A stretch of 64,000 nt of DNA from Thermoanaerobaculia bacterium (GCA_963666565.1 OY762911.1:1664001-1728000); one strand, 5' to 3'. Positions 1 to 64,000 are shown, counted from the stretch's first letter. The notes: a model not told the origin generated them from the sequence alone. Translations and numbers: made by a program.

Positions 1-140
<140 letters not shown>

Positions 141-174
141 TCTCAACCCTGGGAGTCGACGCTGCGCGACCGCT

Positions 175-198
175 GGGTGCGCGGGTCTTCCGACCCGC
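175..198 (+). repeat. REP-like 24-nt hairpin (family A), representative copy
   Basis: GGGTGCGCGGGTCTTCCGACCCGC; further copies at 13140-13162, 16781-16802, 18085-18108, 18198-18221, 34869-34888, 36766-36789, 36790-36813, 42153-42176, ~45112-45133. Confidence 0.85.
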
Positions 199-284
199 CG
201 CCGCCGAAGGCGGCCAGTTTCATGCGCGTCAGCGGCCGACGCGAAGGCCCCTGCCGCGCCCTTCCGCCAAACGGGAGGCGACCG

Positions 285-1325
285 ATGACCGATCTCAATC
301 TCTCGGCTCTGTTGCGGGCGGCAATCGCCGGGGAGGACCTGCCCGCGGCGACGGTGGAGGAGTTGTTCGGCCGTCTGATGGACGGCGAACTCTCCGAGGT
401 GTGGAAGAGCGCGTTCCTCGTCGCGCTGGCGGCGAAGGGCGAGTCGGTCGGCGAGATCGCCGGCGCCGCGCGGGCGATGCGGGCGCGCGCCGCGCGGGTC
501 GAGCACGGAAGCTCCGGCGCGATCGACACCTGCGGCACCGGCGGCGACGGCCGCGGCACGTTCAACATCTCGACCGCGGCCGCGCTGGTCGCGGCGGCGG
601 GGGGCGCCCGGGTCGCCAAGCACGGCAACCGGGCGGTGTCGAGCCGGTCCGGGTCGGCGGACGTGCTGGACGCGCTCGGCGTGACGCTCAGCGGCGACAC
701 GCGGGCTCTTGGGCGTTGCCTGGACGAGGTCGGCATCGCCTTCCTGTTCGCGCCCATGCTCCATCCGGCGATGGCCCAGGTCATGCCGGTGCGGAAGGAA
801 CTCGGCGTGCGCACCCTGTTCAACGTGCTGGGACCCCTGACCAACCCGGCCGGCGCGAAGCGCCAGTTGATCGGCGTCTTCTCGCCCGATCTCGTCGAGC
901 CGATCGCGCGGGTGCTGCTGGAACTCGGCAGCGAGCACGCGCTGGTCGTCCACGGCGACGGCCTGGACGAGATGACGACGACGGGGACGACCGCCGTCGC
1001 CGAGGTCCGGGACGGCGCGGTCGGCACGTACGACGTCCGGCCCGGCGACTTCGGGCTGGCCGAGGCGTCGCCGGAGGACCTGGTCGGCGGCGACCCCGAA
1101 CGGAACGTCGAGTTGATGCGTGGCGTGCTCGGAGGCGGGGAAGGCGCGCTGGCCGACATCACATGCCTGAATGCCGGGGCCGCGCTCTACGTGGCCGGCC
1201 GGGCGGATTCGCTGGCCGCCGGCGTCGCCGCGGCGCGGGAAGTCCAGCGCTCTGGCGCGGCCGCCGCGAAGCTCGACGAACTCGTCGGCTGGGCCGGCTG
1301 GGGCGATGCGGGCGGCGGAGACTGA
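285..1325 (+). CDS. trpD: Anthranilate phosphoribosyltransferase
   Basis: DTCGTGGDG, FNIST, KHGNR, RSGSADVL motifs; start moved to ATG 285 after GGGAGG. Confidence 0.96.
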   Translation: MTDLNLSALLRAAIAGEDLPAATVEELFGRLMDGELSEVWKSAFLVALAAKGESVGEIAGAARAMRARAARVEHGSSGAIDTCGTGGDGRGTFNISTAAALVAAAGGARVAKHGNRAVSSRSGSADVLDALGVTLSGDTRALGRCLDEVGIAFLFAPMLHPAMAQVMPVRKELGVRTLFNVLGPLTNPAGAKRQLIGVFSPDLVEPIARVLLELGSEHALVVHGDGLDEMTTTGTTAVAEVRDGAVGTYDVRPGDFGLAEASPEDLVGGDPERNVELMRGVLGGGEGALADITCLNAGAALYVAGRADSLAAGVAAAREVQRSGAAAAKLDELVGWAGWGDAGGGD

Positions 1326-1378
1326 GACGTGCCTGAAGTTCCCGACACTGGCCAGCCTGGGCCGGAGGTCGCCGCCAC

Positions 1379-2491
1379 GTGAGCGCGGAGACCGAGACCG
1401 TGTCCGACGTTCCCGACATCCTGCGGCGCATCTGCGAGCAGCGTCGCCGCCGCGTGGCTGCTGCGGGCTCCGTACTGGGTGCGCCGGCCTCCCGGCCCGC
1501 ATCCGGCGCCGTGTCAGGGCACGCGGGGATTCAGCGCGCACCGGGTGCCGCCCATGGGCACACGCGCATCCAGCCCTCGGTTGGCGCCGCGATGACGGCG
1601 CCTCCGGTTGCGCTGCCTGCCGGCGCCCCCGGCCGCCGATTCCTCGATGCGATCTCCGCCCGCCGGGGCCGTGCCGTGATCGCCGAGATCAAGATGGGCT
1701 CGCCCAAGCTCGGCGACCTGCGCGGCCGCTTCGATCCGGTCGCCCGGGCCGAGACCTACGCGGACGCCGGGGCGGCCTGCTTGTCGGTCGTGGTCGAACC
1801 GGATTTCTTCCACGGCAGCTACGACCTGCTCGCCGAATGCGTTGCCGCGTCCGGCCTGCCGGCGGTGGCGAAGGACTTCGTGGTGTCGGACGCACAGCTC
1901 GAATGGGCGCGCGACGCCGGCGCCTGCGCCGTGCTGCTCATCGCGGCCCTCCACGACGCGGCGGAACTGCGCCGCCTGGCCGGGCTCGCCCGCGGCCTCG
2001 GGCTCGTGCCGCTGGTCGAGACCCACGACGAGGCGGACTTCGAGAAGCTGGCGCCTCTGGAGACCGGGGCGGTGCGATCTCGCGCCGCCGGTGAACCGCG
2101 TGGCGGGCCCGCGATCGGTCGCGCGGCGGGCGCCGCGGACTCCGAGTGGGAACTGGTCGGCATCAACAATCGCGACCTGCGCACCTTCGACGTCGACCTC
2201 GACCGCAGCGCCGACCGCGTCGACCGGCTGCCGGCATCAGCCCTCAAGGTCGCCGAGTCGGGCATTCACGGCGCGGCCGACGTGGAGAAGCTGCGTCGGG
2301 CCGGCTTCGACGCCTTCCTCATCGGCGAACGCCTCGTGCTCTCCGGCGATCCGGCCGCCGCCCTGGCCGAACTACTGGGTGCGCCGGCGTCCTCGCCGGC
2401 ATCGAGCGCGACGCCGCGAAACGGCGAGCCCGAGTCGGATGACCACGACCACGGGGATGGCGGTCCGGAAGCGGTGCAGGTGACCCCATGA
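1379..2491 (+). CDS. trpC: Indole-3-glycerol phosphate synthase with low-complexity/REP-derived insertions
   Basis: IAEIKMGSP, LSVVVEPDFFHGS, KDFVV, GINNRDL, AESGI motifs; trp operon position. Confidence 0.92.
   Translation: MSAETETVSDVPDILRRICEQRRRRVAAAGSVLGAPASRPASGAVSGHAGIQRAPGAAHGHTRIQPSVGAAMTAPPVALPAGAPGRRFLDAISARRGRAVIAEIKMGSPKLGDLRGRFDPVARAETYADAGAACLSVVVEPDFFHGSYDLLAECVAASGLPAVAKDFVVSDAQLEWARDAGACAVLLIAALHDAAELRRLAGLARGLGLVPLVETHDEADFEKLAPLETGAVRSRAAGEPRGGPAIGRAAGAADSEWELVGINNRDLRTFDVDLDRSADRVDRLPASALKVAESGIHGAADVEKLRRAGFDAFLIGERLVLSGDPAAALAELLGAPASSPASSATPRNGEPESDDHDHGDGGPEAVQVTP
2377..2400 (+). repeat. REP-like 24-nt hairpin (family B), representative copy, inside trpC
   Basis: GGGTGCGCCGGCGTCCTCGCCGGC; related copies at 1477-1500, 9353-9376, 12990-13013, degenerate at ~8905-8927 and ~48025-48046. 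Confidence 0.75.
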
Positions 2492-3291
2492 AGGTCAAGA
2501 TCTGCGGCGTCACCACCCCCGCCGACGCCCGGCTCGCCGTCGACCTCGGCGCCGACTTCATCGGCCTCAACTTCTACCGTCCCAGCCCGCGCTGGATCGA
2601 CGTCGACCAGGCGGCCCACATCCGCCGCGGCATCGGCGACCGGGCCCGCACCGTCGGCATCTTCGTCGACCCCACGCGCGACGAACTCGAGGCCATCGAC
2701 CGCAAGGTCGGCCTCGACTACATCCAGTTCAGCGGCGACGAGAGCCCGGAACTCGTGGCCGAGTTCAGCGAACGCGCCATCCGCGTCCGCCGCGTCGGCG
2801 GTGCCGCGGCCCCGTCCGCGCTCCGAGCAGCCCGTGGTGGAGGTCGCGCTGCATTCGAGCGGCCATGCATCCCGCCCAGCGTCGTTGCTCCTCGGTCGAG
2901 TATGGCCCGATACGCTCCCTCGTCGCGCCTTGCTGGACGGGCGCCTGACCGCTCTCGGTGCGACACGGACCTCCACCACGGGCTGCTGGACGAGGACTGC
3001 TGGGCGATCCTGATCGACCGTGCCCACGAGAGCCTCTACGGCGGCTCCGGCGAGAGCTGGGACTACGCCGCGGCCGCCGACCTCGTCCGCACGCCGGCTG
3101 GCTCCGGCGAGCCGCGCCGCCTGTTCCTCGCCGGCGGCGTCCGCCCGTGCAACGTCGCCGAGGTCGCGGCGGCGGTGCCGGGCGCCTACGCCGTCGACAC
3201 CTGTTCGGGCGTCGAGTCCGCGCCGGGCCGGAAGGACCGCGCCAAACTGGAGCAGCTCTTTGCCAACCTGAGAACGGGAGCAGCACGATGA
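2488..3291 (+). CDS. trpF: Phosphoribosylanthranilate isomerase carrying an in-frame MITE
   Basis: [43 protein letters not shown] motifs; ATGA overlap with trpC. Confidence 0.93.
2826..2987. mobile_element. 162-bp MITE-like element inserted in-frame in trpF
   Basis: Perfect 20-bp terminal inverted repeats AGCAGCCCGTGGTGGAGGTC (2826-2845) / GACCTCCACCACGGGCTGCT (2968-2987); length = 54 codons, no stop in trpF frame. Confidence 0.85.
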
Positions 3292-3361
3292 GAACACCGG
3301 GTACGCCGGCATCCGCCGAAGGCGGTTCCGCCCGCCGTTCGCCCAACATGGAGGTGGCCCG

Positions 3362-4608
<1,247 letters not shown>

Positions 4609-4612
<4 letters not shown>

Positions 4613-5439
4613 GCCGCCCGGGCCAGACGCCATCCGCCGACGGGGCCATCGCCGCCGCTTTCACTCGCTGCGAGGGCGAGCGCCGCTCCGCCTTCATCCC
4701 CTTTCTCGTCGCCGGCGACCCGTCCCTCGAGGCCACGCCCGACCTTCTGCGCGCCCTCGTCGCCGGCGGCGCCGACGTCATCGAACTCGGCGTCGCCTTC
4801 AGCGACCCGATCGCCGACGGCCCCACCATTCAGCGCGCCTCGCACCGCGCGCTGGCCGCGGGTTCTTCGCTCAGCGCCGTACTCGGCATCGTGGAGCGCC
4901 ACCGCGAGGAACTCGGCGTCCCGATCGTCCTCTTCACGTACTACAACCCGGTACACGCCCGCGGCGTCGAGACGTTCTCCCGGCAGGCCGCCGAAAGCGG
5001 CGTCGACGGCGTCCTCTGCGTCGACCTGCCGCCCGACGAGGGCCTGCGCGAACTTCAGCCCGCGCTGGCCGAACGCGGGGTCGACTCCATCTACCTCATC
5101 GCCGCCACCAGCACCGGCGAGCGGATCGACCGAGCGGCCGCGGCGTCGAACGGCTTCGTCTACTACACCGCCCGCTCCGACGTCACGGGCGAGCGCGAGG
5201 ATCTGATCCCGACGCTCGCCCGCGAAGTGAAGCGCGTCCGCCGGCGGGTCGACCTGCCGGTCGCCGTCGGCTTCGGAATCTCGACCCCCGAGCAGGTCGA
5301 GGAAGTGGCCCGGGTGGCCCACGGAGTCGTCGTCGGCAGCTCCCTGGTTCGCCTGGTCGAAGAGAACGCCGCGGAACCGGACCTCGTGGCGCGGCTGGAA
5401 CGCCGCGTTGCCGAACTGACCGCGCCGTTGCGCCGGTAG
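4609..5439 (+). CDS. trpA: Tryptophan synthase alpha chain
   Basis: [37 protein letters not shown]. Confidence 0.97.
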
Positions 5440-5513
5440 AGGCGGCGGTCAGCCGCCCACCTTGAACTCGGTAGTTGGTGCCGGGCGCCTCGGCGGGGAC
5501 GTCGTTGGGCCGC

Positions 5514-5921
5514 TCAGAGCAGCGCGGCCGTGAAGGGGTTCACGAGCGCGACGCCGCAGCCCATGAAATCGCGGCTGTTGCGGGTGGCGAGGGGAAGTTG
5601 GTGCTCCAGGGCCGTGGCTGCGATCAGCATGTCGGCCTGCGTCCGCGTCTCGCCGGTGGCCTGCAAACGGCCCCTGAGGTTCCCGGCCCGGCGCGCGATC
5701 GCCAGCGTTACGGGGAGCACTTCGCAGAACGCCGGGAGGAACTCGTCGAACCAGATCTCGGCGCGCTGCAGGGGCTTCCAGGAGAGGCCGTAGCGAACCT
5801 CCTCCACGCTGATCGCGCTGAGGGCGAAGGGCGGCTTCACGGTGGCCGCCCAGCGCTCGACGTTGGGATCCGGGTGCGGACGGGAGAGTTCGGCCACGAT
5901 GTTCGTGTCGAGGAGGATCAC
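5514..5921 (-). CDS. vapC: PIN-domain VapC-type toxin
   Basis: MILLDTN, ADMLIAATAL, LATRNSRDF PIN motifs; 4-nt overlap with upstream antitoxin. Confidence 0.92.
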   Translation of the reverse strand: MILLDTNIVAELSRPHPDPNVERWAATVKPPFALSAISVEEVRYGLSWKPLQRAEIWFDEFLPAFCEVLPVTLAIARRAGNLRGRLQATGETRTQADMLIAATALEHQLPLATRNSRDFMGCGVALVNPFTAALL

Positions 5922-6235
5922 GCCTCATTCCTGTCCGCGGGTTCGCTCCCGTGGTCGTCGTGGGCCGGCCAGCCCTCTCGGTTGACGCGCTCGCCGACCT
6001 GAAGCTCCCAGTCTTCGTCGGCGCAGAGGGCTCGAAACTCCGTGAAGATGTCGGCCAGGCTGCGGTCGAGCCGATCCCGTTCCCGGCTCTCGGCCTCGTC
6101 GAGAATTTCCGGGCTGACCACGGCCGCCACCAGTTGATCCCGGTTGTAGATCCTCTGAGGCTCGGTTCGCGATCTGCGCACGACTTCGGAGAACTGCTGC
6201 TTCGCGGCGCCAATGCGCCAAGAGGTTGTGTCCAT
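5918..6235 (-). CDS. Phd/YefM-like antitoxin
   Basis: W.IGAAKQQFSEVVRRS..EPQRIYNRDQLVAAVVS resembles the Phd/YefM N-terminus; coupled to vapC. Confidence 0.8.
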   Translation of the reverse strand: MDTTSWRIGAAKQQFSEVVRRSRTEPQRIYNRDQLVAAVVSPEILDEAESRERDRLDRSLADIFTEFRALCADEDWELQVGERVNREGWPAHDDHGSEPADRNEA

Positions 6236-6244
6236 TATGGACAC
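6228..6244. promoter_or_regulatory. Probable TA autorepression operator
   Basis: Palindrome GTGTCCAT-T-ATGGACAC overlapping the antitoxin start codon. Confidence 0.6.
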
Positions 6245-6359
6245 GTTAGATGCCTTTAGGTGGACAAGTCAAGTGGCCGCGCACGCGATACCGCTTCGTC
6301 ACGCTTCCGCGGTTACCTGCCGGTACGCGACGCGCAAGCGCGAACGGCGGCGGGGTGCC

Positions 6360-8177
6360 TCAGTCCGCCGCCGTCCCGGCCTCCGGCGTCGGTACGGACA
6401 CCGATTCTCGGATCAGCGAGGTGACCCCCGTCGTCTCGTCGCGGACGCCGACCGCGACCTGGTAGTCGCCCTCCGGCAGGTTCATCGCCACTTCGACCCG
6501 GTAGGCGCCGTCGACTTCCGGGACGCCCCGTGCTCCGCCGAGGGCGATCGTCTTCTGCCGGACGGTCGTTCGCGCGCCCTTCTCGTCCTCGACGGCGACG
6601 AGCCAAAGCCGGATCCGGGCGCTCGCGTCGCCGGTCGAGCCGTCCTTGCCGGGAAGGACCGCGACCGCCTCGGCCGGCACGCTGACGCCGACCGCCAGCT
6701 CGTGGGCATTCTCCTCCAGCGGCGTCGTGCCGCCGAACTCGACGCTCGCTCCGAGCGGATTCTCCGCGGCGCCCAGGTAGGCGACCGACAGCAGCCGCTC
6801 GGCGAGCCGTTCGTCCAGCGGCTTGTCACGGTAGGTGCGGCGGTACTCGATGCGGCGGCCCTGGGCGGCGCCGGGCGCGAGCAGGACCCGGATCTGCCGC
6901 ACCCGTTCAGGCCTGCGTTCGCCGGCGACGAAACCGAGGGAGTAGGAGGCGGCCAACTGCCTCGAGACGTCGTCGAGGAGGATCGCCAGGTCGTTGGCGT
7001 TGATCAGCGCCTTGCCGCCCGTCTCCTGCGCGAGCAGGTGAAGCCCGCTTTGCGCGTTCATCGAGCGCAGGCTGACGTTCTGGAAGCTGGGCCCCATCGC
7101 TGGATTGTCCAGCGAGATGTCGCCGCCGGCGCTTCGCACGCCGGCTGCGTCCAGGCCGTAGAAGGTGACGCGGTTGGCGTTGGCGTGAGCCGCTATCCGG
7201 TTGAAGCGGCGGCTCTCGTCGTACTGCGTCATCTCCGACACCGTCTCGGACGGGGCGCTGGTACGCAGGTCCCTGCAGATCTCGTTGCCGAGGTAGTCGA
7301 GCACCGAAATCCCCGGCCGCTGTGGCAGGCCGTCCGTGACGTGAACGACCGCCTGCTTTCCCGGCACTCCGGCGAGCGTCGTGACCAGATCGGCGAGGCC
7401 GTCGACCGCGATGGCGGTGTTCGTCGCCTGCTGGTCCGCGTGTTGCCTCGCCAGCGACAGCATCTCGCCCCAGTTGTCGATGCAGGGCCGGCATCCAGGC
7501 GACAATGCACAGAACTCGTAACTGTCGATGATGCCCCTGATCGCGAACCGCCGGGCGCCGTCGCCGTTCTGGATCGCGCGCGGCGATCCCTTCGGCACGG
7601 CCGCGGCGGCGGCCAGAATCGCGTCCAGGTCGCGCGTCGGCGGCACGAGCACCTCGAGCCGGTTGACGAACCGGGCGAGCATGAAGCTCGCCTCCAGGTC
7701 CCGCCACGGTTCAACGGCGGCCTCCAGGCGCCGGAGCAGGCGAGTGCGGTGAGACGGGAAGATGTTCGGGTCGTCCAGGTAGAAGACGACGGTCAGCGGA
7801 CCGCCCTCGTCGCCGGCCCTCGACTCGTCGCGGACGATCGCACGTCCCTTCTTGCGGCGGCGGGTCCGTTCCTCCTCCACTGAAACCGCCGACTCGAAGA
7901 AGTTCGCGATCTCGACCGGCTCGCCATCGACGTACAGCTCGAAGTCCTCGCGAACGAGGCCCTTGACCGGACGGCCCTTCCTGTCGGTGACGACGACGTC
8001 GACTTCGACGACCTGGACGTCCACAGCGTCGACGAAGGGCTGGCTCGTCCGGGCCGGTTGGGCGGTCTGAGAGGGCTGAGCGGGCTGCGCCAGCAAGGCC
8101 GCGGCACCGGCGAGCAGGGGAAGCAGCGCCAGGCTCCTTGCGGGTCTTCGATTGTGGACGTTCTGTGTCACCGGCAA
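6360..8177 (-). CDS. Secreted VWA-domain protein (Acidobacteria VWFA-related type)
   Basis: Signal peptide; VDVQVVEVDVVVTDRKGRPVKGL..EDFEL; LAGVPGKQAVVHVTDG; LAQETGG; YSLGF. Confidence 0.8.
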   Translation of the reverse strand: MPVTQNVHNRRPARSLALLPLLAGAAALLAQPAQPSQTAQPARTSQPFVDAVDVQVVEVDVVVTDRKGRPVKGLVREDFELYVDGEPVEIANFFESAVSVEEERTRRRKKGRAIVRDESRAGDEGGPLTVVFYLDDPNIFPSHRTRLLRRLEAAVEPWRDLEASFMLARFVNRLEVLVPPTRDLDAILAAAAAVPKGSPRAIQNGDGARRFAIRGIIDSYEFCALSPGCRPCIDNWGEMLSLARQHADQQATNTAIAVDGLADLVTTLAGVPGKQAVVHVTDGLPQRPGISVLDYLGNEICRDLRTSAPSETVSEMTQYDESRRFNRIAAHANANRVTFYGLDAAGVRSAGGDISLDNPAMGPSFQNVSLRSMNAQSGLHLLAQETGGKALINANDLAILLDDVSRQLAASYSLGFVAGERRPERVRQIRVLLAPGAAQGRRIEYRRTYRDKPLDERLAERLLSVAYLGAAENPLGASVEFGGTTPLEENAHELAVGVSVPAEAVAVLPGKDGSTGDASARIRLWLVAVEDEKGARTTVRQKTIALGGARGVPEVDGAYRVEVAMNLPEGDYQVAVGVRDETTGVTSLIRESVSVPTPEAGTAAD

Positions 8178-8277
8178 GCGACCCTATTGGAATTTTCGTC
8201 GGACTGTACGACCGACTGGAGCAACCTCGGTGCCGGAAACCGTCGCGATCGGCCATCGGGCTAGATTCCGTGGCCAG

Positions 8278-9351
8278 ATGACGCTACGCCTGACCGCCGC
8301 GCTCCAGGCAGTCGTCGCCGGCATCCTCTTCTCGACCGGCGGCGCCGCCGTCAAGGCGACGGAACTCGACGCCTGGCAGGTCGCCGGGATCCGCTCCCTG
8401 ATCGCGGCGGCGGCGCTGCTGATCGCGATTCCGGCGGCGCGGCGGTGGGCCGGCGGCGAGGGCCGGTCGCGGCCGGGCAGCGGCCCGGCGTGGTGGCGCG
8501 ACCGGGCGCGGCGCCGGGCGCTGCGGCTCACTCTGGGGATCGGCTGCTGCTACTGCCTGACTCTCGTGCTGTTCGTCCACGCGGCCAAGCGGACGACGGC
8601 CGCGGAGACGATCTTCCTGCAGTCGACGGCGCCGCTGTTCGTGCTGTTGCTGTCGCCGCTCCTGCTGCGGGAGCGGCTGGCGGGGCGGCAACTCCTGTTC
8701 GTGCCGCTGTTCGGGGCGGGCCTGGCGATGGCGTTCTTCGGCGGCGCGGACGCGGCCGCCACCGCGCCGGATCCGCGTGCCGGGAACGTGCTGGCCACCT
8801 TCTGCGGGCTGGCGTACGGGCTGACCCTGATGGGCCTGCGCGCCGCCGGCCGTCCGCTGCCGGCGTCGCTGGCGGCGCGGGAGTCGTCGGATCTTCCGAG
8901 AGCTGGCGCGCCGACCTTCCGGCGGGCGGCCGCCGTTTCGGGCGGAGCGTCTTCCGGGGTGGACGGCGGCGTCGTCCGCGCGCCCGGCATCGCGGCCGCG
9001 GCCTGCGGCAACGCGATCGTCTGCCTCGCCTGTCTGCCGGCGATGGCGCTGCCACGGTCCGTCGCTGCCGCCGACCTGGCGATCGTGGCGTACCTCGGGC
9101 TGTTCCAGGTGGCGTTCGCGTACGTCCTCGTGACCCGGGCCGCCCGCTTGCTGCAGGCGCCGGTTCTTGCCCTGCTGTTGCTGCTGGAGCCGGCGCTGAG
9201 TCCGTTCTGGGCGATGTGGCTCCACGGGGAGCAGCCGCATCTGCTCACCTGGTTGGGGGGTGCGGTCATCGCGGCGGCGACGGTGCTGCTGGCGACGGTG
9301 GCGGGGGAGGGAGAAGGAGCGAGGCCTTCGGCCTCGCGCGGCGTTTCCTGA
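8278..9351 (+). CDS. DMT/EamA family transporter
   Basis: About 10 hydrophobic segments, two EamA-like halves (LQSTAPLFV; LLEPALSPFWAMWLHGE). Confidence 0.85.
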   Translation: MTLRLTAALQAVVAGILFSTGGAAVKATELDAWQVAGIRSLIAAAALLIAIPAARRWAGGEGRSRPGSGPAWWRDRARRRALRLTLGIGCCYCLTLVLFVHAAKRTTAAETIFLQSTAPLFVLLLSPLLLRERLAGRQLLFVPLFGAGLAMAFFGGADAAATAPDPRAGNVLATFCGLAYGLTLMGLRAAGRPLPASLAARESSDLPRAGAPTFRRAAAVSGGASSGVDGGVVRAPGIAAAACGNAIVCLACLPAMALPRSVAAADLAIVAYLGLFQVAFAYVLVTRAARLLQAPVLALLLLLEPALSPFWAMWLHGEQPHLLTWLGGAVIAAATVLLATVAGEGEGARPSASRGVS

Positions 9352-9495
9352 AGCCGGCGGGGACGCCGGCGCACCCGGTGCGTGATGGCTCGTGGAGCTG
9401 GTTCTGCTAAACAAACGGCCGTAGCGGCGTTTTCACCACTGAACCCGACTGAGGGCGCCGGCCTCGACCGGCGCCTGGAACCTGGGAGACGCCGT

Positions 9496-10107
9496 TTGAC
9501 CGCCGCCGCCATTTCGATGACCGAAGAGCCTCCCGCCGGGCCTCCGCCGGCGATTCCGACCAGGGCCGCAACCTGGCTCGAGGACCTGTTCGAGGAACAC
9601 CACCGGCAGATGTTCCATACCGCGTACCGCGTCCTGGGCGACGCCGGCGACGCGGAGGACGTGCTGCAGACGGTCTTTCTGCGGATGCTGAACCGGCCGC
9701 CGCAATCGCTCGACACCGGCAGGGCCGGCGGCTATCTGCGGCGTGCCGCGATCAACGCCTCGCTCGACCTGATCCGCGCCCGCAAGCGCTCGCGCCTGGT
9801 GGCGCTGGACCAGCAGGTCCTCGAGGAGGTCGGACCGGCCGTCGACCCGGCGAGCGATCCGGCGCGACGGTTCGCCTCGCTGGAGCTCCGCGACCGCTTG
9901 CGGCGGGAACTCGCCGAGGTCAGCCCGCGCGCCGCCGAGATGTTCGTGCTGCGCTACTTCGAGGGCTACCGCAACTCGGAGATCGGACCGATGATGGACA
10001 CGTCGCGCATGACGGTCGCGGTGACGCTGCACCGCCTGCGCAAGCGCCTGGGCGCCGCGTTGGCGGACGAGGAAGACGAGACAGGAACCGAGAGGGCGGA
10101 ACGATGA
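9496..10107 (+). CDS. ECF RNA polymerase sigma-70 factor
   Basis: DAEDVLQTVFLR region 2; FVLRYFEGY..SEIG region 4; start TTG 9496 or ATG 9517. Confidence 0.9.
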   Translation: MTAAAISMTEEPPAGPPPAIPTRAATWLEDLFEEHHRQMFHTAYRVLGDAGDAEDVLQTVFLRMLNRPPQSLDTGRAGGYLRRAAINASLDLIRARKRSRLVALDQQVLEEVGPAVDPASDPARRFASLELRDRLRRELAEVSPRAAEMFVLRYFEGYRNSEIGPMMDTSRMTVAVTLHRLRKRLGAALADEEDETGTERAER

Positions 10108-13088
10108 ACGACCGCAAGCAGGCAAACCGAATCTTGATGGACACCGCGCGGGCGATCGCCGCGGAGCGGCCGGCCGCCGAGGTTGAGAACGCGGCCGTCG
10201 GGCGGGTACGCCAGGCAATCGCCGCCGCCGCGGCTGCCGCGGGCGGCGCGCCCGCGAGCGCCGTCCCGACCGAAACCAACGGCGTTTCCGCCGAGACCGG
10301 CGATGCCTCGAACGCGACCCTGGCCTCCTGCGCCGACTACCAGGCGCGGATGCCCGCCCTGGTCGCCGGCACGCTGCCGGAGGCGCAGCGTCTCCTCGTC
10401 GAGGACCACGCGCGCGAGTGCATCCCGTGCCGCAAGCGCCTGCAGGCGGTGCGCGCCGGCCGGGCCGTGTCCGATGCGCCCGCGGGACCCGCCGCGCCGG
10501 CGCGGGTCGGTCGCTACTACGCGGCCGCGGCGGCGCTGGTCGGCGTCGCAGCCGCGGGCGTCTGGCTCGGCCAGCGCCTCCTGCTGCCGCCCCAGGACGA
10601 CCTCCTCCAGGTACGGAGCGTCGACGGTCGCACGTTCCTGGCCGGTTCCGGCGGCGGCGCCGGCCTCGTGGCGCTCGCCCCGGGCGACACGATCGACGGC
10701 GGCGATCGGGTTCGCACCGGCGCCGGCAGCCGGGCGGTCTTCGAGCTCGCCGACGGCTCGCGCCTGGAAGCCGCGGGGCTCACCGCGTTCCGCGTGGACG
10801 CCCGCCGCCAGGGCCACCGCGTCCGCGTGGACCAGGGCAGCATGATCGTCCAGGCGGCGGCTCAGGGGAACGGTTCCCTGGTCGTCTCGACCGAGGAGAT
10901 GCTCGTCTCGGTCAAGGGCACGATCTTCGCCGTCACCCACGGCGTCAAGGGATCGCGGGTGTCCGTGATCGAGGGCGAGGTCGAGGTGGAGCAGGGCCGC
11001 GTGCGGCACAGCCTGCTCGCCGGCGACCAACTGCGGAGCCGGACGACCCTGGCCGCGCTGACCCTGCAGGAAGAGGTCGGCTGGAGCCAGGACGCCGAGC
11101 GCTACCTGGCGCTGCTCGAGGAGTTCAAGGCCCTGCGCAGCGAACTGAACCAGTTGATGGAGGCGGCGGAACCCCGGCACTCGACGAGGCTGCTCGACCT
11201 GATGCCCGCCGACACCGCGGCCTACCTGGCCGTCCCGAACGCCTCGGCCACGTTGAGCGACCTGTTCGAGCTGGTCCGCTCGCGGATGGAGTCGAGCGAT
11301 CTGCTGGCCGAATGGTGGGCGGAAGTCGAGGCGTCGGGCGCGATCGCCGCGGCCGACGACGTCGTCGCGACGCTGCGCGAGTTCGGCGACGCGATGGGCG
11401 ATGAGACCGTCGTGGCGTTCGTTCGCGACGAAACGGCGCCCCTGATCGTGACCGAGGTAACCGACGCCGCCGCGCTGCGCGCCGCGCTCGAGGCGCACCT
11501 TGGAGAGCTGCAGGCCGGAAGCGGCGCGGCGCCGGTCCGGGTTCTGGACGACCTGGACGACCTGGGCGAGCGGGGCGACTTGGGCGAGCAGGACAGTGCG
11601 GCCGGCGACGGCGGCCTCCTGGTCTGGATCGCCGACGATCTCGCCGCGGCCTCGACCTCGCCGGCCGTGCTCCGCGCGGTGGCCGCGAACCGGCAGGAGG
11701 CCGCCGACAACCCCTTCGTCGGTTCCCGGCTCCACGGCCGGCTCGCCGAACGCTACGCCGAAGGCGCCGAGATCCTGGGCGCCATCGACCTGGCGGCGAT
11801 CCTCTCCGGCGAACTGGCCGGCGACGACGAAGCCGAAGACGACGGAGAAGGCGCCGCGCAGTTCGCCTTCACCGGGCTGGACAAGGTCCAGGACCTGGTC
11901 GTCTCCCGCAGCCAGGACGGCGACCGGGCCAACCTCACCGCGACCGTCAGCTTCGACGGCGAACGGTCCGGCATGGTCTCGTGGCTGGGAGAACCGGGGG
12001 CGAACGGGGCGCTCGAGTTCTTCTCTCCCGACGCCTCGTTCGTCACCGCGGGCGTCATCGAGGATCCGGCGACGATCTGGGACGATCTCGTCGGCTTCAT
12101 CGAGGAGCAGGGCGGCGAGATCGACGCGCCGCTGGCCGAGGCCGAGGCAGAGCTGGGGCTTTCGCTGCGCGACGAGTTCCTCGAGCACGTCGGCGGCGAG
12201 TACGCGGCCGGCATCGACGGACCCGTTCTGCCCGCGCCGGCATGGAAGGCGGTGGCCGCCGTCTACGACGCGGACGCGCTCCAGGGCTCGATCGAGACGC
12301 TGGTGGCCAAGGCGGCGGAGATGCTGGCCGAGGCCGAGGGAGACGGGCTCGCGCGGCTCGTCCTGGACGAACGGGAATCGGGCGGCCGCACCGTCTACCG
12401 CCTCGGCTTCGAGACCGCGGAGGACGCGGCGGACGCCGAAGCCGACGACGCGGCGAGCGCCGACGGCGCGGAAGACGCGGACGACGTGGACCCGGAGGAA
12501 GCGCTCGGGTCCCTGCTCGAAACTCGGGAGATCCTCTATGCGTACTTCGATGGGTACATGGTGAGCGCCTCCAGCGTGGCAGCGATCGACGCCGCGATCC
12601 GGTATCGCGGCAGCGGCGCGTCGCTCGTGGACAGCCAGCAGTTCCTCGACCTGCTGCCGCCGAACGGCTACGCCGACTTCTCGGCGGTCGTCTACAACCG
12701 CCTGGCCGACACGGCGAGCGAACTGCTCGGCATGCTGCCGACCGGCGCGGTGGACGACGAGCGGCAGGGTCTCGTCCAGGCGATCGAGGAATCGATCAGC
12801 AGCGTCGGTCCGGCGCTCTACACCGTGTACGCGGGCCGGAGCGAGATTGTCGTGACCTCCAGCGGTCCCAGCTTGCTGGCGTTCTCGGGGTTGGGGCAGG
12901 TGCTCGGCCTCGGCGCGCTGCTGGAGGCGATCCGGGACGAGGACGAGGACGAGGCCGGGCCGGGGGCCGATGTGGTCGCCGGCCTGGCAGCCGGCGAGGA
13001 CGCCGGCGCACCCGGTTTGCGGGCGGCGGCCGCCGACTTGGCCGTCGACGGAGCCGGCGGGGGCAGCTACTTGAGGCCCGCCGCTTGA
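10104..13088 (+). CDS. Large zinc-binding anti-sigma factor with FecR-like domain and long acidic C-terminal domain
   Basis: ZAS motif [12 protein letters not shown] helix, FecR-like [10 protein letters not shown]...[10 protein letters not shown]; coupled to the sigma gene. Confidence 0.78.
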
Positions 13089-14119
13089 CGACGGGCGCCG
13101 CGAGGTCTCGGGCTTCGCCGCTCCGCGGCGGCGCCCGGAGCGGGTCGGAAGACCCGCGCACCGACGGTTCGGCCGGCGCGGCGCCGGTCATCGACCTCGA
13201 CGGCCTGGGGGTCCGCTTCGGCCGGCACCGGGTCCTGGACGACCTGCGCGGCGCCTTCTCGGGCCGGGCGATCGGCCTTCTGGGGCCGAACGGCGCCGGC
13301 AAGACGACCCTGCTCAACACGTTGCTCGGCTTCTACAGGCCGACCGCCGGCACCGCCCGCCTGTTCGGCATGGACGTCGCGAAGCAGGGCCGCGACCTGC
13401 GCCGGCGGGTCGGCTACATGCCGGAGCGGGACGCCTTCATCGCCGGCATCTCCGGCGTCCGGTTCGTCCGCCTGATGGGTGAGATCTCCGGGCTGCCGCC
13501 CGAGGCGGCGCTCGAACGCGCGCACGAGGTCTTCTTCTACGTCGGCCTGGGCGAAGCGCGCTACCGCAACGTCGAGACCTACTCGCTCGGCATGAAGCAA
13601 CTGCTGAAGCTGGCGCAGGCGATCGTCCACGGGCCTAGCCTGCTGTTCCTGGACGAGCCCACGAACGGGCTCGACCCGCCGGCCCGGGTCCGCATGCTGC
13701 GCCTCATCCGGGAAATCCGCGATTCCGGCAAGGCGACCGTCGTCGTCTCCTCGCACCTGCTGCGGGACGTGGAGGAGTGCTGCGAAGAGGTGCTGGTGCT
13801 GAACCGCGGACGGATCGCCACGTACTGCAATCTGGCCGAAGAGCGGCGCGCCAACCGGCGCTTCCTCGAACTGGACCTCGCCGCGGAGCGCGAGGGCGCG
13901 GGGAGCGCCTTCCGGGCCGCGATCGAGGGGCTCGGCTGCGAGGTGGGCGTGGTCAACCGTCGCCGGATCAAGGCCGTCCTGCCGCCCGGCGTCGAGGTGC
14001 GCCACATCTACGCTTCGGCGATCGAGCAGGACATCGTCATTCGGCGGCTCGACTACAAGCGGACCTCGCTGGAGGACATCTTCCTCCGGGCGATGGAGGG
14101 CGACGATGGCCGTCTATGA
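13085..14119 (+). CDS. ABC transporter ATP-binding protein
   Basis: [28 protein letters not shown]; start uncertain (TTG 13085 overlaps upstream stop). Confidence 0.9.
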
Positions 14120-14978
14120 CCACGGCTACAAGGGCTACGACGGGCCGCTGATGCCGGCGCGCAGCCGGTTCCTCGTCATCAGCCGGTACGGGCTGCGCGA
14201 CGCGTTCTCTTCGCGGCTGTTCCTCGCCTTCTTCGCGTTCTGCTTCGCCTGGCCGCTGGCGCTGCTGGTCGCCATGTACCTGCGCTACAACGCGGAGGCG
14301 CTCGCCGTCGTCAATCTCGACTCGACGGACCTGCTCGACTTCCTGCAGGTGAACGCCTGGTTCTTCCAGAACGTCTTCCTGCGGAACCAGTTGATGCTGG
14401 GCTTCGTCCTCGTCCTGGTGACGGGGCCGTCGCTGGTGTCGGCGGATCTCCGCAACCGCGCGATGCCGCTCTACCTCTCGCGGCCGCTGACGCGGACCGA
14501 CTACGTGCTGGGCAAGCTCGTCGTCCTCGGCGTGCTGGTGTCGGCGATCACCTGGGCGCCGGGGCTGCTGCTGTTCGCCATCCAGGCTTCGCTCGGCGGC
14601 CGGGAGTGGCTGGTGGAGCACTGGCGGGTCGCCCCGGCCATGGTCGTCGTCTCGGCGGCCTGGATTCTCTGCATGTCGCTGCCGATGCTGGCCATCGCGG
14701 CCTGGGTCAAGTGGAAGCCGTGGGCGCGGATCGTGTTCCTGGGCCTGATCATGGTCGGCTCGGCGTTCGGCGAGTTCTACAAGGCGTTCTACGACTCCTG
14801 GCTCGGCAGCATGGTCGTCGCCTTCGACGTGGCGGACAGGCTCTCCGCCGCGGTGTTCGGCGCGGAGTCGCGTCTGGAGATGCCGGCAGCGGCGGCCTGG
14901 GTGGCGGCCGCGGGGCTCGCGGCGCTGTCGGCGGCCTTGCTCTATCGGCGCGTGCGCGCCTTCGAGGTCGTCAGGTGA
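14106..14978 (+). CDS. ABC-2 type permease
   Basis: Multiple TM helices; [16 protein letters not shown] motif. Confidence 0.85.
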
Positions 14979-15931
14979 GCGATGACCGCAATATCGTCCT
15001 CCGCGACGTCTCGAAGTTCTACGGCGACGTGCTGGGCGTCAACCGGGTCGACCTGGTCATCGAGCCGGGGATCACCAGCCTGGTGGGGCCGAACGGTTCG
15101 GGCAAGAGCACCCTGATGAACCTGCTGGCGGGGCTGCTGCGTCCCACGCGGGGGGAGATCCGCGTCCTCGGCGTCCCGGTCGGCCGTCCGTGGGAGCAGT
15201 TCCGGAACTTCGGCTACTGCACCCAGTTCGACTCCTTCCCGCGCGGCGTCAGCGGCTGGCAGTTCGTCTTCTCCTACCTGCTGCTGCACGGGCTGGAGCG
15301 GGGAGAGGCGGAACGCCTGACCGCGCGGGCGCTGGAGCGGGTCGGACTGATCGACGCTGCCCACCGGCGGGTCGCCGGCTACAGCAAGGGCATGCGCCAG
15401 CGGATCAAGCTGGCCCAGGCGATCGCCCACGGACCGCAGGTCATGGTGCTGGACGAACCGCTGAACGGCCTCGACCCGATGGTGCGCGCGGAGACGATCG
15501 ACCTCTTCCGCCAGCTCGCCCGCGAAGGCCAGCACGTGCTCATCTCCAGCCACATCCTTCACGAAGTCGACCTGCTCTCCGACCGGGTGATCCTGATCTC
15601 GAACGGCTACATCGTCGCGGAAGGCGAGGTGCCCGGCATGAGGGCCGAGGTCGAGGAGGCGCGGGAGCGGCCGGCGCAGGTCTTCGTCCGCTGCAATCGC
15701 CCGAAGTGGCTCGCCGGGCAGGCGTTCCAGCTCGACCACGTGACCGAGGTCCAGCTCCACGACGACGGCGGCGGCATCCACCTGCGGACCCGCGACGCGG
15801 ACCGCTTCCTGCGGCTGGTGGCCGAGCTGGTCGCGGAGGGCGGCGTGGAGGTCGAGGCGGTCGGGCCCGCCGACAGCGACCTGCAGGCGGTCTACCGCTA
15901 CCTCGTGAACGAAGACGAGGAGCCGTCGTGA
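14975..15931 (+). CDS. ABC transporter ATP-binding protein
   Basis: [28 protein letters not shown]; GTGA coupling. Confidence 0.92.
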
Positions 15932-16779
15932 CGGTGGCCCCCGGGGCGGCGGCGCGCGGGGTGGACTGGCCGCTGCTCGGCCGCCAGGTCCTTGGGCTGG
16001 TGCGCCTGGAACTCCGCCGGCTGCTGCTGACCCGCCGGGCGCTGCTGCTCGGCATCGCCGCGGCGATGCCGGTCGTCATCGTCCTGCTCGTCGCCACGGT
16101 GCCCGTCGGCGGCCAGTCGGTGCTGGAGCGGTTCGGCAGCCGCACGGTGTACGAGACGATCTTCGAGACCGTCTTCCTCGGCGCGATTCTGTTCTTCGGC
16201 TGCCTCTACGTGTTCTTCAACCTGTTCCGCGGCGAGATCCTGGAGCGCAGCCTGCACTACCTGCTGCTCGCGCCCGTGCGACGAGAGCTCGTGGTGCTCG
16301 CCAAGTTCGCGGCGGCGGTCGCCGCGGTGGCGGCGCTGTTCATGGCCAGCACCGCGCTCAGCTACCTGACGACCTACGCCGGCGTCGGTGTGCGGGTGGC
16401 GCTGGACGACCTGACGGCCGGCCCGGGTGGCGCGCACCTGTTCGCATACCTCGGCGTCACCCTGCTCGGCTGCATCGGCTACGGCGCCCTGTTCACCCTG
16501 ATCGGCATGGTGTTCCGGAACCCCATCGTCCCGGCCGCCGCTCTCTACTTCTGGGAGATGCTCCACTTCCTGCTGCCGCCGGCGCTCAAGAAGCTCTCCG
16601 TCATCCACTACCTGAAGGGCCTGCTCCCGGTGCCGCTTCCGGAGGGCCCGTTCGCCGTCGTCGTCGAACCGCCGCCGGCCGCCGTATCCGTCCTCGGCCT
16701 GCTGGCCTTCGCCGCCGTCGTCCTGGCTCTGACGGCCCTGATCGTGAGGCGGATGGAGGTCCGCTACACCGAGGACTGA
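15928..16779 (+). CDS. ABC-2 type permease
   Basis: Multiple TM helices; [19 protein letters not shown] motif; GTGA coupling. Confidence 0.85.
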
Positions 16780-16942
16780 CGGGTGCGCGGGTCTGCCATC
16801 CGTGCGCCCGATGACGGACGCACGGACTGGGACGCTGGCGGCGCGGATACGCGCCAGGGTGCTGGCCCGCTGCCGCCGTAGGCGGCGGCAAGACGCGTCG
16901 GCCGAAGGCCGGCTCCTCTCCCCATCTGCCACCATTGCTCCC

Positions 16943-17368
16943 ATGGCCACGTTCGACATCGGCGGCCTGGCGATCCCCGAGCAGGCACTGACCTTCAAGT
17001 TCGTCCGTTCCTCCGGGCCCGGCGGGCAGAACGTGAACAAGGTCGCTACCGCGGCGCAGTGCCGCCTCGACCTCGACGCGGCCGGCATCGAGGGCGCCCT
17101 GCGGCGCCGCCTGGAGAAGGCTGCCGGGAAGCGCCTCACCGTCGGCGGCGAGATCGTCGTGTCAGCTGAAACCCACCGTACCCAGGCCCGCAACCGGGAA
17201 GCGGCGCTCGCTCGCCTCGCGGAGCTGATCGAAGAAGCTCGTCGGGAACCCCGCCCGCGCCGGCCGACCCGGCCGTCCGCCCGCGCTCGCGAGCGCCGGC
17301 TTCAGGACAAGCGCCGGCGCGGCGAGACGAAGAAGCGCCGCGCCGCGGTCGATCTCGATGGGGACTAG
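16943..17368 (+). CDS. arfB: Alternative ribosome rescue factor B (peptidyl-tRNA hydrolase YaeJ)
   Basis: RSSGPGGQNVNK, RTQARNR, basic C-terminal tail. Confidence 0.92.
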   Translation: MATFDIGGLAIPEQALTFKFVRSSGPGGQNVNKVATAAQCRLDLDAAGIEGALRRRLEKAAGKRLTVGGEIVVSAETHRTQARNREAALARLAELIEEARREPRPRRPTRPSARARERRLQDKRRRGETKKRRAAVDLDGD

Positions 17369-17426
17369 CGCCGCACAACCTGTCGCAGGCCCCAGGTTGG
17401 TCCGAGCACCGATGTCCAGCCCAGTC

Positions 17427-17587
17427 GGGTCAGGAGGGGTCGGCGCACATGTGCCTCTGAACGAGCGACGGCCAAAGCCTCCGCGGAAGCCGACGTCGAA
17501 CCGGAGCGAGTGAAGCGGAGCGAGCGCAACCCCCTCGCATCTCCTCTCAAGCGCGAGCGTCACCTGGGCGCCGACCCCTCCTGACCC
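17427..17587. repeat. 161-bp element with terminal inverted repeats (MITE/REPIN-like) between convergent genes
   Basis: GGGTCAGGAGGGGTCGGCGC (17427-17446) / GCGCCGACCCCTCCTGACCC (17568-17587), extendable to 27 bp with 2 mismatches. Confidence 0.75.
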
Positions 17588-17640
17588 AAGACGGGCGGGT
17601 GCGTCCGACGCCGCTTCGCTGCGTTCTGCGGCAAAGCCTC

Positions 17641-18036
17641 CTAGCGCAACGCCTTCCGGCACGAAACGGTCGTGAACTGCCCGCGGTCCGCTGTCACCAG
17701 GTCGATCTCGATGTCCTGGCCCCGGCTCAGCTCGTCCCACACCGGATGGTCGAGCGACGGGCAGGCGATCTCGCCGGCCATTCGCTCGCGCTGGCGGCCG
17801 GGCATGTTCATCAGGTCGCCCGCGAACTCCGGGATCACCTGGACCCGGTGAACGAGACGGTCCACCCGTTCCAGTTCCCTGCCGACCCATACCCTGGTCC
17901 ATCCCTGACGCAACCGCTGCGGCGACGGGAAGTCGACGCCGTGACGGTAGACCAGATCGGCGCCGACGTGCGGCGGAGAGCCGCACGAGACGGGCGCCAC
18001 GGCGGCGACGAGCAACGGAAGAAGCAGGCGGCGCAT
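17641..18036 (-). CDS. Small hypothetical lipoprotein
   Basis: MRRLLLPLLVAAVAPVSC lipobox-like signal peptide. Confidence 0.6.
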   Translation of the reverse strand: MRRLLLPLLVAAVAPVSCGSPPHVGADLVYRHGVDFPSPQRLRQGWTRVWVGRELERVDRLVHRVQVIPEFAGDLMNMPGRQRERMAGEIACPSLDHPVWDELSRGQDIEIDLVTADRGQFTTVSCRKALR

Positions 18037-18084
18037 CGCGCCGGAGAAACTACCGCACTCCGCTCGAACGCGACAGTGCGACTT

Positions 18085-18221
18085 GGGTGCGCGGGTCTTC
18101 CGACCCGCTGCCGCCGCAGGCGGCGTCCGGAATCGTCGCCGGCCCTTGGCCGACGGCCGTGTTGTCCGGGCTACGCCGCTCGGCGGCGTCGCCCTGGGCG
18201 GGTCGGAAGACCCGCGCACCC
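18085..18221. repeat. REPIN-like inverted pair of family A REP copies
   Basis: Copies at 18085-18108 and 18198-18221 are exact reverse complements. Confidence 0.8.
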
Positions 18222-18257
18222 GGCGAAGTCCAGCAAGGCTGAGGCTAAGCTCCGCCC

Positions 18258-19583
18258 ATGCGCGCAGCGGCCCTCCTCGTCTTCGCCTTCGCAACGGTCG
18301 CACCCGCCCTCCAGGCCGACGACTGGCCCCAGTGGCGCGGCGATGAACGCCGCGGCGTCTGGCACGAGGACGGCATCATCGAGCGCTTCCCCGAAGACGG
18401 CCTCCGCTTCGCCTGGCGGGCGCCGATCGGCCCCGGCTACGGCGGCCCGGCGGTCGCCGCGGGCCGCGTGTTCGCGACCGATTTCGAGCGCCTGCCCGGC
18501 AACCGCGGCCGCGAACGCCTGCTGGTCCTCGACGAGCGGACCGGCAAACAGCTCTGGGAGCACGCCTGGGAGACCGAGCTGGCCGGCCTCATGCCCGCCT
18601 ACGCGAACGGCCCGCGCGCCACGCCCACCGTAGACGGCGACCGCGTCCATGTCCTCGGCTCCGCTGGCTACCTGGCGGCGCTGGCCGTCGACGACGGCCG
18701 CGTGCTCTGGCGGCACGACCTGGTCGCGGACTACGGAGCGCCGATCCAGCCCTGGGGCTTCGTCGGCGCGCCGCTCGCCGACGGCCGCCAGATCGTCGTC
18801 CTCGTCGGCGGCGAGCCGGACGCCATGGTCGTCGCCTTCGACCGCGAGAGCGGCGACGAACTCTGGCGTTCGATGGAAGTGGACAACGAGCCGGGCTACA
18901 ACCCGCCGGTCATCTACGAACTCGGCGGCCGGCGGCACCTCGTCGTCTGGCATCCGAAGGGCATCGCCGGCCTCGACCCGGACGGCGGCGAGGTGTTCTG
19001 GCGGTTCCCCTACGAAGTGGAGTACGGCCAGACGATCGCGACGCCGATCCAGGACGGCGACCAGCTCCTCGTCTCCTCCGCCTCGCACGGCTCCACGCTG
19101 ATCGAGGTCGCCGGCCCGTCAGGCGGCAAGCCCGAGGCCAGGATCGTCTGGAAGGGCAAGAGCAGCAGCAAGCAGAACCTCGACGGCCTGCACGCCTTCA
19201 ACTCCACGCCCGTCTTCGACGGCGACATGATCTACGGCATCGGCGGCCAGGGAGCGCTCCGCGCCATCGACCGCGCCACCGGCAAGGAAGTCTGGGCGAC
19301 CTTCGAGCCCAGCGAAGACGCCCGCATCGCCACCGCCTTCCTGGTCCGCAACGGCGACCGCTACTTCATCAGCAACGACCGCGGGGAACTGATGATCGCC
19401 CGCCTGAGCCGGGACGGCTACCGCGAGATCGACCGGACCCGCCTGCTCGAACCGACCACCCGCAGCATCCGCATCCGCCGCGAACTCGGCAAGCTCCTCT
19501 GGGTGCACCCCGCCTACGCGAACGGCCACATCGTGCATCGCAACGACCGGGAGATCGTGCGGGCCTCGCTGCTCGCCGAGTAG
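18258..19583 (+). CDS. PQQ-binding-like beta-propeller repeat protein
   Basis: Signal peptide then DWPQWRG; repeated D..TGK.LW blades; GPRATP. Confidence 0.88.
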   Translation: MRAAALLVFAFATVAPALQADDWPQWRGDERRGVWHEDGIIERFPEDGLRFAWRAPIGPGYGGPAVAAGRVFATDFERLPGNRGRERLLVLDERTGKQLWEHAWETELAGLMPAYANGPRATPTVDGDRVHVLGSAGYLAALAVDDGRVLWRHDLVADYGAPIQPWGFVGAPLADGRQIVVLVGGEPDAMVVAFDRESGDELWRSMEVDNEPGYNPPVIYELGGRRHLVVWHPKGIAGLDPDGGEVFWRFPYEVEYGQTIATPIQDGDQLLVSSASHGSTLIEVAGPSGGKPEARIVWKGKSSSKQNLDGLHAFNSTPVFDGDMIYGIGGQGALRAIDRATGKEVWATFEPSEDARIATAFLVRNGDRYFISNDRGELMIARLSRDGYREIDRTRLLEPTTRSIRIRRELGKLLWVHPAYANGHIVHRNDREIVRASLLAE

Positions 19584-19607
19584 GCGGACCGCCGGTGCGC
19601 CTACTCG

Positions 19608-20531
19608 TCACGGGGCCGCCTCCGTGACGCACCGCTCCACGAACGGCATCATCGCCGCGACGCAGTCGGCCGGCCTCTCGAGCTGGAGGAGGTGCGTCGT
19701 GTCCGGCACGAAGTCGTAGTCGAGGGCGAGGATCTCCCTGAGGTCCACGGTGGGGAGAAACGAGAAGGGCACCGTGGGGTCCGAGCCGACGATCTTCGCG
19801 GGACACGAGACGCGGCTCAGGTCCGCCGCTCCCGCCCAGCGAGGGCCTTCCAGGGAAATCCTCGCTTCGTACTCTCGCGGACAGCGCAGTTCGTATCCGT
19901 CGCCGTTCGAGGCTTGCCGAAGCGTTGTGCGCGCGATGAGTTCGGGCGCGCCGGGGCAGAGAAGCTGGAAGCTGGGAGCGCGAAGGACGCGGTCCATGAA
20001 CTCCTCGACGCTCGCGAAGCGTTCACGGCGCCTCAGGGCGGCCTGGCCCAGGCGGCCGAGCATCTTCTCCACCTTCTCGACATCCTCGGGCCGGCAGCCT
20101 GGGGGGCAGACGACCGGGTCGAACAGAACGAGAGCCGAGTACGCCGACTCGCGACTGGCGTGAACGAGCGCCGACTGCGCCGACACCGAGTGGAACACGC
20201 CGATCTTCGACTTGAATCCGAAGTGCCGGTCGATCGCCTGCGCGATCGTCGCGTGGTCTTCGACGAAGGCGCCGATGTTGTGATCCTCGCCGCGTCCGAC
20301 CGGGTTCCATCCGTGGTTGCGGAGGTCGAAGAGAACGACGTCGAACCTGCCGGTGAGCAGCGACCAGAAGGGGTAGTAGGCGTCGGCGGCGAACCCGTTG
20401 CAGTGACTGACGACGAGCCTGGGACCGCCGGGGTTGCCGTGCCGCCTGAGAACGATCGTCGCGCCATCGGCCATGCGGGCTTCGGCCGTCGCCAAGGGCT
20501 TCGGCACTTCCCAGCGTTGCGGTTGGTTCAT
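19608..20531 (-). CDS. Alpha/beta fold hydrolase
   Basis: HCNGF, FDLRNHG, FHSVSA nucleophile elbow, C-terminal HLLQLERP. Confidence 0.82.
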   Translation of the reverse strand: MNQPQRWEVPKPLATAEARMADGATIVLRRHGNPGGPRLVVSHCNGFAADAYYPFWSLLTGRFDVVLFDLRNHGWNPVGRGEDHNIGAFVEDHATIAQAIDRHFGFKSKIGVFHSVSAQSALVHASRESAYSALVLFDPVVCPPGCRPEDVEKVEKMLGRLGQAALRRRERFASVEEFMDRVLRAPSFQLLCPGAPELIARTTLRQASNGDGYELRCPREYEARISLEGPRWAGAADLSRVSCPAKIVGSDPTVPFSFLPTVDLREILALDYDFVPDTTHLLQLERPADCVAAMMPFVERCVTEAAP

Positions 20532-20595
20532 CGGTCGGGCGGGCTTGGCGGAGAACGCTTGATTCTAGCGGCGTGCTGTGTGCTAAGTTCGGCCC

Positions 20596-20835
20596 ATGCG
20601 ATTGCACATCGCGCTGGACGACGACCTCGTGGCCGAACTCGACCGGCGTGCCGGCCCCAGGCAGCGTAGCGCCTTCATCGCTGAACTGATCCAGCGGGGA
20701 CTCGACGACGAACGGCGCTGGGACGACATCGAAGCGGCGCTTGGCGGCATCTCCGACACGGGCCACGAGTGGGACGACGACCCGGCGGAGTGGGTGCGAC
20801 GCCAGCGGCGCGGCGACCGTCGGCGTTCAGGCTGA
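20596..20835 (+). CDS. Ribbon-helix-helix (CopG/VapB-type) antitoxin
   Basis: MRLHIALDDDLVAELD...RSAFIAELI RHH pattern, upstream of a PIN gene. Confidence 0.82.
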   Translation: MRLHIALDDDLVAELDRRAGPRQRSAFIAELIQRGLDDERRWDDIEAALGGISDTGHEWDDDPAEWVRRQRRGDRRRSG

Positions 20836-20837
20836 CC

Positions 20838-21227
20838 TTGAGCCGCCTGTTGCTCGATTCGACCGTGCTCATCGACGCCCTTCGGGGCCGTCGGGCGGCT
20901 GCGCAGGTAGCGGCTCTTCGCCGGCAAGGGACCGAGCCGTGGGTATGCGTCGTTTCGGTGGATGAGATCTGGAGGGGCATTCGACCCGGTGAAGAGTTGG
21001 CGGCGAGGAGGCTCTTCAGGGGCCTTCGTCTCGCTCCTCTGGGGAAGGCCCAGGGAATGGTGGCCGGCCGCTGGCGCCGCGAGTTCGCCGAGATGGGCGT
21101 CACGTTGCACCAAGCCGACTGCCTGATCGCCGCGGCCGCCGTCGGCGTCGGCGCCGCATTGGCCACGGCCAACGTGCGCGACTACCCGATGGCGGCGGTC
21201 GAGGTGAGAGAATGGCCAGTGGGTTAG
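20838..21227 (+). CDS. vapC: PIN-domain VapC-type toxin
   Basis: LLLDSTVLID, ADCLIAAAA, LATANVRDYP. Confidence 0.88.
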   Translation: MSRLLLDSTVLIDALRGRRAAAQVAALRRQGTEPWVCVVSVDEIWRGIRPGEELAARRLFRGLRLAPLGKAQGMVAGRWRREFAEMGVTLHQADCLIAAAAVGVGAALATANVRDYPMAAVEVREWPVG

Positions 21228-21633
21228 GGTATCGGCCGGAGGCCCAAAGGCCGCGCCGTTCCCCAGGGAGTCGCTCGGAGCCCGAGCGGTCCTGTTCACC
21301 TTTGAGCAAGGACGCGGAAGCCGAAGCGGAGACCATGTAGAGCCGCAACGCCGGGTTGGTGCCTCATGCGACATGGAGAGCGCCATCCGTGGACACCGCT
21401 TGCAGACTCTGGGACTCCGCTCCACCCTTGGACGCCGTTGCTTCAATCTCCGAATGTAGGCATGAAGCCCGCGCGGGCGTCGGCGCCTTGATGTCGCAAC
21501 TTCCTCCGGCGGCCGCGTGGCACCGACTCCCGGTGATTCTTGGTTTGTGTACAATGGTCGAATCCAAGCAGCTCATGCCAACGGCGCAACGGCTCGTGTC
21601 GCAGAGCGCCGAAAAGTCCTGGGGACACTATAG

Positions 21634-22731
21634 ATGAGAAAAGAAACGAATGAATGGAGCGTCCGCATGCTCGCGGACCTTAGGCCTCGAATCAACGTCG
21701 AGGCGGAGTACCAGCGCAGCAGCGTCTGGTCGCGGGCACAACAGGCGCTCTTGATTGACTCGATTCTCAGAGGCTTCGATGTTCCTAAGATCTACCTCAG
21801 GAAGCTGCCAGATGGAAGTCCTCATCTCTTCGATGTTGTCGACGGGAAGCAGCGGCTTACAGCCATCTGGTCGTTCCTCGAGGATGATTTACCACTCCTG
21901 AAGACAGCCGAGACCTTTCCGGAGGTGGGTGATCTAGGCGGTCGGTCATGGTCAGAGCTTCCGGATCCGGCCCGAGATCGGCTGCAGTTCTCCAGCATTA
22001 CCGTATCGAAGCTGGAGAACGCGTCGGAAGACGACATTCGGGAGTTGTTCCTTAGACTCCAAAAGGGTGAGCCACTCAAGGCTGCGGAGAAGCGCAATGC
22101 TATGGTGGGTCCCGTACGCGACTTCGTCGCGGACACGCTGGCCTGCCATCCGTTCTGGTCTAAGTCTGGAATTCGGGAGGCACGACTTGGCTGGCATGAG
22201 CATTCAGCCATCGTTCTCTCCCTTGCAATACAAGGTGGACCAACCGGAGTAAAGGGAGCGGACCTTCAGCAGCTCTACAGCGAACAGGACTTCGATGCTA
22301 GCGGCGATGCGGCAGAGCGCGCTGTGAGTGTTCTTTCGGCCTTGGAGACGGTGGAGGACGCGGAGGGAGACGCTCTCATTCGCAACCGGTGGGCGGTAGT
22401 GGATTTGGCTGTCGTTGTGATGCGACTTCATCTAGAGGGGCGAACGGTTGACCCGGTGCTCCTTTCTAGCTTCTTTCAGGGCTTCGAGACGGAGCGCTTG
22501 AGGGTTGGACGGGAGCTAAGGAACCTGCAGACGGAGGTCATCGAGTTGTCGACCGATGAGTCGGGTGACGATCTCACGATCTTCCTGCCTTCGGCGGCGC
22601 CCGACATGTTGGTGTACTACCTAGCGTTTTCCAGGGAGGGGGCAAGTAAGGAGAGCGTCCAGAAGCGTACCGACGTCATGTACGAACGTTACATGCAGTT
22701 CTGTGCGTCGGGAAGCGAGGACCCCGAGTGA
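21634..22731 (+). CDS. DUF262 (GmrS/SspE N-terminal-like, ParB/Srx fold) protein without a visible HNH domain
   Basis: YQRSSVW, LIDSILRGF.VP, VVDGKQRLTAI, LFLRLQKGEPL; no EHIxP motif seen. Confidence 0.85.
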   Translation: MRKETNEWSVRMLADLRPRINVEAEYQRSSVWSRAQQALLIDSILRGFDVPKIYLRKLPDGSPHLFDVVDGKQRLTAIWSFLEDDLPLLKTAETFPEVGDLGGRSWSELPDPARDRLQFSSITVSKLENASEDDIRELFLRLQKGEPLKAAEKRNAMVGPVRDFVADTLACHPFWSKSGIREARLGWHEHSAIVLSLAIQGGPTGVKGADLQQLYSEQDFDASGDAAERAVSVLSALETVEDAEGDALIRNRWAVVDLAVVVMRLHLEGRTVDPVLLSSFFQGFETERLRVGRELRNLQTEVIELSTDESGDDLTIFLPSAAPDMLVYYLAFSREGASKESVQKRTDVMYERYMQFCASGSEDPE

Positions 22732-23456
22732 GATTCTCTCGGCCAGTTCTGTTCAGGGCGGCTAGGGTTCTGGCGGTGGTGGTACTTGGCGTACTCGGGG
22801 TCGTGGCTAGTGGTAACTCCGTGGGGATGGGCGTAGCTGCCGGTCTTTGCGGTGTTGCGGTTGTTGTTCTAGAGGTGGGGAGCGCGCGTTGGGAAGGTCG
22901 TTCGGCAAATCCGCTTGGTGCGAAGCATGACGCGGTTCTCGGTCGGGCGATGACCCTGATAGCAGATCTCGCGCAGCTAGCCGGAAGGGAGTACGATCTT
23001 TGGGTGGTGGATTTGTATCTTCCGAAGTACGAGCTATTGGCGTGGTCCCCTTCTCGCTCGGGAACGTTGGGGTTAGCCGTGCACTTGGCGTTGACGGATA
23101 CCCGGAGCGTTCCCAATCAGTTGGATGTCGACGACTCCCTCATAGGATCCGTCTTTTCGGAGTGTCGGCCCGCGCACTGGTGGGATGAGACGCTCGCATC
23201 TTCGGCGGACGAAAATCGGTGGTGGGGGCTTGACGAGAAGAGCAGAGAGCGGTTTCGGGATGAGGAGTACGGTGTGATGAGTGCTTTTCCTGTGGTGAGT
23301 AGCCTGGGTACCGACTGTTGCGGTGTGCTTGTCGTGCACGTCAGGCGCGACGTCGAGGCCGCGACCAAGGCGCTTTCGGTGCTTCGGCAGGAGGAGGGGA
23401 AGCGCAGAGTAGCGGCGGCCTGCCGTGACATGTTCAACCAGTTGAGGTCGGCATAG
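22728..23456 (+). CDS. Membrane protein, two N-terminal TM helices plus GAF-like C-terminal domain
   Basis: Two hydrophobic segments in first ~50 aa; C-terminal GSVF...SAFPVVSSLGTDCCGVLVVH resembles GAF; GTGA coupled to DUF262 gene. Confidence 0.6.
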   Translation: MRFSRPVLFRAARVLAVVVLGVLGVVASGNSVGMGVAAGLCGVAVVVLEVGSARWEGRSANPLGAKHDAVLGRAMTLIADLAQLAGREYDLWVVDLYLPKYELLAWSPSRSGTLGLAVHLALTDTRSVPNQLDVDDSLIGSVFSECRPAHWWDETLASSADENRWWGLDEKSRERFRDEEYGVMSAFPVVSSLGTDCCGVLVVHVRRDVEAATKALSVLRQEEGKRRVAAACRDMFNQLRSA

Positions 23457-23547
23457 GGTTGGCGGAGGCTCGGAGACTCAGGGGTCGTACCGGGTAGGAG
23501 GGCAGGGAAGAGAACGGTTGAGTGGTCAAGTGACCCGGAGAGCGGCG

Positions 23548-24390
23548 TCACTTGTGGCATGCCAAGCACACCTTCGCCTGTCCATAGAGATCGTCGATAT
23601 CCAGAACCTCGGCGTCCGGCCGTAGCGGATTGGGCTGCAGCGTCGCTCGCGTCCGCGCTAGTCGCCGCTGATGATCTTGTCGAATCTGCTCGACGCGCTC
23701 CGGTCGTTCCAGTTCGATCAGGGACTCGCCCTGACTCCAAGTGAAAGGCGACCCGTGTTCAACGGCGGTCTTCTCGTAGGCCTTGGCCTCTTCGAACGCG
23801 TCCGGATGGCGCTCCCTTAGGCGAACCCACTCGATCTTCTGCTGGAAGAAGCAGAACGTGCAGCCGCTCCGAGTGCGCCACTCGTAGTATGTCGGCAATC
23901 CCAATCCGGCGCTGTAGAGGAGCTCAAGCACGCCTTCCTTGTTGATTCCGGCTTCCTTCAAGGGCAAGCGCACCTTGAGGTTCTCGCGTTTTGAGGAGTA
24001 GCCCTCGCGGTACTCTTCGTCGGCCCGGATGGCGACGTAGCTGGTCACTGTGGTGCCCTCCTCAAGTGCTGGTCGGACCCAACTTTCGAAGGGGCGCAGC
24101 TTGAGCATGCGGGTGCACCAGCGGCTCTGAGCGGACGGCAGGAAGTCGTTGTATCGCTTGAGCCAGAAGTCGAAGTCGCGGTCCGGGTTGAGCCGGAGAA
24201 TCGGCTTGCCCAGGAATCCTTCGAGGCGATTGAGGAACTCATAGACCTCTGGAAGTTCCTTGCCGGTGTCGGTGAAGAAGTAGTCGATGTCGAGGTCGGG
24301 ATGGTTCTGGCGCATGTGTACGGCCAGAGCGGCGCTGTCTCGACCGCCCGAGAGACCCAGGACGTGCCATTCGGTCCGTTCACTGCTCAT
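23548..24390 (-). CDS. sspD: PAPS reductase-family protein, SspD-like (DNA phosphorothioation)
   Basis: SGGRDS PP-loop, FTDTGKE, RWCTRMLK, RSGCTFCF, C-terminal CLACHK; coupled to sspC-like gene. Confidence 0.8.
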   Translation of the reverse strand: MSSERTEWHVLGLSGGRDSAALAVHMRQNHPDLDIDYFFTDTGKELPEVYEFLNRLEGFLGKPILRLNPDRDFDFWLKRYNDFLPSAQSRWCTRMLKLRPFESWVRPALEEGTTVTSYVAIRADEEYREGYSSKRENLKVRLPLKEAGINKEGVLELLYSAGLGLPTYYEWRTRSGCTFCFFQQKIEWVRLRERHPDAFEEAKAYEKTAVEHGSPFTWSQGESLIELERPERVEQIRQDHQRRLARTRATLQPNPLRPDAEVLDIDDLYGQAKVCLACHK

Positions 24391-27300
24391 GAGGTGCCGG
24401 GCTCCGCGTCATCCGCCCCGGTGGCCGAAGGGGAGGCCAAGTAGCGGGCACTTACTTCGGCGAGCGCCGCAAGGACGATGCTGCGGCGCCCGTTTCCGGC
24501 CTCGGTCAGGACGGCATCGAGCCTTGAAGCGAGCGACTCGACATCCGGCCGGTCGAGGTCCCCTACCGCGAACTCGTCGTGCAGGGTGGCCGGAGCGCCT
24601 TCCAGGCCGACGACGACGGCCATCGAGTGGCGCTTGTCGACGCGGCCCTTGACGCGGGCGAAGGCCTCGGCGCGAAGGAAGCCCTGGGCCAGGGCTGCGA
24701 TCTCGACGGTGGCTCGGTCGATGTCGGGATCAACCCAGGCTTGCGGCGGCTTGTTGACTGCCAGGCTGGCGAGCCCTTTGATGTCGTCCTCGGTCCCCTC
24801 GAAGCGGGACAGCCGGACGATGAAGGCCTCGAGACGGTGGTCGCCGCCCAGCTCACGAATGTTCTCGGCGCGATGCCGCAGTTCGCCGAGCATGGCAGGT
24901 GAGGAGTTCGGCACCTGAAGCTCCGAGAGCAGGACCTCTCGCAACCGGCCGAGCATCGCAGGCCATGCCTCGATGAGCTCCGACAGGCCCTGCCGCACGC
25001 GTTCCGCGATGCGCGCAGCAGCATCTTCTTCGGCATCGGCATGAGGCTCCTTCAGGAGCTCGGGCATGTCGTCGAACAGGAGGCGGTTCGGGTCCTTCGC
25101 TTGCCGGAACAAGTGGCGGATGTCGCGAGCGTTGCGCGAGAGTCGCTGCGTACGGCCTGTCCAGGACGGCAGCCTGTCGTGGATCGCTACCAGGCCTCTG
25201 GCCACGTCGATCGGTTCCAAGTACGCGAGTGCGTTGGCGGGGTCCAGGTCCCGAACGACTTCCGCCAACTCAGCGAGTAGTTGCCTGGAAACGCCGCCCA
25301 GGTCCATCCACCGAAACTGAATGTCCGATGCGTCTCGCACCAGGAAGTCGAGGTCCAGGTCCGTGATACGGGTTTGGAACACGCGTTCCCGGTAGAAGGC
25401 CAATTCGCTGTGGTGAGACAGCAGAAGGGCCACCGAGAGTACGGGGAGGAGGCCGTCTTTGATGCCGAGCGGGGGCTGGCGCCAGATGTCGTGGATTTCG
25501 CTGACCGCTACAGCGCGATGGGCGTTGCTCACGAGGAAGTCCCGGGCCGCTTGCCATGCAGGCGCCAGGTGGTGAGTGTCCGAGAGACCCGGCTCGGGCG
25601 CCATGAAGCGCCAGCCGTCCTCCGATCTTCGGTACAACCCGGTCGCCAACAGGAGGGAAACGAAGAGGCCTGCTTCGGCCGGAAACGCCTCGATGCCGAG
25701 CCGTGTCTCGCCCTCGTTCAGCACCATGCGCCGGAGAAGGGCGTTCTGCGCGGCGACAGCGTTGCTCGATGGTCTTGCCCGACCGAGGAGTTCGTTGTGG
25801 AGCCTGGGCGCGTCGTGGAACCGGGCATCGGCCAAGTCGGAGGCCAAGGCGCTCAGGCCGGCGCGTGAGAGTTGAGCGGGCCGTGCATCCTTGCCGTACC
25901 AGGACGCGCTGTCGAACATTCGCGTGATCTCGGTTTCGAGGCTCTGCTCCACGGCTTCGATGCGTGCGTGAACCTCAGCACGAGCGACGCGGTCCCCTTG
26001 CAGCTCGGGAGTTTCGTCCCGCACCCGTTCCAGTGCGGTCAGTTCTCTCGCCAAGTCTCGGATGCCCCATGCGCTGGGGGAGAATCCCGCGAGGACGTCC
26101 CACTCACCGGAGGAGTCGGCGGCATCTCGACACAGGGCCCTCGCTTCGTGCTCCGATTCGCCTTGGGTGGGAATCCCTAGGAGGAAGGCCCCGATCGAGC
26201 CCTGTTGCGGGGAGAAGTCGGCGGCGGCTTGCCCCAACTCCTCCAAAGGCAGAACACTGACATCGAACCACCGGAGGGCCCCTGTCTGGTGGTAGTGGCG
26301 CTTCGCCACGACGTGATCAAGTTCGGTCGACGTGCGCAACACGCGGAAGTCCAGCGCACCGGGTGCGAGAGTTTTGGCTTCGAGCGCTCGGTCGATGTCG
26401 AAGTCGCTGCCCTCGAAGACCGCCCAAGCGTTGGAGAACTTCCGGAAGACTATGAGTGAGCGATCACGCAGGCCTTCCAGAGCGGTAGCGATCTCCTTAG
26501 CCTCGTGTTCCCGGCAAGCCAGCCCAAGTAGCTCTTCGCTAGCCGTCAGGCCGGAGCTTTCCTTGAGCAGGTCCAGGAGCGCGATCACCTTGAGCAGCCT
26601 CTGATCCAGTTCGTCGCATCCCATAGCTTCGCTTCGGCCGAGGGCGTAGGAGGCGAGCGACCAGCGGTGGCTATCCGGCGACACGAGGATCGACGGTTCC
26701 AGGTTGGCGCGCAGATAGTCCCAGAGGCGGTCGGGGGTGTAGATCTCCTCTTCGTTGGCGGTGCGCAAGAAGTCCTGGAAGCCGAGAGGTTCGGCTGAGT
26801 TGAGGAATGCGAACAGGCTCCTCTGGTTCTGTCCGAAGCGACGCCGAGAAAGCGGGCCCAGCAGGCAGGCGACGATGGGGTGCAAGGGCCAGCAGTCGTC
26901 CAGCCTTTCGGCCAGGGTGGTCGATGTCCGCCGTGAGAGTTGGGCTACCTGCGCCGCCAGTTGGCGCGGTCGCTGCGGCCGATGCCCGTTCTCGATCGCT
27001 CGGCCGAGAAGCTCGATCTGTTCCTCGCCGGCCGTGTTGATCGGCAGGTCTACGAACCGGCCCTGGATCTTCGCCCAGTCGTCGCGGGCCTCTCGCGAGA
27101 GCCGATGCGCGTACTCGGCGAAAGCCTGATGGAGGATTCCGACGATGATGAGCCGCCCGCCGCTTCGAGACGCGCGTTCCGCCAATCGTTGAAAGAGGTG
27201 GATGTCGGACCCGTCGTGCGCCGCCGCTTCGAGGAACTTGCCCATCTCGTCGATGAATACGAAGAGACCGCCGCCTGCGCGGGGGTGCCGACCCGCGAGC

Positions 27301-27758
27301 TCCTCCAGCGCGTCAAGGACGCGCGTCTCCGTCCAGGAGTCCGGCGGCAGCCACTCCGACGCTTCGATCGCTTGACCGATGACTCGGGCCGGAGCGTCGC
27401 GCCGGGCGGACACGGGGAGGACCAGCCAGCCACGGGTCCGTGGCGGAAGGGCGCCGGTTAGCGCGTCGAACGTAGCTTCGCCCAGCAGGGATTGGGCCTC
27501 GTTCCGGAGGCGCTTCGCGCCGTTCAGCGCTGCGCCCAGGACGACCGCCAAGCTAGACTTGCCGGCGCCGTAGGGCCCCGTCCAAGTGAACGCGCCCTGT
27601 CCGGTGCTTGCTACGTGGTGGGCCATGATCTCAAGGGCTTCGGCTGAAGAGCGGGGGCAGATGAACCCTTTCAGGGCGGACGGGTCGCTCATGTCCGAGC
27701 CGATGTTGATGGCGCGTTGGTAGCGCCGCGCTACGTGGACCCGTTCTGCCAGCGTCAC
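24387..27758 (-). CDS. sspC: Large P-loop ATPase, SspC-like
   Basis: GPYGAGKSS Walker A, FIDEMGKFLE Walker B, W.KIQGRF, PLHP, GQNQRSLF; lies between DUF4007 and PAPS reductase genes. Confidence 0.8.
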   Translation of the reverse strand: MTLAERVHVARRYQRAINIGSDMSDPSALKGFICPRSSAEALEIMAHHVASTGQGAFTWTGPYGAGKSSLAVVLGAALNGAKRLRNEAQSLLGEATFDALTGALPPRTRGWLVLPVSARRDAPARVIGQAIEASEWLPPDSWTETRVLDALEELAGRHPRAGGGLFVFIDEMGKFLEAAAHDGSDIHLFQRLAERASRSGGRLIIVGILHQAFAEYAHRLSREARDDWAKIQGRFVDLPINTAGEEQIELLGRAIENGHRPQRPRQLAAQVAQLSRRTSTTLAERLDDCWPLHPIVACLLGPLSRRRFGQNQRSLFAFLNSAEPLGFQDFLRTANEEEIYTPDRLWDYLRANLEPSILVSPDSHRWSLASYALGRSEAMGCDELDQRLLKVIALLDLLKESSGLTASEELLGLACREHEAKEIATALEGLRDRSLIVFRKFSNAWAVFEGSDFDIDRALEAKTLAPGALDFRVLRTSTELDHVVAKRHYHQTGALRWFDVSVLPLEELGQAAADFSPQQGSIGAFLLGIPTQGESEHEARALCRDAADSSGEWDVLAGFSPSAWGIRDLARELTALERVRDETPELQGDRVARAEVHARIEAVEQSLETEITRMFDSASWYGKDARPAQLSRAGLSALASDLADARFHDAPRLHNELLGRARPSSNAVAAQNALLRRMVLNEGETRLGIEAFPAEAGLFVSLLLATGLYRRSEDGWRFMAPEPGLSDTHHLAPAWQAARDFLVSNAHRAVAVSEIHDIWRQPPLGIKDGLLPVLSVALLLSHHSELAFYRERVFQTRITDLDLDFLVRDASDIQFRWMDLGGVSRQLLAELAEVVRDLDPANALAYLEPIDVARGLVAIHDRLPSWTGRTQRLSRNARDIRHLFRQAKDPNRLLFDDMPELLKEPHADAEEDAAARIAERVRQGLSELIEAWPAMLGRLREVLLSELQVPNSSPAMLGELRHRAENIRELGGDHRLEAFIVRLSRFEGTEDDIKGLASLAVNKPPQAWVDPDIDRATVEIAALAQGFLRAEAFARVKGRVDKRHSMAVVVGLEGAPATLHDEFAVGDLDRPDVESLASRLDAVLTEAGNGRRSIVLAALAEVSARYLASPSATGADDAEPGTS

Positions 27759-28711
27759 TAGGCCACCTTCTCGCGGCCGGACAGTACGTAGTCCTGCTCG
27801 ATGAAGTCGAGCGCTTCGGCCTCGCCCACCGTGTGCGTGCGGATCAACTGCTTCAGTCCCGCGGTCTCGGACCACCGGTACACGCCCCCGGTGTCTTCTT
27901 CCATTCCGAGGAGCCGGTCTGCGAGCGCGTCCTCGTCCAGCAGGAACACCCTGCCGGGCGATCCCGGCTCGTGGGCGAGAGCTTCGAACGACAGCGTCGC
28001 GGCGGCGGAGTAGAGATCCCAGAACTCGGTCACGGCCAGAGCGAACACGCCGGCTCCGAGCGTCGGCTTCTGACCTCGCATGAAGCGGAAGCCGTCACGG
28101 CTTCCCGCGGAGCGGATCAGGCCGAGTTCCGTCAGCGGCGACTCCAGGGCGTCCTCGTAGCTCGCCTTGGCCGAGGTTGGGCGTCGAACGTAACTGCGAA
28201 CGAAGCACTTGACGTCGTTGGCGATCGTGGTTGCCGCCGCTCGTGGCCACCGCCGGTCCTGCTTGAGCTTCAAGATCCCTTGAACCAGCGCATCGCGCTC
28301 GAACGTCATGGACGGATAGTGACCGAACGCCCAGAACCATGTCGTGTTTTTCGGGTTTCCGCAGAGGCGCCAGTGAACGAGCCAAGTCGTCGCCGGGACC
28401 TCCATGTAGGGGTCGAGACCGTCGTCGGCGAACAGGCGTCGCCCGAGTTCGGTAGGCGAGGGCTTGCCGCTCGTCTCCTCGACCACGCCGGCGGCACCGG
28501 CCCAATGGCGCATCGATGCCACCATGTTCCGCCCGACTCCGAACCGGGCGATCGCGTCATCCGCCAGGAAGACGGACTTACCCCCGGCCGGCTCGCCACC
28601 GGTCGCCACCGCGTCGAACGCCTTCTTTAGCCATCCGTAGCGGAGCGGGAAGGTCTCGTGCCCCGAGAGCTTCGGCCGGTATCCGTCTTCGTATAGAGGG
28701 CCTCGGAACAT
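27758..28711 (-). CDS. sspB: DUF4007 family protein, SspB-like
   Basis: SGHETFPLRYGWLKK, FGVGRNMV.SMRHW, DPYME...T.WL.HW, ETAGLKQ. Confidence 0.85.
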   Translation of the reverse strand: MFRGPLYEDGYRPKLSGHETFPLRYGWLKKAFDAVATGGEPAGGKSVFLADDAIARFGVGRNMVASMRHWAGAAGVVEETSGKPSPTELGRRLFADDGLDPYMEVPATTWLVHWRLCGNPKNTTWFWAFGHYPSMTFERDALVQGILKLKQDRRWPRAAATTIANDVKCFVRSYVRRPTSAKASYEDALESPLTELGLIRSAGSRDGFRFMRGQKPTLGAGVFALAVTEFWDLYSAAATLSFEALAHEPGSPGRVFLLDEDALADRLLGMEEDTGGVYRWSETAGLKQLIRTHTVGEAEALDFIEQDYVLSGREKVA

Positions 28712-28809
28712 CGGTCTGCGGGGCTGGACGCTGTGTCCAGTTCGACAGTAGGCCATTCCGTTGCTAGCGTCAAGGCCGCGCCTGGACTCCGCGTCCAGCC
28801 GCCTCCTGC

Positions 28810-29988
28810 ATGCGCGACGGCGAGATCATCTACGCCGACTATCAGGCGACAACTCCTGTCGACCCGCGTGTGGTCGACCGGATGGCTCCGTACTGGAACG
28901 AGGCCTTCGGCAACCCGCACTCTAGCGACCACATCGTCGGGTGGCGGGCTGCTCAGGCCGTCGAGGATGCCGCGGACTCAGTTGCGGGCTTGATCGGCGC
29001 CGACGCCGACGAGATCGTCTTCACGTCGGGGGCCACAGAGGCGAACAACCTCGCGTTGTTCGGCTTGGCGCGACGAGCGCCGCCGGGCCGTAATCGCATT
29101 CTCGTCAGCGCCATCGAGCACAAGTGCGTCCTTGCCACCGCACGGGCGCTTGCGGCCCGCGAGGGCTTTGTCGTGGAGAGCCTTCCTGTGGACCGGGAGG
29201 GTGTGGTAGCCCCGGCGGACTTGGAAGCGCGAGTCGGCGATGACGTGCTCGTCGCATCCGTCATGGCGGTGAACAACGAGGTCGGGACGGTTCAGGACGT
29301 GCCGGGCTTAGCGGCGGTTCTTCATGCTCGCGGCATACCCCTTCACTGCGATGCCGCGCAGGGGCCTTGCGGCATGTGGGTTGGCGACTTGGCCTCACAG
29401 GCCGACTTGATCAGCCTCTCTGGTCACAAGATGTACGGTCCGCAGGGAGTTGGCGCGCTGTACGTGAGTCGCGATCTTCAGACTGCCCTCGAGCCCCTTA
29501 TCTACGGTGGCGGGCAGCAGGACGGCCTTCGGTCCGGCACTGTGCCACTGCCGCTCTGTGCCGGCCTGGGTAGTGCGGCCGTTTTGCTCACCGGCCCGAA
29601 GGCTACGGAGGAGCGTAAGGAGCTCCGGAGGCTGCGGGACCGGTTTGTAGATCTCCTCCGTGCCGGCACCTACCGGCTGTCGGGGAACGGTCCCGCCACC
29701 GGTGGCCATCCGGGCAACGTCAACCTCCGGTTTCACGGCTACGATGCACGGGACGTGTTGGCGGCGCTGCAACCGCGCCTCGCGGCATCGACAGGTGCGG
29801 CCTGTGCTTCCGGCATCCCCGAGCCGTCGCACGTGCTTCGAGCCCTTCGCCTCAGTGGCGACGCATGCGACGAGTCTATTCGGTTCAGTTTCGGCCGATT
29901 CACGACCGAGGAAGAAGTCGAGGCTGCCGCCGCGCTCGTGCTGCGGGCGTTGGCGTCGCTCCCTGTAGGCCCCCCGCTGGACTGCTGA
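28810..29988 (+). CDS. sspA: Cysteine desulfurase (IscS/DndA/SspA-like), divergent from sspBCD
   Basis: DYQATTP, FGNPHS, FTSGATEANN, SGHKMYGPQG, RSGT, STGAACASG. Confidence 0.85.
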   Translation: MRDGEIIYADYQATTPVDPRVVDRMAPYWNEAFGNPHSSDHIVGWRAAQAVEDAADSVAGLIGADADEIVFTSGATEANNLALFGLARRAPPGRNRILVSAIEHKCVLATARALAAREGFVVESLPVDREGVVAPADLEARVGDDVLVASVMAVNNEVGTVQDVPGLAAVLHARGIPLHCDAAQGPCGMWVGDLASQADLISLSGHKMYGPQGVGALYVSRDLQTALEPLIYGGGQQDGLRSGTVPLPLCAGLGSAAVLLTGPKATEERKELRRLRDRFVDLLRAGTYRLSGNGPATGGHPGNVNLRFHGYDARDVLAALQPRLAASTGAACASGIPEPSHVLRALRLSGDACDESIRFSFGRFTTEEEVEAAAALVLRALASLPVGPPLDC

Positions 29989-30190
29989 GCCGTGCGGTCT
30001 GAGTGCTACAGTCCGCCGACTTGAGGTCAGGACCCTTGGCTGCAACGAGCAGCCCTGCGGACGCCTGACGCCCTGGAGTTGTTCGTGTGGCACGACGGAA
30101 GAGCTTCGGCCCCGATGCTCTCGGGTAAAGCCCGGAGCGTTCCTCTGACGTTGCCGCAGCGGTTCATCTCAGCATGGCGGGCAGGCTGAA

Positions 30191-31813
30191 GTGCCCTGCC
30201 CGGTGGTTGGCGGCCCCGGTCTCACGGTAGGCCGATTCCTCGATACGATTCCGGACCGAGAGGTTCGCCGCCTCTTGGAGGGCCGCACCTTGGCGCTTCT
30301 GAACGTCGTCTCGGGTTGCGAGGTCGAGGGTCCGCGACTGCGCCTAGCGGTCCGAGCGATGGTGGACTTCGGTGCGCTTCTGGAAGAGTCGAGGAGCCGG
30401 GCACTGGTGCTCGGCCTGCTCCCTGAGCCCAAGCGCGCCGAACTGGGTCACCGCCTTGGCAGGAGCGTGTCCTCGGATGCCGCAGAGAATTGGACCAAGG
30501 CCGATGTCAGCGGCCTTCGTGCCTTCTTCGGACTACTGGAGGACGATCGAGTTGTACCCTCGCCGTTGGCAGCGCCGGTCGAATCGGTCGTGCCCGCCTA
30601 CGGCCTGTTCGATCATCAGCGCGCTGCCGTTCGACGGTTGCTGCCCCTGCTGGCTGAAGACGAGCGTCGAGCGGTGCTGCACTTTCCCACCGGTGCGGGA
30701 AAGACGCGGACGGCGATGCACGTGGTCGCAAAGGCGCTGCGAGACGTTGAACCTTCGGTGGTGGTCTGGCTCGCGTCTGGCAGGGAGCTACTCGAGCAAG
30801 CTCTGCAATCCTTCAAGGAGGCCTGGACACGTCTCGGCACAAGGCCTCTGCAGCTTGGAACCATGTCTGGCAACCGGATGCCTGATCTGGCCGACTTCAA
30901 AGATGGGTTCCTCGCCGTCGGCCTGGAGAAGGGCTGGGCCGTACTCTCGCGGACGGACCCTGACTGGGCTGTGCGACTTGCACCACGTGTGCGATTGGTC
31001 GTCTTCGATGAGGCCCATCGGAGCACCGCACAGACCTATCGCCGCCTTACCGATGATCTGACCCTCGACTATCGCTGTGCACTCCTGGGACTGACTGCAA
31101 CGCCTGGTCGAACCTGGGCAGACATCGACGAGGATGGGGAGTTGGCCGACCTATACTCCAGGGCCAAAGTCGCGCTAGAGGTTCCTGGAGGTGGCAATCC
31201 GGTGAAGTACCTGATTGAGGGTGGCTACTTGGCTCGGCCGTTGTTCCGAACACTCTTCGCTAAACCCGGCGTCGAGATCGACGAGCAGGAAGTCGCCCGG
31301 ATCGCGAGAGCGATGGAGATACCGGAGAAGACCGTCGCTGCTCTGTCGGTGAGTGAACAGTATGTAACGGCCGTGCTTCAAGCGATCGAGGGCCTGCTTC
31401 GTGCTGGGCACCAGCGAGTTCTGGTCTTCGGTGCGAGTGTTGACCAGGTGCTCTTGCTGTCGGGTATTCTCCTTGCGCGCGGAATTCGTGGCTGGGCGGT
31501 CACAGGTCTGACGTCCCGTAGAGATAGAGACCATGCGATTCAGGAGTTCACGGCTGAGGACGACGTGCCCCGAGTTCTTGTGAATTTCGGAGTGCTGACA
31601 ACCGGGTTCGACGCGCCGAAGGCGAGCGCGGTAGTGATCGCAAGACCTACGAAGTCACTCGTCTTGTTCAGCCAGATGGTGGGACGAGCCATCAGGGGAG
31701 AGAGAGTCGGAGGTACGGCAACTTGCGAGATCGTCACCGTTGTGGATCCGAGCCTGCCTGGTTTCGGCGATGTGGCGGAGGCGTTCTTGAACTGGGAGGA
31801 CGTATGGCAATGA
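30191..31813 (+). CDS. SF2 DEAD/DEAH (ResIII-like) helicase
   Basis: PTGAGKT, FDEAHR, GLTATP, LTTGFDAP, QMVGRAIRG; start uncertain. Confidence 0.9.
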   Translation: MPCPVVGGPGLTVGRFLDTIPDREVRRLLEGRTLALLNVVSGCEVEGPRLRLAVRAMVDFGALLEESRSRALVLGLLPEPKRAELGHRLGRSVSSDAAENWTKADVSGLRAFFGLLEDDRVVPSPLAAPVESVVPAYGLFDHQRAAVRRLLPLLAEDERRAVLHFPTGAGKTRTAMHVVAKALRDVEPSVVVWLASGRELLEQALQSFKEAWTRLGTRPLQLGTMSGNRMPDLADFKDGFLAVGLEKGWAVLSRTDPDWAVRLAPRVRLVVFDEAHRSTAQTYRRLTDDLTLDYRCALLGLTATPGRTWADIDEDGELADLYSRAKVALEVPGGGNPVKYLIEGGYLARPLFRTLFAKPGVEIDEQEVARIARAMEIPEKTVAALSVSEQYVTAVLQAIEGLLRAGHQRVLVFGASVDQVLLLSGILLARGIRGWAVTGLTSRRDRDHAIQEFTAEDDVPRVLVNFGVLTTGFDAPKASAVVIARPTKSLVLFSQMVGRAIRGERVGGTATCEIVTVVDPSLPGFGDVAEAFLNWEDVWQ

Positions 31814-33738
31814 CGAACAAAGGCGAACAGCTCACCTTTCCGATCATCGATACGAAGATGACGGTTGAGGCGATGCGCGACAGTGGCTACAAGTCCACGA
31901 CGCATGCCTTGGCTGAGTTGATCGACAACGCGATAGAGGCCGACGCCACGTCGATAGAGATCTTCGGCCTAAGCCGCCGGGATCAGAGAACGAACAGATC
32001 CACGTTGAAGGAGCTCGCGGTCCTTGACAATGGGCATGGCATGGATGGGCTCACCCTTAGGGGAAGCCTCCGATATGGGCACGGTACACGCCGTGCGAGA
32101 CGGGGAATCGGCCGCTTTGGCCTCGGACTGCCTAACTCGTCCTTGTCGCAGGCCAGGCGAGTCGAGGTCTGGTCTTGGCAGGCTGGTGCGTCCAACGCTC
32201 TCCACACATGGCTGGCGATAGAGGACGTGGAAGGCGGAGCGACGGAGATTCCGGAGCCGCGACTTCAAGCTCCACCGGCTGTGTATCTGGAGGCGAGCCG
32301 GGTGCCCTTCTCCGAGTCCGGGACGCTGGTCGTTTGGAGGGAGTTGGACCGGGTCCAGTGGAAGAGCGCCGGTACTACCTTTAGTCATACGGAGTCGCTG
32401 CTGGGGCGGATCTACCGTCGCTTTCTCGCATCGCCGACTGACCGCCTGCATGCGGAGGACCAACGAGGCAGGGACATTGGTGCGCAACGCCGCATCGTCT
32501 GCATTCCCGTTGAAGAGGAAGCGGACGGGCTGAACGTCCGTGAGGACGCGATCGTGGAGGTGCGACCAAACGATCCGCTCTACCTGATGGCCGGCACGTC
32601 GTGCCCTGAGCATTTCGGCGAAGGTCGGATGTTCGTGGAGCTCGAGTCCAGCCCCTTCTCGGTGCCGGTGCAGGTAGGCGACGAGACGCATGAGGTTCGA
32701 GTGCGCGCGAGCTATGCCCGACCGCAGGTGCGCGACTCTGCCCACCCGGAGGCTGATTGGCCGGCCCGCTGGAGAGGTTCGGACGCTGGCCATACGGAAT
32801 GGGGCAAACACGCCGACTCGAATCGGGGTGTCTCCTTGGTACGGGCCCATCGAGAGCTGCAGTTGGATGCTTCCTGGTTGAGCGGTGACGATCCGAGGGA
32901 GAGATGGTGGACGGTCGAGATCGACTTTCCCACAGCGTTGGACGACGTGTTCGGCGTCACGAACAACAAACAGGGCGCCACGATTTTCCGGCGGCTCGCG
33001 CAGTACGACTACAGGCGGGACGCTCTTCCCGGTGAGAGCGTGGGCGACGTTCGTCGGCGGATGCAGGCCGATGGCGACACTCGCGTGTTTCTGCTTGACC
33101 TTCAGAAGCAGGTCAGGAACTGCATCAAGGCGATGCGCCCTCGCGTGAAGCAGGCGCGCAAGCGTAGGCACGACCAACGATCCAGTGAAGACGAACGGGC
33201 CGACGCGAAGGCCACGGTCGTGATCGAGCGCAGGGCCGAGGAAGGACACAAGGGGCGCTCTGATCAAGAGGGCGAGTCCACGAACGAGCAGGAGAAGAAG
33301 GAGAGGCAGCTTCAGTCCCTGGTCGAGAAACACCGCCTTGACCGGCCCGACGCCTTGCGGAGGATCGATGAGACGATCCGCGCCGGCAGCAGGGTCCGTT
33401 GGATACAGTCCGCCCAATCGAGCCCGGCCTTTTTCGACGTCGAGTCTCTCCCTAACGTGATTCAGGTCGCTCTCAACACGGATCATCCCGTGCACTCGGA
33501 TCTCTATGAGGTGATGCATCCGGATGTCGAGGATCTGAGCGAGCAGGAGGTTCGGGATCGCCTCGACAAGGCGGCGGCGGCTTTTCGTCTTCTTATCTAC
33601 TCTTGGGCGCGATTCGAGGAGGAGCAGACTACGCGGGACCGCAAGAACCTCCGCAACGCTCGCTACGAATGGGGGAAGTACGCTGAAGAGTTCTTCGACG
33701 AAGACGACGACTCGGTCATTGCCACGGACTTGGTCTGA
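31810..33738 (+). CDS. GHKL ATPase, prokaryotic MORC/MutL-like
   Basis: MRDSGY...ALAELIDNAIEA, DNGHGM, GIGRFGLGL, GTLVVW, FGVTNNKQ; ATGA coupled to helicase. Confidence 0.85.
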   Translation: MTNKGEQLTFPIIDTKMTVEAMRDSGYKSTTHALAELIDNAIEADATSIEIFGLSRRDQRTNRSTLKELAVLDNGHGMDGLTLRGSLRYGHGTRRARRGIGRFGLGLPNSSLSQARRVEVWSWQAGASNALHTWLAIEDVEGGATEIPEPRLQAPPAVYLEASRVPFSESGTLVVWRELDRVQWKSAGTTFSHTESLLGRIYRRFLASPTDRLHAEDQRGRDIGAQRRIVCIPVEEEADGLNVREDAIVEVRPNDPLYLMAGTSCPEHFGEGRMFVELESSPFSVPVQVGDETHEVRVRASYARPQVRDSAHPEADWPARWRGSDAGHTEWGKHADSNRGVSLVRAHRELQLDASWLSGDDPRERWWTVEIDFPTALDDVFGVTNNKQGATIFRRLAQYDYRRDALPGESVGDVRRRMQADGDTRVFLLDLQKQVRNCIKAMRPRVKQARKRRHDQRSSEDERADAKATVVIERRAEEGHKGRSDQEGESTNEQEKKERQLQSLVEKHRLDRPDALRRIDETIRAGSRVRWIQSAQSSPAFFDVESLPNVIQVALNTDHPVHSDLYEVMHPDVEDLSEQEVRDRLDKAAAAFRLLIYSWARFEEEQTTRDRKNLRNARYEWGKYAEEFFDEDDDSVIATDLV

Positions 33739-33741
33739 CCG

Positions 33742-34665
33742 ATGGCGGCGACGGTGCTTGCGACGGAAGGCGAACGGATTCGCGCTCTCTTTGCGGAGGA
33801 GAAGAGCAGTGTAGGCATTGTAGCTCCCTTCGTCAAGGTAGATGCCCTACGATCGTTGCTCGACGTGCTGGACGATGGCGTCCCGGTCAGATGCATCACG
33901 AGATGGCGCCCGCGGGAAGTGGCTGCAGGCGTGTCGGATCCAGAGATTCTGGAAGTACTCGATGACCGGGGGAACTCGACGGTCTCGATAGTGGATGAAC
34001 TCCACGCGAAACTCTACTTCGCCGGGGACAGATGCCTCGCAGGTTCGGCCAACGTCACGAGAGCAGGCTTCGGCGAGAGTACCGGCGGTGGGAACATCGA
34101 GGTTCTCGTCGAAACATCGATGACTGATCCTTCTGTGGCGGCCACTCTGGCGAGGATCGGCGAGCTCGAGAGGCCCGTGTCCAGGAGCATGGCGGATGCG
34201 GTGCGGCGTTTGGCCGACATTCTGGTGACATCGCCCCGACCGGTAGCGGACATGGAGGCACGTTGGTTGCCGCTGAGCAGAAGACCCGAGCAGGCGTACC
34301 GGCAGTACTCCACCCCCTCCGCGGCCTTTGTGTCAAGTGCAGATCGATTGCTTCTTGAGGATGTAGCGATGGCGGATGTTCCGGCTGGTCTTGCCGAGCA
34401 GGAGTTCAGGGAGTCCATTCGTGGCGTGCTCGCGGAGACGCCTCTCGGTGCATCGTTGTTGGGACGGGAGGAAGACGTGGTAGTGACGCGCGGGGAGCTA
34501 GGTGAGGAGCTTCGGGAATCGGCGAGGCAGGCAGGGGGTGGCTTTACGGAGGAGGATGTTTGGCGCGGTCTCGTGGAGTGGATGACGCACTTCTTTCCGG
34601 AGAAGCTGATGAAGCAGGAAGTGGCCGAGATCGCTCTGCGCCGCGCTCGGGTACTCGATCACTGA
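33742..34665 (+). CDS. Phospholipase D-family (single HKD) putative nuclease
   Basis: APFVK, LHAKLYFAGD...GSANVT motif, GNIE. Confidence 0.82.
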   Translation: MAATVLATEGERIRALFAEEKSSVGIVAPFVKVDALRSLLDVLDDGVPVRCITRWRPREVAAGVSDPEILEVLDDRGNSTVSIVDELHAKLYFAGDRCLAGSANVTRAGFGESTGGGNIEVLVETSMTDPSVAATLARIGELERPVSRSMADAVRRLADILVTSPRPVADMEARWLPLSRRPEQAYRQYSTPSAAFVSSADRLLLEDVAMADVPAGLAEQEFRESIRGVLAETPLGASLLGREEDVVVTRGELGEELRESARQAGGGFTEEDVWRGLVEWMTHFFPEKLMKQEVAEIALRRARVLDH

Positions 34666-34900
34666 GTCCCCTGCGCTCCGCGTTGTTCTCACCGCTTCGT
34701 GGCTCTTCAGGTAGGCCACAGCGCGCAGGAACCGCATGCTCCGTTACTCGCGCTCTGGAGTGGAGCGCAATGCCGCCACCGTCAAGCGGCCTCTGCGCCG
34801 GGTCGGCAAGGGACGGGAAGCACACGCGATGCTGGGGATTGCAGCCCTGTGCACTGACCAGCGTGTCAGAAGACCCGCGCACCCAGCGCTGGCGCCCGGA

Positions 34901-35854
34901 TCAGAACCGGTACCGCAACCCCGCCGACACGCCTACGTACCCGATCCCTCCGAACTCCAGGTCGCTCGTGAAGGGCGTCGTGCCGTCCGCCTGGACGGGC
35001 ACGTGGCTGCGGATCAGGGTCCAGCCGGCGCTTCCGGTGAGGTCGGCGAACCGGGTCCAGCGGGCCTTGATGGTGAAGGACGTCCGGTCTCCCAGGGCGT
35101 GGTCGAGGCCGGCGAGGATCTGGTAGCCGAAGACACTCTCGCGAAACTCGCTGTCGAACAGGCTGAGACTGCCGGCCGCGGCGGCGGGGCGGTCCGCCAG
35201 GGTCAGCGGCGGCGCCACGTCCTGGTAGCCCTCGGCGAGCGTCTTGCGGACCAGTCGCGCCCCGTAGCGGAGGTTCGTGCGCGCCCAGCCGGCGCCGATG
35301 CCCAGGTACGGGGTCCACGACGAGTCGTTCTCGAAGTCCCAGTACGCGTTGACGAAGAACTCCCGGCTGCTGAAGTCGGAGACGCTTTCGGTGGGCGGGT
35401 CGACCGGGCTCCACTCGTTGCCCTTGCCGGCGAGGGCCACGTTGCCGCTTGCGGTGCGAAGCGGCACGATCTGTCCGCCCTGGTGGCGGCTCAGATGCTC
35501 GAGTTCCAGACGGAGCTTGCCCAGGTCGTAGCCGATGCTGACGCCACCGGCGAACTTCGCGCCCAGATCGAAGCTGTTGTCGAAGAGCGGCCTGCTCGTG
35601 TTGTCCCGGCACGCGGCGTCGGTCGAGGGCGCCATGCGGGGGTCGGGGTACAGGAGCGCGTCGCACTTCGTCGGGTGGTTGACGGCGGTCAATACCGATT
35701 CGAGCGTCGCGGCGTCCGCCACGCCGGTTTCGAAGCCCACGTAGAAGCCGCGGTCGCGATCGTCGGCGCCGGCCTGGACGGGAATGGCGAGGAGGCAGAG
35801 AGCGAGGGCCGGAAACAGGACTCCCGGGCTGGACTGCGCGAGGGGCGTCTTCAT
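34901..35854 (-). CDS. Outer-membrane beta-barrel protein (opacity/porin-like)
   Basis: Signal peptide, GFYVG, NAYWDF...TPYLGIGAG, YQILAG, C-terminal GLRYRF. Confidence 0.82.
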   Translation of the reverse strand: MKTPLAQSSPGVLFPALALCLLAIPVQAGADDRDRGFYVGFETGVADAATLESVLTAVNHPTKCDALLYPDPRMAPSTDAACRDNTSRPLFDNSFDLGAKFAGGVSIGYDLGKLRLELEHLSRHQGGQIVPLRTASGNVALAGKGNEWSPVDPPTESVSDFSSREFFVNAYWDFENDSSWTPYLGIGAGWARTNLRYGARLVRKTLAEGYQDVAPPLTLADRPAAAAGSLSLFDSEFRESVFGYQILAGLDHALGDRTSFTIKARWTRFADLTGSAGWTLIRSHVPVQADGTTPFTSDLEFGGIGYVGVSAGLRYRF

Positions 35855-35986
35855 CGGCGGACTCCTTGACGGCCATCGGCTGGCCGCGTGACGGTGGGAT
35901 CGGCTCGGCCGTTCCCGATTTGCGACGGCGCTGGGCGTGTCGGCGAAACGGCCGTTGCTGGTCGGCATCGAGCCTATTCCGTGCCG

Positions 35987-36718
35987 TTACGGGCGCCTGC
36001 AGACGAACAGTTCGTACTCGCCGGGTTCCATCTCCGAGTGGTCGCAGGGCACCGCTTCGGCTTCGAACCCCGCGTCGGCGAGCAAGCCGAGCCAGTCGCC
36101 GCGCCGGAACAGGCCGGTCACGTGCCGGTCGTGCACCACCTCGACGCTGCCGTCCGCGTCGCGCAGCAGGAAGGCGTAGTCGGTCGTGATCGTCGTGTCC
36201 TCGGGGTCGGGATCCCAGCAACGCTCCAGGTAGTGGGCGCTCCGGTCGCCGCCGTCGCAGCCGCCGCAGTCGGTCCTGGGCTGGAAGTTCTCGCGCAGGT
36301 GATCCGGCGCGAACAGTGCGGCGCCGCCGGGCCGGCAGTGGACCCGGGCGGTCTCGACGGCGGCGCGCAGGTCGTCGAGCGTCGTCATGTAGTCGATCGC
36401 GTCGTGGATGAAGACGCAGTCGAACGTCCGGTCGAGCCGGACGGTCCGCATGTCGCCCTCGACGTGGCGGCACTCGGGGTTGAGGTTCCGGCTCATCGCC
36501 AGCATTCCGGGCGACAGGTCGACCAGGGTCATCTCGAAACGCGCCTTGAGGTGGGATGCGTTGTGGCCGCCGCCGCTGCCGAGTTCGAGCATGGTCCGCG
36601 CCGGGCCGTTGCAGGCTTGGAGGAGGCGCCGCAGGTAGATCCCGGCTTCCTCCTCGTACTCCGCGGGGGGCGAGATGAGCGGCCACCAGGGCGCGATCTC
36701 GGCGTAGAGCTTGGGCAT
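35987..36718 (-). CDS. Class I SAM-dependent methyltransferase
   Basis: MLELGSGGG, VDLSPGML, GDMR..RL.RTFD. Confidence 0.88.
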   Translation of the reverse strand: MPKLYAEIAPWWPLISPPAEYEEEAGIYLRRLLQACNGPARTMLELGSGGGHNASHLKARFEMTLVDLSPGMLAMSRNLNPECRHVEGDMRTVRLDRTFDCVFIHDAIDYMTTLDDLRAAVETARVHCRPGGAALFAPDHLRENFQPRTDCGGCDGGDRSAHYLERCWDPDPEDTTITTDYAFLLRDADGSVEVVHDRHVTGLFRRGDWLGLLADAGFEAEAVPCDHSEMEPGEYELFVCRRP

Positions 36719-36818
36719 GGCGGAGTGGAGGATACGGGCTCGCCGCTTCGCGGCGTCGCCCGGATGCGGGTCGGAAGACCCGCGCACCCGGCGGTTGGAA
36801 GACCCGCGCACCCAGCGA

Positions 36819-38630
36819 TCAGAACGCCTCGCTCCAGGGGCGGCTCAGCCGGAGCGCGGAGTTGATCAGGCCGACCATGGAGTAGGTCTGGGGAAAGTTG
36901 CCCCAGAGTTCGCCGGTCGCGGGGTCGAGGTCTTCGGAGAGCAGCCCTACCGGGTTGCGGCGTTCGAGCATTCGCTCGAAGAGGTCGCGGGCCTCCTCGC
37001 GGCGGCCGAGGGCGTTGATCGCGTCGATGTACCAGAAGCTGCAGACGGCGAAGGAGGTGGCCGGGGCGCCGAAGTCGTCTTCCCGGTAGCGGAAGAAGTT
37101 GCTGCCGCTCCGCAGCGGTTCGAGGGAATCGACGGTGGCGGCGAAGCGGGGGTCGGCGGCGTCGAGGAAACCCAGGTCGTGGAGCAGCAGCAGGCTGGCG
37201 TCGATGCCTTCGCCGTCCAGCGTGGCGGCCAGGCCGCCGGCGCCGGTCTCGGCGTTCTCCAGGACATGCTCCCGGATCGCGGCGGCGCGGCCCGTCCAGT
37301 GCCTCTCCCGGTCGGCCAGGCCGAGCGCCGTCGCGATGCGCGCCAAGCGGTCGCAGGCGGCCCAGCACATGACGCTCGAGAACGTGTGGACGGCGCTCCG
37401 CTGCCGGAACTCCCAGAGGCCGGCGTCGGGCCGGTCGAAGAGGGCCGCGGCCTGGTCGCCGAGCTGCTCCAGCCAGCCGAACACGCGCCGGCTGCCGGGC
37501 ACGACGAGCCGCCGGTCGAAGAAGCTCTGGGTGACGGCCAGGATCGCGCTGCCGTAGTTGTCGTTCTGGAGCTGGCGCCAGGCGTCGTTGCCTACCCGCA
37601 CCGGCCCCATCCCGCGGTAGCCGGGCAGGCTGTCGACGGTGCGTTCCGTAATCTCCCGCTCGAACTTGATCCCGTAGACCGGCTGCAGCACGCCGCCCTC
37701 GGCCGCCGCGGCGAGGTTCGTGATGTAGCCGAGGTAGCCCTCCATCGTGCGGGTGGCGCCCAGCCGGTTGAGCGCCTGGACGACGAAGTGGGAGTCCCGC
37801 AGCCAGCAGAAGCGGTAGTCCCAGTTGCGGCCGCTGTCGGGCGCTTCGGGGATCGACGTGGTCATCGCCGCCAGCACCGCCCCGGTCTCCTCGAAGCTGC
37901 AGAGCTGCAGAGTGATCGCGGCCCGGATCACCGCCTCCTGCCACTCGAACGGCACGGCCAGGTGGCGCACGAACTCGCGCCACCAGGTCTCCGTCCGGCT
38001 GCGGAACTCGCGCGCCACGGAGTCGACCGGCTCGGTCAGGCTCTCGTCCGGGCCGAGCAGCAGGGTCAGCTGCTGCTCCAGGACGAAGGCGATCTCGTCC
38101 GTGATCAGCGAGACCGGCGCATCGGTGGTCAGCCGCAGGGTCAGGTCCGGGCCGACGTAGCGGACGTGGTTGCTGCCGCGGGTCACCTCCGGGCGGCGCG
38201 CACCGTAGTCGAACCGCGGCCGCAGCCGGATGCGGATGCGGGGTTCGCCGGCGACGCGTTCGACGGTGCGGACGATCGTCGTGGGCCGGAAGGAGCGGCC
38301 GAACTGTTCGAACCGGGGCGCGAAGTCGGTGATGCGGACCGCGGCGCCGGCATCGTCGCGGAGCGTCGTCACCAGGATCGCGGTGTTCTCGATGTAGTGC
38401 TGTTCGCTCTCGCGGAATCCCTCGATCACGACGTCGAAGAAGCCGCCGGCCTCGGGATCGCGGGCGCCGTCGTCGCTTCCGTTGCCGCCCAGCAGTGAGT
38501 GGAAGACGGGGTCGCCGTCGAAGTGGGGCAGGCAGGCCCAGCAGATCCGGCCGCGCGGGTCGATCAGCGCCCCGAAGCCGCAGTTCCCGATCACGCCCCC
38601 ATCGAGCGGCCGCACTTCCTCACTCGTCAC
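36819..38630 (-). CDS. Glycoside hydrolase family 15 (trehalase/glucoamylase-like)
   Basis: TTSIPE, RNWDYRFCWLRD, DAGLWEFR, GLLSED, GNFPQTYS. Confidence 0.92.
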   Translation of the reverse strand: MTSEEVRPLDGGVIGNCGFGALIDPRGRICWACLPHFDGDPVFHSLLGGNGSDDGARDPEAGGFFDVVIEGFRESEQHYIENTAILVTTLRDDAGAAVRITDFAPRFEQFGRSFRPTTIVRTVERVAGEPRIRIRLRPRFDYGARRPEVTRGSNHVRYVGPDLTLRLTTDAPVSLITDEIAFVLEQQLTLLLGPDESLTEPVDSVAREFRSRTETWWREFVRHLAVPFEWQEAVIRAAITLQLCSFEETGAVLAAMTTSIPEAPDSGRNWDYRFCWLRDSHFVVQALNRLGATRTMEGYLGYITNLAAAAEGGVLQPVYGIKFEREITERTVDSLPGYRGMGPVRVGNDAWRQLQNDNYGSAILAVTQSFFDRRLVVPGSRRVFGWLEQLGDQAAALFDRPDAGLWEFRQRSAVHTFSSVMCWAACDRLARIATALGLADRERHWTGRAAAIREHVLENAETGAGGLAATLDGEGIDASLLLLHDLGFLDAADPRFAATVDSLEPLRSGSNFFRYREDDFGAPATSFAVCSFWYIDAINALGRREEARDLFERMLERRNPVGLLSEDLDPATGELWGNFPQTYSMVGLINSALRLSRPWSEAF

Positions 38631-39430
38631 GGCTTCTCCAGACCGTCGCACAGCGCCTCCAGCCACCGGTGCAGCTCCGGCACGCCGCTCAGCCCGTACC
38701 GGGCGTTGCTGGTCCGGCCGGCTTCGGCCGCCAGGCCGACGACGATCGCCGCGCCGCCGGCGTTCTGGGCGGCCTCGAACCCTTCCTCGTCGGTGATGTC
38801 GTCGCCGACGAACACCGGCGCCCGTCCCCGGAAGGGCGCCTCGGCCATGAAGTCCTCCACCACGGTGCGCTTGTTCGGGCGGTGAGGCTTCAGTTCCAGC
38901 ACCATCTTGCCCTCCTGGACCCGGTAGGCGGAACCGAGCGCGGCCCGCACCCGCTCCATTTCTTCGCGAGCGGCGGCCTTGGCGCCGGCGGCCCGCCGGT
39001 AGTGGAGCGCCAGGGTCGCCGACTTGTCTTCGAGCAGCGTTCCGGGGTGTTCCGCCACGAAGCGCTCCAGTTCTCGGCGCGCCGGATCGAGAACCGCCGA
39101 GCCGTCGCTCCGGCTCACCTCGCCGGCCGCCGACCGCCGCTCCAGGCCGTGCAGCCCGGCCGCCGGCAACTCAAGCGGCTCGAAGAAACCGTCGAGGACC
39201 GCGAGCGACCGCCCGCTCGCCAGCGCCAACGCGCCGCCGAGGCTCTCCCTCAGCCGGGCCAGCAGGTTGCCGACGCCCTCGTCGACGCGAACCGCGTCGG
39301 GCGCCTCCGCGATCTCGATCAGCGTGCCATCGACATCCAGGAACAGCGCCCAGGACGACGGCGGGGGCGCGCCGGACCCGGCTTTCAGCAAGTCCCAGGC
39401 CGCGTGTGGAGGATGCGCTTTCTGGTTCAC
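38627..39430 (-). CDS. otsB: Trehalose-6-phosphate phosphatase
   Basis: FLDVDGTL, SGR, GLHGLE, GKMVLE, VGDDITDEEGF HAD motifs; start approximate. Confidence 0.92.
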   Translation of the reverse strand: MNQKAHPPHAAWDLLKAGSGAPPPSSWALFLDVDGTLIEIAEAPDAVRVDEGVGNLLARLRESLGGALALASGRSLAVLDGFFEPLELPAAGLHGLERRSAAGEVSRSDGSAVLDPARRELERFVAEHPGTLLEDKSATLALHYRRAAGAKAAAREEMERVRAALGSAYRVQEGKMVLELKPHRPNKRTVVEDFMAEAPFRGRAPVFVGDDITDEEGFEAAQNAGGAAIVVGLAAEAGRTSNARYGLSGVPELHRWLEALCDGLEKP

Positions 39431-39470
39431 ACGGGCCGACCTCCGACGATCCCTTACGATACAGAAACCG

Positions 39471-40868
39471 ATGGCTCCCCAACCCCGGCCGGCGGCGCGG
39501 CAGTCCGAACTCGTCATCGTGGCGAACACGCTGCCCGTGCGCCGCGAGGAGGTGGACGGCGAACCGGGCTGGGTGCAGAGCCCGGGCGGCCTGGTCAGCG
39601 CGTTGTCGCCGATCGTCCGCGAGGCGGGCGGTTGCTGGGTCGGCTGGACCGGCGGCGCCGACGACGCGCCCGAGCCGTTCCGCCACGAGGGCATCCTGAA
39701 CGTGCCGGTGCCGCTGTCGGCCGCCGAGGTCGCCGGCTCCTACCAGGGGATGTGCAACTCCACCCTGTGGCCGCTCTACCACGACGCGGTACGTCCGCCC
39801 GAGTACCACCGGCACTGGTGGAACCCCTACGTCGAGGTCAACCGGCGCTTCGCCGAAGAGGCGGCGCGACGTACCGCGCCCGGCGGCAGGGTGTGGATCC
39901 AGGACTACCACCTGCAACTCGTGCCGCGCATGCTGCGCGAACTCCGGCCGGACATCAGCTCCGGTTTCTTCCTCCACATTCCGTTCCCGCCGATCGAACT
40001 GTTCCTGCGCCTTCCCTGGCGGCGCGCCTTGCTCGAGGGGCTGCTCGGCGCGGACGTCGTCGGCTTCCAGACCCAGGCCGGCGCCGACAACTTCACGCGG
40101 CTCGCGGACCGGCTGATCGAGGCCGAGCCGCGGGGCGAGACGATCCGCTACCAGGGGCGCGACATCCGGGTCGGCGCGTTCCCCATCTCCATCGACACGG
40201 ACCGCTACGCGAACGCGGCGCTGTCGCCCGGGATCCGCGAGCGCGCCGAGGAACTCCAGCAGCTTCGCCGCGGCCGGAAGATCATCCTCTCCGTCGACCG
40301 CCTGGACTACACGAAGGGCATCGACCTGCGGCTCAAGGCGTTCCTCGAATGGCTGGGGCGCGAGAACCGGTCGATCCGCGACGCGGTGATGGTCCAGGTC
40401 GCCGTGCCGAGCCGGGAGCGCATCTCGGAGTACCGGATCCTGCGCCGCGACGTCGAGGAGCTCGTCGGCCAGATCAACGGGAAGTACGGCGAACTCGGCG
40501 TCGTGCCGGTGCAGTACTTCCGGCGCAACTTGCCGTTCGAGGAACTGATCGCCTTCTACCTCGTGGCCGACGTGATGCTGGTGACGCCGCTCTGCGACGG
40601 CATGAACCTGGTCGCCAAGGAGTACGTCGCCACCCGGCTCGAGGACGACGGCGTGCTCGTGCTGAGCGAGTTCGCGGGCGCGGCCGACGAGCTGCCGGAC
40701 GCCCTGCTCGTGAACCCCCACGACGTGAACGCGATGGCCGCGACCATCGAGCGGGCGATTACGCTCGATCCGGGCGACGGAGCGCGCCGGATGAAGGCCA
40801 TGCGCGAGGTGGTGCGGCGGCACTCCGTCCACGAATGGGCGGCGCAGTTCATCGAGGCCCTGGCCTGA
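39471..40868 (+). CDS. otsA: Trehalose-6-phosphate synthase
   Basis: SPGGLV, LWPLYH, WIQDYHL, FFLHIPFP, VDRLDYTKG, DGMNLVAKEY, SEFAGAA. Confidence 0.95.
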   Translation: MAPQPRPAARQSELVIVANTLPVRREEVDGEPGWVQSPGGLVSALSPIVREAGGCWVGWTGGADDAPEPFRHEGILNVPVPLSAAEVAGSYQGMCNSTLWPLYHDAVRPPEYHRHWWNPYVEVNRRFAEEAARRTAPGGRVWIQDYHLQLVPRMLRELRPDISSGFFLHIPFPPIELFLRLPWRRALLEGLLGADVVGFQTQAGADNFTRLADRLIEAEPRGETIRYQGRDIRVGAFPISIDTDRYANAALSPGIRERAEELQQLRRGRKIILSVDRLDYTKGIDLRLKAFLEWLGRENRSIRDAVMVQVAVPSRERISEYRILRRDVEELVGQINGKYGELGVVPVQYFRRNLPFEELIAFYLVADVMLVTPLCDGMNLVAKEYVATRLEDDGVLVLSEFAGAADELPDALLVNPHDVNAMAATIERAITLDPGDGARRMKAMREVVRRHSVHEWAAQFIEALA

Positions 40869-40896
40869 CGCGAATGAAGCGGCGGAGCGTACGACC

Positions 40897-42135
40897 ATGA
40901 AGGCCGAGCCGCGGGCCGGAAGTCACCCCGTCAGCGATGCCGAGGCGGGGTTCGAGGTAGGCGAGGGTTTCGAGCGCTTCTCGCAGAAGGACGACGTCTT
41001 CTGCCGTTCGTTCTGGGACCCCGAGGTGAGGACCTCCCGCTCGGACATGTTCTACGAGACCTATCGCACGCCGGAACTGCGCTGGCGTCCGGTGGACGGG
41101 TTCACGCGGCGCGACTACGCGCTTCGCAACGCGTCCTGGCACGTCACCGATCTGTTCGCGGAACTCAAGGGCGGTGCCGACCGTCGCGAGGGCTTTCTCG
41201 ATCCGTACACCGTGCTCCGGGACGGTCCGGGTCCGCCGGACGAGACCGACGAACCGGAGGAGCTCCTCGCCGCCCGGCTCGCCGCCGATCTCAAGACGGC
41301 CGCCCGCGCCCTGGGCGCCGACCTGATCGGCATCACCGGCTACGACGAGCGCTGGGTGTACACGCACGCCTACTCGAGGGAAACGGAGACGGAGAAACCC
41401 CAGGAGCTTCCGGGCGACCTCGGCAACGTCGTCGTCATCGCGCAGGCGATGGACCGGAAGCTGGTGCAGACGGTGCCGTCGGCCCTGAGCGGGACGGCGA
41501 CGGGGGCCGGCTACAGCAGCGACACGGTGGTGCTGCTCGCGATCGCCCAGTACATCCGGAACATGGGCTACGAGGCGGTGCCGACGATGAACGACACGGC
41601 TCTGGCGATTCCGCTCGCGATCAAGGCGGGCCTGGGCGAGTACGGCCGTCACGGTCTGCTGATCACCAGGGAGTTCGGCCCCAGGGTGCGGCTCGGGAAG
41701 ATCTTCACCGACATGCCTCTGGCGCACGACCGTCCGCGGCGCTTCGGGGTACGCGAGATGTGCGAGGTGTGCCGCGCGTGTTCGGATGCCTGCCCGCCGA
41801 AGGCCATCGCGATGGACGCGCCGTCGGACCGCGTCTACAACATCTCCAACATCCGCGGCGTCAGGAAGTGGACCACGGACGCCGAGAAGTGCTTCCGGTT
41901 CTGGTCGAACCAGAATACCGACTGCTCGATCTGCGTCCGGGTCTGCCCCTACAACCGGGACTACTCCCGGCGTCTCAGCCGGATCTGGCGCTGGATGGCG
42001 GGTACCCGCCTGCGCCGGATCGCCCTCTGGATCGACCGCCTCAGCGGGCGGGGGCGGAGGGTCACGCCGAACGCGTGGTGGCGGGGCCCCGCCGCCCGCC
42101 GTGACCGTCGGCGCCGTCAAGCGGCGCCGGCCTGA
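40897..42135 (+). CDS. Reductive dehalogenase-like cobalamin/Fe-S protein
   Basis: GADLIGIT..DERWVY, AIKAGLGEYGRHGLLIT.EFGPRVRL, CEVCRACSDACP and CFRFW...DCSICVRVCPY ferredoxin motifs. Confidence 0.78.
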   Translation: MKAEPRAGSHPVSDAEAGFEVGEGFERFSQKDDVFCRSFWDPEVRTSRSDMFYETYRTPELRWRPVDGFTRRDYALRNASWHVTDLFAELKGGADRREGFLDPYTVLRDGPGPPDETDEPEELLAARLAADLKTAARALGADLIGITGYDERWVYTHAYSRETETEKPQELPGDLGNVVVIAQAMDRKLVQTVPSALSGTATGAGYSSDTVVLLAIAQYIRNMGYEAVPTMNDTALAIPLAIKAGLGEYGRHGLLITREFGPRVRLGKIFTDMPLAHDRPRRFGVREMCEVCRACSDACPPKAIAMDAPSDRVYNISNIRGVRKWTTDAEKCFRFWSNQNTDCSICVRVCPYNRDYSRRLSRIWRWMAGTRLRRIALWIDRLSGRGRRVTPNAWWRGPAARRDRRRRQAAPA

Positions 42136-42275
42136 CGCCCGTCGCGCGCGCTGGGTGCGCGGACCTTCCGGTCCGCTTCCGGGAAGACCGCACCGCGAAA
42201 CGGCGACTGCCTTGTCCGGCGCCGAGCGTACGCAGCGCCGACTCCTGGCGAGCGGCTGCTACGATGCGGGGCACG

Positions 42276-43373
42276 ATGTGGATCAAGAAGTTCGACCCCG
42301 CCCGCTACCTTCCCGCCGACTCCGGCATCGCGCTGCCGAGCCGCGAGGCGACGCTGCGGGAGGTTTACATGGACCGGCGCAAGTTCGTGGCGACGGCCGC
42401 GGTCGGCATCGCCGGCGCGTCGCCCCTGGCGGCCCAGTTCCGCCTCCGCCGGCAGGTGCCCGCGCCGCCTCCCGCGCCTCCGCTGGAGGAGAAGCTGAAG
42501 CCGGCGCTCGAGCGGCCCGGCGTCTACGGCGCCGAGCCTGCCGCCCAGCCGAAGCGCAACGCGAAGTTCGCCGCGCCGCCGGAGAACGTCGGCGGCGAGC
42601 TGACGCCGCGCGACGTGGCGGGCAGCCACAACAACTTCTACGAGTTCCTGCCCGGCCGCGGCGGTCCGGTGTGGAAGTTCGCCGGCAAGTTCACCGTCGA
42701 GCCGTGGAAGGTCGAAGTGACGGGCCTGTGCGACAACCCGATGACCCTCGACCTGGACGACATCTTCGCCGAAGAGCACGAGGAGCGGCTGTACCACTTC
42801 CGGTGCGTCGAGCGCTGGGCGATGAACGTGCCGTGGAGCGGCTTCCCGTTGGCCAGGCTGATCGAGAAGGCCGCGCCGAAGTCGTCCGCCAGGCACGTGC
42901 GCTTCTTCACGGCCGTGAAGCGCGATGAGATGCCGGGCGTCCGGGAGGCCCACTGGTACCAGTGGCCCTACTTCGAGGCCCTGAGGCTGGACGAGGCGAT
43001 GAACGAACTCGCTTTCGTCGCCACCGGCATCTACGGCGAACCGCTGCTCAAGCAGCACGGCGCGCCGCTGCGGATCGTGGCGCCCTGGAAGTACGGCTAC
43101 AAGAGCCCGAAGTCGATCGTGAAGATCGAGTTCGTCGCGGAGGAGCCGAAGATCTTCTGGCAGATCCAGCCGCACGAGTACGGCTATCTCTCGAACGTCA
43201 ACCCGTACATCCCGCACCCGCGCTGGAGCCAGGCGACGTCGCACTGGCTGCAGGACAACCGGCCGTTCGATACGCCGATCTTCAACGGCTACGGCGAGTA
43301 CGTCGCCAAGCTCTATCCCGACGAGCCGACGACGATGCAGCGAGCGTTGCGGCAGGGGCAGGTCGCGCGATAA
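42276..43373 (+). CDS. msrP: Protein-methionine-sulfoxide reductase catalytic subunit
   Basis: Tat DRRKFV, HNNFYEF, RCVE.W, QHGAPLR, PWKYGYKS.KSI, HPRWSQ, FNGYG. Confidence 0.92.
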   Translation: MWIKKFDPARYLPADSGIALPSREATLREVYMDRRKFVATAAVGIAGASPLAAQFRLRRQVPAPPPAPPLEEKLKPALERPGVYGAEPAAQPKRNAKFAAPPENVGGELTPRDVAGSHNNFYEFLPGRGGPVWKFAGKFTVEPWKVEVTGLCDNPMTLDLDDIFAEEHEERLYHFRCVERWAMNVPWSGFPLARLIEKAAPKSSARHVRFFTAVKRDEMPGVREAHWYQWPYFEALRLDEAMNELAFVATGIYGEPLLKQHGAPLRIVAPWKYGYKSPKSIVKIEFVAEEPKIFWQIQPHEYGYLSNVNPYIPHPRWSQATSHWLQDNRPFDTPIFNGYGEYVAKLYPDEPTTMQRALRQGQVAR

Positions 43374-43376
43374 GCG

Positions 43377-44987
43377 CTACGGTTCGTTACTTGCCGCCGC
43401 CAGTGCGGCTCCATCTCCGTGGCGTGCCGCCTGCACCGCCGCAGCGAACAGTCCGATCGCGGCGCCGAACGCGATCAGGCCAGCCAACTGGATCCAGCCG
43501 AACATGTCGGACGGGGTCGCGATCGCGAGCAGCGCCGATCCGAATCCGAAGTCGGCGAACTCGCCATCGCGCACTGCCTCCAGGGCGGCCAGACCCGTGA
43601 GCAGGAGCGCGCCTCCGGCCAGCGTAAGGCCGCCGTACGTCAGGCCGTGGGCGGCGAGTTGCGCCGGCGACCGCGGCGGCAGCGCCTCTCGGCGGCGGAC
43701 CTCGAACTTCGGCTCACGCTCGCTCGGCTTGACGAAGCGGCTGAGCATGTACAGGCCGGGCAGGCCGAGCGGGATCGTGAGCAGGAAGAAGTTGGACCAC
43801 CCCACCGAGTGGACCATGAAACCGGCGACGGGCCCCGAGACGATCCGTCCCATGCCGAACAGGGTGGAGAACAGCGCGTACTGGGTAGCCGAGAAGCGCT
43901 TCTGCGTCATGCGCAGCAGCAGCACGGAGAAGGCGCCGGTGCCAAGGCCCTGACATAGGGACTCGAAGCCCATCGCGCCGTAGAGGAGGCCCGGCTGCAT
44001 CGGCAGGTTCGCCAGCAGGATGTACCCGACGTTCGAGAAGATCTGCAGGAACCCGAAGATCCACAGAGCCCTGCCGAGGCCCATCACGTTGGTCCCCAGG
44101 CCGCCGGCGATCGAGCCGACGATCGTCGCGGTCGTGCCGACCGTGGCCAGGGCGACGCCACGATGGTCCGCTGAGTAACCCATGTCGACCAGGAAGGGGC
44201 GGAGCAGGCCCTGGGCCATGTTGTCGCCGAACTTGAACAGGATGACGAAGGCGAGAATCTCGACCGCTCGATGGCGGGAGAGGAAGCCCAGGAAAGGCTG
44301 CCAGACGGCATCCCGAAGCGTCTTCGGCGCCGGTGGCAGGTTCTTCGGCTCGGGCGCCCGAATGGTGATCGCCAGCATGGGCAGGTAGAGCGCCGCCAGG
44401 CCGACGCAGACGAGTGGCCAGGAGGTTCTGCCGGCAACCGTGATGGCGGTTCCGCCTGCAACGAGCATGGCCAGCCGATAGAGCCCGATCCGGGCGCCGA
44501 CCGCCGCGCCCTGTTCCTCCTTGCGGAGCACGTCCACGGCGTAGGCGTCGACCGCGATGTCCTGGGACGCGGCCGCCATGGCGATCGCCAGGGTCAGGGC
44601 CAGGGCCAGCCAGGGAGTGTCCGGGTGATCGCCGACGCCGGACAGCCCGAGAGTGCCGAGAAGCAGGCCGACCTGAGCGATCGCGGCCCATCCCCGTCGC
44701 CGACCGAGGAAGGGCGGCGGGAACCGGTCCATGAGGGGCGCCCAGACCACGTTGAACGTCCACGGCGCCTGGGCCAGGGTGAACAGGCCGACAAGCCGGA
44801 TGTCGACGCCGGCGTCGCGCATCCAGTCGGGTATCGCGATCCAGACCAGCCCCAGCGGCATGCCGGAGGAGAACGAGAGCAGGACGACCGACAGGGTCCG
44901 CCAGGAGCGGACGGCCTGGGCAAGGCTCCGCAACGTGCCCAGCCGTTCCGGCGCATGCTTTTGCTCCTGCTCAGCCATCGGCCTCAT
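43377..44987 (-). CDS. ampG: AmpG-family MFS permease
   Basis: FSSGMPL, LGRRRGW, ASQDIAVDAY, ATQYAL; start 44987 or 44978. Confidence 0.85.
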   Translation of the reverse strand: MRPMAEQEQKHAPERLGTLRSLAQAVRSWRTLSVVLLSFSSGMPLGLVWIAIPDWMRDAGVDIRLVGLFTLAQAPWTFNVVWAPLMDRFPPPFLGRRRGWAAIAQVGLLLGTLGLSGVGDHPDTPWLALALTLAIAMAAASQDIAVDAYAVDVLRKEEQGAAVGARIGLYRLAMLVAGGTAITVAGRTSWPLVCVGLAALYLPMLAITIRAPEPKNLPPAPKTLRDAVWQPFLGFLSRHRAVEILAFVILFKFGDNMAQGLLRPFLVDMGYSADHRGVALATVGTTATIVGSIAGGLGTNVMGLGRALWIFGFLQIFSNVGYILLANLPMQPGLLYGAMGFESLCQGLGTGAFSVLLLRMTQKRFSATQYALFSTLFGMGRIVSGPVAGFMVHSVGWSNFFLLTIPLGLPGLYMLSRFVKPSEREPKFEVRRREALPPRSPAQLAAHGLTYGGLTLAGGALLLTGLAALEAVRDGEFADFGFGSALLAIATPSDMFGWIQLAGLIAFGAAIGLFAAAVQAARHGDGAALAAASNEP

Positions 44988-45213
44988 CCTATGCGTAACC
45001 GTCTATGAATCGTCGCGGCTCGTCGCGTTGGCGGCCAGGGGTCGGAACGAGAGAGAAGCGGCCGCGGGAAACCTGACTCGTGCAGAATCCGTAGTCGGAC
45101 GTGAGATGCCGGCGCGCGGGTCGTCCGACCCGGTTCCGGGGCGAGACGCCGAACGGCGGAAACCCGGGAGATTCGACGCCGGCCGGAGCAGTGTCTCGCC
45201 AGGAGGAACCGAC

Positions 45214-45423
45214 GTGCCCGCGACAGCTACACAGTCCCGTCCCCTTCATCGTTCCGCGTCCGACCGCATGATCGGCGGGGTCTGCGGCGGTCTCGCCGAG
45301 TGGCTGGGCTGGAACCCGACCGCCGTGCGATGGCTCTACGTCCTGGTCTCCATCTTCTCGGTGGCCTTCCCGGGGATCATCGCCTACATCCTGCTCTGGA
45401 TCGCGATGCCGCCCGGCGACTGA
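45214..45423 (+). CDS. pspC: PspC-domain protein
   Basis: LHRSASDRMIGGVCGGLAEWLG, YILLWIAMP; AGGAGG then GTG 45214. Confidence 0.9.
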   Translation: MPATATQSRPLHRSASDRMIGGVCGGLAEWLGWNPTAVRWLYVLVSIFSVAFPGIIAYILLWIAMPPGD

Positions 45424-45457
45424 GCCCGAGCCTCCGCGTTGTAGGCTGAGTCGGTAG

Positions 45458-46915
45458 ATGACGTCTGCCGACGCAACGAACTTCCTCGATACCCTGACGC
45501 GGCGCCTCGGCCCCGACCGCGTCCTCACCGGCGCCGCCCCCATGGCGGCCTACGAGTCCGACGCCCTGACCGCGTTCCGGGCCCGTCCCCGGGCCGTCGT
45601 GCTGGTCGATTCGGCGGAAGAAGTCGTCGACGTGGTGCGGCTCTGCGCCGGCGCGAACGTGCCGTTCCTGGCGCGCGGAAGCGGCACCAGCCTGTCCGGC
45701 GGCTCGCTGCCGGTCCACGACGGCGTGGTCATCGCAATGAACCGGCTCAACCGGATCCTCGAAGTGGACCCGGTGCGGCGGACGGCGGTGGTCGAGCCCG
45801 GTGTCGTCAACCTCGCCGTGTCCGACGCCGCGGCGCCGTACGGCCTGTACTACTCGCCCGATCCATCGAGCCAGTCGGTCTGCACGATCGGCGGCAACCT
45901 GGCCTTCAACTCGGGCGGCGCGCACTGCCTGAAGTACGGCATGACGAGCAACCACGTGCTCGGCCTTGAAGTCGTCCTGCCGGACGGTGAGGTGGTCCAG
46001 CTTGGCGGCGACAGCCTGGAGGGCGTCGGCCCGGATCTCGTCGGCCTGTTCGTCGGCTCCGAAGGGCTGTTCGGGATCGCCACGAAGATCGTGCTGCGCC
46101 TGCTGCCGAAGCCGGAGACGTACTTCACCCTGCTGGCGGCGTACGACTCGCTGGCGGCGGCGGGGGAGGCGGTGGCCGCGGTCGTCGCCTCGGGCCTGCT
46201 GCCGGGGGCGATGGAGATCATGGACAACCTCGCCATCGAGGCGGCCGAGGCGGCGGTCGGCGCCGGTTACCCGCTCGACGCCGAGGGACTGCTCATCGTG
46301 GAACTGGAGGGCGAGAAGGGGCAGGTCGCCGCCGAGAGCGAGCTGCTGCTCGACGTCGTCCGGCGGTCGAAGCCGTATCTCGAACACGTCGCGAGCGACC
46401 CGGACGACCGGATGCGGATCTGGAAGGGCCGCAAGAGCGCCTTCTCGGCGGTGGGCCGGCTGAGCCCCGACTACATCGTGCAGGACGGCGTGGTGCCGCG
46501 GTCGCGGCTGGGCGAGGCGCTGACGAAGATCCAGCGCCTCGGCGAGGAGCACGGCATCCGGGTGGCGAACGTCTTCCACGCTGGCGACGGCAACCTGCAC
46601 CCGCTCATCCTGTTCGACGGCCGGGTCGAGGGCGAACTGGAGCGCGCCGAGGAACTGGCGGGAGAGATCCTGAGGCTCTGCATCGACCTCGGCGGCTCGA
46701 TCACCGGCGAGCACGGCGTGGGCATGGAGAAGCGGCAGTACCTGGGCGAGATGTTCGGCGACGCCGACCTGGACGCGATGCGGCGCATTCGCCTGGCGAT
46801 CGACCCCGGCGAACTGGCGAACCGCGGCAAGATGTTCCCGGACGCCGAGGCGCCGGCGCTGCTGAGCCACGGTCCGCATCCGTTGGAGGCGGCGGGGGTC
46901 ATCTCGCGCGAATGA
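45458..46915 (+). CDS. glcD: Glycolate oxidase FAD subunit
   Basis: [42 protein letters not shown]. Confidence 0.88.
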
Positions 46916-48015
46916 GCGGGGGCGACTTCGGCGCAGTGGCCGAGGCGGTGCGCGGGGCGGAACGGGTCGTGCCGCGCGGCGGCGGCACCAAGCCGGCGCT
47001 GTGGGCCGTGGAGGGCGCCGAGGTGCTCGATGTGTCGGTGCTCCGGGGAGTCACCGAGTACCTGCCGAGCGAGTACACGGTGACCGCCCTGGCCGGCACG
47101 CGGCTGGCGGACGTGGAGTCGCGGCTGGCGGCGGAGGGCCAGTACCTGCCGTTCGACCCGCTGCTGGTGGAGGCCGGCGGCACCGTCGGCGGCGCCGTGG
47201 CCGCCGGAGCGAACGGCCCGGGCCGGCTCCGCTACGGGGGCCTGCGCGACTTCCTGCTCGCCGTGACCTTCATCGACGGCCAGGGCGAGATCGTCCGCGG
47301 CGGCGCCAGGGTGGTGAAGAACGCCGCCGGCTTCGACCTGCCGAAGCTGATGGTCGGCAGCCTGGGGCGGCTGGGGGTCCTCACCGAATGCACGTTCAAG
47401 GTGTTCCCGCGGCCGGAGAGCTGCGCCACCCTCCGCGTCGTCGGCATGGCGCTCGACGAGGCCCTGGAGGCGGCCGGCCGCGTGGGCGCGGGCGCGGTCG
47501 AACTCGAGTGCCTCGACCTGGTCCACGGCCTGGCTGGCTGGGACCTGGAGATCCGCATCGGCGGCCGCGGCACGGCGCTCGACGCACGGCTGAAACGCAC
47601 GGCCGACCTGCTCGACACCGACGTCGCAACGCTCTCGGGCGATGCCGACGCGACGCACTGGCGTGCCCGCCGCGAGTTCGGCTGGGCCTCGCCGGACGCC
47701 TCCGTCCTCAAGCTCCCGCTGACTCCGGCCACGGCCGGCGCCCTGGAAGATGTCCTCGCCGGGCTTGACGCCGGGAGCATCGGCAGGGTCTACGGCGCCG
47801 GCGTCCAGCAGGCGTTTCTCGCCTGGCCTTCGGAACGCGCCGCCGACCTGCCGGCCCTGGACCGCGCCCTCGCCGGGGCCAGACTGACCGCGCTGGCCCT
47901 GCGCGCCCCGGCCGCCGCCGCCGCCGGGCCCATCCTCGGCTACCGCACCGGTGGCGCACTCCTGCGCCGCGTCCGGCGGGCTCTCGACCCGGACGGCCGC
48001 TTCGGCCGGCTGTAG
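46912..48015 (+). CDS. glcE: Glycolate oxidase subunit GlcE-like FAD-binding protein
   Basis: [27 protein letters not shown]; coupled to glcD. Confidence 0.85.
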
Positions 48016-48059
48016 CGCTGCGGGACGCCGGAGCGCCGGCGCACCGGGCCAACGCGAAG

Positions 48060-48213
48060 ACTTGCAATCTGCCGAGGCCGAAACCTGCAATCCGCCGGCG
48101 TCCAAACCTGCAATCTGCCGAAGCCTGAATCTGCATTCTGCCGACGCACAAACCTTCAATCTGCCGACCTTGAACCTTGCAATCTGCCGACACCTGACCT
48201 TACAATCAGCCGA
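48060..48213 (+). repeat. Tandem array of 7 x 23-bp units (16-nt conserved core + 7-nt variable spacer)
   Basis: Cores start 48060, 48083, 48106, 48129, 48152, 48175, 48198; consensus about ACCTGCAATCTGCCGA; last core ends on the A of the ATG at 48213. Confidence 0.9.
48177..48206 (+). promoter_or_regulatory. Putative sigma70 promoter embedded in the last two repeats (leaderless mRNA)
   Basis: TTGCAA (48177-48182) N18 TACAAT (48201-48206); ATG A lies 7 nt after the -10 box; no Shine-Dalgarno. Confidence 0.5.
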
Positions 48214-49559
48214 TGCCAGAGCCGGTCCTGTTCCCACGCCTCGCTGAGCGCCGACTCGTCGAAGCCCTGGAAGACTCGCCCGTCGTCCTCATCCACGGAC
48301 CGCGACAGTGCGGCAAGACGACGCTGGCCCGCATGGCGGCGGCCGGTCCCGACCGGCTCGGCTACGCCTACGTCAGTCTGGACGACGCGGTTGCCCGCGA
48401 CAGTGCCCGGCACGATCCGGCGGGATTCGTCGGCGAGTTTCCGGACCGGGTCATACTGGACGAGGTTCAGCGCGCACCGGAACTGTTCGAGGCGATCAAG
48501 CTGGAGGTGGACCGCAGGCGGAAGCCCGGCCGTTTCCTGCTCACGGGTTCGACGAACGTGCTGCTCCTGCCGACGCTGTCCGAGTCGCTCGCGGGGCGTC
48601 TGGAGATCGTTCGGCTTCATCCCCTGGCGCAGCGAGAGACCACGCCCCAACCGACGGCACCGGTGGGCGACGCGGCCCAACCGAAGGCGCCGGCGGGCGG
48701 CGCGCCACGCCGCGAGTTCCTGGACGCTCTGTTCGGCGGCGGATTCGGCGTCCGCCGGACGGAGCGGCTCGGCGCCGAACTTCCAGAGCGAGTCGCGGCC
48801 GGCGGCTTTGCGCCGGCGGTGCTTCGTCCCACTCACCGGCGCCGGGCGAACTGGCACCGGAGCTACGTCGAAACGCTGGTCGCCCGGGACGTGCGGGACG
48901 TGGCGAACATCCGGTCTCTCGACGTGCTGCCGAGGTTGCTTTCGGCCGTTGCCAGCCAGACCGCGCGCTTGTTCAACCTGACGGACCTGGCCGCGCCGTT
49001 CCAGCTCAGCCGGCCGACGATCGGCGACTACGTGGCGCTGCTTGAGCGCCTGTTCCTGTTCGAGCGGCTTCTCCCCTGGCACAGCAATCGTCTGAGCCGG
49101 CTCGTCAAGAGTCCGAAGCTCCACTTCGTGGACACCGGCGTCGCGACCACGCTTCTGGGCACGAGTCCGGCGGGTTTGATGGCGGACCGCCGCCTGCTCG
49201 GACAGCTACTCGAGAGCTTCGTTTACCAGGAGCTCCGGCGACAGGCCGGCTGGCACGACGCCCCGTTCGAGTTCTTCCACTTCCGCGACCGGGACGGCTA
49301 CGAGGTCGACGTCGTGATCGAGCAGGGACCGGCGGCCGTGGCCGGCGTCGAAGTCAAGGCGGCCGCCACGGTCAGAACGTCCGACTTCCGAGGCCTGCGG
49401 AAGCTGGCTGCGGCCACAGGCGACCGCTTCGCCGGCGGAGTGGTGCTGTACGACGGCGAAATGACCGCACGCTTCGGAGACCGGCTCCACGCGGTGCCCG
49501 TCCGCCGCCTCTGGGAGGCAACAGGCCGTCCTGGAAGGCTACGACGAACTACACAGTAG
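48213..49559 (+). CDS. AAA+ ATPase with DUF4143 / PD-(D/E)XK-like C-terminus
   Basis: GPRQCGKT, VILDEVQ, FLLTGS, ESLAGR, KSPKLHFVDTG, EVDVVIE...VEVK. Confidence 0.9.
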   Translation: MPEPVLFPRLAERRLVEALEDSPVVLIHGPRQCGKTTLARMAAAGPDRLGYAYVSLDDAVARDSARHDPAGFVGEFPDRVILDEVQRAPELFEAIKLEVDRRRKPGRFLLTGSTNVLLLPTLSESLAGRLEIVRLHPLAQRETTPQPTAPVGDAAQPKAPAGGAPRREFLDALFGGGFGVRRTERLGAELPERVAAGGFAPAVLRPTHRRRANWHRSYVETLVARDVRDVANIRSLDVLPRLLSAVASQTARLFNLTDLAAPFQLSRPTIGDYVALLERLFLFERLLPWHSNRLSRLVKSPKLHFVDTGVATTLLGTSPAGLMADRRLLGQLLESFVYQELRRQAGWHDAPFEFFHFRDRDGYEVDVVIEQGPAAVAGVEVKAAATVRTSDFRGLRKLAAATGDRFAGGVVLYDGEMTARFGDRLHAVPVRRLWEATGRPGRLRRTTQ

Positions 49560-49594
49560 TGCGCGCACACCTAGGGCTTGCGCTGCCGCCTGGC

Positions 49595-49622
49595 ATCCTG
49601 TAGGGTGTCGGGACTACAGGAT
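49595..49622. promoter_or_regulatory. Inverted-repeat operator candidate upstream of 49645 ORF
   Basis: ATCCTGTAG-N10-CTACAGGAT, 22 nt before the ATG. Confidence 0.5.
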
Positions 49623-49644
49623 AGACTCTGTATCGGAGGGTTGT

Positions 49645-50304
49645 ATGAGCGTACAGGAGTACATCGAGGGCGTGCTTAGGCGGGCCGAGGAGCAGCTCGC
49701 CGTGCGGCTGAAGGAGGCTGTGGAGGATCGCCAGTACGCCGCCGCTGCTGAACTCGCATCGACCTCGGAGCGGGTGCGAGACTTGGTCGAATCCGTGGGC
49801 AACGCGGAGCGAAGCCGTGACCAGCAGGAGATGGGGCTCGCACCCAGTACGGAGGCCGACGCCCGCCGGTTAGCAAGGGCTCGCGCCTCGACTGGTCCTT
49901 CCTCAAGGGGTCCCGAGCGGAGGACGAGCAGGCGATACCCGAGGTTCATTCGCTCCGAGGGTCGTCTGGTCAAGGTTGGATGGTCAAAACGGGACCGAGC
50001 GGAGTACGAACATCGTGCCTCGGAGGCATCCGTGCGGGCGGTGGCAGCGGCGGTTCGTGATCTGGAGTCGCACGAGTTTTCGATGAATCAGTTGATGCCA
50101 GTGGACGACGGAAGTGGAGCGGAAGTCCCTTCCTATCAGGTGTACTTGATCGTGGCGTGGCTACGATCCCTCGGTGCGGTGCGAAGAGCAGGCCGGGGAG
50201 GCTATGTGAGCGTTCCCGATGGCCTGTCTACTGCCGCAATGGAGCAACACTGGCGCGCGTTGGACCCGGACCCAAGCGCGAACGGAGGAATCAGCAGTGA
50301 GTGA
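49645..50304 (+). CDS. Hypothetical protein, possibly DNA-binding
   Basis: GGAGG-preceded ATG, helical N-terminus, basic linker, wHTH-like C-terminus (YQVYLIVAWLRSLGAVRRAGRGGY); overlaps next gene. Confidence 0.65.
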   Translation: MSVQEYIEGVLRRAEEQLAVRLKEAVEDRQYAAAAELASTSERVRDLVESVGNAERSRDQQEMGLAPSTEADARRLARARASTGPSSRGPERRTSRRYPRFIRSEGRLVKVGWSKRDRAEYEHRASEASVRAVAAAVRDLESHEFSMNQLMPVDDGSGAEVPSYQVYLIVAWLRSLGAVRRAGRGGYVSVPDGLSTAAMEQHWRALDPDPSANGGISSE

Positions 50305-52816
50305 CGCGAGAAACCGGGAGTTGGCGCGCAGGCTTCTCCGCGCTGATTCGGAGGCCGACGTGGTGAAGATCCTTGAGCAGGAAGGCTTGTGGCGCGATGC
50401 GAAGTGCTGGCGGCTCTATGGGGATCGTGACGGGAACTTCTCGGTCATCGGGAATCAGCAGAGTCGTCCTGAGGCGGCTCTCGTCGAGAAGATCGTGAAC
50501 TCGGTTGATGCCCGGCTGATGAAAGAGTGTCTCGCACGCAGTATCGATCCGAGTTCGACGGACGCTCCTCAGTCTGTGCGCGAAGCAGTGGCGAGTTTCG
50601 TCGACGGCGTTGAACCAGAGAGTGAAACGGCCGGGGAGGTTCGTTTCTGGCCTCGCCAGAGACAACGGGAGCAAGCTCGTCAGATCACTCTCGCTGTGAC
50701 TGGCTCGAAGCCACGCCAGGCGGGAGGTGCATCGATAACGGTCGTCGACCTCGGAGAGGGTCAGTATCCGGAGAAGATGCCGACGACCTTCCTCTCCATC
50801 GATCGCGAGAACAAGCTGCGCATCCCGTTCGTGCAGGGCAAGTTCAACATGGGCGGTACAGGCGCACTCAAGTTCTGTGGGCGTAGCGGGCTGCAGTTGG
50901 TCATCACTCGGCGATGTCCAGACATCGTCGGCGCGGACGGCGGCGCGGAGTCACCTTGGGGGTTCACTGTCGTCCGAAGAGAACGGCCCGTCGAGGGCGC
51001 CGGAGAAATCCGCAACTCCGTCTATCGCTACCTTGCCCCCGTTGGAGCTGACGAAAGGCCAGGACGTGGCGCTGTCCTACAGTTCGCCGCGGCGAGGATC
51101 GAAGCCCTTCCAGAGAAGAACCAGGCATACGTGCGGAGCCTCCCTTGGGGGTCAGTCCTGAAGCTCTACGAGTACGACATGAAGGGTTTTGGTAGCCATG
51201 CTCTGCTGCCAGGCGGCCTCCTTGGCCGCCTTGAACTGATGCTTCCAGGGATAGCGCTCCCGGTACGAGTCCACGAGTGTCGCTCCTTCGGAGGTGATCC
51301 GAAAAGGAGCTTCGATACGACGTTACTTGGCCTCGCGGCACGTCTGGAAGCCGACCGGGCCAACAACTTGGAAGAGGGCTACCCAACGTCGGCTCTGATA
51401 CAGCTCGTCGGCCAGGATCTCCCTGTTGAGATCTACGCGTTCAAGCCCAAGAAAGCGGACAAGTACCGCTCGACTGAGGGTATCGTCTTCACGATCAACG
51501 GTCAGACTCATGGGTCGCTGTCGAAGGCCTTCTTTTCCCGCAAGAGGGTGAAGATGGGGCGGCTCGCGGACTCACTGTTGATAGTGGTCGACTGCTCGAG
51601 GCTTTCCGTAGACGCGCGGGAAGACCTGTTCATGAACAGCCGTGACCGGCTCAGCAACGGAGAGCTTCGAAAGGACATCGAGCGTGAACTGGAGGACCTT
51701 ATCGGTCGCCATCACGGTCTCAGGGAGCTGCGCGACCGCCGCAAGGCGGAGGAGATCGCGCAGAGACTCGAAGACTCGAAACCGCTAGAGGACGTACTCG
51801 ATACGCTTCTGCGGACATCTCCTACTCTCAACCGGCTTTTCCTACAGGGTCAACGGCTCGGCCGGCCGCATCGGGCCGGCACGAAGGGAGGAACCAACAA
51901 CGGGGCTGGTCAGCCCGGGAAGTACGTGGGAAAGGCCCACCCCACGTACTTTCGGTTCGCCAAGAAGCCCGACGCTGACTTTCTCCGGAGGTCAGCAGAG
52001 AAGGGCCGGAGATGTCGGATCAAGTTCGAGACGGACGTTGCGAACGACTACTTCAAGAGGCCCTCAGTTCCGGGTCGGTACACGGTCGAGGTCATTGGAG
52101 GGCCAGTGGAAGGCCGCGATGTGGCGCACAGTCTCGTGCTGCACGATGGAGTGGCCAACTGGAGCGTCCGTCTTCCGGACGATCTGGAGATCGGCGATGA
52201 AGTGACACTGCAGTGCACCGTCGCGGACGATTCGCTGATCGAGCCCTTCGTGAGCGTGGTCGAAATCTCGATCGTGCCGCAGGGACGAAGACAGTCAGGC
52301 AAGAGGAGTAAGCGCGAGCGCCGGCTGGACTCGGGCGACTCGACAGGCGGAAACGGCCAGGGGGGCAAGGGAAGTGACAACGAGGCCGGGATTCAGCTTC
52401 CGCACATTGAGCGTCTGAGAGAGAAGGACCCGTTATGGAGTGAGAGGGGGTTCGACCACTACACCGGATGCGAAGTCGTGGACGACTCGGACGTCGAGAA
52501 GGCGGCTAACGGGAGAGACCTGACCTTCTACGTGAACATGTCGAACCGAGCCTTGGAGACGGACCTGAAGGACAGTCGCGAGGATGCGAGGGTCGTCGAG
52601 GCGAAGTTCGTGTACGCAAACGTGCTCGTAGGTCTGGGACTTCTGAATGACCCTCGACAGGCGGGAGACGACGCGTCCGATTCCCTGGAGACGGCCGAAA
52701 CGCGCGTGGCCTCTACGACAAGGGCTCTGGCGCCCTTTCTTCTTCCCATGATCGACTTCCTCGGATCACTGGGTCCTGAGGACGTTTCGGCAGGGGGCGT
52801 CGGCGACGAGGACTAG
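50297..52816 (+). CDS. Large GHKL-family ATPase of unknown function
   Basis: ALVEKIVNSVDA (N box), VVDLGEGQ (G1), QGKFNMGGTG (G2); GGAGG upstream of GTG 50297. Confidence 0.75.
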   Translation: MSDARNRELARRLLRADSEADVVKILEQEGLWRDAKCWRLYGDRDGNFSVIGNQQSRPEAALVEKIVNSVDARLMKECLARSIDPSSTDAPQSVREAVASFVDGVEPESETAGEVRFWPRQRQREQARQITLAVTGSKPRQAGGASITVVDLGEGQYPEKMPTTFLSIDRENKLRIPFVQGKFNMGGTGALKFCGRSGLQLVITRRCPDIVGADGGAESPWGFTVVRRERPVEGAGEIRNSVYRYLAPVGADERPGRGAVLQFAAARIEALPEKNQAYVRSLPWGSVLKLYEYDMKGFGSHALLPGGLLGRLELMLPGIALPVRVHECRSFGGDPKRSFDTTLLGLAARLEADRANNLEEGYPTSALIQLVGQDLPVEIYAFKPKKADKYRSTEGIVFTINGQTHGSLSKAFFSRKRVKMGRLADSLLIVVDCSRLSVDAREDLFMNSRDRLSNGELRKDIERELEDLIGRHHGLRELRDRRKAEEIAQRLEDSKPLEDVLDTLLRTSPTLNRLFLQGQRLGRPHRAGTKGGTNNGAGQPGKYVGKAHPTYFRFAKKPDADFLRRSAEKGRRCRIKFETDVANDYFKRPSVPGRYTVEVIGGPVEGRDVAHSLVLHDGVANWSVRLPDDLEIGDEVTLQCTVADDSLIEPFVSVVEISIVPQGRRQSGKRSKRERRLDSGDSTGGNGQGGKGSDNEAGIQLPHIERLREKDPLWSERGFDHYTGCEVVDDSDVEKAANGRDLTFYVNMSNRALETDLKDSREDARVVEAKFVYANVLVGLGLLNDPRQAGDDASDSLETAETRVASTTRALAPFLLPMIDFLGSLGPEDVSAGGVGDED

Positions 52817-52819
52817 CTA

Positions 52820-54587
52820 GTGCCTGCCAGAAAACTCAGTTCCGACGGGATTCCTGGGCAAGTTTGAGGCTGTTGGCAGGCGCAAGAGGTCTGCGCAGGA
52901 GCCTGTGATCGGCGGCGACGGCGCTCCCTGGGGTTTCTTGGCGGCGATTCCCGGCGATGACGGCCGTTCGGGCACGGCGGCGCCTCCGGTCTCGCGCGGG
53001 CTGTCTTCGACGGAGGCTGCGGTGACGGTCAGGCGGCCCGGCGGCGCTTGCGTGCGCGTGCTTGCAGGAGCCGGCCCAGCCGGTGCAGGTTGCCCGCGAG
53101 CACCGAGAGCGCGACGGTGCGCTCGAAGCCTTCGGCGCCGCGGCTTCTGACGCGGTCGAGGCCGCGATGCTCCAGAGCGTTGATGGCGGACTCGACCGCG
53201 GGATGGGCACGGCGGGCGGAGAGGAAGGCTTCGTCGGTTTCCCGCTCCCGGTCGGCCTTCGACAGATACCCCTTCTTCGGCAGCGCGTTGAGGTCGAGAA
53301 GCTCGTCGAGCCGGACGCGGTTCTCCCGGCTGTGGAAGTTGCGGTCGAAACTGCACGCCCGAAGCTCGGGGAACCGCTTCTGCGCCGCCGCGACCAGGGG
53401 CACGACCGCATCGGCGTCGCCGCCCTTCCACATGACCTCGTGGTGAAGAACGAATCCGTGCTGATCCTCGATCAACGCCACCGGAACGCCGAGCTCCACC
53501 GGCGTACCCGCCTTCCCCTTCGACACCCAGCGCGTGTGCGGCTCGAAGATCGAAAACACCTTCTCCTCGTGAGGAATCGTCTCGCCCAGGAGCAGACGAC
53601 GCTCGACCTGGTCCATCTGGCGCCGCGCGTGAACGATCAAGCCCTAGAATCGTCTCCGCGGCCATGCCGTCCCCCGCGGCACGAAGCGCCTCCACCGTGT
53701 CCGCCGCGCGCGCCACGAGCGGCCGGCACCGATCGAGGTACGCCTTCACCCGGGCCGGAGACCGCTTCGCCCGCCGAGTCCCGCGCACCTTGTGGAACAG
53801 CCGGCGCACCAACCGAAGCTGATAACGCCACTGGCGCCAGCCAGAGATGCCGTGCCGACGCGCCGCCCGACCGCTCTCCCGCAGCATGCAGCGCATCGCG
53901 TCCCACAGCAGATTCACGTCCGTCGGGTAATGCACGTCGGTCTCGACCACGAACGAATCACACCGACCGCGCAACGGCCCGCCAGGCTTTTTTCGCGCGA
54001 CCGCATGGCCGCTTTCCACCACCAATCTGCCCACCGCCGACAACAACTCCGGCGTCAACAGGCTCACGTTGTCGACCACCGTCTGGTACTCGTAGTAGCT
54101 CTCCTCCCCGAAATCGCCGTGCCCCAGAAACGCACGCAGCGTCCCGTGATGGTTGGCCAGATCGTGAAGCCGGTCGAAGTCGCAGCCGAGACCCTGTTTC
54201 ACCACCCCCAACACCAGAATCCGCCACAACTCCATGCCCGGACGACCGACCGTCCGATCCGTACCCGGCAGCATGTGCTCGTCCAGCAACTCGAACAGCC
54301 GGGGCCGCAACGTCTCGTCGCAGTAGATGTGCTGAAGACCGCGAAACAGCGCCGGCGTGTCGTCGCGAGACTTCGGGTCGATCCAGATCTCGCCGATCGG
54401 CGCCTCGCCCAGCCTGAACTGCCGACTTTGAATCTCCCGCATCGCCTCGACCTCCGAAGATCCTCCCGAATCCGCCCAAAACGTCCGATTCAGGACTGGA
54501 TCCTACGGCATCGGCGACATCTTCAACCGACCGAATCCCTCGCAAAACCCCGTAGAATCAACGACTCCCGGGTTTTCTGGCGGGCAC
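52820..54587 (-). mobile_element. Insertion sequence (ISNCY/IS5-like DDE) with ~16-bp TIRs and CTAG at both junctions
   Basis: GTGCCTGCCAGAAAAC (52820-52835) vs GTTTTCTGGCGGGCAC (54572-54587), 1 mismatch; CTAG at 52817 and 54587. Confidence 0.88.
53029..54442 (-). pseudogene. DDE transposase, frameshifted near 53641-53647
   Basis: N-part GRPGMELWRILVLG...DSFVVETDVHYPTD; C-part EKVFSIFEPHT.W..KGK, SFDRNF, VESAINALEHRGL in a different frame. Confidence 0.85.
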
Positions 54588-54595
54588 TAGCTTAG

Positions 54596-55768
54596 CTAGC
54601 TCGCTCTGTGCACCAGAACGACCTCGCGCGCGGTTGGCGCCTTAGTGCGCAGCGAGGCGTGCCACCGGCGCCTAGGGACTTCGCGCCAGATTCGGCCGGC
54701 TTCGGGCAGCGGTGCTTCGACAAAGCCGGCAGTCCCGAGAGTCTCTAGGTAGAGGGACAAGTGAGCTTCTGGCTTTGAGAAGCCCACGACCTGGACTAGT
54801 CTGGCGCCGTCGCGTACGACGCGACGTATGGCTGACATTCTCTCGCCGAGTAGATTGAAGTAGTTCCGGCCTTGCCGGCCCCCCATCGTGTAGTACGACT
54901 CTCCACGCCCGTCCCTGGCTGCTGCGATCCAGAAGGGGACGGAGGTTTCTCTGCCGCCGCCTGTTTGCCAGCGATGATAGAGAACGTGGACTCCAGGGTA
55001 TGGCGGGCTCGTTACGACGAGGTCAGCGCGGGTTCCATTCGCGAAAGGTCGCACCGAACCTATGTTGAGGGCGTCCGAGGTAATGAGGCGTGGCTTGACG
55101 AGGCGTGGCTGGTGGACGCCTTTGGCCTCCGCTTGCTCCCAGAGTGACTCGAAGTCCTTCAACATTCTGTGGATGACTGTGTGCAGCCGTTCGCGGAAAG
55201 CGACCGCTGTCGCGACCTCTCGGCGCCCATCTATGGCCCACTGCGCTGCGTTCAAGATAGCCCCACGGGCGACTCTCTCTACTGTCGGGTCGGTGTCGTC
55301 CGGGAGGCCGGATAGAGCGACGCGGATGAGCTTGCGAATGGCTCCGCGAGCAGGTCCGGTGAGGTTCTGAAAGATCTCTGGTGGCGGCTGGTTCGTCTCG
55401 CTAATTGCGTCGTGGTATCGAATATTTCTGACGGTGACGTCCGCCCATGTGTTCAACACGCTTGCCGCGTGCGGCGATACTCGGGATGTCTTCAGCTTGG
55501 CGAGGAAAGTTGCAAGTTCACTGATGTCCAGACAGACCGTACTTCGGCCCGTCGCGATCGCTTCGACTGCGGTTGTGCCGCCACCGGAGAAAGGATCCAG
55601 CACCAACTCTCCCGGTTGGGAGAACTGGCGAATGGCGGCACTCGCCAGTTGAGGCGAGAAGCGACCAGGGTAACGGTAAAAGCCGTGGGTCAGGCCAGCT
55701 ACGGGACTCGGATCCAGAGCTGCTCGACGCAGGGCCTCGAACTCAGTGTGTAGATGAGACACGACCAT
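54596..55768 (-). CDS. DNA amino-methyltransferase, probably N4-cytosine (motif I before motif IV)
   Basis: THGFYRYPGRF, VLDPFSGGGTT (motif I), VVTSPPY (motif IV). Confidence 0.85.
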   Translation of the reverse strand: MVVSHLHTEFEALRRAALDPSPVAGLTHGFYRYPGRFSPQLASAAIRQFSQPGELVLDPFSGGGTTAVEAIATGRSTVCLDISELATFLAKLKTSRVSPHAASVLNTWADVTVRNIRYHDAISETNQPPPEIFQNLTGPARGAIRKLIRVALSGLPDDTDPTVERVARGAILNAAQWAIDGRREVATAVAFRERLHTVIHRMLKDFESLWEQAEAKGVHQPRLVKPRLITSDALNIGSVRPFANGTRADLVVTSPPYPGVHVLYHRWQTGGGRETSVPFWIAAARDGRGESYYTMGGRQGRNYFNLLGERMSAIRRVVRDGARLVQVVGFSKPEAHLSLYLETLGTAGFVEAPLPEAGRIWREVPRRRWHASLRTKAPTAREVVLVHRAS

Positions 55769-55825
55769 TGCCGCTCGGGTGCCGTCGAGGCTGGTGAGTA
55801 GTTCAGCAGTTCCAGAGCAGCTTCC

Positions 55826-57262
55826 TCAGCTCGCCTTCGGCAATGCTCCCATCACGGCCTTGACCTCCAGGAACTCCTCGAAGCCGAAGTCGCCCCATTC
55901 GCGGCCGTTGCCGGACTGCTTGTAGCCGCCGAAGGGGGCGCCGAAGTCGGCGGGGGCGCCGTTGATGTGGACGTTGCCGGCGCGGATCCGGGAGGCGACG
56001 CTGCGGGCGTGGTCGAGGTCGCCGGACTGGACGTAGCTCGACAGGCCGTACGGCGTGTCGTTGGCGATCCGGACCGCTTCCTCCTCCGTCTCGTAGGGGA
56101 GGATGGAGAGCACGGGGCCGAAGATCTCCTCGCGGGCGATCGTCATGTCGTTGCTGACGCCGCCGAAGACGGTGGGGCGGACGTAGTAGCCGCTGTCCAG
56201 GCCCTCGGGGCGGTCGGTCCCGCCGGCGACCAGCTCGGCGCCTTCCTCGATCCCCTGGGCGATGAGGCCCTGGATCTTGTCGTACTGGACCTTGCTGACG
56301 ACGGGACCGATGGCGACGCCTTCCTGTTCCGGCGGGCCGACGGCAGTGGCTTCGGCGGCTGCCTTGGCGACCTCGAGGGCGCGGGCGTGCGAGGCAGCCG
56401 GCACCAGCATCCGCGTCGGCGCGTTGCAGGACTGGCCGCTGTTCAGGAAGCACTGCCGGGTGCCGGCCTTGACCGCCTTGTCGATGTCGGCGTCCTCGAG
56501 CACGATGTTCGGCGACTTGCCGCCGAGTTCCTGCGAGACCCGCTTGATCGAGTCGGCCGCGGCCTTGGCCACCGCGCGGCCGGCGCGGGTGGAGCCGGTG
56601 AAGGACATCATGTCGATGCCGGGGTGGGCCGACATGGCGGCGCCGACCTCGGGACCCTCGCCGTTGATCAGGTTGAAGACGCCCGCCGGCACGCCGGCGT
56701 CGTGGAGAATCTCGGCGAGCAGGACGGCGTTGAGCGGCGCCACCTCGCTCGGCTTCAGGACCATCGTGCAGCCCGCGGCGAGCGCCGGCGCGACCTTGCA
56801 GGCGATCTGGTTGATCGGCCAGTTCCAGGGCGTGATCAGGCCGCAGACGCCGACCGGTTCCTTGACGATGTTCGTCGTGCCGCGGGTTTCTGTGAAGTCG
56901 TAGCCCTTCAGCACGTTCAGGGCGCCGGCGAAGTGGCCGAGGCCGGACGGGGCCTGCGCGGCCTTGGCGAGCCAGGCCGGGGCGCCCATCTCCATGGAGA
57001 TCGTCTCCGCCATCTCGCCGATCCGGGCCTGGTAGCCGGCGACGATCCGGCCCAGGAGTTCGACGCGCTCTTCCTGGCTGGTCCGAGAGAACGACTCGAA
57101 GGCGGCCCGCGCCGCGGCGACGGCCTTGTCCACGTCCGCCGCGCTGCCGAGGCTGATCCTGCCGATCGCCTCTTCCGTGGACGGGTCGATGACGTCCATC
57201 GTCTTGGGCGTGGCCGGGTCGACCCATTCACCGTTGATGTAGAACTGCAGCGCTTCCTTCAT
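55826..57262 (-). CDS. Aldehyde dehydrogenase
   Basis: ITPWNWP, LKPSE, FTGST, ELGGKSP, NSGQSC, EEIFGPV, FGGYKQSG; ATG overlaps hemY stop. Confidence 0.95.
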   Translation of the reverse strand: MKEALQFYINGEWVDPATPKTMDVIDPSTEEAIGRISLGSAADVDKAVAAARAAFESFSRTSQEERVELLGRIVAGYQARIGEMAETISMEMGAPAWLAKAAQAPSGLGHFAGALNVLKGYDFTETRGTTNIVKEPVGVCGLITPWNWPINQIACKVAPALAAGCTMVLKPSEVAPLNAVLLAEILHDAGVPAGVFNLINGEGPEVGAAMSAHPGIDMMSFTGSTRAGRAVAKAAADSIKRVSQELGGKSPNIVLEDADIDKAVKAGTRQCFLNSGQSCNAPTRMLVPAASHARALEVAKAAAEATAVGPPEQEGVAIGPVVSKVQYDKIQGLIAQGIEEGAELVAGGTDRPEGLDSGYYVRPTVFGGVSNDMTIAREEIFGPVLSILPYETEEEAVRIANDTPYGLSSYVQSGDLDHARSVASRIRAGNVHINGAPADFGAPFGGYKQSGNGREWGDFGFEEFLEVKAVMGALPKAS

Positions 57263-58869
57263 GGGGACTGTCTCCGGGTGTGTTGAGCAGTTGGAACGGG
57301 TGAGTGTAGCTCGATATGGCACCTCTGGCTGAGCAGCAGGCGGGCCGCTCTCTCGCCGCAGTCGGCGCCGACGGCCATGGCGCGGCTCAGGCCGACGCCG
57401 TGGAGGGCGTTGCCGGCGAGGTGGAATCCCTCGATGGGTTGCAGAGCCGCCTCGATCAGGGCCACGCGCCGCGGGTGACCGGGGGCGTACTGCGGGATCG
57501 CATGCGGCCAGCGGGCGACGCTGGTGTGGGTCGGCGCGGCGTCGATGCCGGCCGTCCGGCGCAGTTCGCGGAGGGTCAGGTCGACGAGCTGGGCGTCGCC
57601 GAGGTCGGCGGCCTCGGGGTCGACGGTGCCGCCGAACATGGAACGGGCCAGGAACTGGCCTTCCGGGCCGCGGCCGCCGAACGTCGCGGTTTCATACTGG
57701 CAGCCGAGCATGCGGATGCCCTCGCCGCGGGCGACGAGGAAGCCGTAGGCGGGCTCGAGGTGGGCCGCTGCGGCGGCGTCGAAGGCGGTGTGGACGACTG
57801 CCATCGGCGGAGATTCGATCTGCAGGAGTTCGTGCGCGGCCTGAGCCGAGACGCCTTCGACGAGGTCGGCGGCTGCAGGCAGGTCGGCCGCGACGATGAC
57901 GGCGTCCGCGGTGAGTTCGGCGGGAGCGGCCGTTTCGGCGTTGGTGGCGTGTTCGGATTTGGCGAGGTGGAGCGTGAAGCTGCCTCCGTTGCATCCGGCA
58001 CCGTGACGGTCACCGTCACCGTGGTGGCGCCGGCCCCCTCCTTCCCGTGAAACGGAAGCGACACGGCTGCCGCAACGCACCTCGATCCCCGGCAGCGCGG
58101 CGATCGCTCGCGGCAGGCTCTGGATGCCCCGAACGAAGGTTCGGTGTCCCGGAGGCGGAACGCGGCGCCTGCGGCCGGCCCGCATCGCCTTGAACAGCGA
58201 TCCGTGGGCCTGCTCCATCGCAACCAGTCGCGGGAAGGCGGCCGCGGCCGAGAGCCTCCGTGCGTCGCCGGCGAAGATGCCGAGGACGACCGGCGAGATC
58301 AGGCGCGCCGCCGCCTGCCGGCCCATGCGGCGGGCGGCGAAGTCAAACAGGGACTCGTCGTCGTTCGCCGCGACGCGGCGGCCCGCGGAATCCGTGTCGC
58401 CGCCGTGCCCGCCGCGACCGGCGTCGCTCCCGCCTCGACCGGCGTGGCTTCGGCGTGCCGGGACCAGCGGCTCCAGGGCCAGGCGGGCGAGACCGAGCGG
58501 CCCCAGCAGCCCGCTGCGAGCGAACGCCAGCGGGGTGCGCTGCAGCTCCCGCAGCTTGCCGCCGCGATAGATGTAGCGGCGATTCGCCGCCGGTTCCGGA
58601 GCCAGCACTTCGTCGGCAAGGCCGCAGGCGTCGATCATCTCCCGCACTACCGGCTGGTCGTCGAGGAAGCCCTGTGGCCCGGTCTCGATCAGGAGGTTCG
58701 CGGCATGCTCGGTCCGCGCCTTGCCGCCGACCTCGCTCTCCGCCTCGAGCACGACAATCTCGAGTGAGGCGCCGGCGCGTTCCGCCTCGGCGGACGCCTT
58801 CCACGCGGCGGCCAGCCCGGAAGGCCCGCCGCCGACGACGATCAGGCGCGGGATCGCCTCACCGCTCAA
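57259..58869 (-). CDS. hemY: Protoporphyrinogen oxidase (HemY-type, HemG annotation)
   Basis: VVGGGPSGLAAA, VGGKART, ETGPQGF, GIFAGD, W.HAIPQY..GH, LAGN; TTG start overlaps hemE stop. Confidence 0.88.
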   Translation of the reverse strand: MSGEAIPRLIVVGGGPSGLAAAWKASAEAERAGASLEIVVLEAESEVGGKARTEHAANLLIETGPQGFLDDQPVVREMIDACGLADEVLAPEPAANRRYIYRGGKLRELQRTPLAFARSGLLGPLGLARLALEPLVPARRSHAGRGGSDAGRGGHGGDTDSAGRRVAANDDESLFDFAARRMGRQAAARLISPVVLGIFAGDARRLSAAAAFPRLVAMEQAHGSLFKAMRAGRRRRVPPPGHRTFVRGIQSLPRAIAALPGIEVRCGSRVASVSREGGGRRHHGDGDRHGAGCNGGSFTLHLAKSEHATNAETAAPAELTADAVIVAADLPAAADLVEGVSAQAAHELLQIESPPMAVVHTAFDAAAAAHLEPAYGFLVARGEGIRMLGCQYETATFGGRGPEGQFLARSMFGGTVDPEAADLGDAQLVDLTLRELRRTAGIDAAPTHTSVARWPHAIPQYAPGHPRRVALIEAALQPIEGFHLAGNALHGVGLSRAMAVGADCGERAARLLLSQRCHIELHSPVPTAQHTRRQSP

Positions 58870-60089
58870 GCCCTGGCTCCGCGGCGTCCGCGGCGCTCGG
58901 CATCCGGCGCCTCGGGGACGGCATCCGGCGCCTCGGGGACGGCATCCGGCGCCTCGGGCTCGGCGTCCGGACGAGGCGCGCCGCCGACTGCTTCGTGCCC
59001 GTCCTCCGCCTCGGTGTGGACCGCATCGACCAGGGCCTGCACCGCCTCGAGCGGCGTCTCCGGCAGTACGCCGTGCCCCAGGTTCACGATGTGGCCGCGG
59101 CCGGGCAGGCTGGCGAGCAGCCGGCCCGTCTCTCGCCGGATCGCTTCCCCGCCTGCGAGCAGCACCGCCGGATCCAGGTTGCCCTGCAGGCACAATTCCG
59201 GCCGGCGCCGCCGCAGCGCGGCGAGGTCTGTCCGCCAGTCGACGCCGAGCGCCTCGCAGGGCAAGTCGGCGTAGTCGTCCACCAGTTGCGGCGCCGAGTG
59301 AAGGAACAGGATGCGCGGCACCCCGGCCTCGCCGAGCCGCCGCAACAGCCGCTCGAGGTGCGGCCGAACTCGCCGCCGCCACTCGGCGCGCGGGAACAGA
59401 CCGGCCCAGGAGTCGAACACCTGGACCGCGTCCGCCCCCGCCTGGCGCTGCGCGATCAGGTAGCGGGCGCAGAGGCGGCCGAGGCGGTCGAGCAGGGCGT
59501 CGAAGGCGGCCGGCGCCTCGTGGGCGAACGCCCGCAGCCGGGGAAAGTCGCGCGCGCCGCGGCCTTCGACCAGGTAGGCCGCCAGCGTCAGGGGCGCGCC
59601 GGCGAACCCGAGCAGCGCCGTGCCGGGGTCGAGTTCCCGGCGGACGATCCGCTGCGCCGCCGTGACCTCGGGCGCGATCTCGGCGTCGTCGAGGCGGTCC
59701 GGGTCGGGCAGGCGGTCTACCGCCGCGGCGTCGCGGATCGGCCGGGCGATCACCGGGCCGGGGTCGAAGCGGAAGTCGACGCCCAGGGCCGGCAGCGGCG
59801 ACATGATGTCCGCGAAGGTGATCGCGGCGTCGAAGGGAAAGCGGCGGAGCGGCATCATCGTCACGCGGGCCGCCAGCTCGGGGCTGCCCGCGAGACCGGC
59901 GAAGCCGTGGCGTTCCTTGAGCGCCCGGTACTCGGGCAGGATGCGACCGGCCTGCCGCATGATCCACAGCGGCCGCCGCGGCGTCTCCTCCAGGCGGAGC
60001 GCGCGCAGCAGCAGGTCGGCGTCGGGCCGGGCAGGGCCGCGCGGCGCTGGAGCGGCCGGACGGGACGCGGACCCGGCGAAGGCGGTCAC
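58866..60089 (-). CDS. hemE: Uroporphyrinogen decarboxylase
   Basis: WIMRQAGRILPEYR, FADIM, GFAGAPLTLAAY, FDSWAG, LQGNLDP, NLGHGV. Confidence 0.95.
   Translation of the reverse strand: MTAFAGSASRPAAPAPRGPARPDADLLLRALRLEETPRRPLWIMRQAGRILPEYRALKERHGFAGLAGSPELAARVTMMPLRRFPFDAAITFADIMSPLPALGVDFRFDPGPVIARPIRDAAAVDRLPDPDRLDDAEIAPEVTAAQRIVRRELDPGTALLGFAGAPLTLAAYLVEGRGARDFPRLRAFAHEAPAAFDALLDRLGRLCARYLIAQRQAGADAVQVFDSWAGLFPRAEWRRRVRPHLERLLRRLGEAGVPRILFLHSAPQLVDDYADLPCEALGVDWRTDLAALRRRRPELCLQGNLDPAVLLAGGEAIRRETGRLLASLPGRGHIVNLGHGVLPETPLEAVQALVDAVHTEAEDGHEAVGGAPRPDAEPEAPDAVPEAPDAVPEAPDAERRGRRGARA
58898..58958. repeat. 21-bp tandem repeat x~3 in hemE 3' extension
   Basis: CGGCATCCGGCGCCTCGGGGA repeated, encoding PEAPDAV. 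Confidence 0.85.
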
Positions 60090-61513
60090 CTGGGGCCCTC
60101 CGCGACGCTTGCGGAGTCGCCGCTGCCGCCGCCGGCGCGTCCTGCCGGCGCCCTGTCGTCGTCGCCGCGGTTGCCGTTGCCGCTGCCGGGCTCGGCCGAC
60201 TCGCGGCGGCTCTCGACAAGTTCCGGCGCCGCGGCGGCCAGGAAGGCGTCCACGCCCTCCTGGCCGATCTCGACCGCCACCGCGCGCAGGCCGACGACCG
60301 GCAGGTGGCTCAGACGCTTCGCCATCACGGTCGTCCACTCCCTGAGCGCCGCCCGTTCCGCCTCGGAGAGGCCCTTCAGGTCGCCCCGCAGCAGGCGGTC
60401 CAGGTTGGCGCCGAGCGAGTCCTGGTACTTGGCGCCGATCGCCCGGATGGCGCCGGCGACCGACCGCGTGGCCGTCGCCTCGCGGTACACGTCGAGTTCC
60501 TCGTCGATCAGGACGCGGGCCTCGGCCGTGCGCTCGCGCCGGTCGCGGAGGGTCCGCTGGGCCAGTTCGTTGATCCGGTCCATGCCGATCCGTTCCAGGC
60601 GGGCCCCGTTGGCGTCGCCGGGGGCCACGTCGGCCGGGATCGCCATGTCGATCAGCAGCGGCGCCGCGTCGAACCGGGCCAGCCCCTTCGCCGCGAGGGC
60701 CCGAAGAGAGCGCTGGTTCACCACCGCTCCGGGGGCGCCGGTCGAGAACAACGCCGCGGTGACCGCCGGAGGATCGGCCCGGAACGAGTCGAGGCTCATC
60801 GTCTCGACAGCCGGCGCGGCGCCGTTCGCCGCCGTCGCGCCGCCGGTTCTTTCCGCCAGTCCCTCGGCCTTCGAGCGCGTCCGGTTGACGAGGATCAGGG
60901 GAACGCCGCGGGTCCGCAGCCGCTCCGTGCAGGTTTCGGTCATCGCCGCCACGCCGACCAGCGCGACCGGCCCCGGGTTCTTCGCGGCGCGTTCCGTCAA
61001 CAGGTCGGCGGCGATCTCGGCGAGCGAAGTGCGCCCGGTGCCGACGCCGGTTTCCCGGTGAACCCGCTTGCCGGCCCGGAGCGCCGATTCGACGACGCGC
61101 CGCAACTCCGTGTCGACCGTGCCGCACTCGGTCGCCTCATCCAGTGCGTCGCGCAGTTGCCCGCGGATCTCCCGCTCTCCCGGCTGGGCCGAGTCGAGGC
61201 CGGCCGCGACCAGGTACAGGTGCTCGACCGCGCCCTCGCCCTCCCAGCTCCGGAACACCCGCCGCGCCGCGCCCTCCCCGGCCAGCAGCCGCAACAGTTC
61301 CCGCCGGCACGAGGCGAGCGTCGCTCCCGGCTCCGCCGAGAAGATGAACGCCGCCCGATTGCAGGTGGCGAGGTAGATCAACCCCTGCGCGCCGATCCTC
61401 TGCTTGAGCCGCCGCATCTCGGCCGCCCGCCGCTCGTCCGGCAGCGTGTACCGCGCGATCTCCTCGGCGCTCGCATAGCGCCAGGTCGCGGCGACGACGC
61501 AACAGTTGTCCAT
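60086..61513 (-). CDS. hemA: Glutamyl-tRNA reductase (divergent)
   Basis: LATCNR catalytic motif, AAGLDS..PGE.EI.GQ, KRVHRETG, VNRT, IDMAIP.DV. Confidence 0.85.
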   Translation of the reverse strand: MDNCCVVAATWRYASAEEIARYTLPDERRAAEMRRLKQRIGAQGLIYLATCNRAAFIFSAEPGATLASCRRELLRLLAGEGAARRVFRSWEGEGAVEHLYLVAAGLDSAQPGEREIRGQLRDALDEATECGTVDTELRRVVESALRAGKRVHRETGVGTGRTSLAEIAADLLTERAAKNPGPVALVGVAAMTETCTERLRTRGVPLILVNRTRSKAEGLAERTGGATAANGAAPAVETMSLDSFRADPPAVTAALFSTGAPGAVVNQRSLRALAAKGLARFDAAPLLIDMAIPADVAPGDANGARLERIGMDRINELAQRTLRDRRERTAEARVLIDEELDVYREATATRSVAGAIRAIGAKYQDSLGANLDRLLRGDLKGLSEAERAALREWTTVMAKRLSHLPVVGLRAVAVEIGQEGVDAFLAAAAPELVESRRESAEPGSGNGNRGDDDRAPAGRAGGGSGDSASVAEGPR

Positions 61514-61623
61514 CCCGCGATTCTGCCTCAGGCGCAGTCGCGGAGTGTCATGGTCCTGTCACACCTTCGCTCCCGGGCGGGGTTGGCAGCCGCCGCGCGG
61601 GAGGAGTCGGGCTCGGACGACGG

Positions 61624-62274
61624 CTACAGGGTGATCGTGATGCCTCCCCGCTCTCCGGCCCGGCGCACGTCTTCCTGGAACGACTCGTCCCGTCCGTGGC
61701 GGACAGTGACGATCGTGAGAACTCCGGCCGCTACGCGATCGCCGAACAAGAGCATCGCCGCGGCTGGAACGCACTGTCTGGAGGTCCAGATCAGCCCATC
61801 CACTTCGTGCTGGTCGTGGATCGCCTTCGCCCACAGAACCGTGCGCGGGTACCGGTCGGGAAGGCTGGCGATCAGACTCTCGCGGCGGATCCGCCACCTT
61901 CTGAGATCCGGCGCGCGCAGGCTTGCCAGGAGCAGGGGACGGTCCGGGAGCAGGATGCTGTGTCTTCGGTCCTCGACGGCACCGCGAGGCACTGTCTTCG
62001 GGTCGTCGGACTCCACCGGAATGTCGTGAAACACCGTTTCGTAGATCGCTGCCTCCGGGGTTTCGCCTGCGTAGAGCGAAGGAACGCGGAGCCCCATGTC
62101 GTCTCGAAACGGCGCGAATCTCGTCGGCGCCCCCTTGCACGGGTTGAACTCGTTTCCGACCGACTGCCGACTGTGGACGCGATGGAGCGGCACGTCCGTC
62201 GGGTGTTCGACAACGTTGGGTTCGGCGAGGACTTCAGGTGGCGGAGGAAGATGGTATGCGAGAGCTTCATCCAT
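61624..62274 (-). CDS. RES-domain toxin (NAD+ phosphorylase-like)
   Basis: LHRVH...FNP, TRFAP, LYAGETPEAAIYETVFHD, DGLIWTSRQ. Confidence 0.85.
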   Translation of the reverse strand: MDEALAYHLPPPPEVLAEPNVVEHPTDVPLHRVHSRQSVGNEFNPCKGAPTRFAPFRDDMGLRVPSLYAGETPEAAIYETVFHDIPVESDDPKTVPRGAVEDRRHSILLPDRPLLLASLRAPDLRRWRIRRESLIASLPDRYPRTVLWAKAIHDQHEVDGLIWTSRQCVPAAAMLLFGDRVAAGVLTIVTVRHGRDESFQEDVRRAGERGGITITL

Positions 62275-62923
62275 ACGCCGGCTCCGCGAGCCGGCGGGCG
62301 GCTTGTACGACCTCCGCGTCGTCGTTCAGCCGATCCTGAGGGCGGTCGCCGTCAAGCCACCCGTTCGCCGACGCGAACCACAACGCCGTCTGCCAGGGCG
62401 TCATCGCTGTCGGGAGTTCGGCGAGCACGGCCTCTACCGCCGGTCGCGGCGACCCGTCCATGAACTGGAAGGCGGGGTAGTAGTTGCGGCCCTCCATTCG
62501 GAGCGCGAACGTCTTTCCTTCCGCCTTCCACCGCGACGCCGGCTCGCTGGTGTTCCTGGATTTCAGGCCCGACGAGCGGTGAATCTCCGCCGCCGTCAGC
62601 ATCGGCGTCTCCTCTACGTACCTCCGGCGCATCTCCAGGTTGTCGAGCGCCAACTCCCTTTCGATGTCGGCAGTCTCGCTCCCGAGAAGCGGTAGCGTCC
62701 CTTCCAGCCACCGGTTCCAGTCTTCGTGCTTCGACGCGGGCGAGGCCCCTTCCAACACTCGGTTCAACCGCCTGAACATTCCGGCGGCGCCGCCAGACGT
62801 TCGGACCAGAACCAGATCGTCTCCGGCATTGACCTTCCCGATCCGGCTCGTCAACCGCTCGGGGAGGCTCTCAAGCTCTTCGGGCTGAAGCGGCGCCCAT
62901 CGGATCGGTTGCAGTTTGCGCAT
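62267..62923 (-). CDS. Xre/MbcA/ParS-like antitoxin
   Basis: YPAFQF, W.TALWF.S.NGWLDG.RP.D.L C-terminal motif; overlaps RES gene. Confidence 0.78.
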   Translation of the reverse strand: MRKLQPIRWAPLQPEELESLPERLTSRIGKVNAGDDLVLVRTSGGAAGMFRRLNRVLEGASPASKHEDWNRWLEGTLPLLGSETADIERELALDNLEMRRRYVEETPMLTAAEIHRSSGLKSRNTSEPASRWKAEGKTFALRMEGRNYYPAFQFMDGSPRPAVEAVLAELPTAMTPWQTALWFASANGWLDGDRPQDRLNDDAEVVQAARRLAEPAYG

Positions 62924-63009
62924 CGTTCCTCACTTCTCGCTGGCGGGAACATGAGATTCGTGATCGAGGTGGAACGCTAACGGTTCTCTTGCCGCTCTGC
63001 AAGTGCCGG

Positions 63010-64000
63010 TCAGCCTCGGCGCCACTCGCGGGTGTTGCGGAGGATCAGGTCCGTCAGTGCGTCCACGTGGTCCGGCCGGTCGTTCAGGCAAGGGATGTAG
63101 CGGAGCCGCTCGCCGCCGGATTCCTCGAAGTAGCCGCGGTTCTCGACCTCGATCTCTTCCAGGGTCTCGATGCAGTCGGCGGAGAAGCCGGGGCAGGCGA
63201 CGTCGACGCTCTTGAGGCCGTCTCCCGGCAGTTCCCGCATGGCGACGTCCGTCTTCGGGCCGATCCAGAGTTCGCGGCCGAACTGGGACTGGAAGGTGCT
63301 GAGCACCCGCTCCTCGTCGACGCCGAGTTCCTCCACCAGCAGGCGCGTCGTCTCCAGGCACTGGCACTGGTACGGGTCGCCGTTGTCGATGTAGCGCTGC
63401 GGCACGCCGTGGTACGAGAGGACGAGCCGGTCGGGTTCGCCGTCGGCCCAGGTCTCGCGGATGCTGGCCGCGAGCGCCCGGATGTAGCCGGGGTCGGCGT
63501 GGTAGCTGGCGATCGTGCGGATCTCGGGAACGCGCCGCCAGGACCGCGCTTCGCGGTGCAGGACGTCGAGCGCCGACGCGGTGGTCGCCGCCGCGTACTG
63601 CGGGAACAGCGGAAGGAAGAGGATGCGCTCGGCGCCCCGGCGCCGCAGGTCGTCGAGGGCGGCGGCGATGGACGGTTGGCCGTAGCGCATGCCGACGGCG
63701 ACGTGGAACCGGGGTTCGCCTTCGCCTCGCGCCCGCTCCAGCCGGGATGCGATGCCTGCCGTCTGGCGCCGGGAGATGGCGAGCAGGGGGGAACCCTCGT
63801 CGGTCCAGATCTTCGCGTAGAGCTTGGCCACCCGCCGCGGCCGCGTGGTCAGGACGAAGAGGTAGAGGATGGGGAGCCACTTCCAGCGCGGCTGCTCGGC
63901 GATCCGGGTGTCGCTCAGGAACTCGCGCAGGTAGCTGCGAAGCGCCGGCGCGGTGGGCGCGGCGGGCGTGCCCACGTTTGCGAGCAGAACGCCGATCGCC
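63010..64000 (-). CDS. hemH: Ferrochelatase, 5' end beyond window
   Basis: GVLLANVGTP, YLREFLSD.R, EGSPL, MRYGQP, PLFPQY, SYHGVP, FQSQFG..W.GP, F.ADCIETLEE, IPCLND. Confidence 0.96.
   Translation of the reverse strand, partial: AIGVLLANVGTPAAPTAPALRSYLREFLSDTRIAEQPRWKWLPILYLFVLTTRPRRVAKLYAKIWTDEGSPLLAISRRQTAGIASRLERARGEGEPRFHVAVGMRYGQPSIAAALDDLRRRGAERILFLPLFPQYAAATTASALDVLHREARSWRRVPEIRTIASYHADPGYIRALAASIRETWADGEPDRLVLSYHGVPQRYIDNGDPYQCQCLETTRLLVEELGVDEERVLSTFQSQFGRELWIGPKTDVAMRELPGDGLKSVDVACPGFSADCIETLEEIEVENRGYFEESGGERLRYIPCLNDRPDHVDALTDLILRNTREWRRG

What the first reader, a model, noticed from the sequence alone, without database searches (positions are those of the whole stretch)
23548..34665. 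Ssp-type phosphorothioation module paired with a helicase-MORC-PLD nuclease operon: candidate new PT-linked defence system
Seen: sspB(DUF4007)-sspC(ATPase)-sspD(PAPS reductase) on the minus strand, a divergent cysteine desulfurase 98 bp away, then a tightly linked SF2 helicase, GHKL/MORC ATPase and single-HKD PLD protein. All sit in one lower-GC block. Established: SspABCD writes single-strand PT marks and is partnered by SspE or SspFGH. Archaeal Dnd uses PbeABCD, whose PbeA joins PLD and helicase domains. Prokaryotic MORCs are usually found with Z1, PD-(D/E)XK and AIPR genes (Mza-like). No SspE, SspFGH, Z1 or AIPR gene is recognisable here. Inference: helicase + MORC + PLD form a restriction module that may use PT status for self/non-self discrimination, a pairing I do not recognise as described.
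Basis: partly seen in the sequence, partly recalled or inferred. Interest (0 to 1): 0.82.

Follow-up and report, generated by a model that had tools for sequence, protein, structure and literature searches.

The report
Helicase-MORC-PLD partner of Ssp phosphorothioation
A complete DNA-sulfur-marking gene set (sspABCD) sits beside a helicase, a MORC-type ATPase and a PLD nuclease that travel with ssp genes across many bacterial phyla, so the three probably form a so far unnamed restriction partner of this marking system.

Summary
sspD, sspC and sspB lie on the minus strand and sspA diverges from them. An SF2 helicase, a MORC-like GHKL ATPase and a single-HKD PLD protein follow with overlapping or abutting reading frames. 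All lie in a lower-GC, lower-GC3 island.

The trio matches no PADLOC model for SspE, SspF or SspG. It gives only weak partial hits to PbeA, MzaB, ZacB and DrmC.

A genome scan seeded with the MORC protein kept 78 loci. All 64 loci with a full trio and at least 7.5 kb of upstream sequence carry sspBCD next to it. These span 9 gene orders and 12 phyla. The helicase often starts within a few bases of the sspD stop. On a cyanobacterial plasmid the trio lies between sspBCD and sspA. Closely related trios are joined to deeply different SspC lineages.

I found no paper in the searchable library that links Ssp to a MORC, helicase and PLD module. The 2020 SspE paper is not held.

Best reading: an ATP-dependent, PT-coupled restriction module, a new variant of the PT restriction-modification kind. 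Function is untested.

The parts
21634..22731 (+). DUF262 (ParB-like, GmrSD_N) protein of 365 aa. Candidate accessory sensor; not a canonical SspE.
   Evidence: Pfam GmrSD_N, E 5.7e-17. PADLOC NsnA, E 5e-25, with no SspE hit. The QRxxxW and DGxQR motifs are visible in the translation. A homologous pair lies with the ssp-trio cluster in 8 of 78 loci; in 7 of them it sits between sspD and the helicase.
22728..23456 (+). 242-aa protein that overlaps the DUF262 stop, with a hydrophobic N-terminal stretch. Partner of the DUF262 gene; function unknown.
   Evidence: No Pfam or PADLOC family and no PDB sequence match. The hydrophobic stretch was read from the translation; no membrane predictor was run. 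It co-occurs with the DUF262 gene in 8 loci.
23548..24390 (-). sspD: PAPS-reductase-type ATP pyrophosphatase of the PT-writing module.
   Evidence: PADLOC SspD, E 1.5e-134, full length. Pfam PAPS_reduct.
24387..27758 (-). sspC: large P-loop ATPase related to BrxC. The maximal ORF runs to 27875; the likely start is the GTG at 27758.
   Evidence: PADLOC SspC, E 0, 1248 bits, aligned from residue 42 of the long ORF. TAGTG overlap with the sspB stop.
27758..28756 (-). sspB: DUF4007 protein. The start is the ATG at 28756 or, more likely, at 28711.
   Evidence: Pfam DUF4007, E 5.4e-84. PADLOC SspB, E 1.3e-101. Start codons seen.
28810..29988 (+). sspA: class-V aminotransferase-fold cysteine desulfurase, divergent from sspBCD.
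   Evidence: PADLOC SspA, E 1.2e-122, and DndA, E 4e-119. Pfam Aminotran_5, E 1.7e-74.
30191..31813 (+). SF2 helicase/translocase of 540 aa, with a family-specific N-terminal region of about 135 aa.
   Evidence: Pfam ResIII, DEAD and Helicase_C. Weak PbeA hit (E 1.4e-18) and weak type I/IV REase hits. PTGxGKT, DExH, TATPGR and QMxGRxxR are invariant in 32 homologues.
31804..33738 (+). MORC-like GHKL ATPase of 644 aa: GHKL domain, S5-like transducer, coiled coil and a C-terminal domain.
   Evidence: Pfam HATPase_c_3, E 6e-19. Best PDB sequence match is MORC2, E 6.6e-10. AF2 model with pLDDT 83. Foldseek matches Hsp90, MORC2 and SMCHD1. E38, N42, D75, G77 and G79 are invariant in 43 homologues. 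The ATG overlaps the helicase stop.
33742..34665 (+). Single-HKD PLD-family nuclease of 307 aa, with a family-specific all-helical C-terminal domain (about residues 148-284).
   Evidence: Pfam PLDc_2, E 5.7e-5. H88, K90, G101, S102 and N104 are invariant in 50 homologues. AF2 model with pLDDT 91. Foldseek matches SauUSI, NucT, BfiI, NgoAVII R-protein and Nuc.

Best explanation
The island encodes a phosphorothioate (PT) restriction-modification system. SspABCD writes PT marks on host DNA. The helicase, MORC ATPase and PLD nuclease form its ATP-dependent restriction arm, in the role that SspE or SspFGH play in the described systems.

Shown here:
- All seven genes are intact.
- The catalytic motifs of the three trio proteins are conserved across the family.
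- The three genes are translationally coupled.
- The trio is almost never seen without sspBCD next to it.

Inferred mechanism:
- The SF2 helicase translocates on double-stranded DNA, as the motor of type I/III enzymes and SauUSI does.
- The MORC dimer acts as an ATP-gated clamp.
- The PLD protein has only half an active site. It must pair to cut, so two copies are brought together on DNA.
- Cutting is prevented on DNA that carries PT marks, so unmarked invading DNA is degraded.

Which protein senses PT is unknown. Candidates are three family-specific regions: the helicase N-terminus, the MORC C-terminal half and the PLD C-terminal helical domain. The neighbouring DUF262 gene pair may be a second, optional effector module.
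For: Identity of the parts.

Not a known Ssp partner. No window protein hits the PADLOC SspE, SspF or SspG models. The same library hits SspF and SspG at E 1e-247 and 6e-219 in locus L081, and SspE at E 0 in L043.

Linkage to ssp:
- The genome scan with MORC alignment A1 found 193 relatives, of which the best 80 were kept as 78 loci.
- A full trio is present in 68 of 78 loci, and at least two of sspB/C/D in 68 of 78. Both are present in 64.
- The 4 trio loci without ssp all end less than 3.6 kb upstream of the MORC gene, at a contig end. One of them shows sspD at that edge.
- The loci show 9 gene orders and come from 12 phyla.

Operon structure. In many co-directional loci the helicase starts -4 to +16 nt from the sspD or orf242 stop. 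The helicase-to-MORC junction overlaps by 4, 10 or 16 nt in most loci. The MORC-to-PLD gap is -4 to +12 nt in most.

Plasmids:
- Trichormus variabilis ATCC 29413 plasmid A has sspB-sspC-sspD, two small ORFs, a DndB/SspE-like gene, helicase, MORC, PLD and then sspA, all on one strand.
- A Pannonibacter plasmid has the same set.
- An Agrobacterium plasmid has helicase, MORC and a different nuclease in one string with sspF, sspG and sspH, convergent on sspABCD.

Partner swapping. Trio proteins that are 63-70% identical to the window's are joined either to SspC at 54-87% identity or to SspC at 23-29% identity. On the MORC tree the SspC class changes 7 times, at least 5 of them forced by well-supported branches, among 66 labelled rows.

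Absence of other partners. In the flanks of 22 sampled loci (120 ORFs) canonical SspE appears once and SspF/G/H never.

An open niche exists. 2,211 of 2,678 sspBCD clusters had neither sspE nor sspFGH (PMC8092258, section 9 read).
Against: - No experiment exists, so dependence on PT is inferred from gene linkage only.
- Three related Chloroflexota loci (L058, L069, L077) keep the helicase and MORC genes without PLD or ssp, between housekeeping genes. The pair can therefore persist alone.
- No known PT-binding domain was recognised in any of the three proteins.
- Many loci lie in defence islands with unrelated systems nearby. Some adjacency could therefore be co-localisation.
- The sample is biased. 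Only the best 80 of 193 relatives were kept, all were found through two MORC peptide patterns, and 26 of the loci are one actinomycete arrangement.
- More distant plasmid hits (H13-H25, 25-31% identity over the N-terminal half or so, apart from two short 34-36% matches) were not inspected.
- No fused forms that would show physical association were found. The tool itself calls this weak evidence.
Confidence: 0.7

Rival explanations
1. The trio is a self-contained ATP-dependent nuclease defence that does not read PT. It targets some other feature of invading DNA or acts by abortive infection. It sits beside ssp genes only because defence genes cluster and move together.
For: - MORC plus SF2 helicase plus nuclease operons occur with methylases or alone in other lineages (PMC2292703, section 4).
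- Helicase-MORC pairs exist without ssp in three Chloroflexota loci.
- Many loci are defence islands that also hold Mokosh, pAgo, Shosta or PDC systems.
- DndFGH is reported to be often decoupled from Dnd modification genes (PMC10853773, passages).
Against: - All 64 informative trio loci have sspBCD adjacent.
- The junction is often only a few bases, or overlaps, which indicates one transcript.
- On the Trichormus plasmid the trio lies between sspBCD and sspA.
- Adjacency to some ssp set is kept although the SspC lineage was exchanged at least 5 times. Chance co-localisation would not preserve that.
- The three loci without ssp have also lost the nuclease.
Confidence: 0.12
2. The trio is activated by PT rather than held back by it. 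As described for SspE, PT marks on host DNA stimulate its ATPase and nuclease, which then nick or cut invading DNA. PT would act as a licence for activity and not as a protective self mark.
For: - SspE is described as PT-stimulated (abstracts of PMC8092258 and PMC9646914 in the listings).
- PT marks occupy only 10-15% of consensus sites (PMC12914056, passage), which makes simple site-by-site protection awkward.
- The trio co-occurs with SspE-like or DUF262 proteins in several loci.
Against: - Nothing in the sequences separates this reading from the PT-protected one.
- The Chloroflexota loci that lost ssp also lost the PLD gene. That fits a nuclease that is harmful without PT. It is probably a single evolutionary event, however.
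Confidence: 0.12
3. The trio serves the modification side: loading, site selection, turnover or repair of PT marks. The PLD protein would process PT-linked nicks rather than restrict foreign DNA.
For: - The genes are co-transcribed with sspBCD, and sspA is placed after the trio on one plasmid.
- PT writing involves nicking and ATPases. This point is recalled from the Ssp literature and was not checked in a call.
Against: - SspABCD systems described with SspE or SspFGH modify DNA without these genes (PMC8092258, sections 6 and 9).
- The nearest structural relatives of the PLD domain are restriction or non-specific nucleases: SauUSI, BfiI, NgoAVII R-protein, NucT and Nuc.
- The nuclease gene is exchangeable: a different endonuclease takes its place in L081. 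That is typical of effectors.
Confidence: 0.06

Closest known systems
SspABCD-SspE and SspABCD-SspFGH (PT-based defence systems)
   Same: The same four-gene PT-writing module. An adjacent and sometimes co-transcribed nuclease/ATPase partner. Partners can be stacked on one sspBCD set: the trio occurs with an SspE-like gene or with SspFGH.
   Different: SspE is a single DUF262-HNH protein. SspF carries a Walker A motif and SspH an FtsK-like C-terminus (PMC8092258, passages). The trio is an SF2 helicase, a GHKL ATPase and a PLD nuclease, and it matches none of the SspE/F/G models.
PbeA of PbeABCD (Dnd-linked) and TIGR04095 'DNA phosphorothioation system restriction enzyme'
   Same: A PLD/HKD nuclease plus an SF2 helicase beside PT modification genes. 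The helicase core gives weak hits to PbeA (E 1.4e-18) and to TIGR04095 (E 3e-9, 36 bits against a cut-off of 600).
   Different: PbeA is one fused polypeptide that works with a CxC ABC ATPase, a DndE-like protein and a small protein (PMC10853773, passages). Here the nuclease and helicase are separate genes, a MORC ATPase lies between them, and the writer is Ssp and not Dnd.
Prokaryotic MORC / SF2 helicase / nuclease operons (Iyer, Abhiman and Aravind 2008)
   Same: A MORC-type GHKL ATPase with an S5 domain, operonic with an SF2 helicase and a nuclease, sometimes of the HKD kind. These were predicted to be restriction-modification systems (PMC2292703, section 4).
   Different: The modification partners described there are DNA methylases. 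No link to PT or Ssp is made; the terms PAPS, Dnd and cysteine desulfurase occur 0 times in that text.
SauUSI, and the CglI/NgoAVII-type ATP-dependent PLD restriction enzymes
   Same: The best structural matches of the PLD domain are SauUSI (7clg) and the NgoAVII R-protein (4rct). These are PLD nucleases that need an ATP-driven helicase-like motor. That CglI and NgoAVII work as separate nuclease and motor proteins is recalled, not checked in a call.
   Different: Those enzymes recognise a DNA sequence or modified cytosine through B3-like or target-recognition domains. The C-terminal helical domain here matched nothing outside its own family. None of them includes a MORC ATPase.
MZA (MzaABCDE), DISARM (DrmC) and Azaca (ZacB/ZacC)
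   Same: Weak domain-level similarity: GHKL to MzaB (E 1.5e-14), PLD to ZacB (E 1.7e-9) and DrmC (E 4.4e-9), helicase to ZacC (E 2e-4).
   Different: Every score is far below family level. The other defining genes (Z1, AIPR, DrmA/B, ZacA) are absent from the window proteins scanned.

Membership tests
SspABCD PT modification module | SspA cysteine desulfurase, SspB (DUF4007), SspC P-loop ATPase and SspD PAPS-reductase-like protein encoded together | tested here: met
   PADLOC: SspA 1.2e-122, SspB 1.3e-101, SspC E 0, SspD 1.5e-134, all full length. Pfam agrees.
SspABCD PT modification module | Single-strand PT marks actually written on host DNA (CCA-type motif) | not testable with these tools
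   Needs LC-MS or iodine-cleavage mapping of genomic DNA.
SspE | A single protein with an N-terminal DUF262 NTPase and a C-terminal DUF1524 HNH nuclease | tested here: not met
   None of the 12 window proteins scanned hits a PADLOC SspE model at E <= 0.01. Those models score E 0 on L043. The neighbouring DUF262 protein is 365 aa with no HNH domain. Its 242-aa partner has no family.
SspFGH | Homology to SspF (Walker A protein), SspG and SspH (FtsK-like C-terminus) | tested here: not met
   No window protein hits SspF or SspG models. The models do work: E 1.8e-247 and 5.9e-219 on L081. No FtsK domain is found in the trio.
PbeABCD | PbeA as a fused HKD nuclease and SF2 helicase, with a CxC ABC ATPase (PbeC), a DndE-like PbeD and a small PbeB | tested here: not met
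   Only the helicase core hits PbeA weakly (E 1.4e-18, two stretches). The PLD protein does not hit PbeA. No PbeB/C/D hits.
MZA (MzaABCDE) | MzaB-type GHKL together with Z1 and AIPR genes; the NCBIfam MzaB equivalog cut-off is 850 bits | tested here: not met
   NCBIfam MzaB scores 69.5 bits against the 850 cut-off. PADLOC MzaB scores 51 bits over the N-terminal 200 residues only. No Z1 or AIPR is found among the window genes scanned.
MORC family of GHKL ATPases (sensu Iyer et al. 2008) | Four GHKL ATP-binding motifs, an S5-fold transducer, and the GhXhhpXXRhl motif in the S5 domain | tested here: met
   - E38, N42, D75, G77, G79, G103 and G106 are invariant in 43 homologues.
- The fold matches MORC2, SMCHD1 and Hsp90.
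- The best PDB sequence hit is MORC2, E 6.6e-10.
- Residues 342-352 read GVSLVRAHREL, which fits the motif except for E at the last 'h' position. This was read against the motif quoted.
- Whether it is a MORC proper or a paraMORC was not resolved by a tree.
PLD/HKD nuclease superfamily (Nuc/BfiI type) | One HxK(x)nD...GSxN motif per chain on a Nuc-like fold; the active site forms by dimerisation | tested here: met
   H88, K90, G101, S102 and N104 are invariant in 50 homologues. AF2 pLDDT is 91. Foldseek matches SauUSI, NucT, BfiI and Nuc with probability 1.00. Dimerisation itself was not tested.
DISARM | DrmA helicase and DrmB (DUF1998), with DrmC PLD as an accessory | tested here: not met
   Only a weak DrmC hit for the PLD protein (E 4.4e-9). 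No DrmA or DrmB hit.

The most novel reading that the evidence does not exclude
A bacterial MORC ATPase, with a helicase and a half-site PLD nuclease, forms a third and widespread restriction arm of the Ssp phosphorothioate system. It reads the PT backbone mark as such, not a particular sequence context, which would explain why one trio lineage works with deeply different SspBCD sets. This would link the MORC family, known from epigenetic silencing in eukaryotes, to a DNA-backbone epigenetic mark in bacteria. It would also account for part of the 84% of sspBCD clusters so far called orphan.
Probability: 0.35. Interest if true: 0.8.

Novelty: new variant of a known kind. Interest (0 to 1): 0.66.

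Why it matters
- PT-based defence is known with only a few restriction partners: DndFGH, PbeABCD, DndI, SspE and SspFGH. The authors of the SspFGH paper reported that 2,211 of 2,678 sspBCD clusters had no known partner, and they raised unknown partners as one explanation. This trio is a concrete, widely distributed candidate.
- The family is large. The PLD protein alone has 720 cluster representatives at E <= 1e-30.
- Culturable, non-pathogenic carriers exist in which the idea can be tested directly: Streptomyces, Kitasatospora and Trichormus variabilis ATCC 29413.
- It offers a tractable bacterial system for asking what a MORC ATPase does on DNA and how a backbone sulfur is sensed.

Tried and rejected
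- **Recalled SspFGH architecture.** I first recalled SspFGH as helicase, GHKL and PLD. The paper's text shows that this is wrong and the PADLOC models confirm it.
- **Complex prediction.** MORC (A3) with PLD (A2) returned 'no answer', score 0.00. This is no evidence either way.
- **Fused forms.** Searches for fused forms of the PLD protein and of the MORC protein among longer proteins found none. The tool calls this weak evidence. Two longer PLD-family representatives (P0210, P0237) carry no extra Pfam domain.
- **PLD C-terminal domain.** The Atlas look-up of PLD residues 145-307 returned only its own family, at scores of 0.83 or less. Its function stays open.
- **Helicase in the Atlas.** The look-up gave generic SF2 clusters and one cluster auto-named 'putative DNA phosphorothioation system restriction enzyme' at 0.96. 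This is a lead only.
- **Island borders.** No tRNA, no flanking direct repeats of note and no integrase or transposase among the genes scanned.
- **Promoter and terminator scan.** The island gave no more sites than shuffled sequence.
- **DUF262 pair in the PDB.** Sequence searches with the DUF262 protein and its partner found nothing.
- **Literature.** Searches found no paper that joins Ssp/PT terms with MORC/GHKL or with a helicase-PLD module. The 2020 SspABCD-SspE paper is not held, so its neighbourhood analysis stayed unseen. No supplementary tables were opened.

Full report
**What is in the window**

The region 21.6-34.7 kb is a lower-GC island. GC is 0.60-0.67, against 0.70-0.75 around it. 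Third-position GC of its genes is 0.67-0.78, against 0.88-0.95 for flanking genes.

On the minus strand lie sspB, sspC and sspD:
- sspB: DUF4007, E 5e-84; PADLOC SspB, E 1e-101.
- sspC: PADLOC SspC, E 0.
- sspD: PADLOC SspD, E 1.5e-134.

sspA lies on the plus strand, divergent from them (PADLOC SspA, E 1e-122). The sspC start is probably the GTG at 27758, which overlaps the sspB stop.

After a 202-bp spacer come three more genes:
- An SF2 helicase (30191-31813).
- A GHKL ATPase. Its ATG at 31804 sits behind a GGAGG and overlaps the helicase stop.
- A PLD protein, three bases after the ATPase stop (33742-34665).

**The three proteins**

*Helicase.* It has ResIII, DEAD and Helicase_C domains. 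Motifs I, II, III and VI are invariant in 32 homologues; I aligned 32 of the 71 available. Residues 1-135 have no family.

*ATPase.* It is MORC-like.
- Pfam HATPase_c_3.
- The best PDB sequence match is human MORC2, E 6.6e-10.
- The AlphaFold2 model has mean pLDDT 83 and matches Hsp90, MORC2, SMCHD1 and MORC3/4.
- The ATP-binding residues are invariant in 43 homologues; I aligned 43 of the 73 available.
- Residues 342-352 fit the MORC-specific S5 motif quoted by Iyer et al., except at one position.

*PLD protein.*
- It has one HxK...GSxN motif, invariant in 50 homologues; I aligned 50 of the 75 available.
- The model is confident, pLDDT 91.
- The N-terminal 145 residues match PLD-family nucleases: SauUSI, NucT, BfiI, NgoAVII R-protein and Nuc.
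- The helical C-terminal domain matched nothing outside its own family.
- With a single HKD per chain, two chains must pair to form a site. This follows from established knowledge of Nuc and BfiI.

**Not a described Ssp partner**

- I first recalled SspFGH as a helicase/GHKL/PLD set. The paper's text shows otherwise: SspF has a Walker A motif and SspH an FtsK-like C-terminus (PMC8092258, passages).
- PADLOC holds SspE, SspF and SspG models that score E 0 to 1e-219 on other loci. No window protein matches them.
- The trio's best PADLOC hits are weak and partial: PbeA 1.4e-18 (helicase core), MzaB 1.5e-14 (GHKL N-terminus), ZacB 1.7e-9 and DrmC 4.4e-9 (PLD).
- NCBIfam gives MzaB 69.5 bits against a cut-off of 850, and the Dnd 'restriction enzyme' model TIGR04095 36 bits against 600.

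**Linkage to ssp across genomes**

The MORC family is large and very conserved. The search scored 3,063 hits at E <= 0.001, and the top 120 are 67-90% identical over the full length.

A scan of 185,579 species genomes with alignment A1 found 193 relatives. The best 80 were kept as 78 loci with up to 10 kb on each side. I searched these loci by tblastn with the window's nine proteins:
- 68 of 78 loci have the full trio.
- 68 of 78 have at least two of sspB/C/D.
- 64 have both.
- The four trio loci without ssp (L017, L022, L030, L032) all end less than 3.6 kb upstream of the MORC gene. L032 shows sspD at the contig edge.
- Four ssp loci lack a full trio by tblastn. L025 and L040 have lost sspD and the helicase. 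L039 has a disrupted PLD. L078 has a divergent PLD, recovered by BLASTP at E 6e-9.
- Three loci (L054, L075, L076) are contig fragments with too little upstream sequence to judge.
- Three related Chloroflexota loci (L058, L069, L077) have only the helicase and MORC genes, between sugar-metabolism, copper-resistance and tRNA-synthetase genes.

The 68 ssp-linked loci show 9 gene orders and come from 12 phyla.

As an estimate of my own, not a computed control: even if 10% of genomes carried ssp or dnd, the prevalence quoted in PMC12914056, a random gene would have them within 10 kb well under once in a thousand.

**One operon**

- In many co-directional loci the helicase starts -4 to +16 nt from the stop of sspD, or of the DUF262 partner gene.
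- The helicase and MORC genes overlap by 4, 10 or 16 nt in most loci.
- The MORC-to-PLD gap is -4 to +12 nt in most loci.

Three annotated plasmids tell the same story:
- Trichormus variabilis ATCC 29413 plasmid A carries, on one strand, DUF4007, a 1,168-aa protein, a PAPS reductase, two small ORFs, a 769-aa 'DndB' protein, a DEAD/DEAH helicase, an ATP-binding protein, a PLD family protein and a cysteine desulfurase. The trio thus lies inside the ssp gene set.
- A Pannonibacter plasmid has sspA, sspBCD, helicase, MORC and PLD.
- An Agrobacterium plasmid has the helicase, the MORC, an unrelated endonuclease and then SspF, SspG and an FtsK-domain protein. This string is convergent on sspABCD.

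**Partner swapping**

Trio proteins that are 63-70% identical to the window's are joined either to SspC at 54-87% identity or to SspC at only 23-29%.

The SspC tree separates these as deep clades. It was built with FastTree on 62 rows. Rows outside 900-1300 aa or with an internal stop were dropped, which removed L001, L002, L009 and L021 among others.

I labelled the MORC tree by SspC class. It has 75 rows: 66 labelled, of which 10 are class I and 56 class II.
- The label changes 7 times, at least 5 forced by starred branches.
- The shuffled mean is 9.5, and 4-5 of 500 shuffles are as low.

Class II lumps every SspC below 50% identity, and the tree is a quick search, so the number is approximate. 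The reading is that modification and restriction modules have been recombined repeatedly while adjacency to some ssp set was always kept. Mere co-inheritance would not do this.

**Other partners are mostly absent**

I scanned 120 flank ORFs from 22 diverse loci with PADLOC, choosing 22 of the 78 for diversity.
- Canonical SspE appeared once (L043).
- SspF, SspG and SspH never appeared.
- DndB-like ParB proteins appeared twice (L004, L019).

**The neighbouring DUF262 pair**

Just beyond sspD lies a 365-aa DUF262 protein with QRxxxW and DGxQR motifs. Its best PADLOC hit is NsnA, E 5e-25. An overlapping 242-aa ORF follows, with a hydrophobic N-terminus and no family.

Homologues of both genes lie with the cluster in 8 of 78 loci. 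In 7 of them they sit between sspD and the helicase. This is not SspE, because it has no HNH domain. It does share SspE's sensor domain family, and it may be an optional second module.

**Host and setting**

- The window is co-linear with L001 (Candidatus Multivorans sp., Acidobacteriota) at 83% nucleotide identity over 23550-34661. Flanking genes are 85-89% identical.
- In L002 the flanks are 87-89% identical, but the ssp genes only 75% and the trio 68%.
- No tRNA, integrase or flanking repeats mark the island.

**Literature**

- No paper in the held library combines Ssp/PT terms with MORC/GHKL or with a helicase-PLD module.
- Iyer et al. 2008 predicted MORC plus SF2 helicase plus nuclease operons as restriction-modification systems with methylases (section 4 read).
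- Rakesh et al. 2024 treat the Dnd-linked fusion of an HKD nuclease with an SF2 helicase, PbeA. Neither MORC nor GHKL occurs in their text (passages).
- The SspFGH paper states that 83.9% of sspBCD clusters lack sspE and sspFGH, and raises unknown restriction partners as one explanation (section 9 read).
- The 2020 SspABCD-SspE paper is not held, and no supplements were opened. Prior mention there, or in subscription journals, cannot be excluded.

**Verdict**

The trio is most likely the ATP-dependent restriction arm of a PT restriction-modification system, a new variant of a known kind.
- *Shown:* gene content, motif conservation, operon structure and near-obligate linkage to ssp.
- *Inferred:* that it restricts PT-free DNA, that the MORC dimer helps to pair two PLD half-sites, and which protein senses PT.

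Noticed in passing
window 21634-23456: A DUF262 (ParB-like) gene and an overlapping 242-aa gene with a hydrophobic N-terminus lie next to sspD. Homologues of both lie with the ssp-trio cluster in 8 of 78 related loci, in 7 of them between sspD and the helicase. This may be a split, non-HNH analogue of SspE.
   Followed up: partly
window 20769-21227: A PIN-domain (VapC-like) ORF sits at the left edge of the island. The stretch 20570-21227 is 89% identical in nucleotides to L002, next to that genome's own ssp-trio cluster.
   Followed up: no
window 48213-55768: A second lower-GC block. It holds an AAA_14/DUF4143 ATPase matching the PADLOC candidate system PDC-S01 (E 2e-156), an 865-aa ORF with no family, two small ORFs, and a type II N6/N4 DNA methyltransferase. 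It is probably another defence or restriction-modification locus.
   Followed up: partly
L002-L042 (MAG loci): Trio proteins 63-70% identical to the window's occur in MAGs labelled as about ten different phyla, including Latescibacterota, Gemmatimonadota, Nitrospirota, Spirochaetota, Poribacteria and Dehalococcoidia. This points to recent horizontal spread within shared habitats.
   Followed up: no
L058, L069, L077 (Chloroflexota): Helicase and MORC genes only, with no PLD and no ssp, lie between rhamnose-isomerase, CopCD and Gln-tRNA-synthetase genes. Either this is a remnant that lost the nuclease and the writer together, or the pair has a different role.
   Followed up: partly
L081/L082 (Agrobacterium plasmid NZ_CP039925.1, 353848-375149): The helicase and MORC genes are followed by an unrelated endonuclease in place of PLD, and then directly by sspF, sspG and an FtsK-domain sspH-like gene. 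The string is convergent on sspABCD. The nuclease has been exchanged, and two restriction modules are stacked.
   Followed up: partly
L043, L045, L065 (Actinomycetota), about 12.9-14.6 kb: Downstream of the PLD gene these loci carry a roughly 215-aa ORF and a second, divergent SspD-like PAPS-reductase paralogue (PADLOC SspD, E about 1e-13). L043 also has a canonical SspE.
   Followed up: no
L025, L040, L037, L039, L041: Decayed or interrupted copies. L025 and L040 lack both sspD and the helicase. L037, L039 and L041 have 1.3-3.4 kb inserted between MORC and PLD, or a truncated PLD.
   Followed up: no
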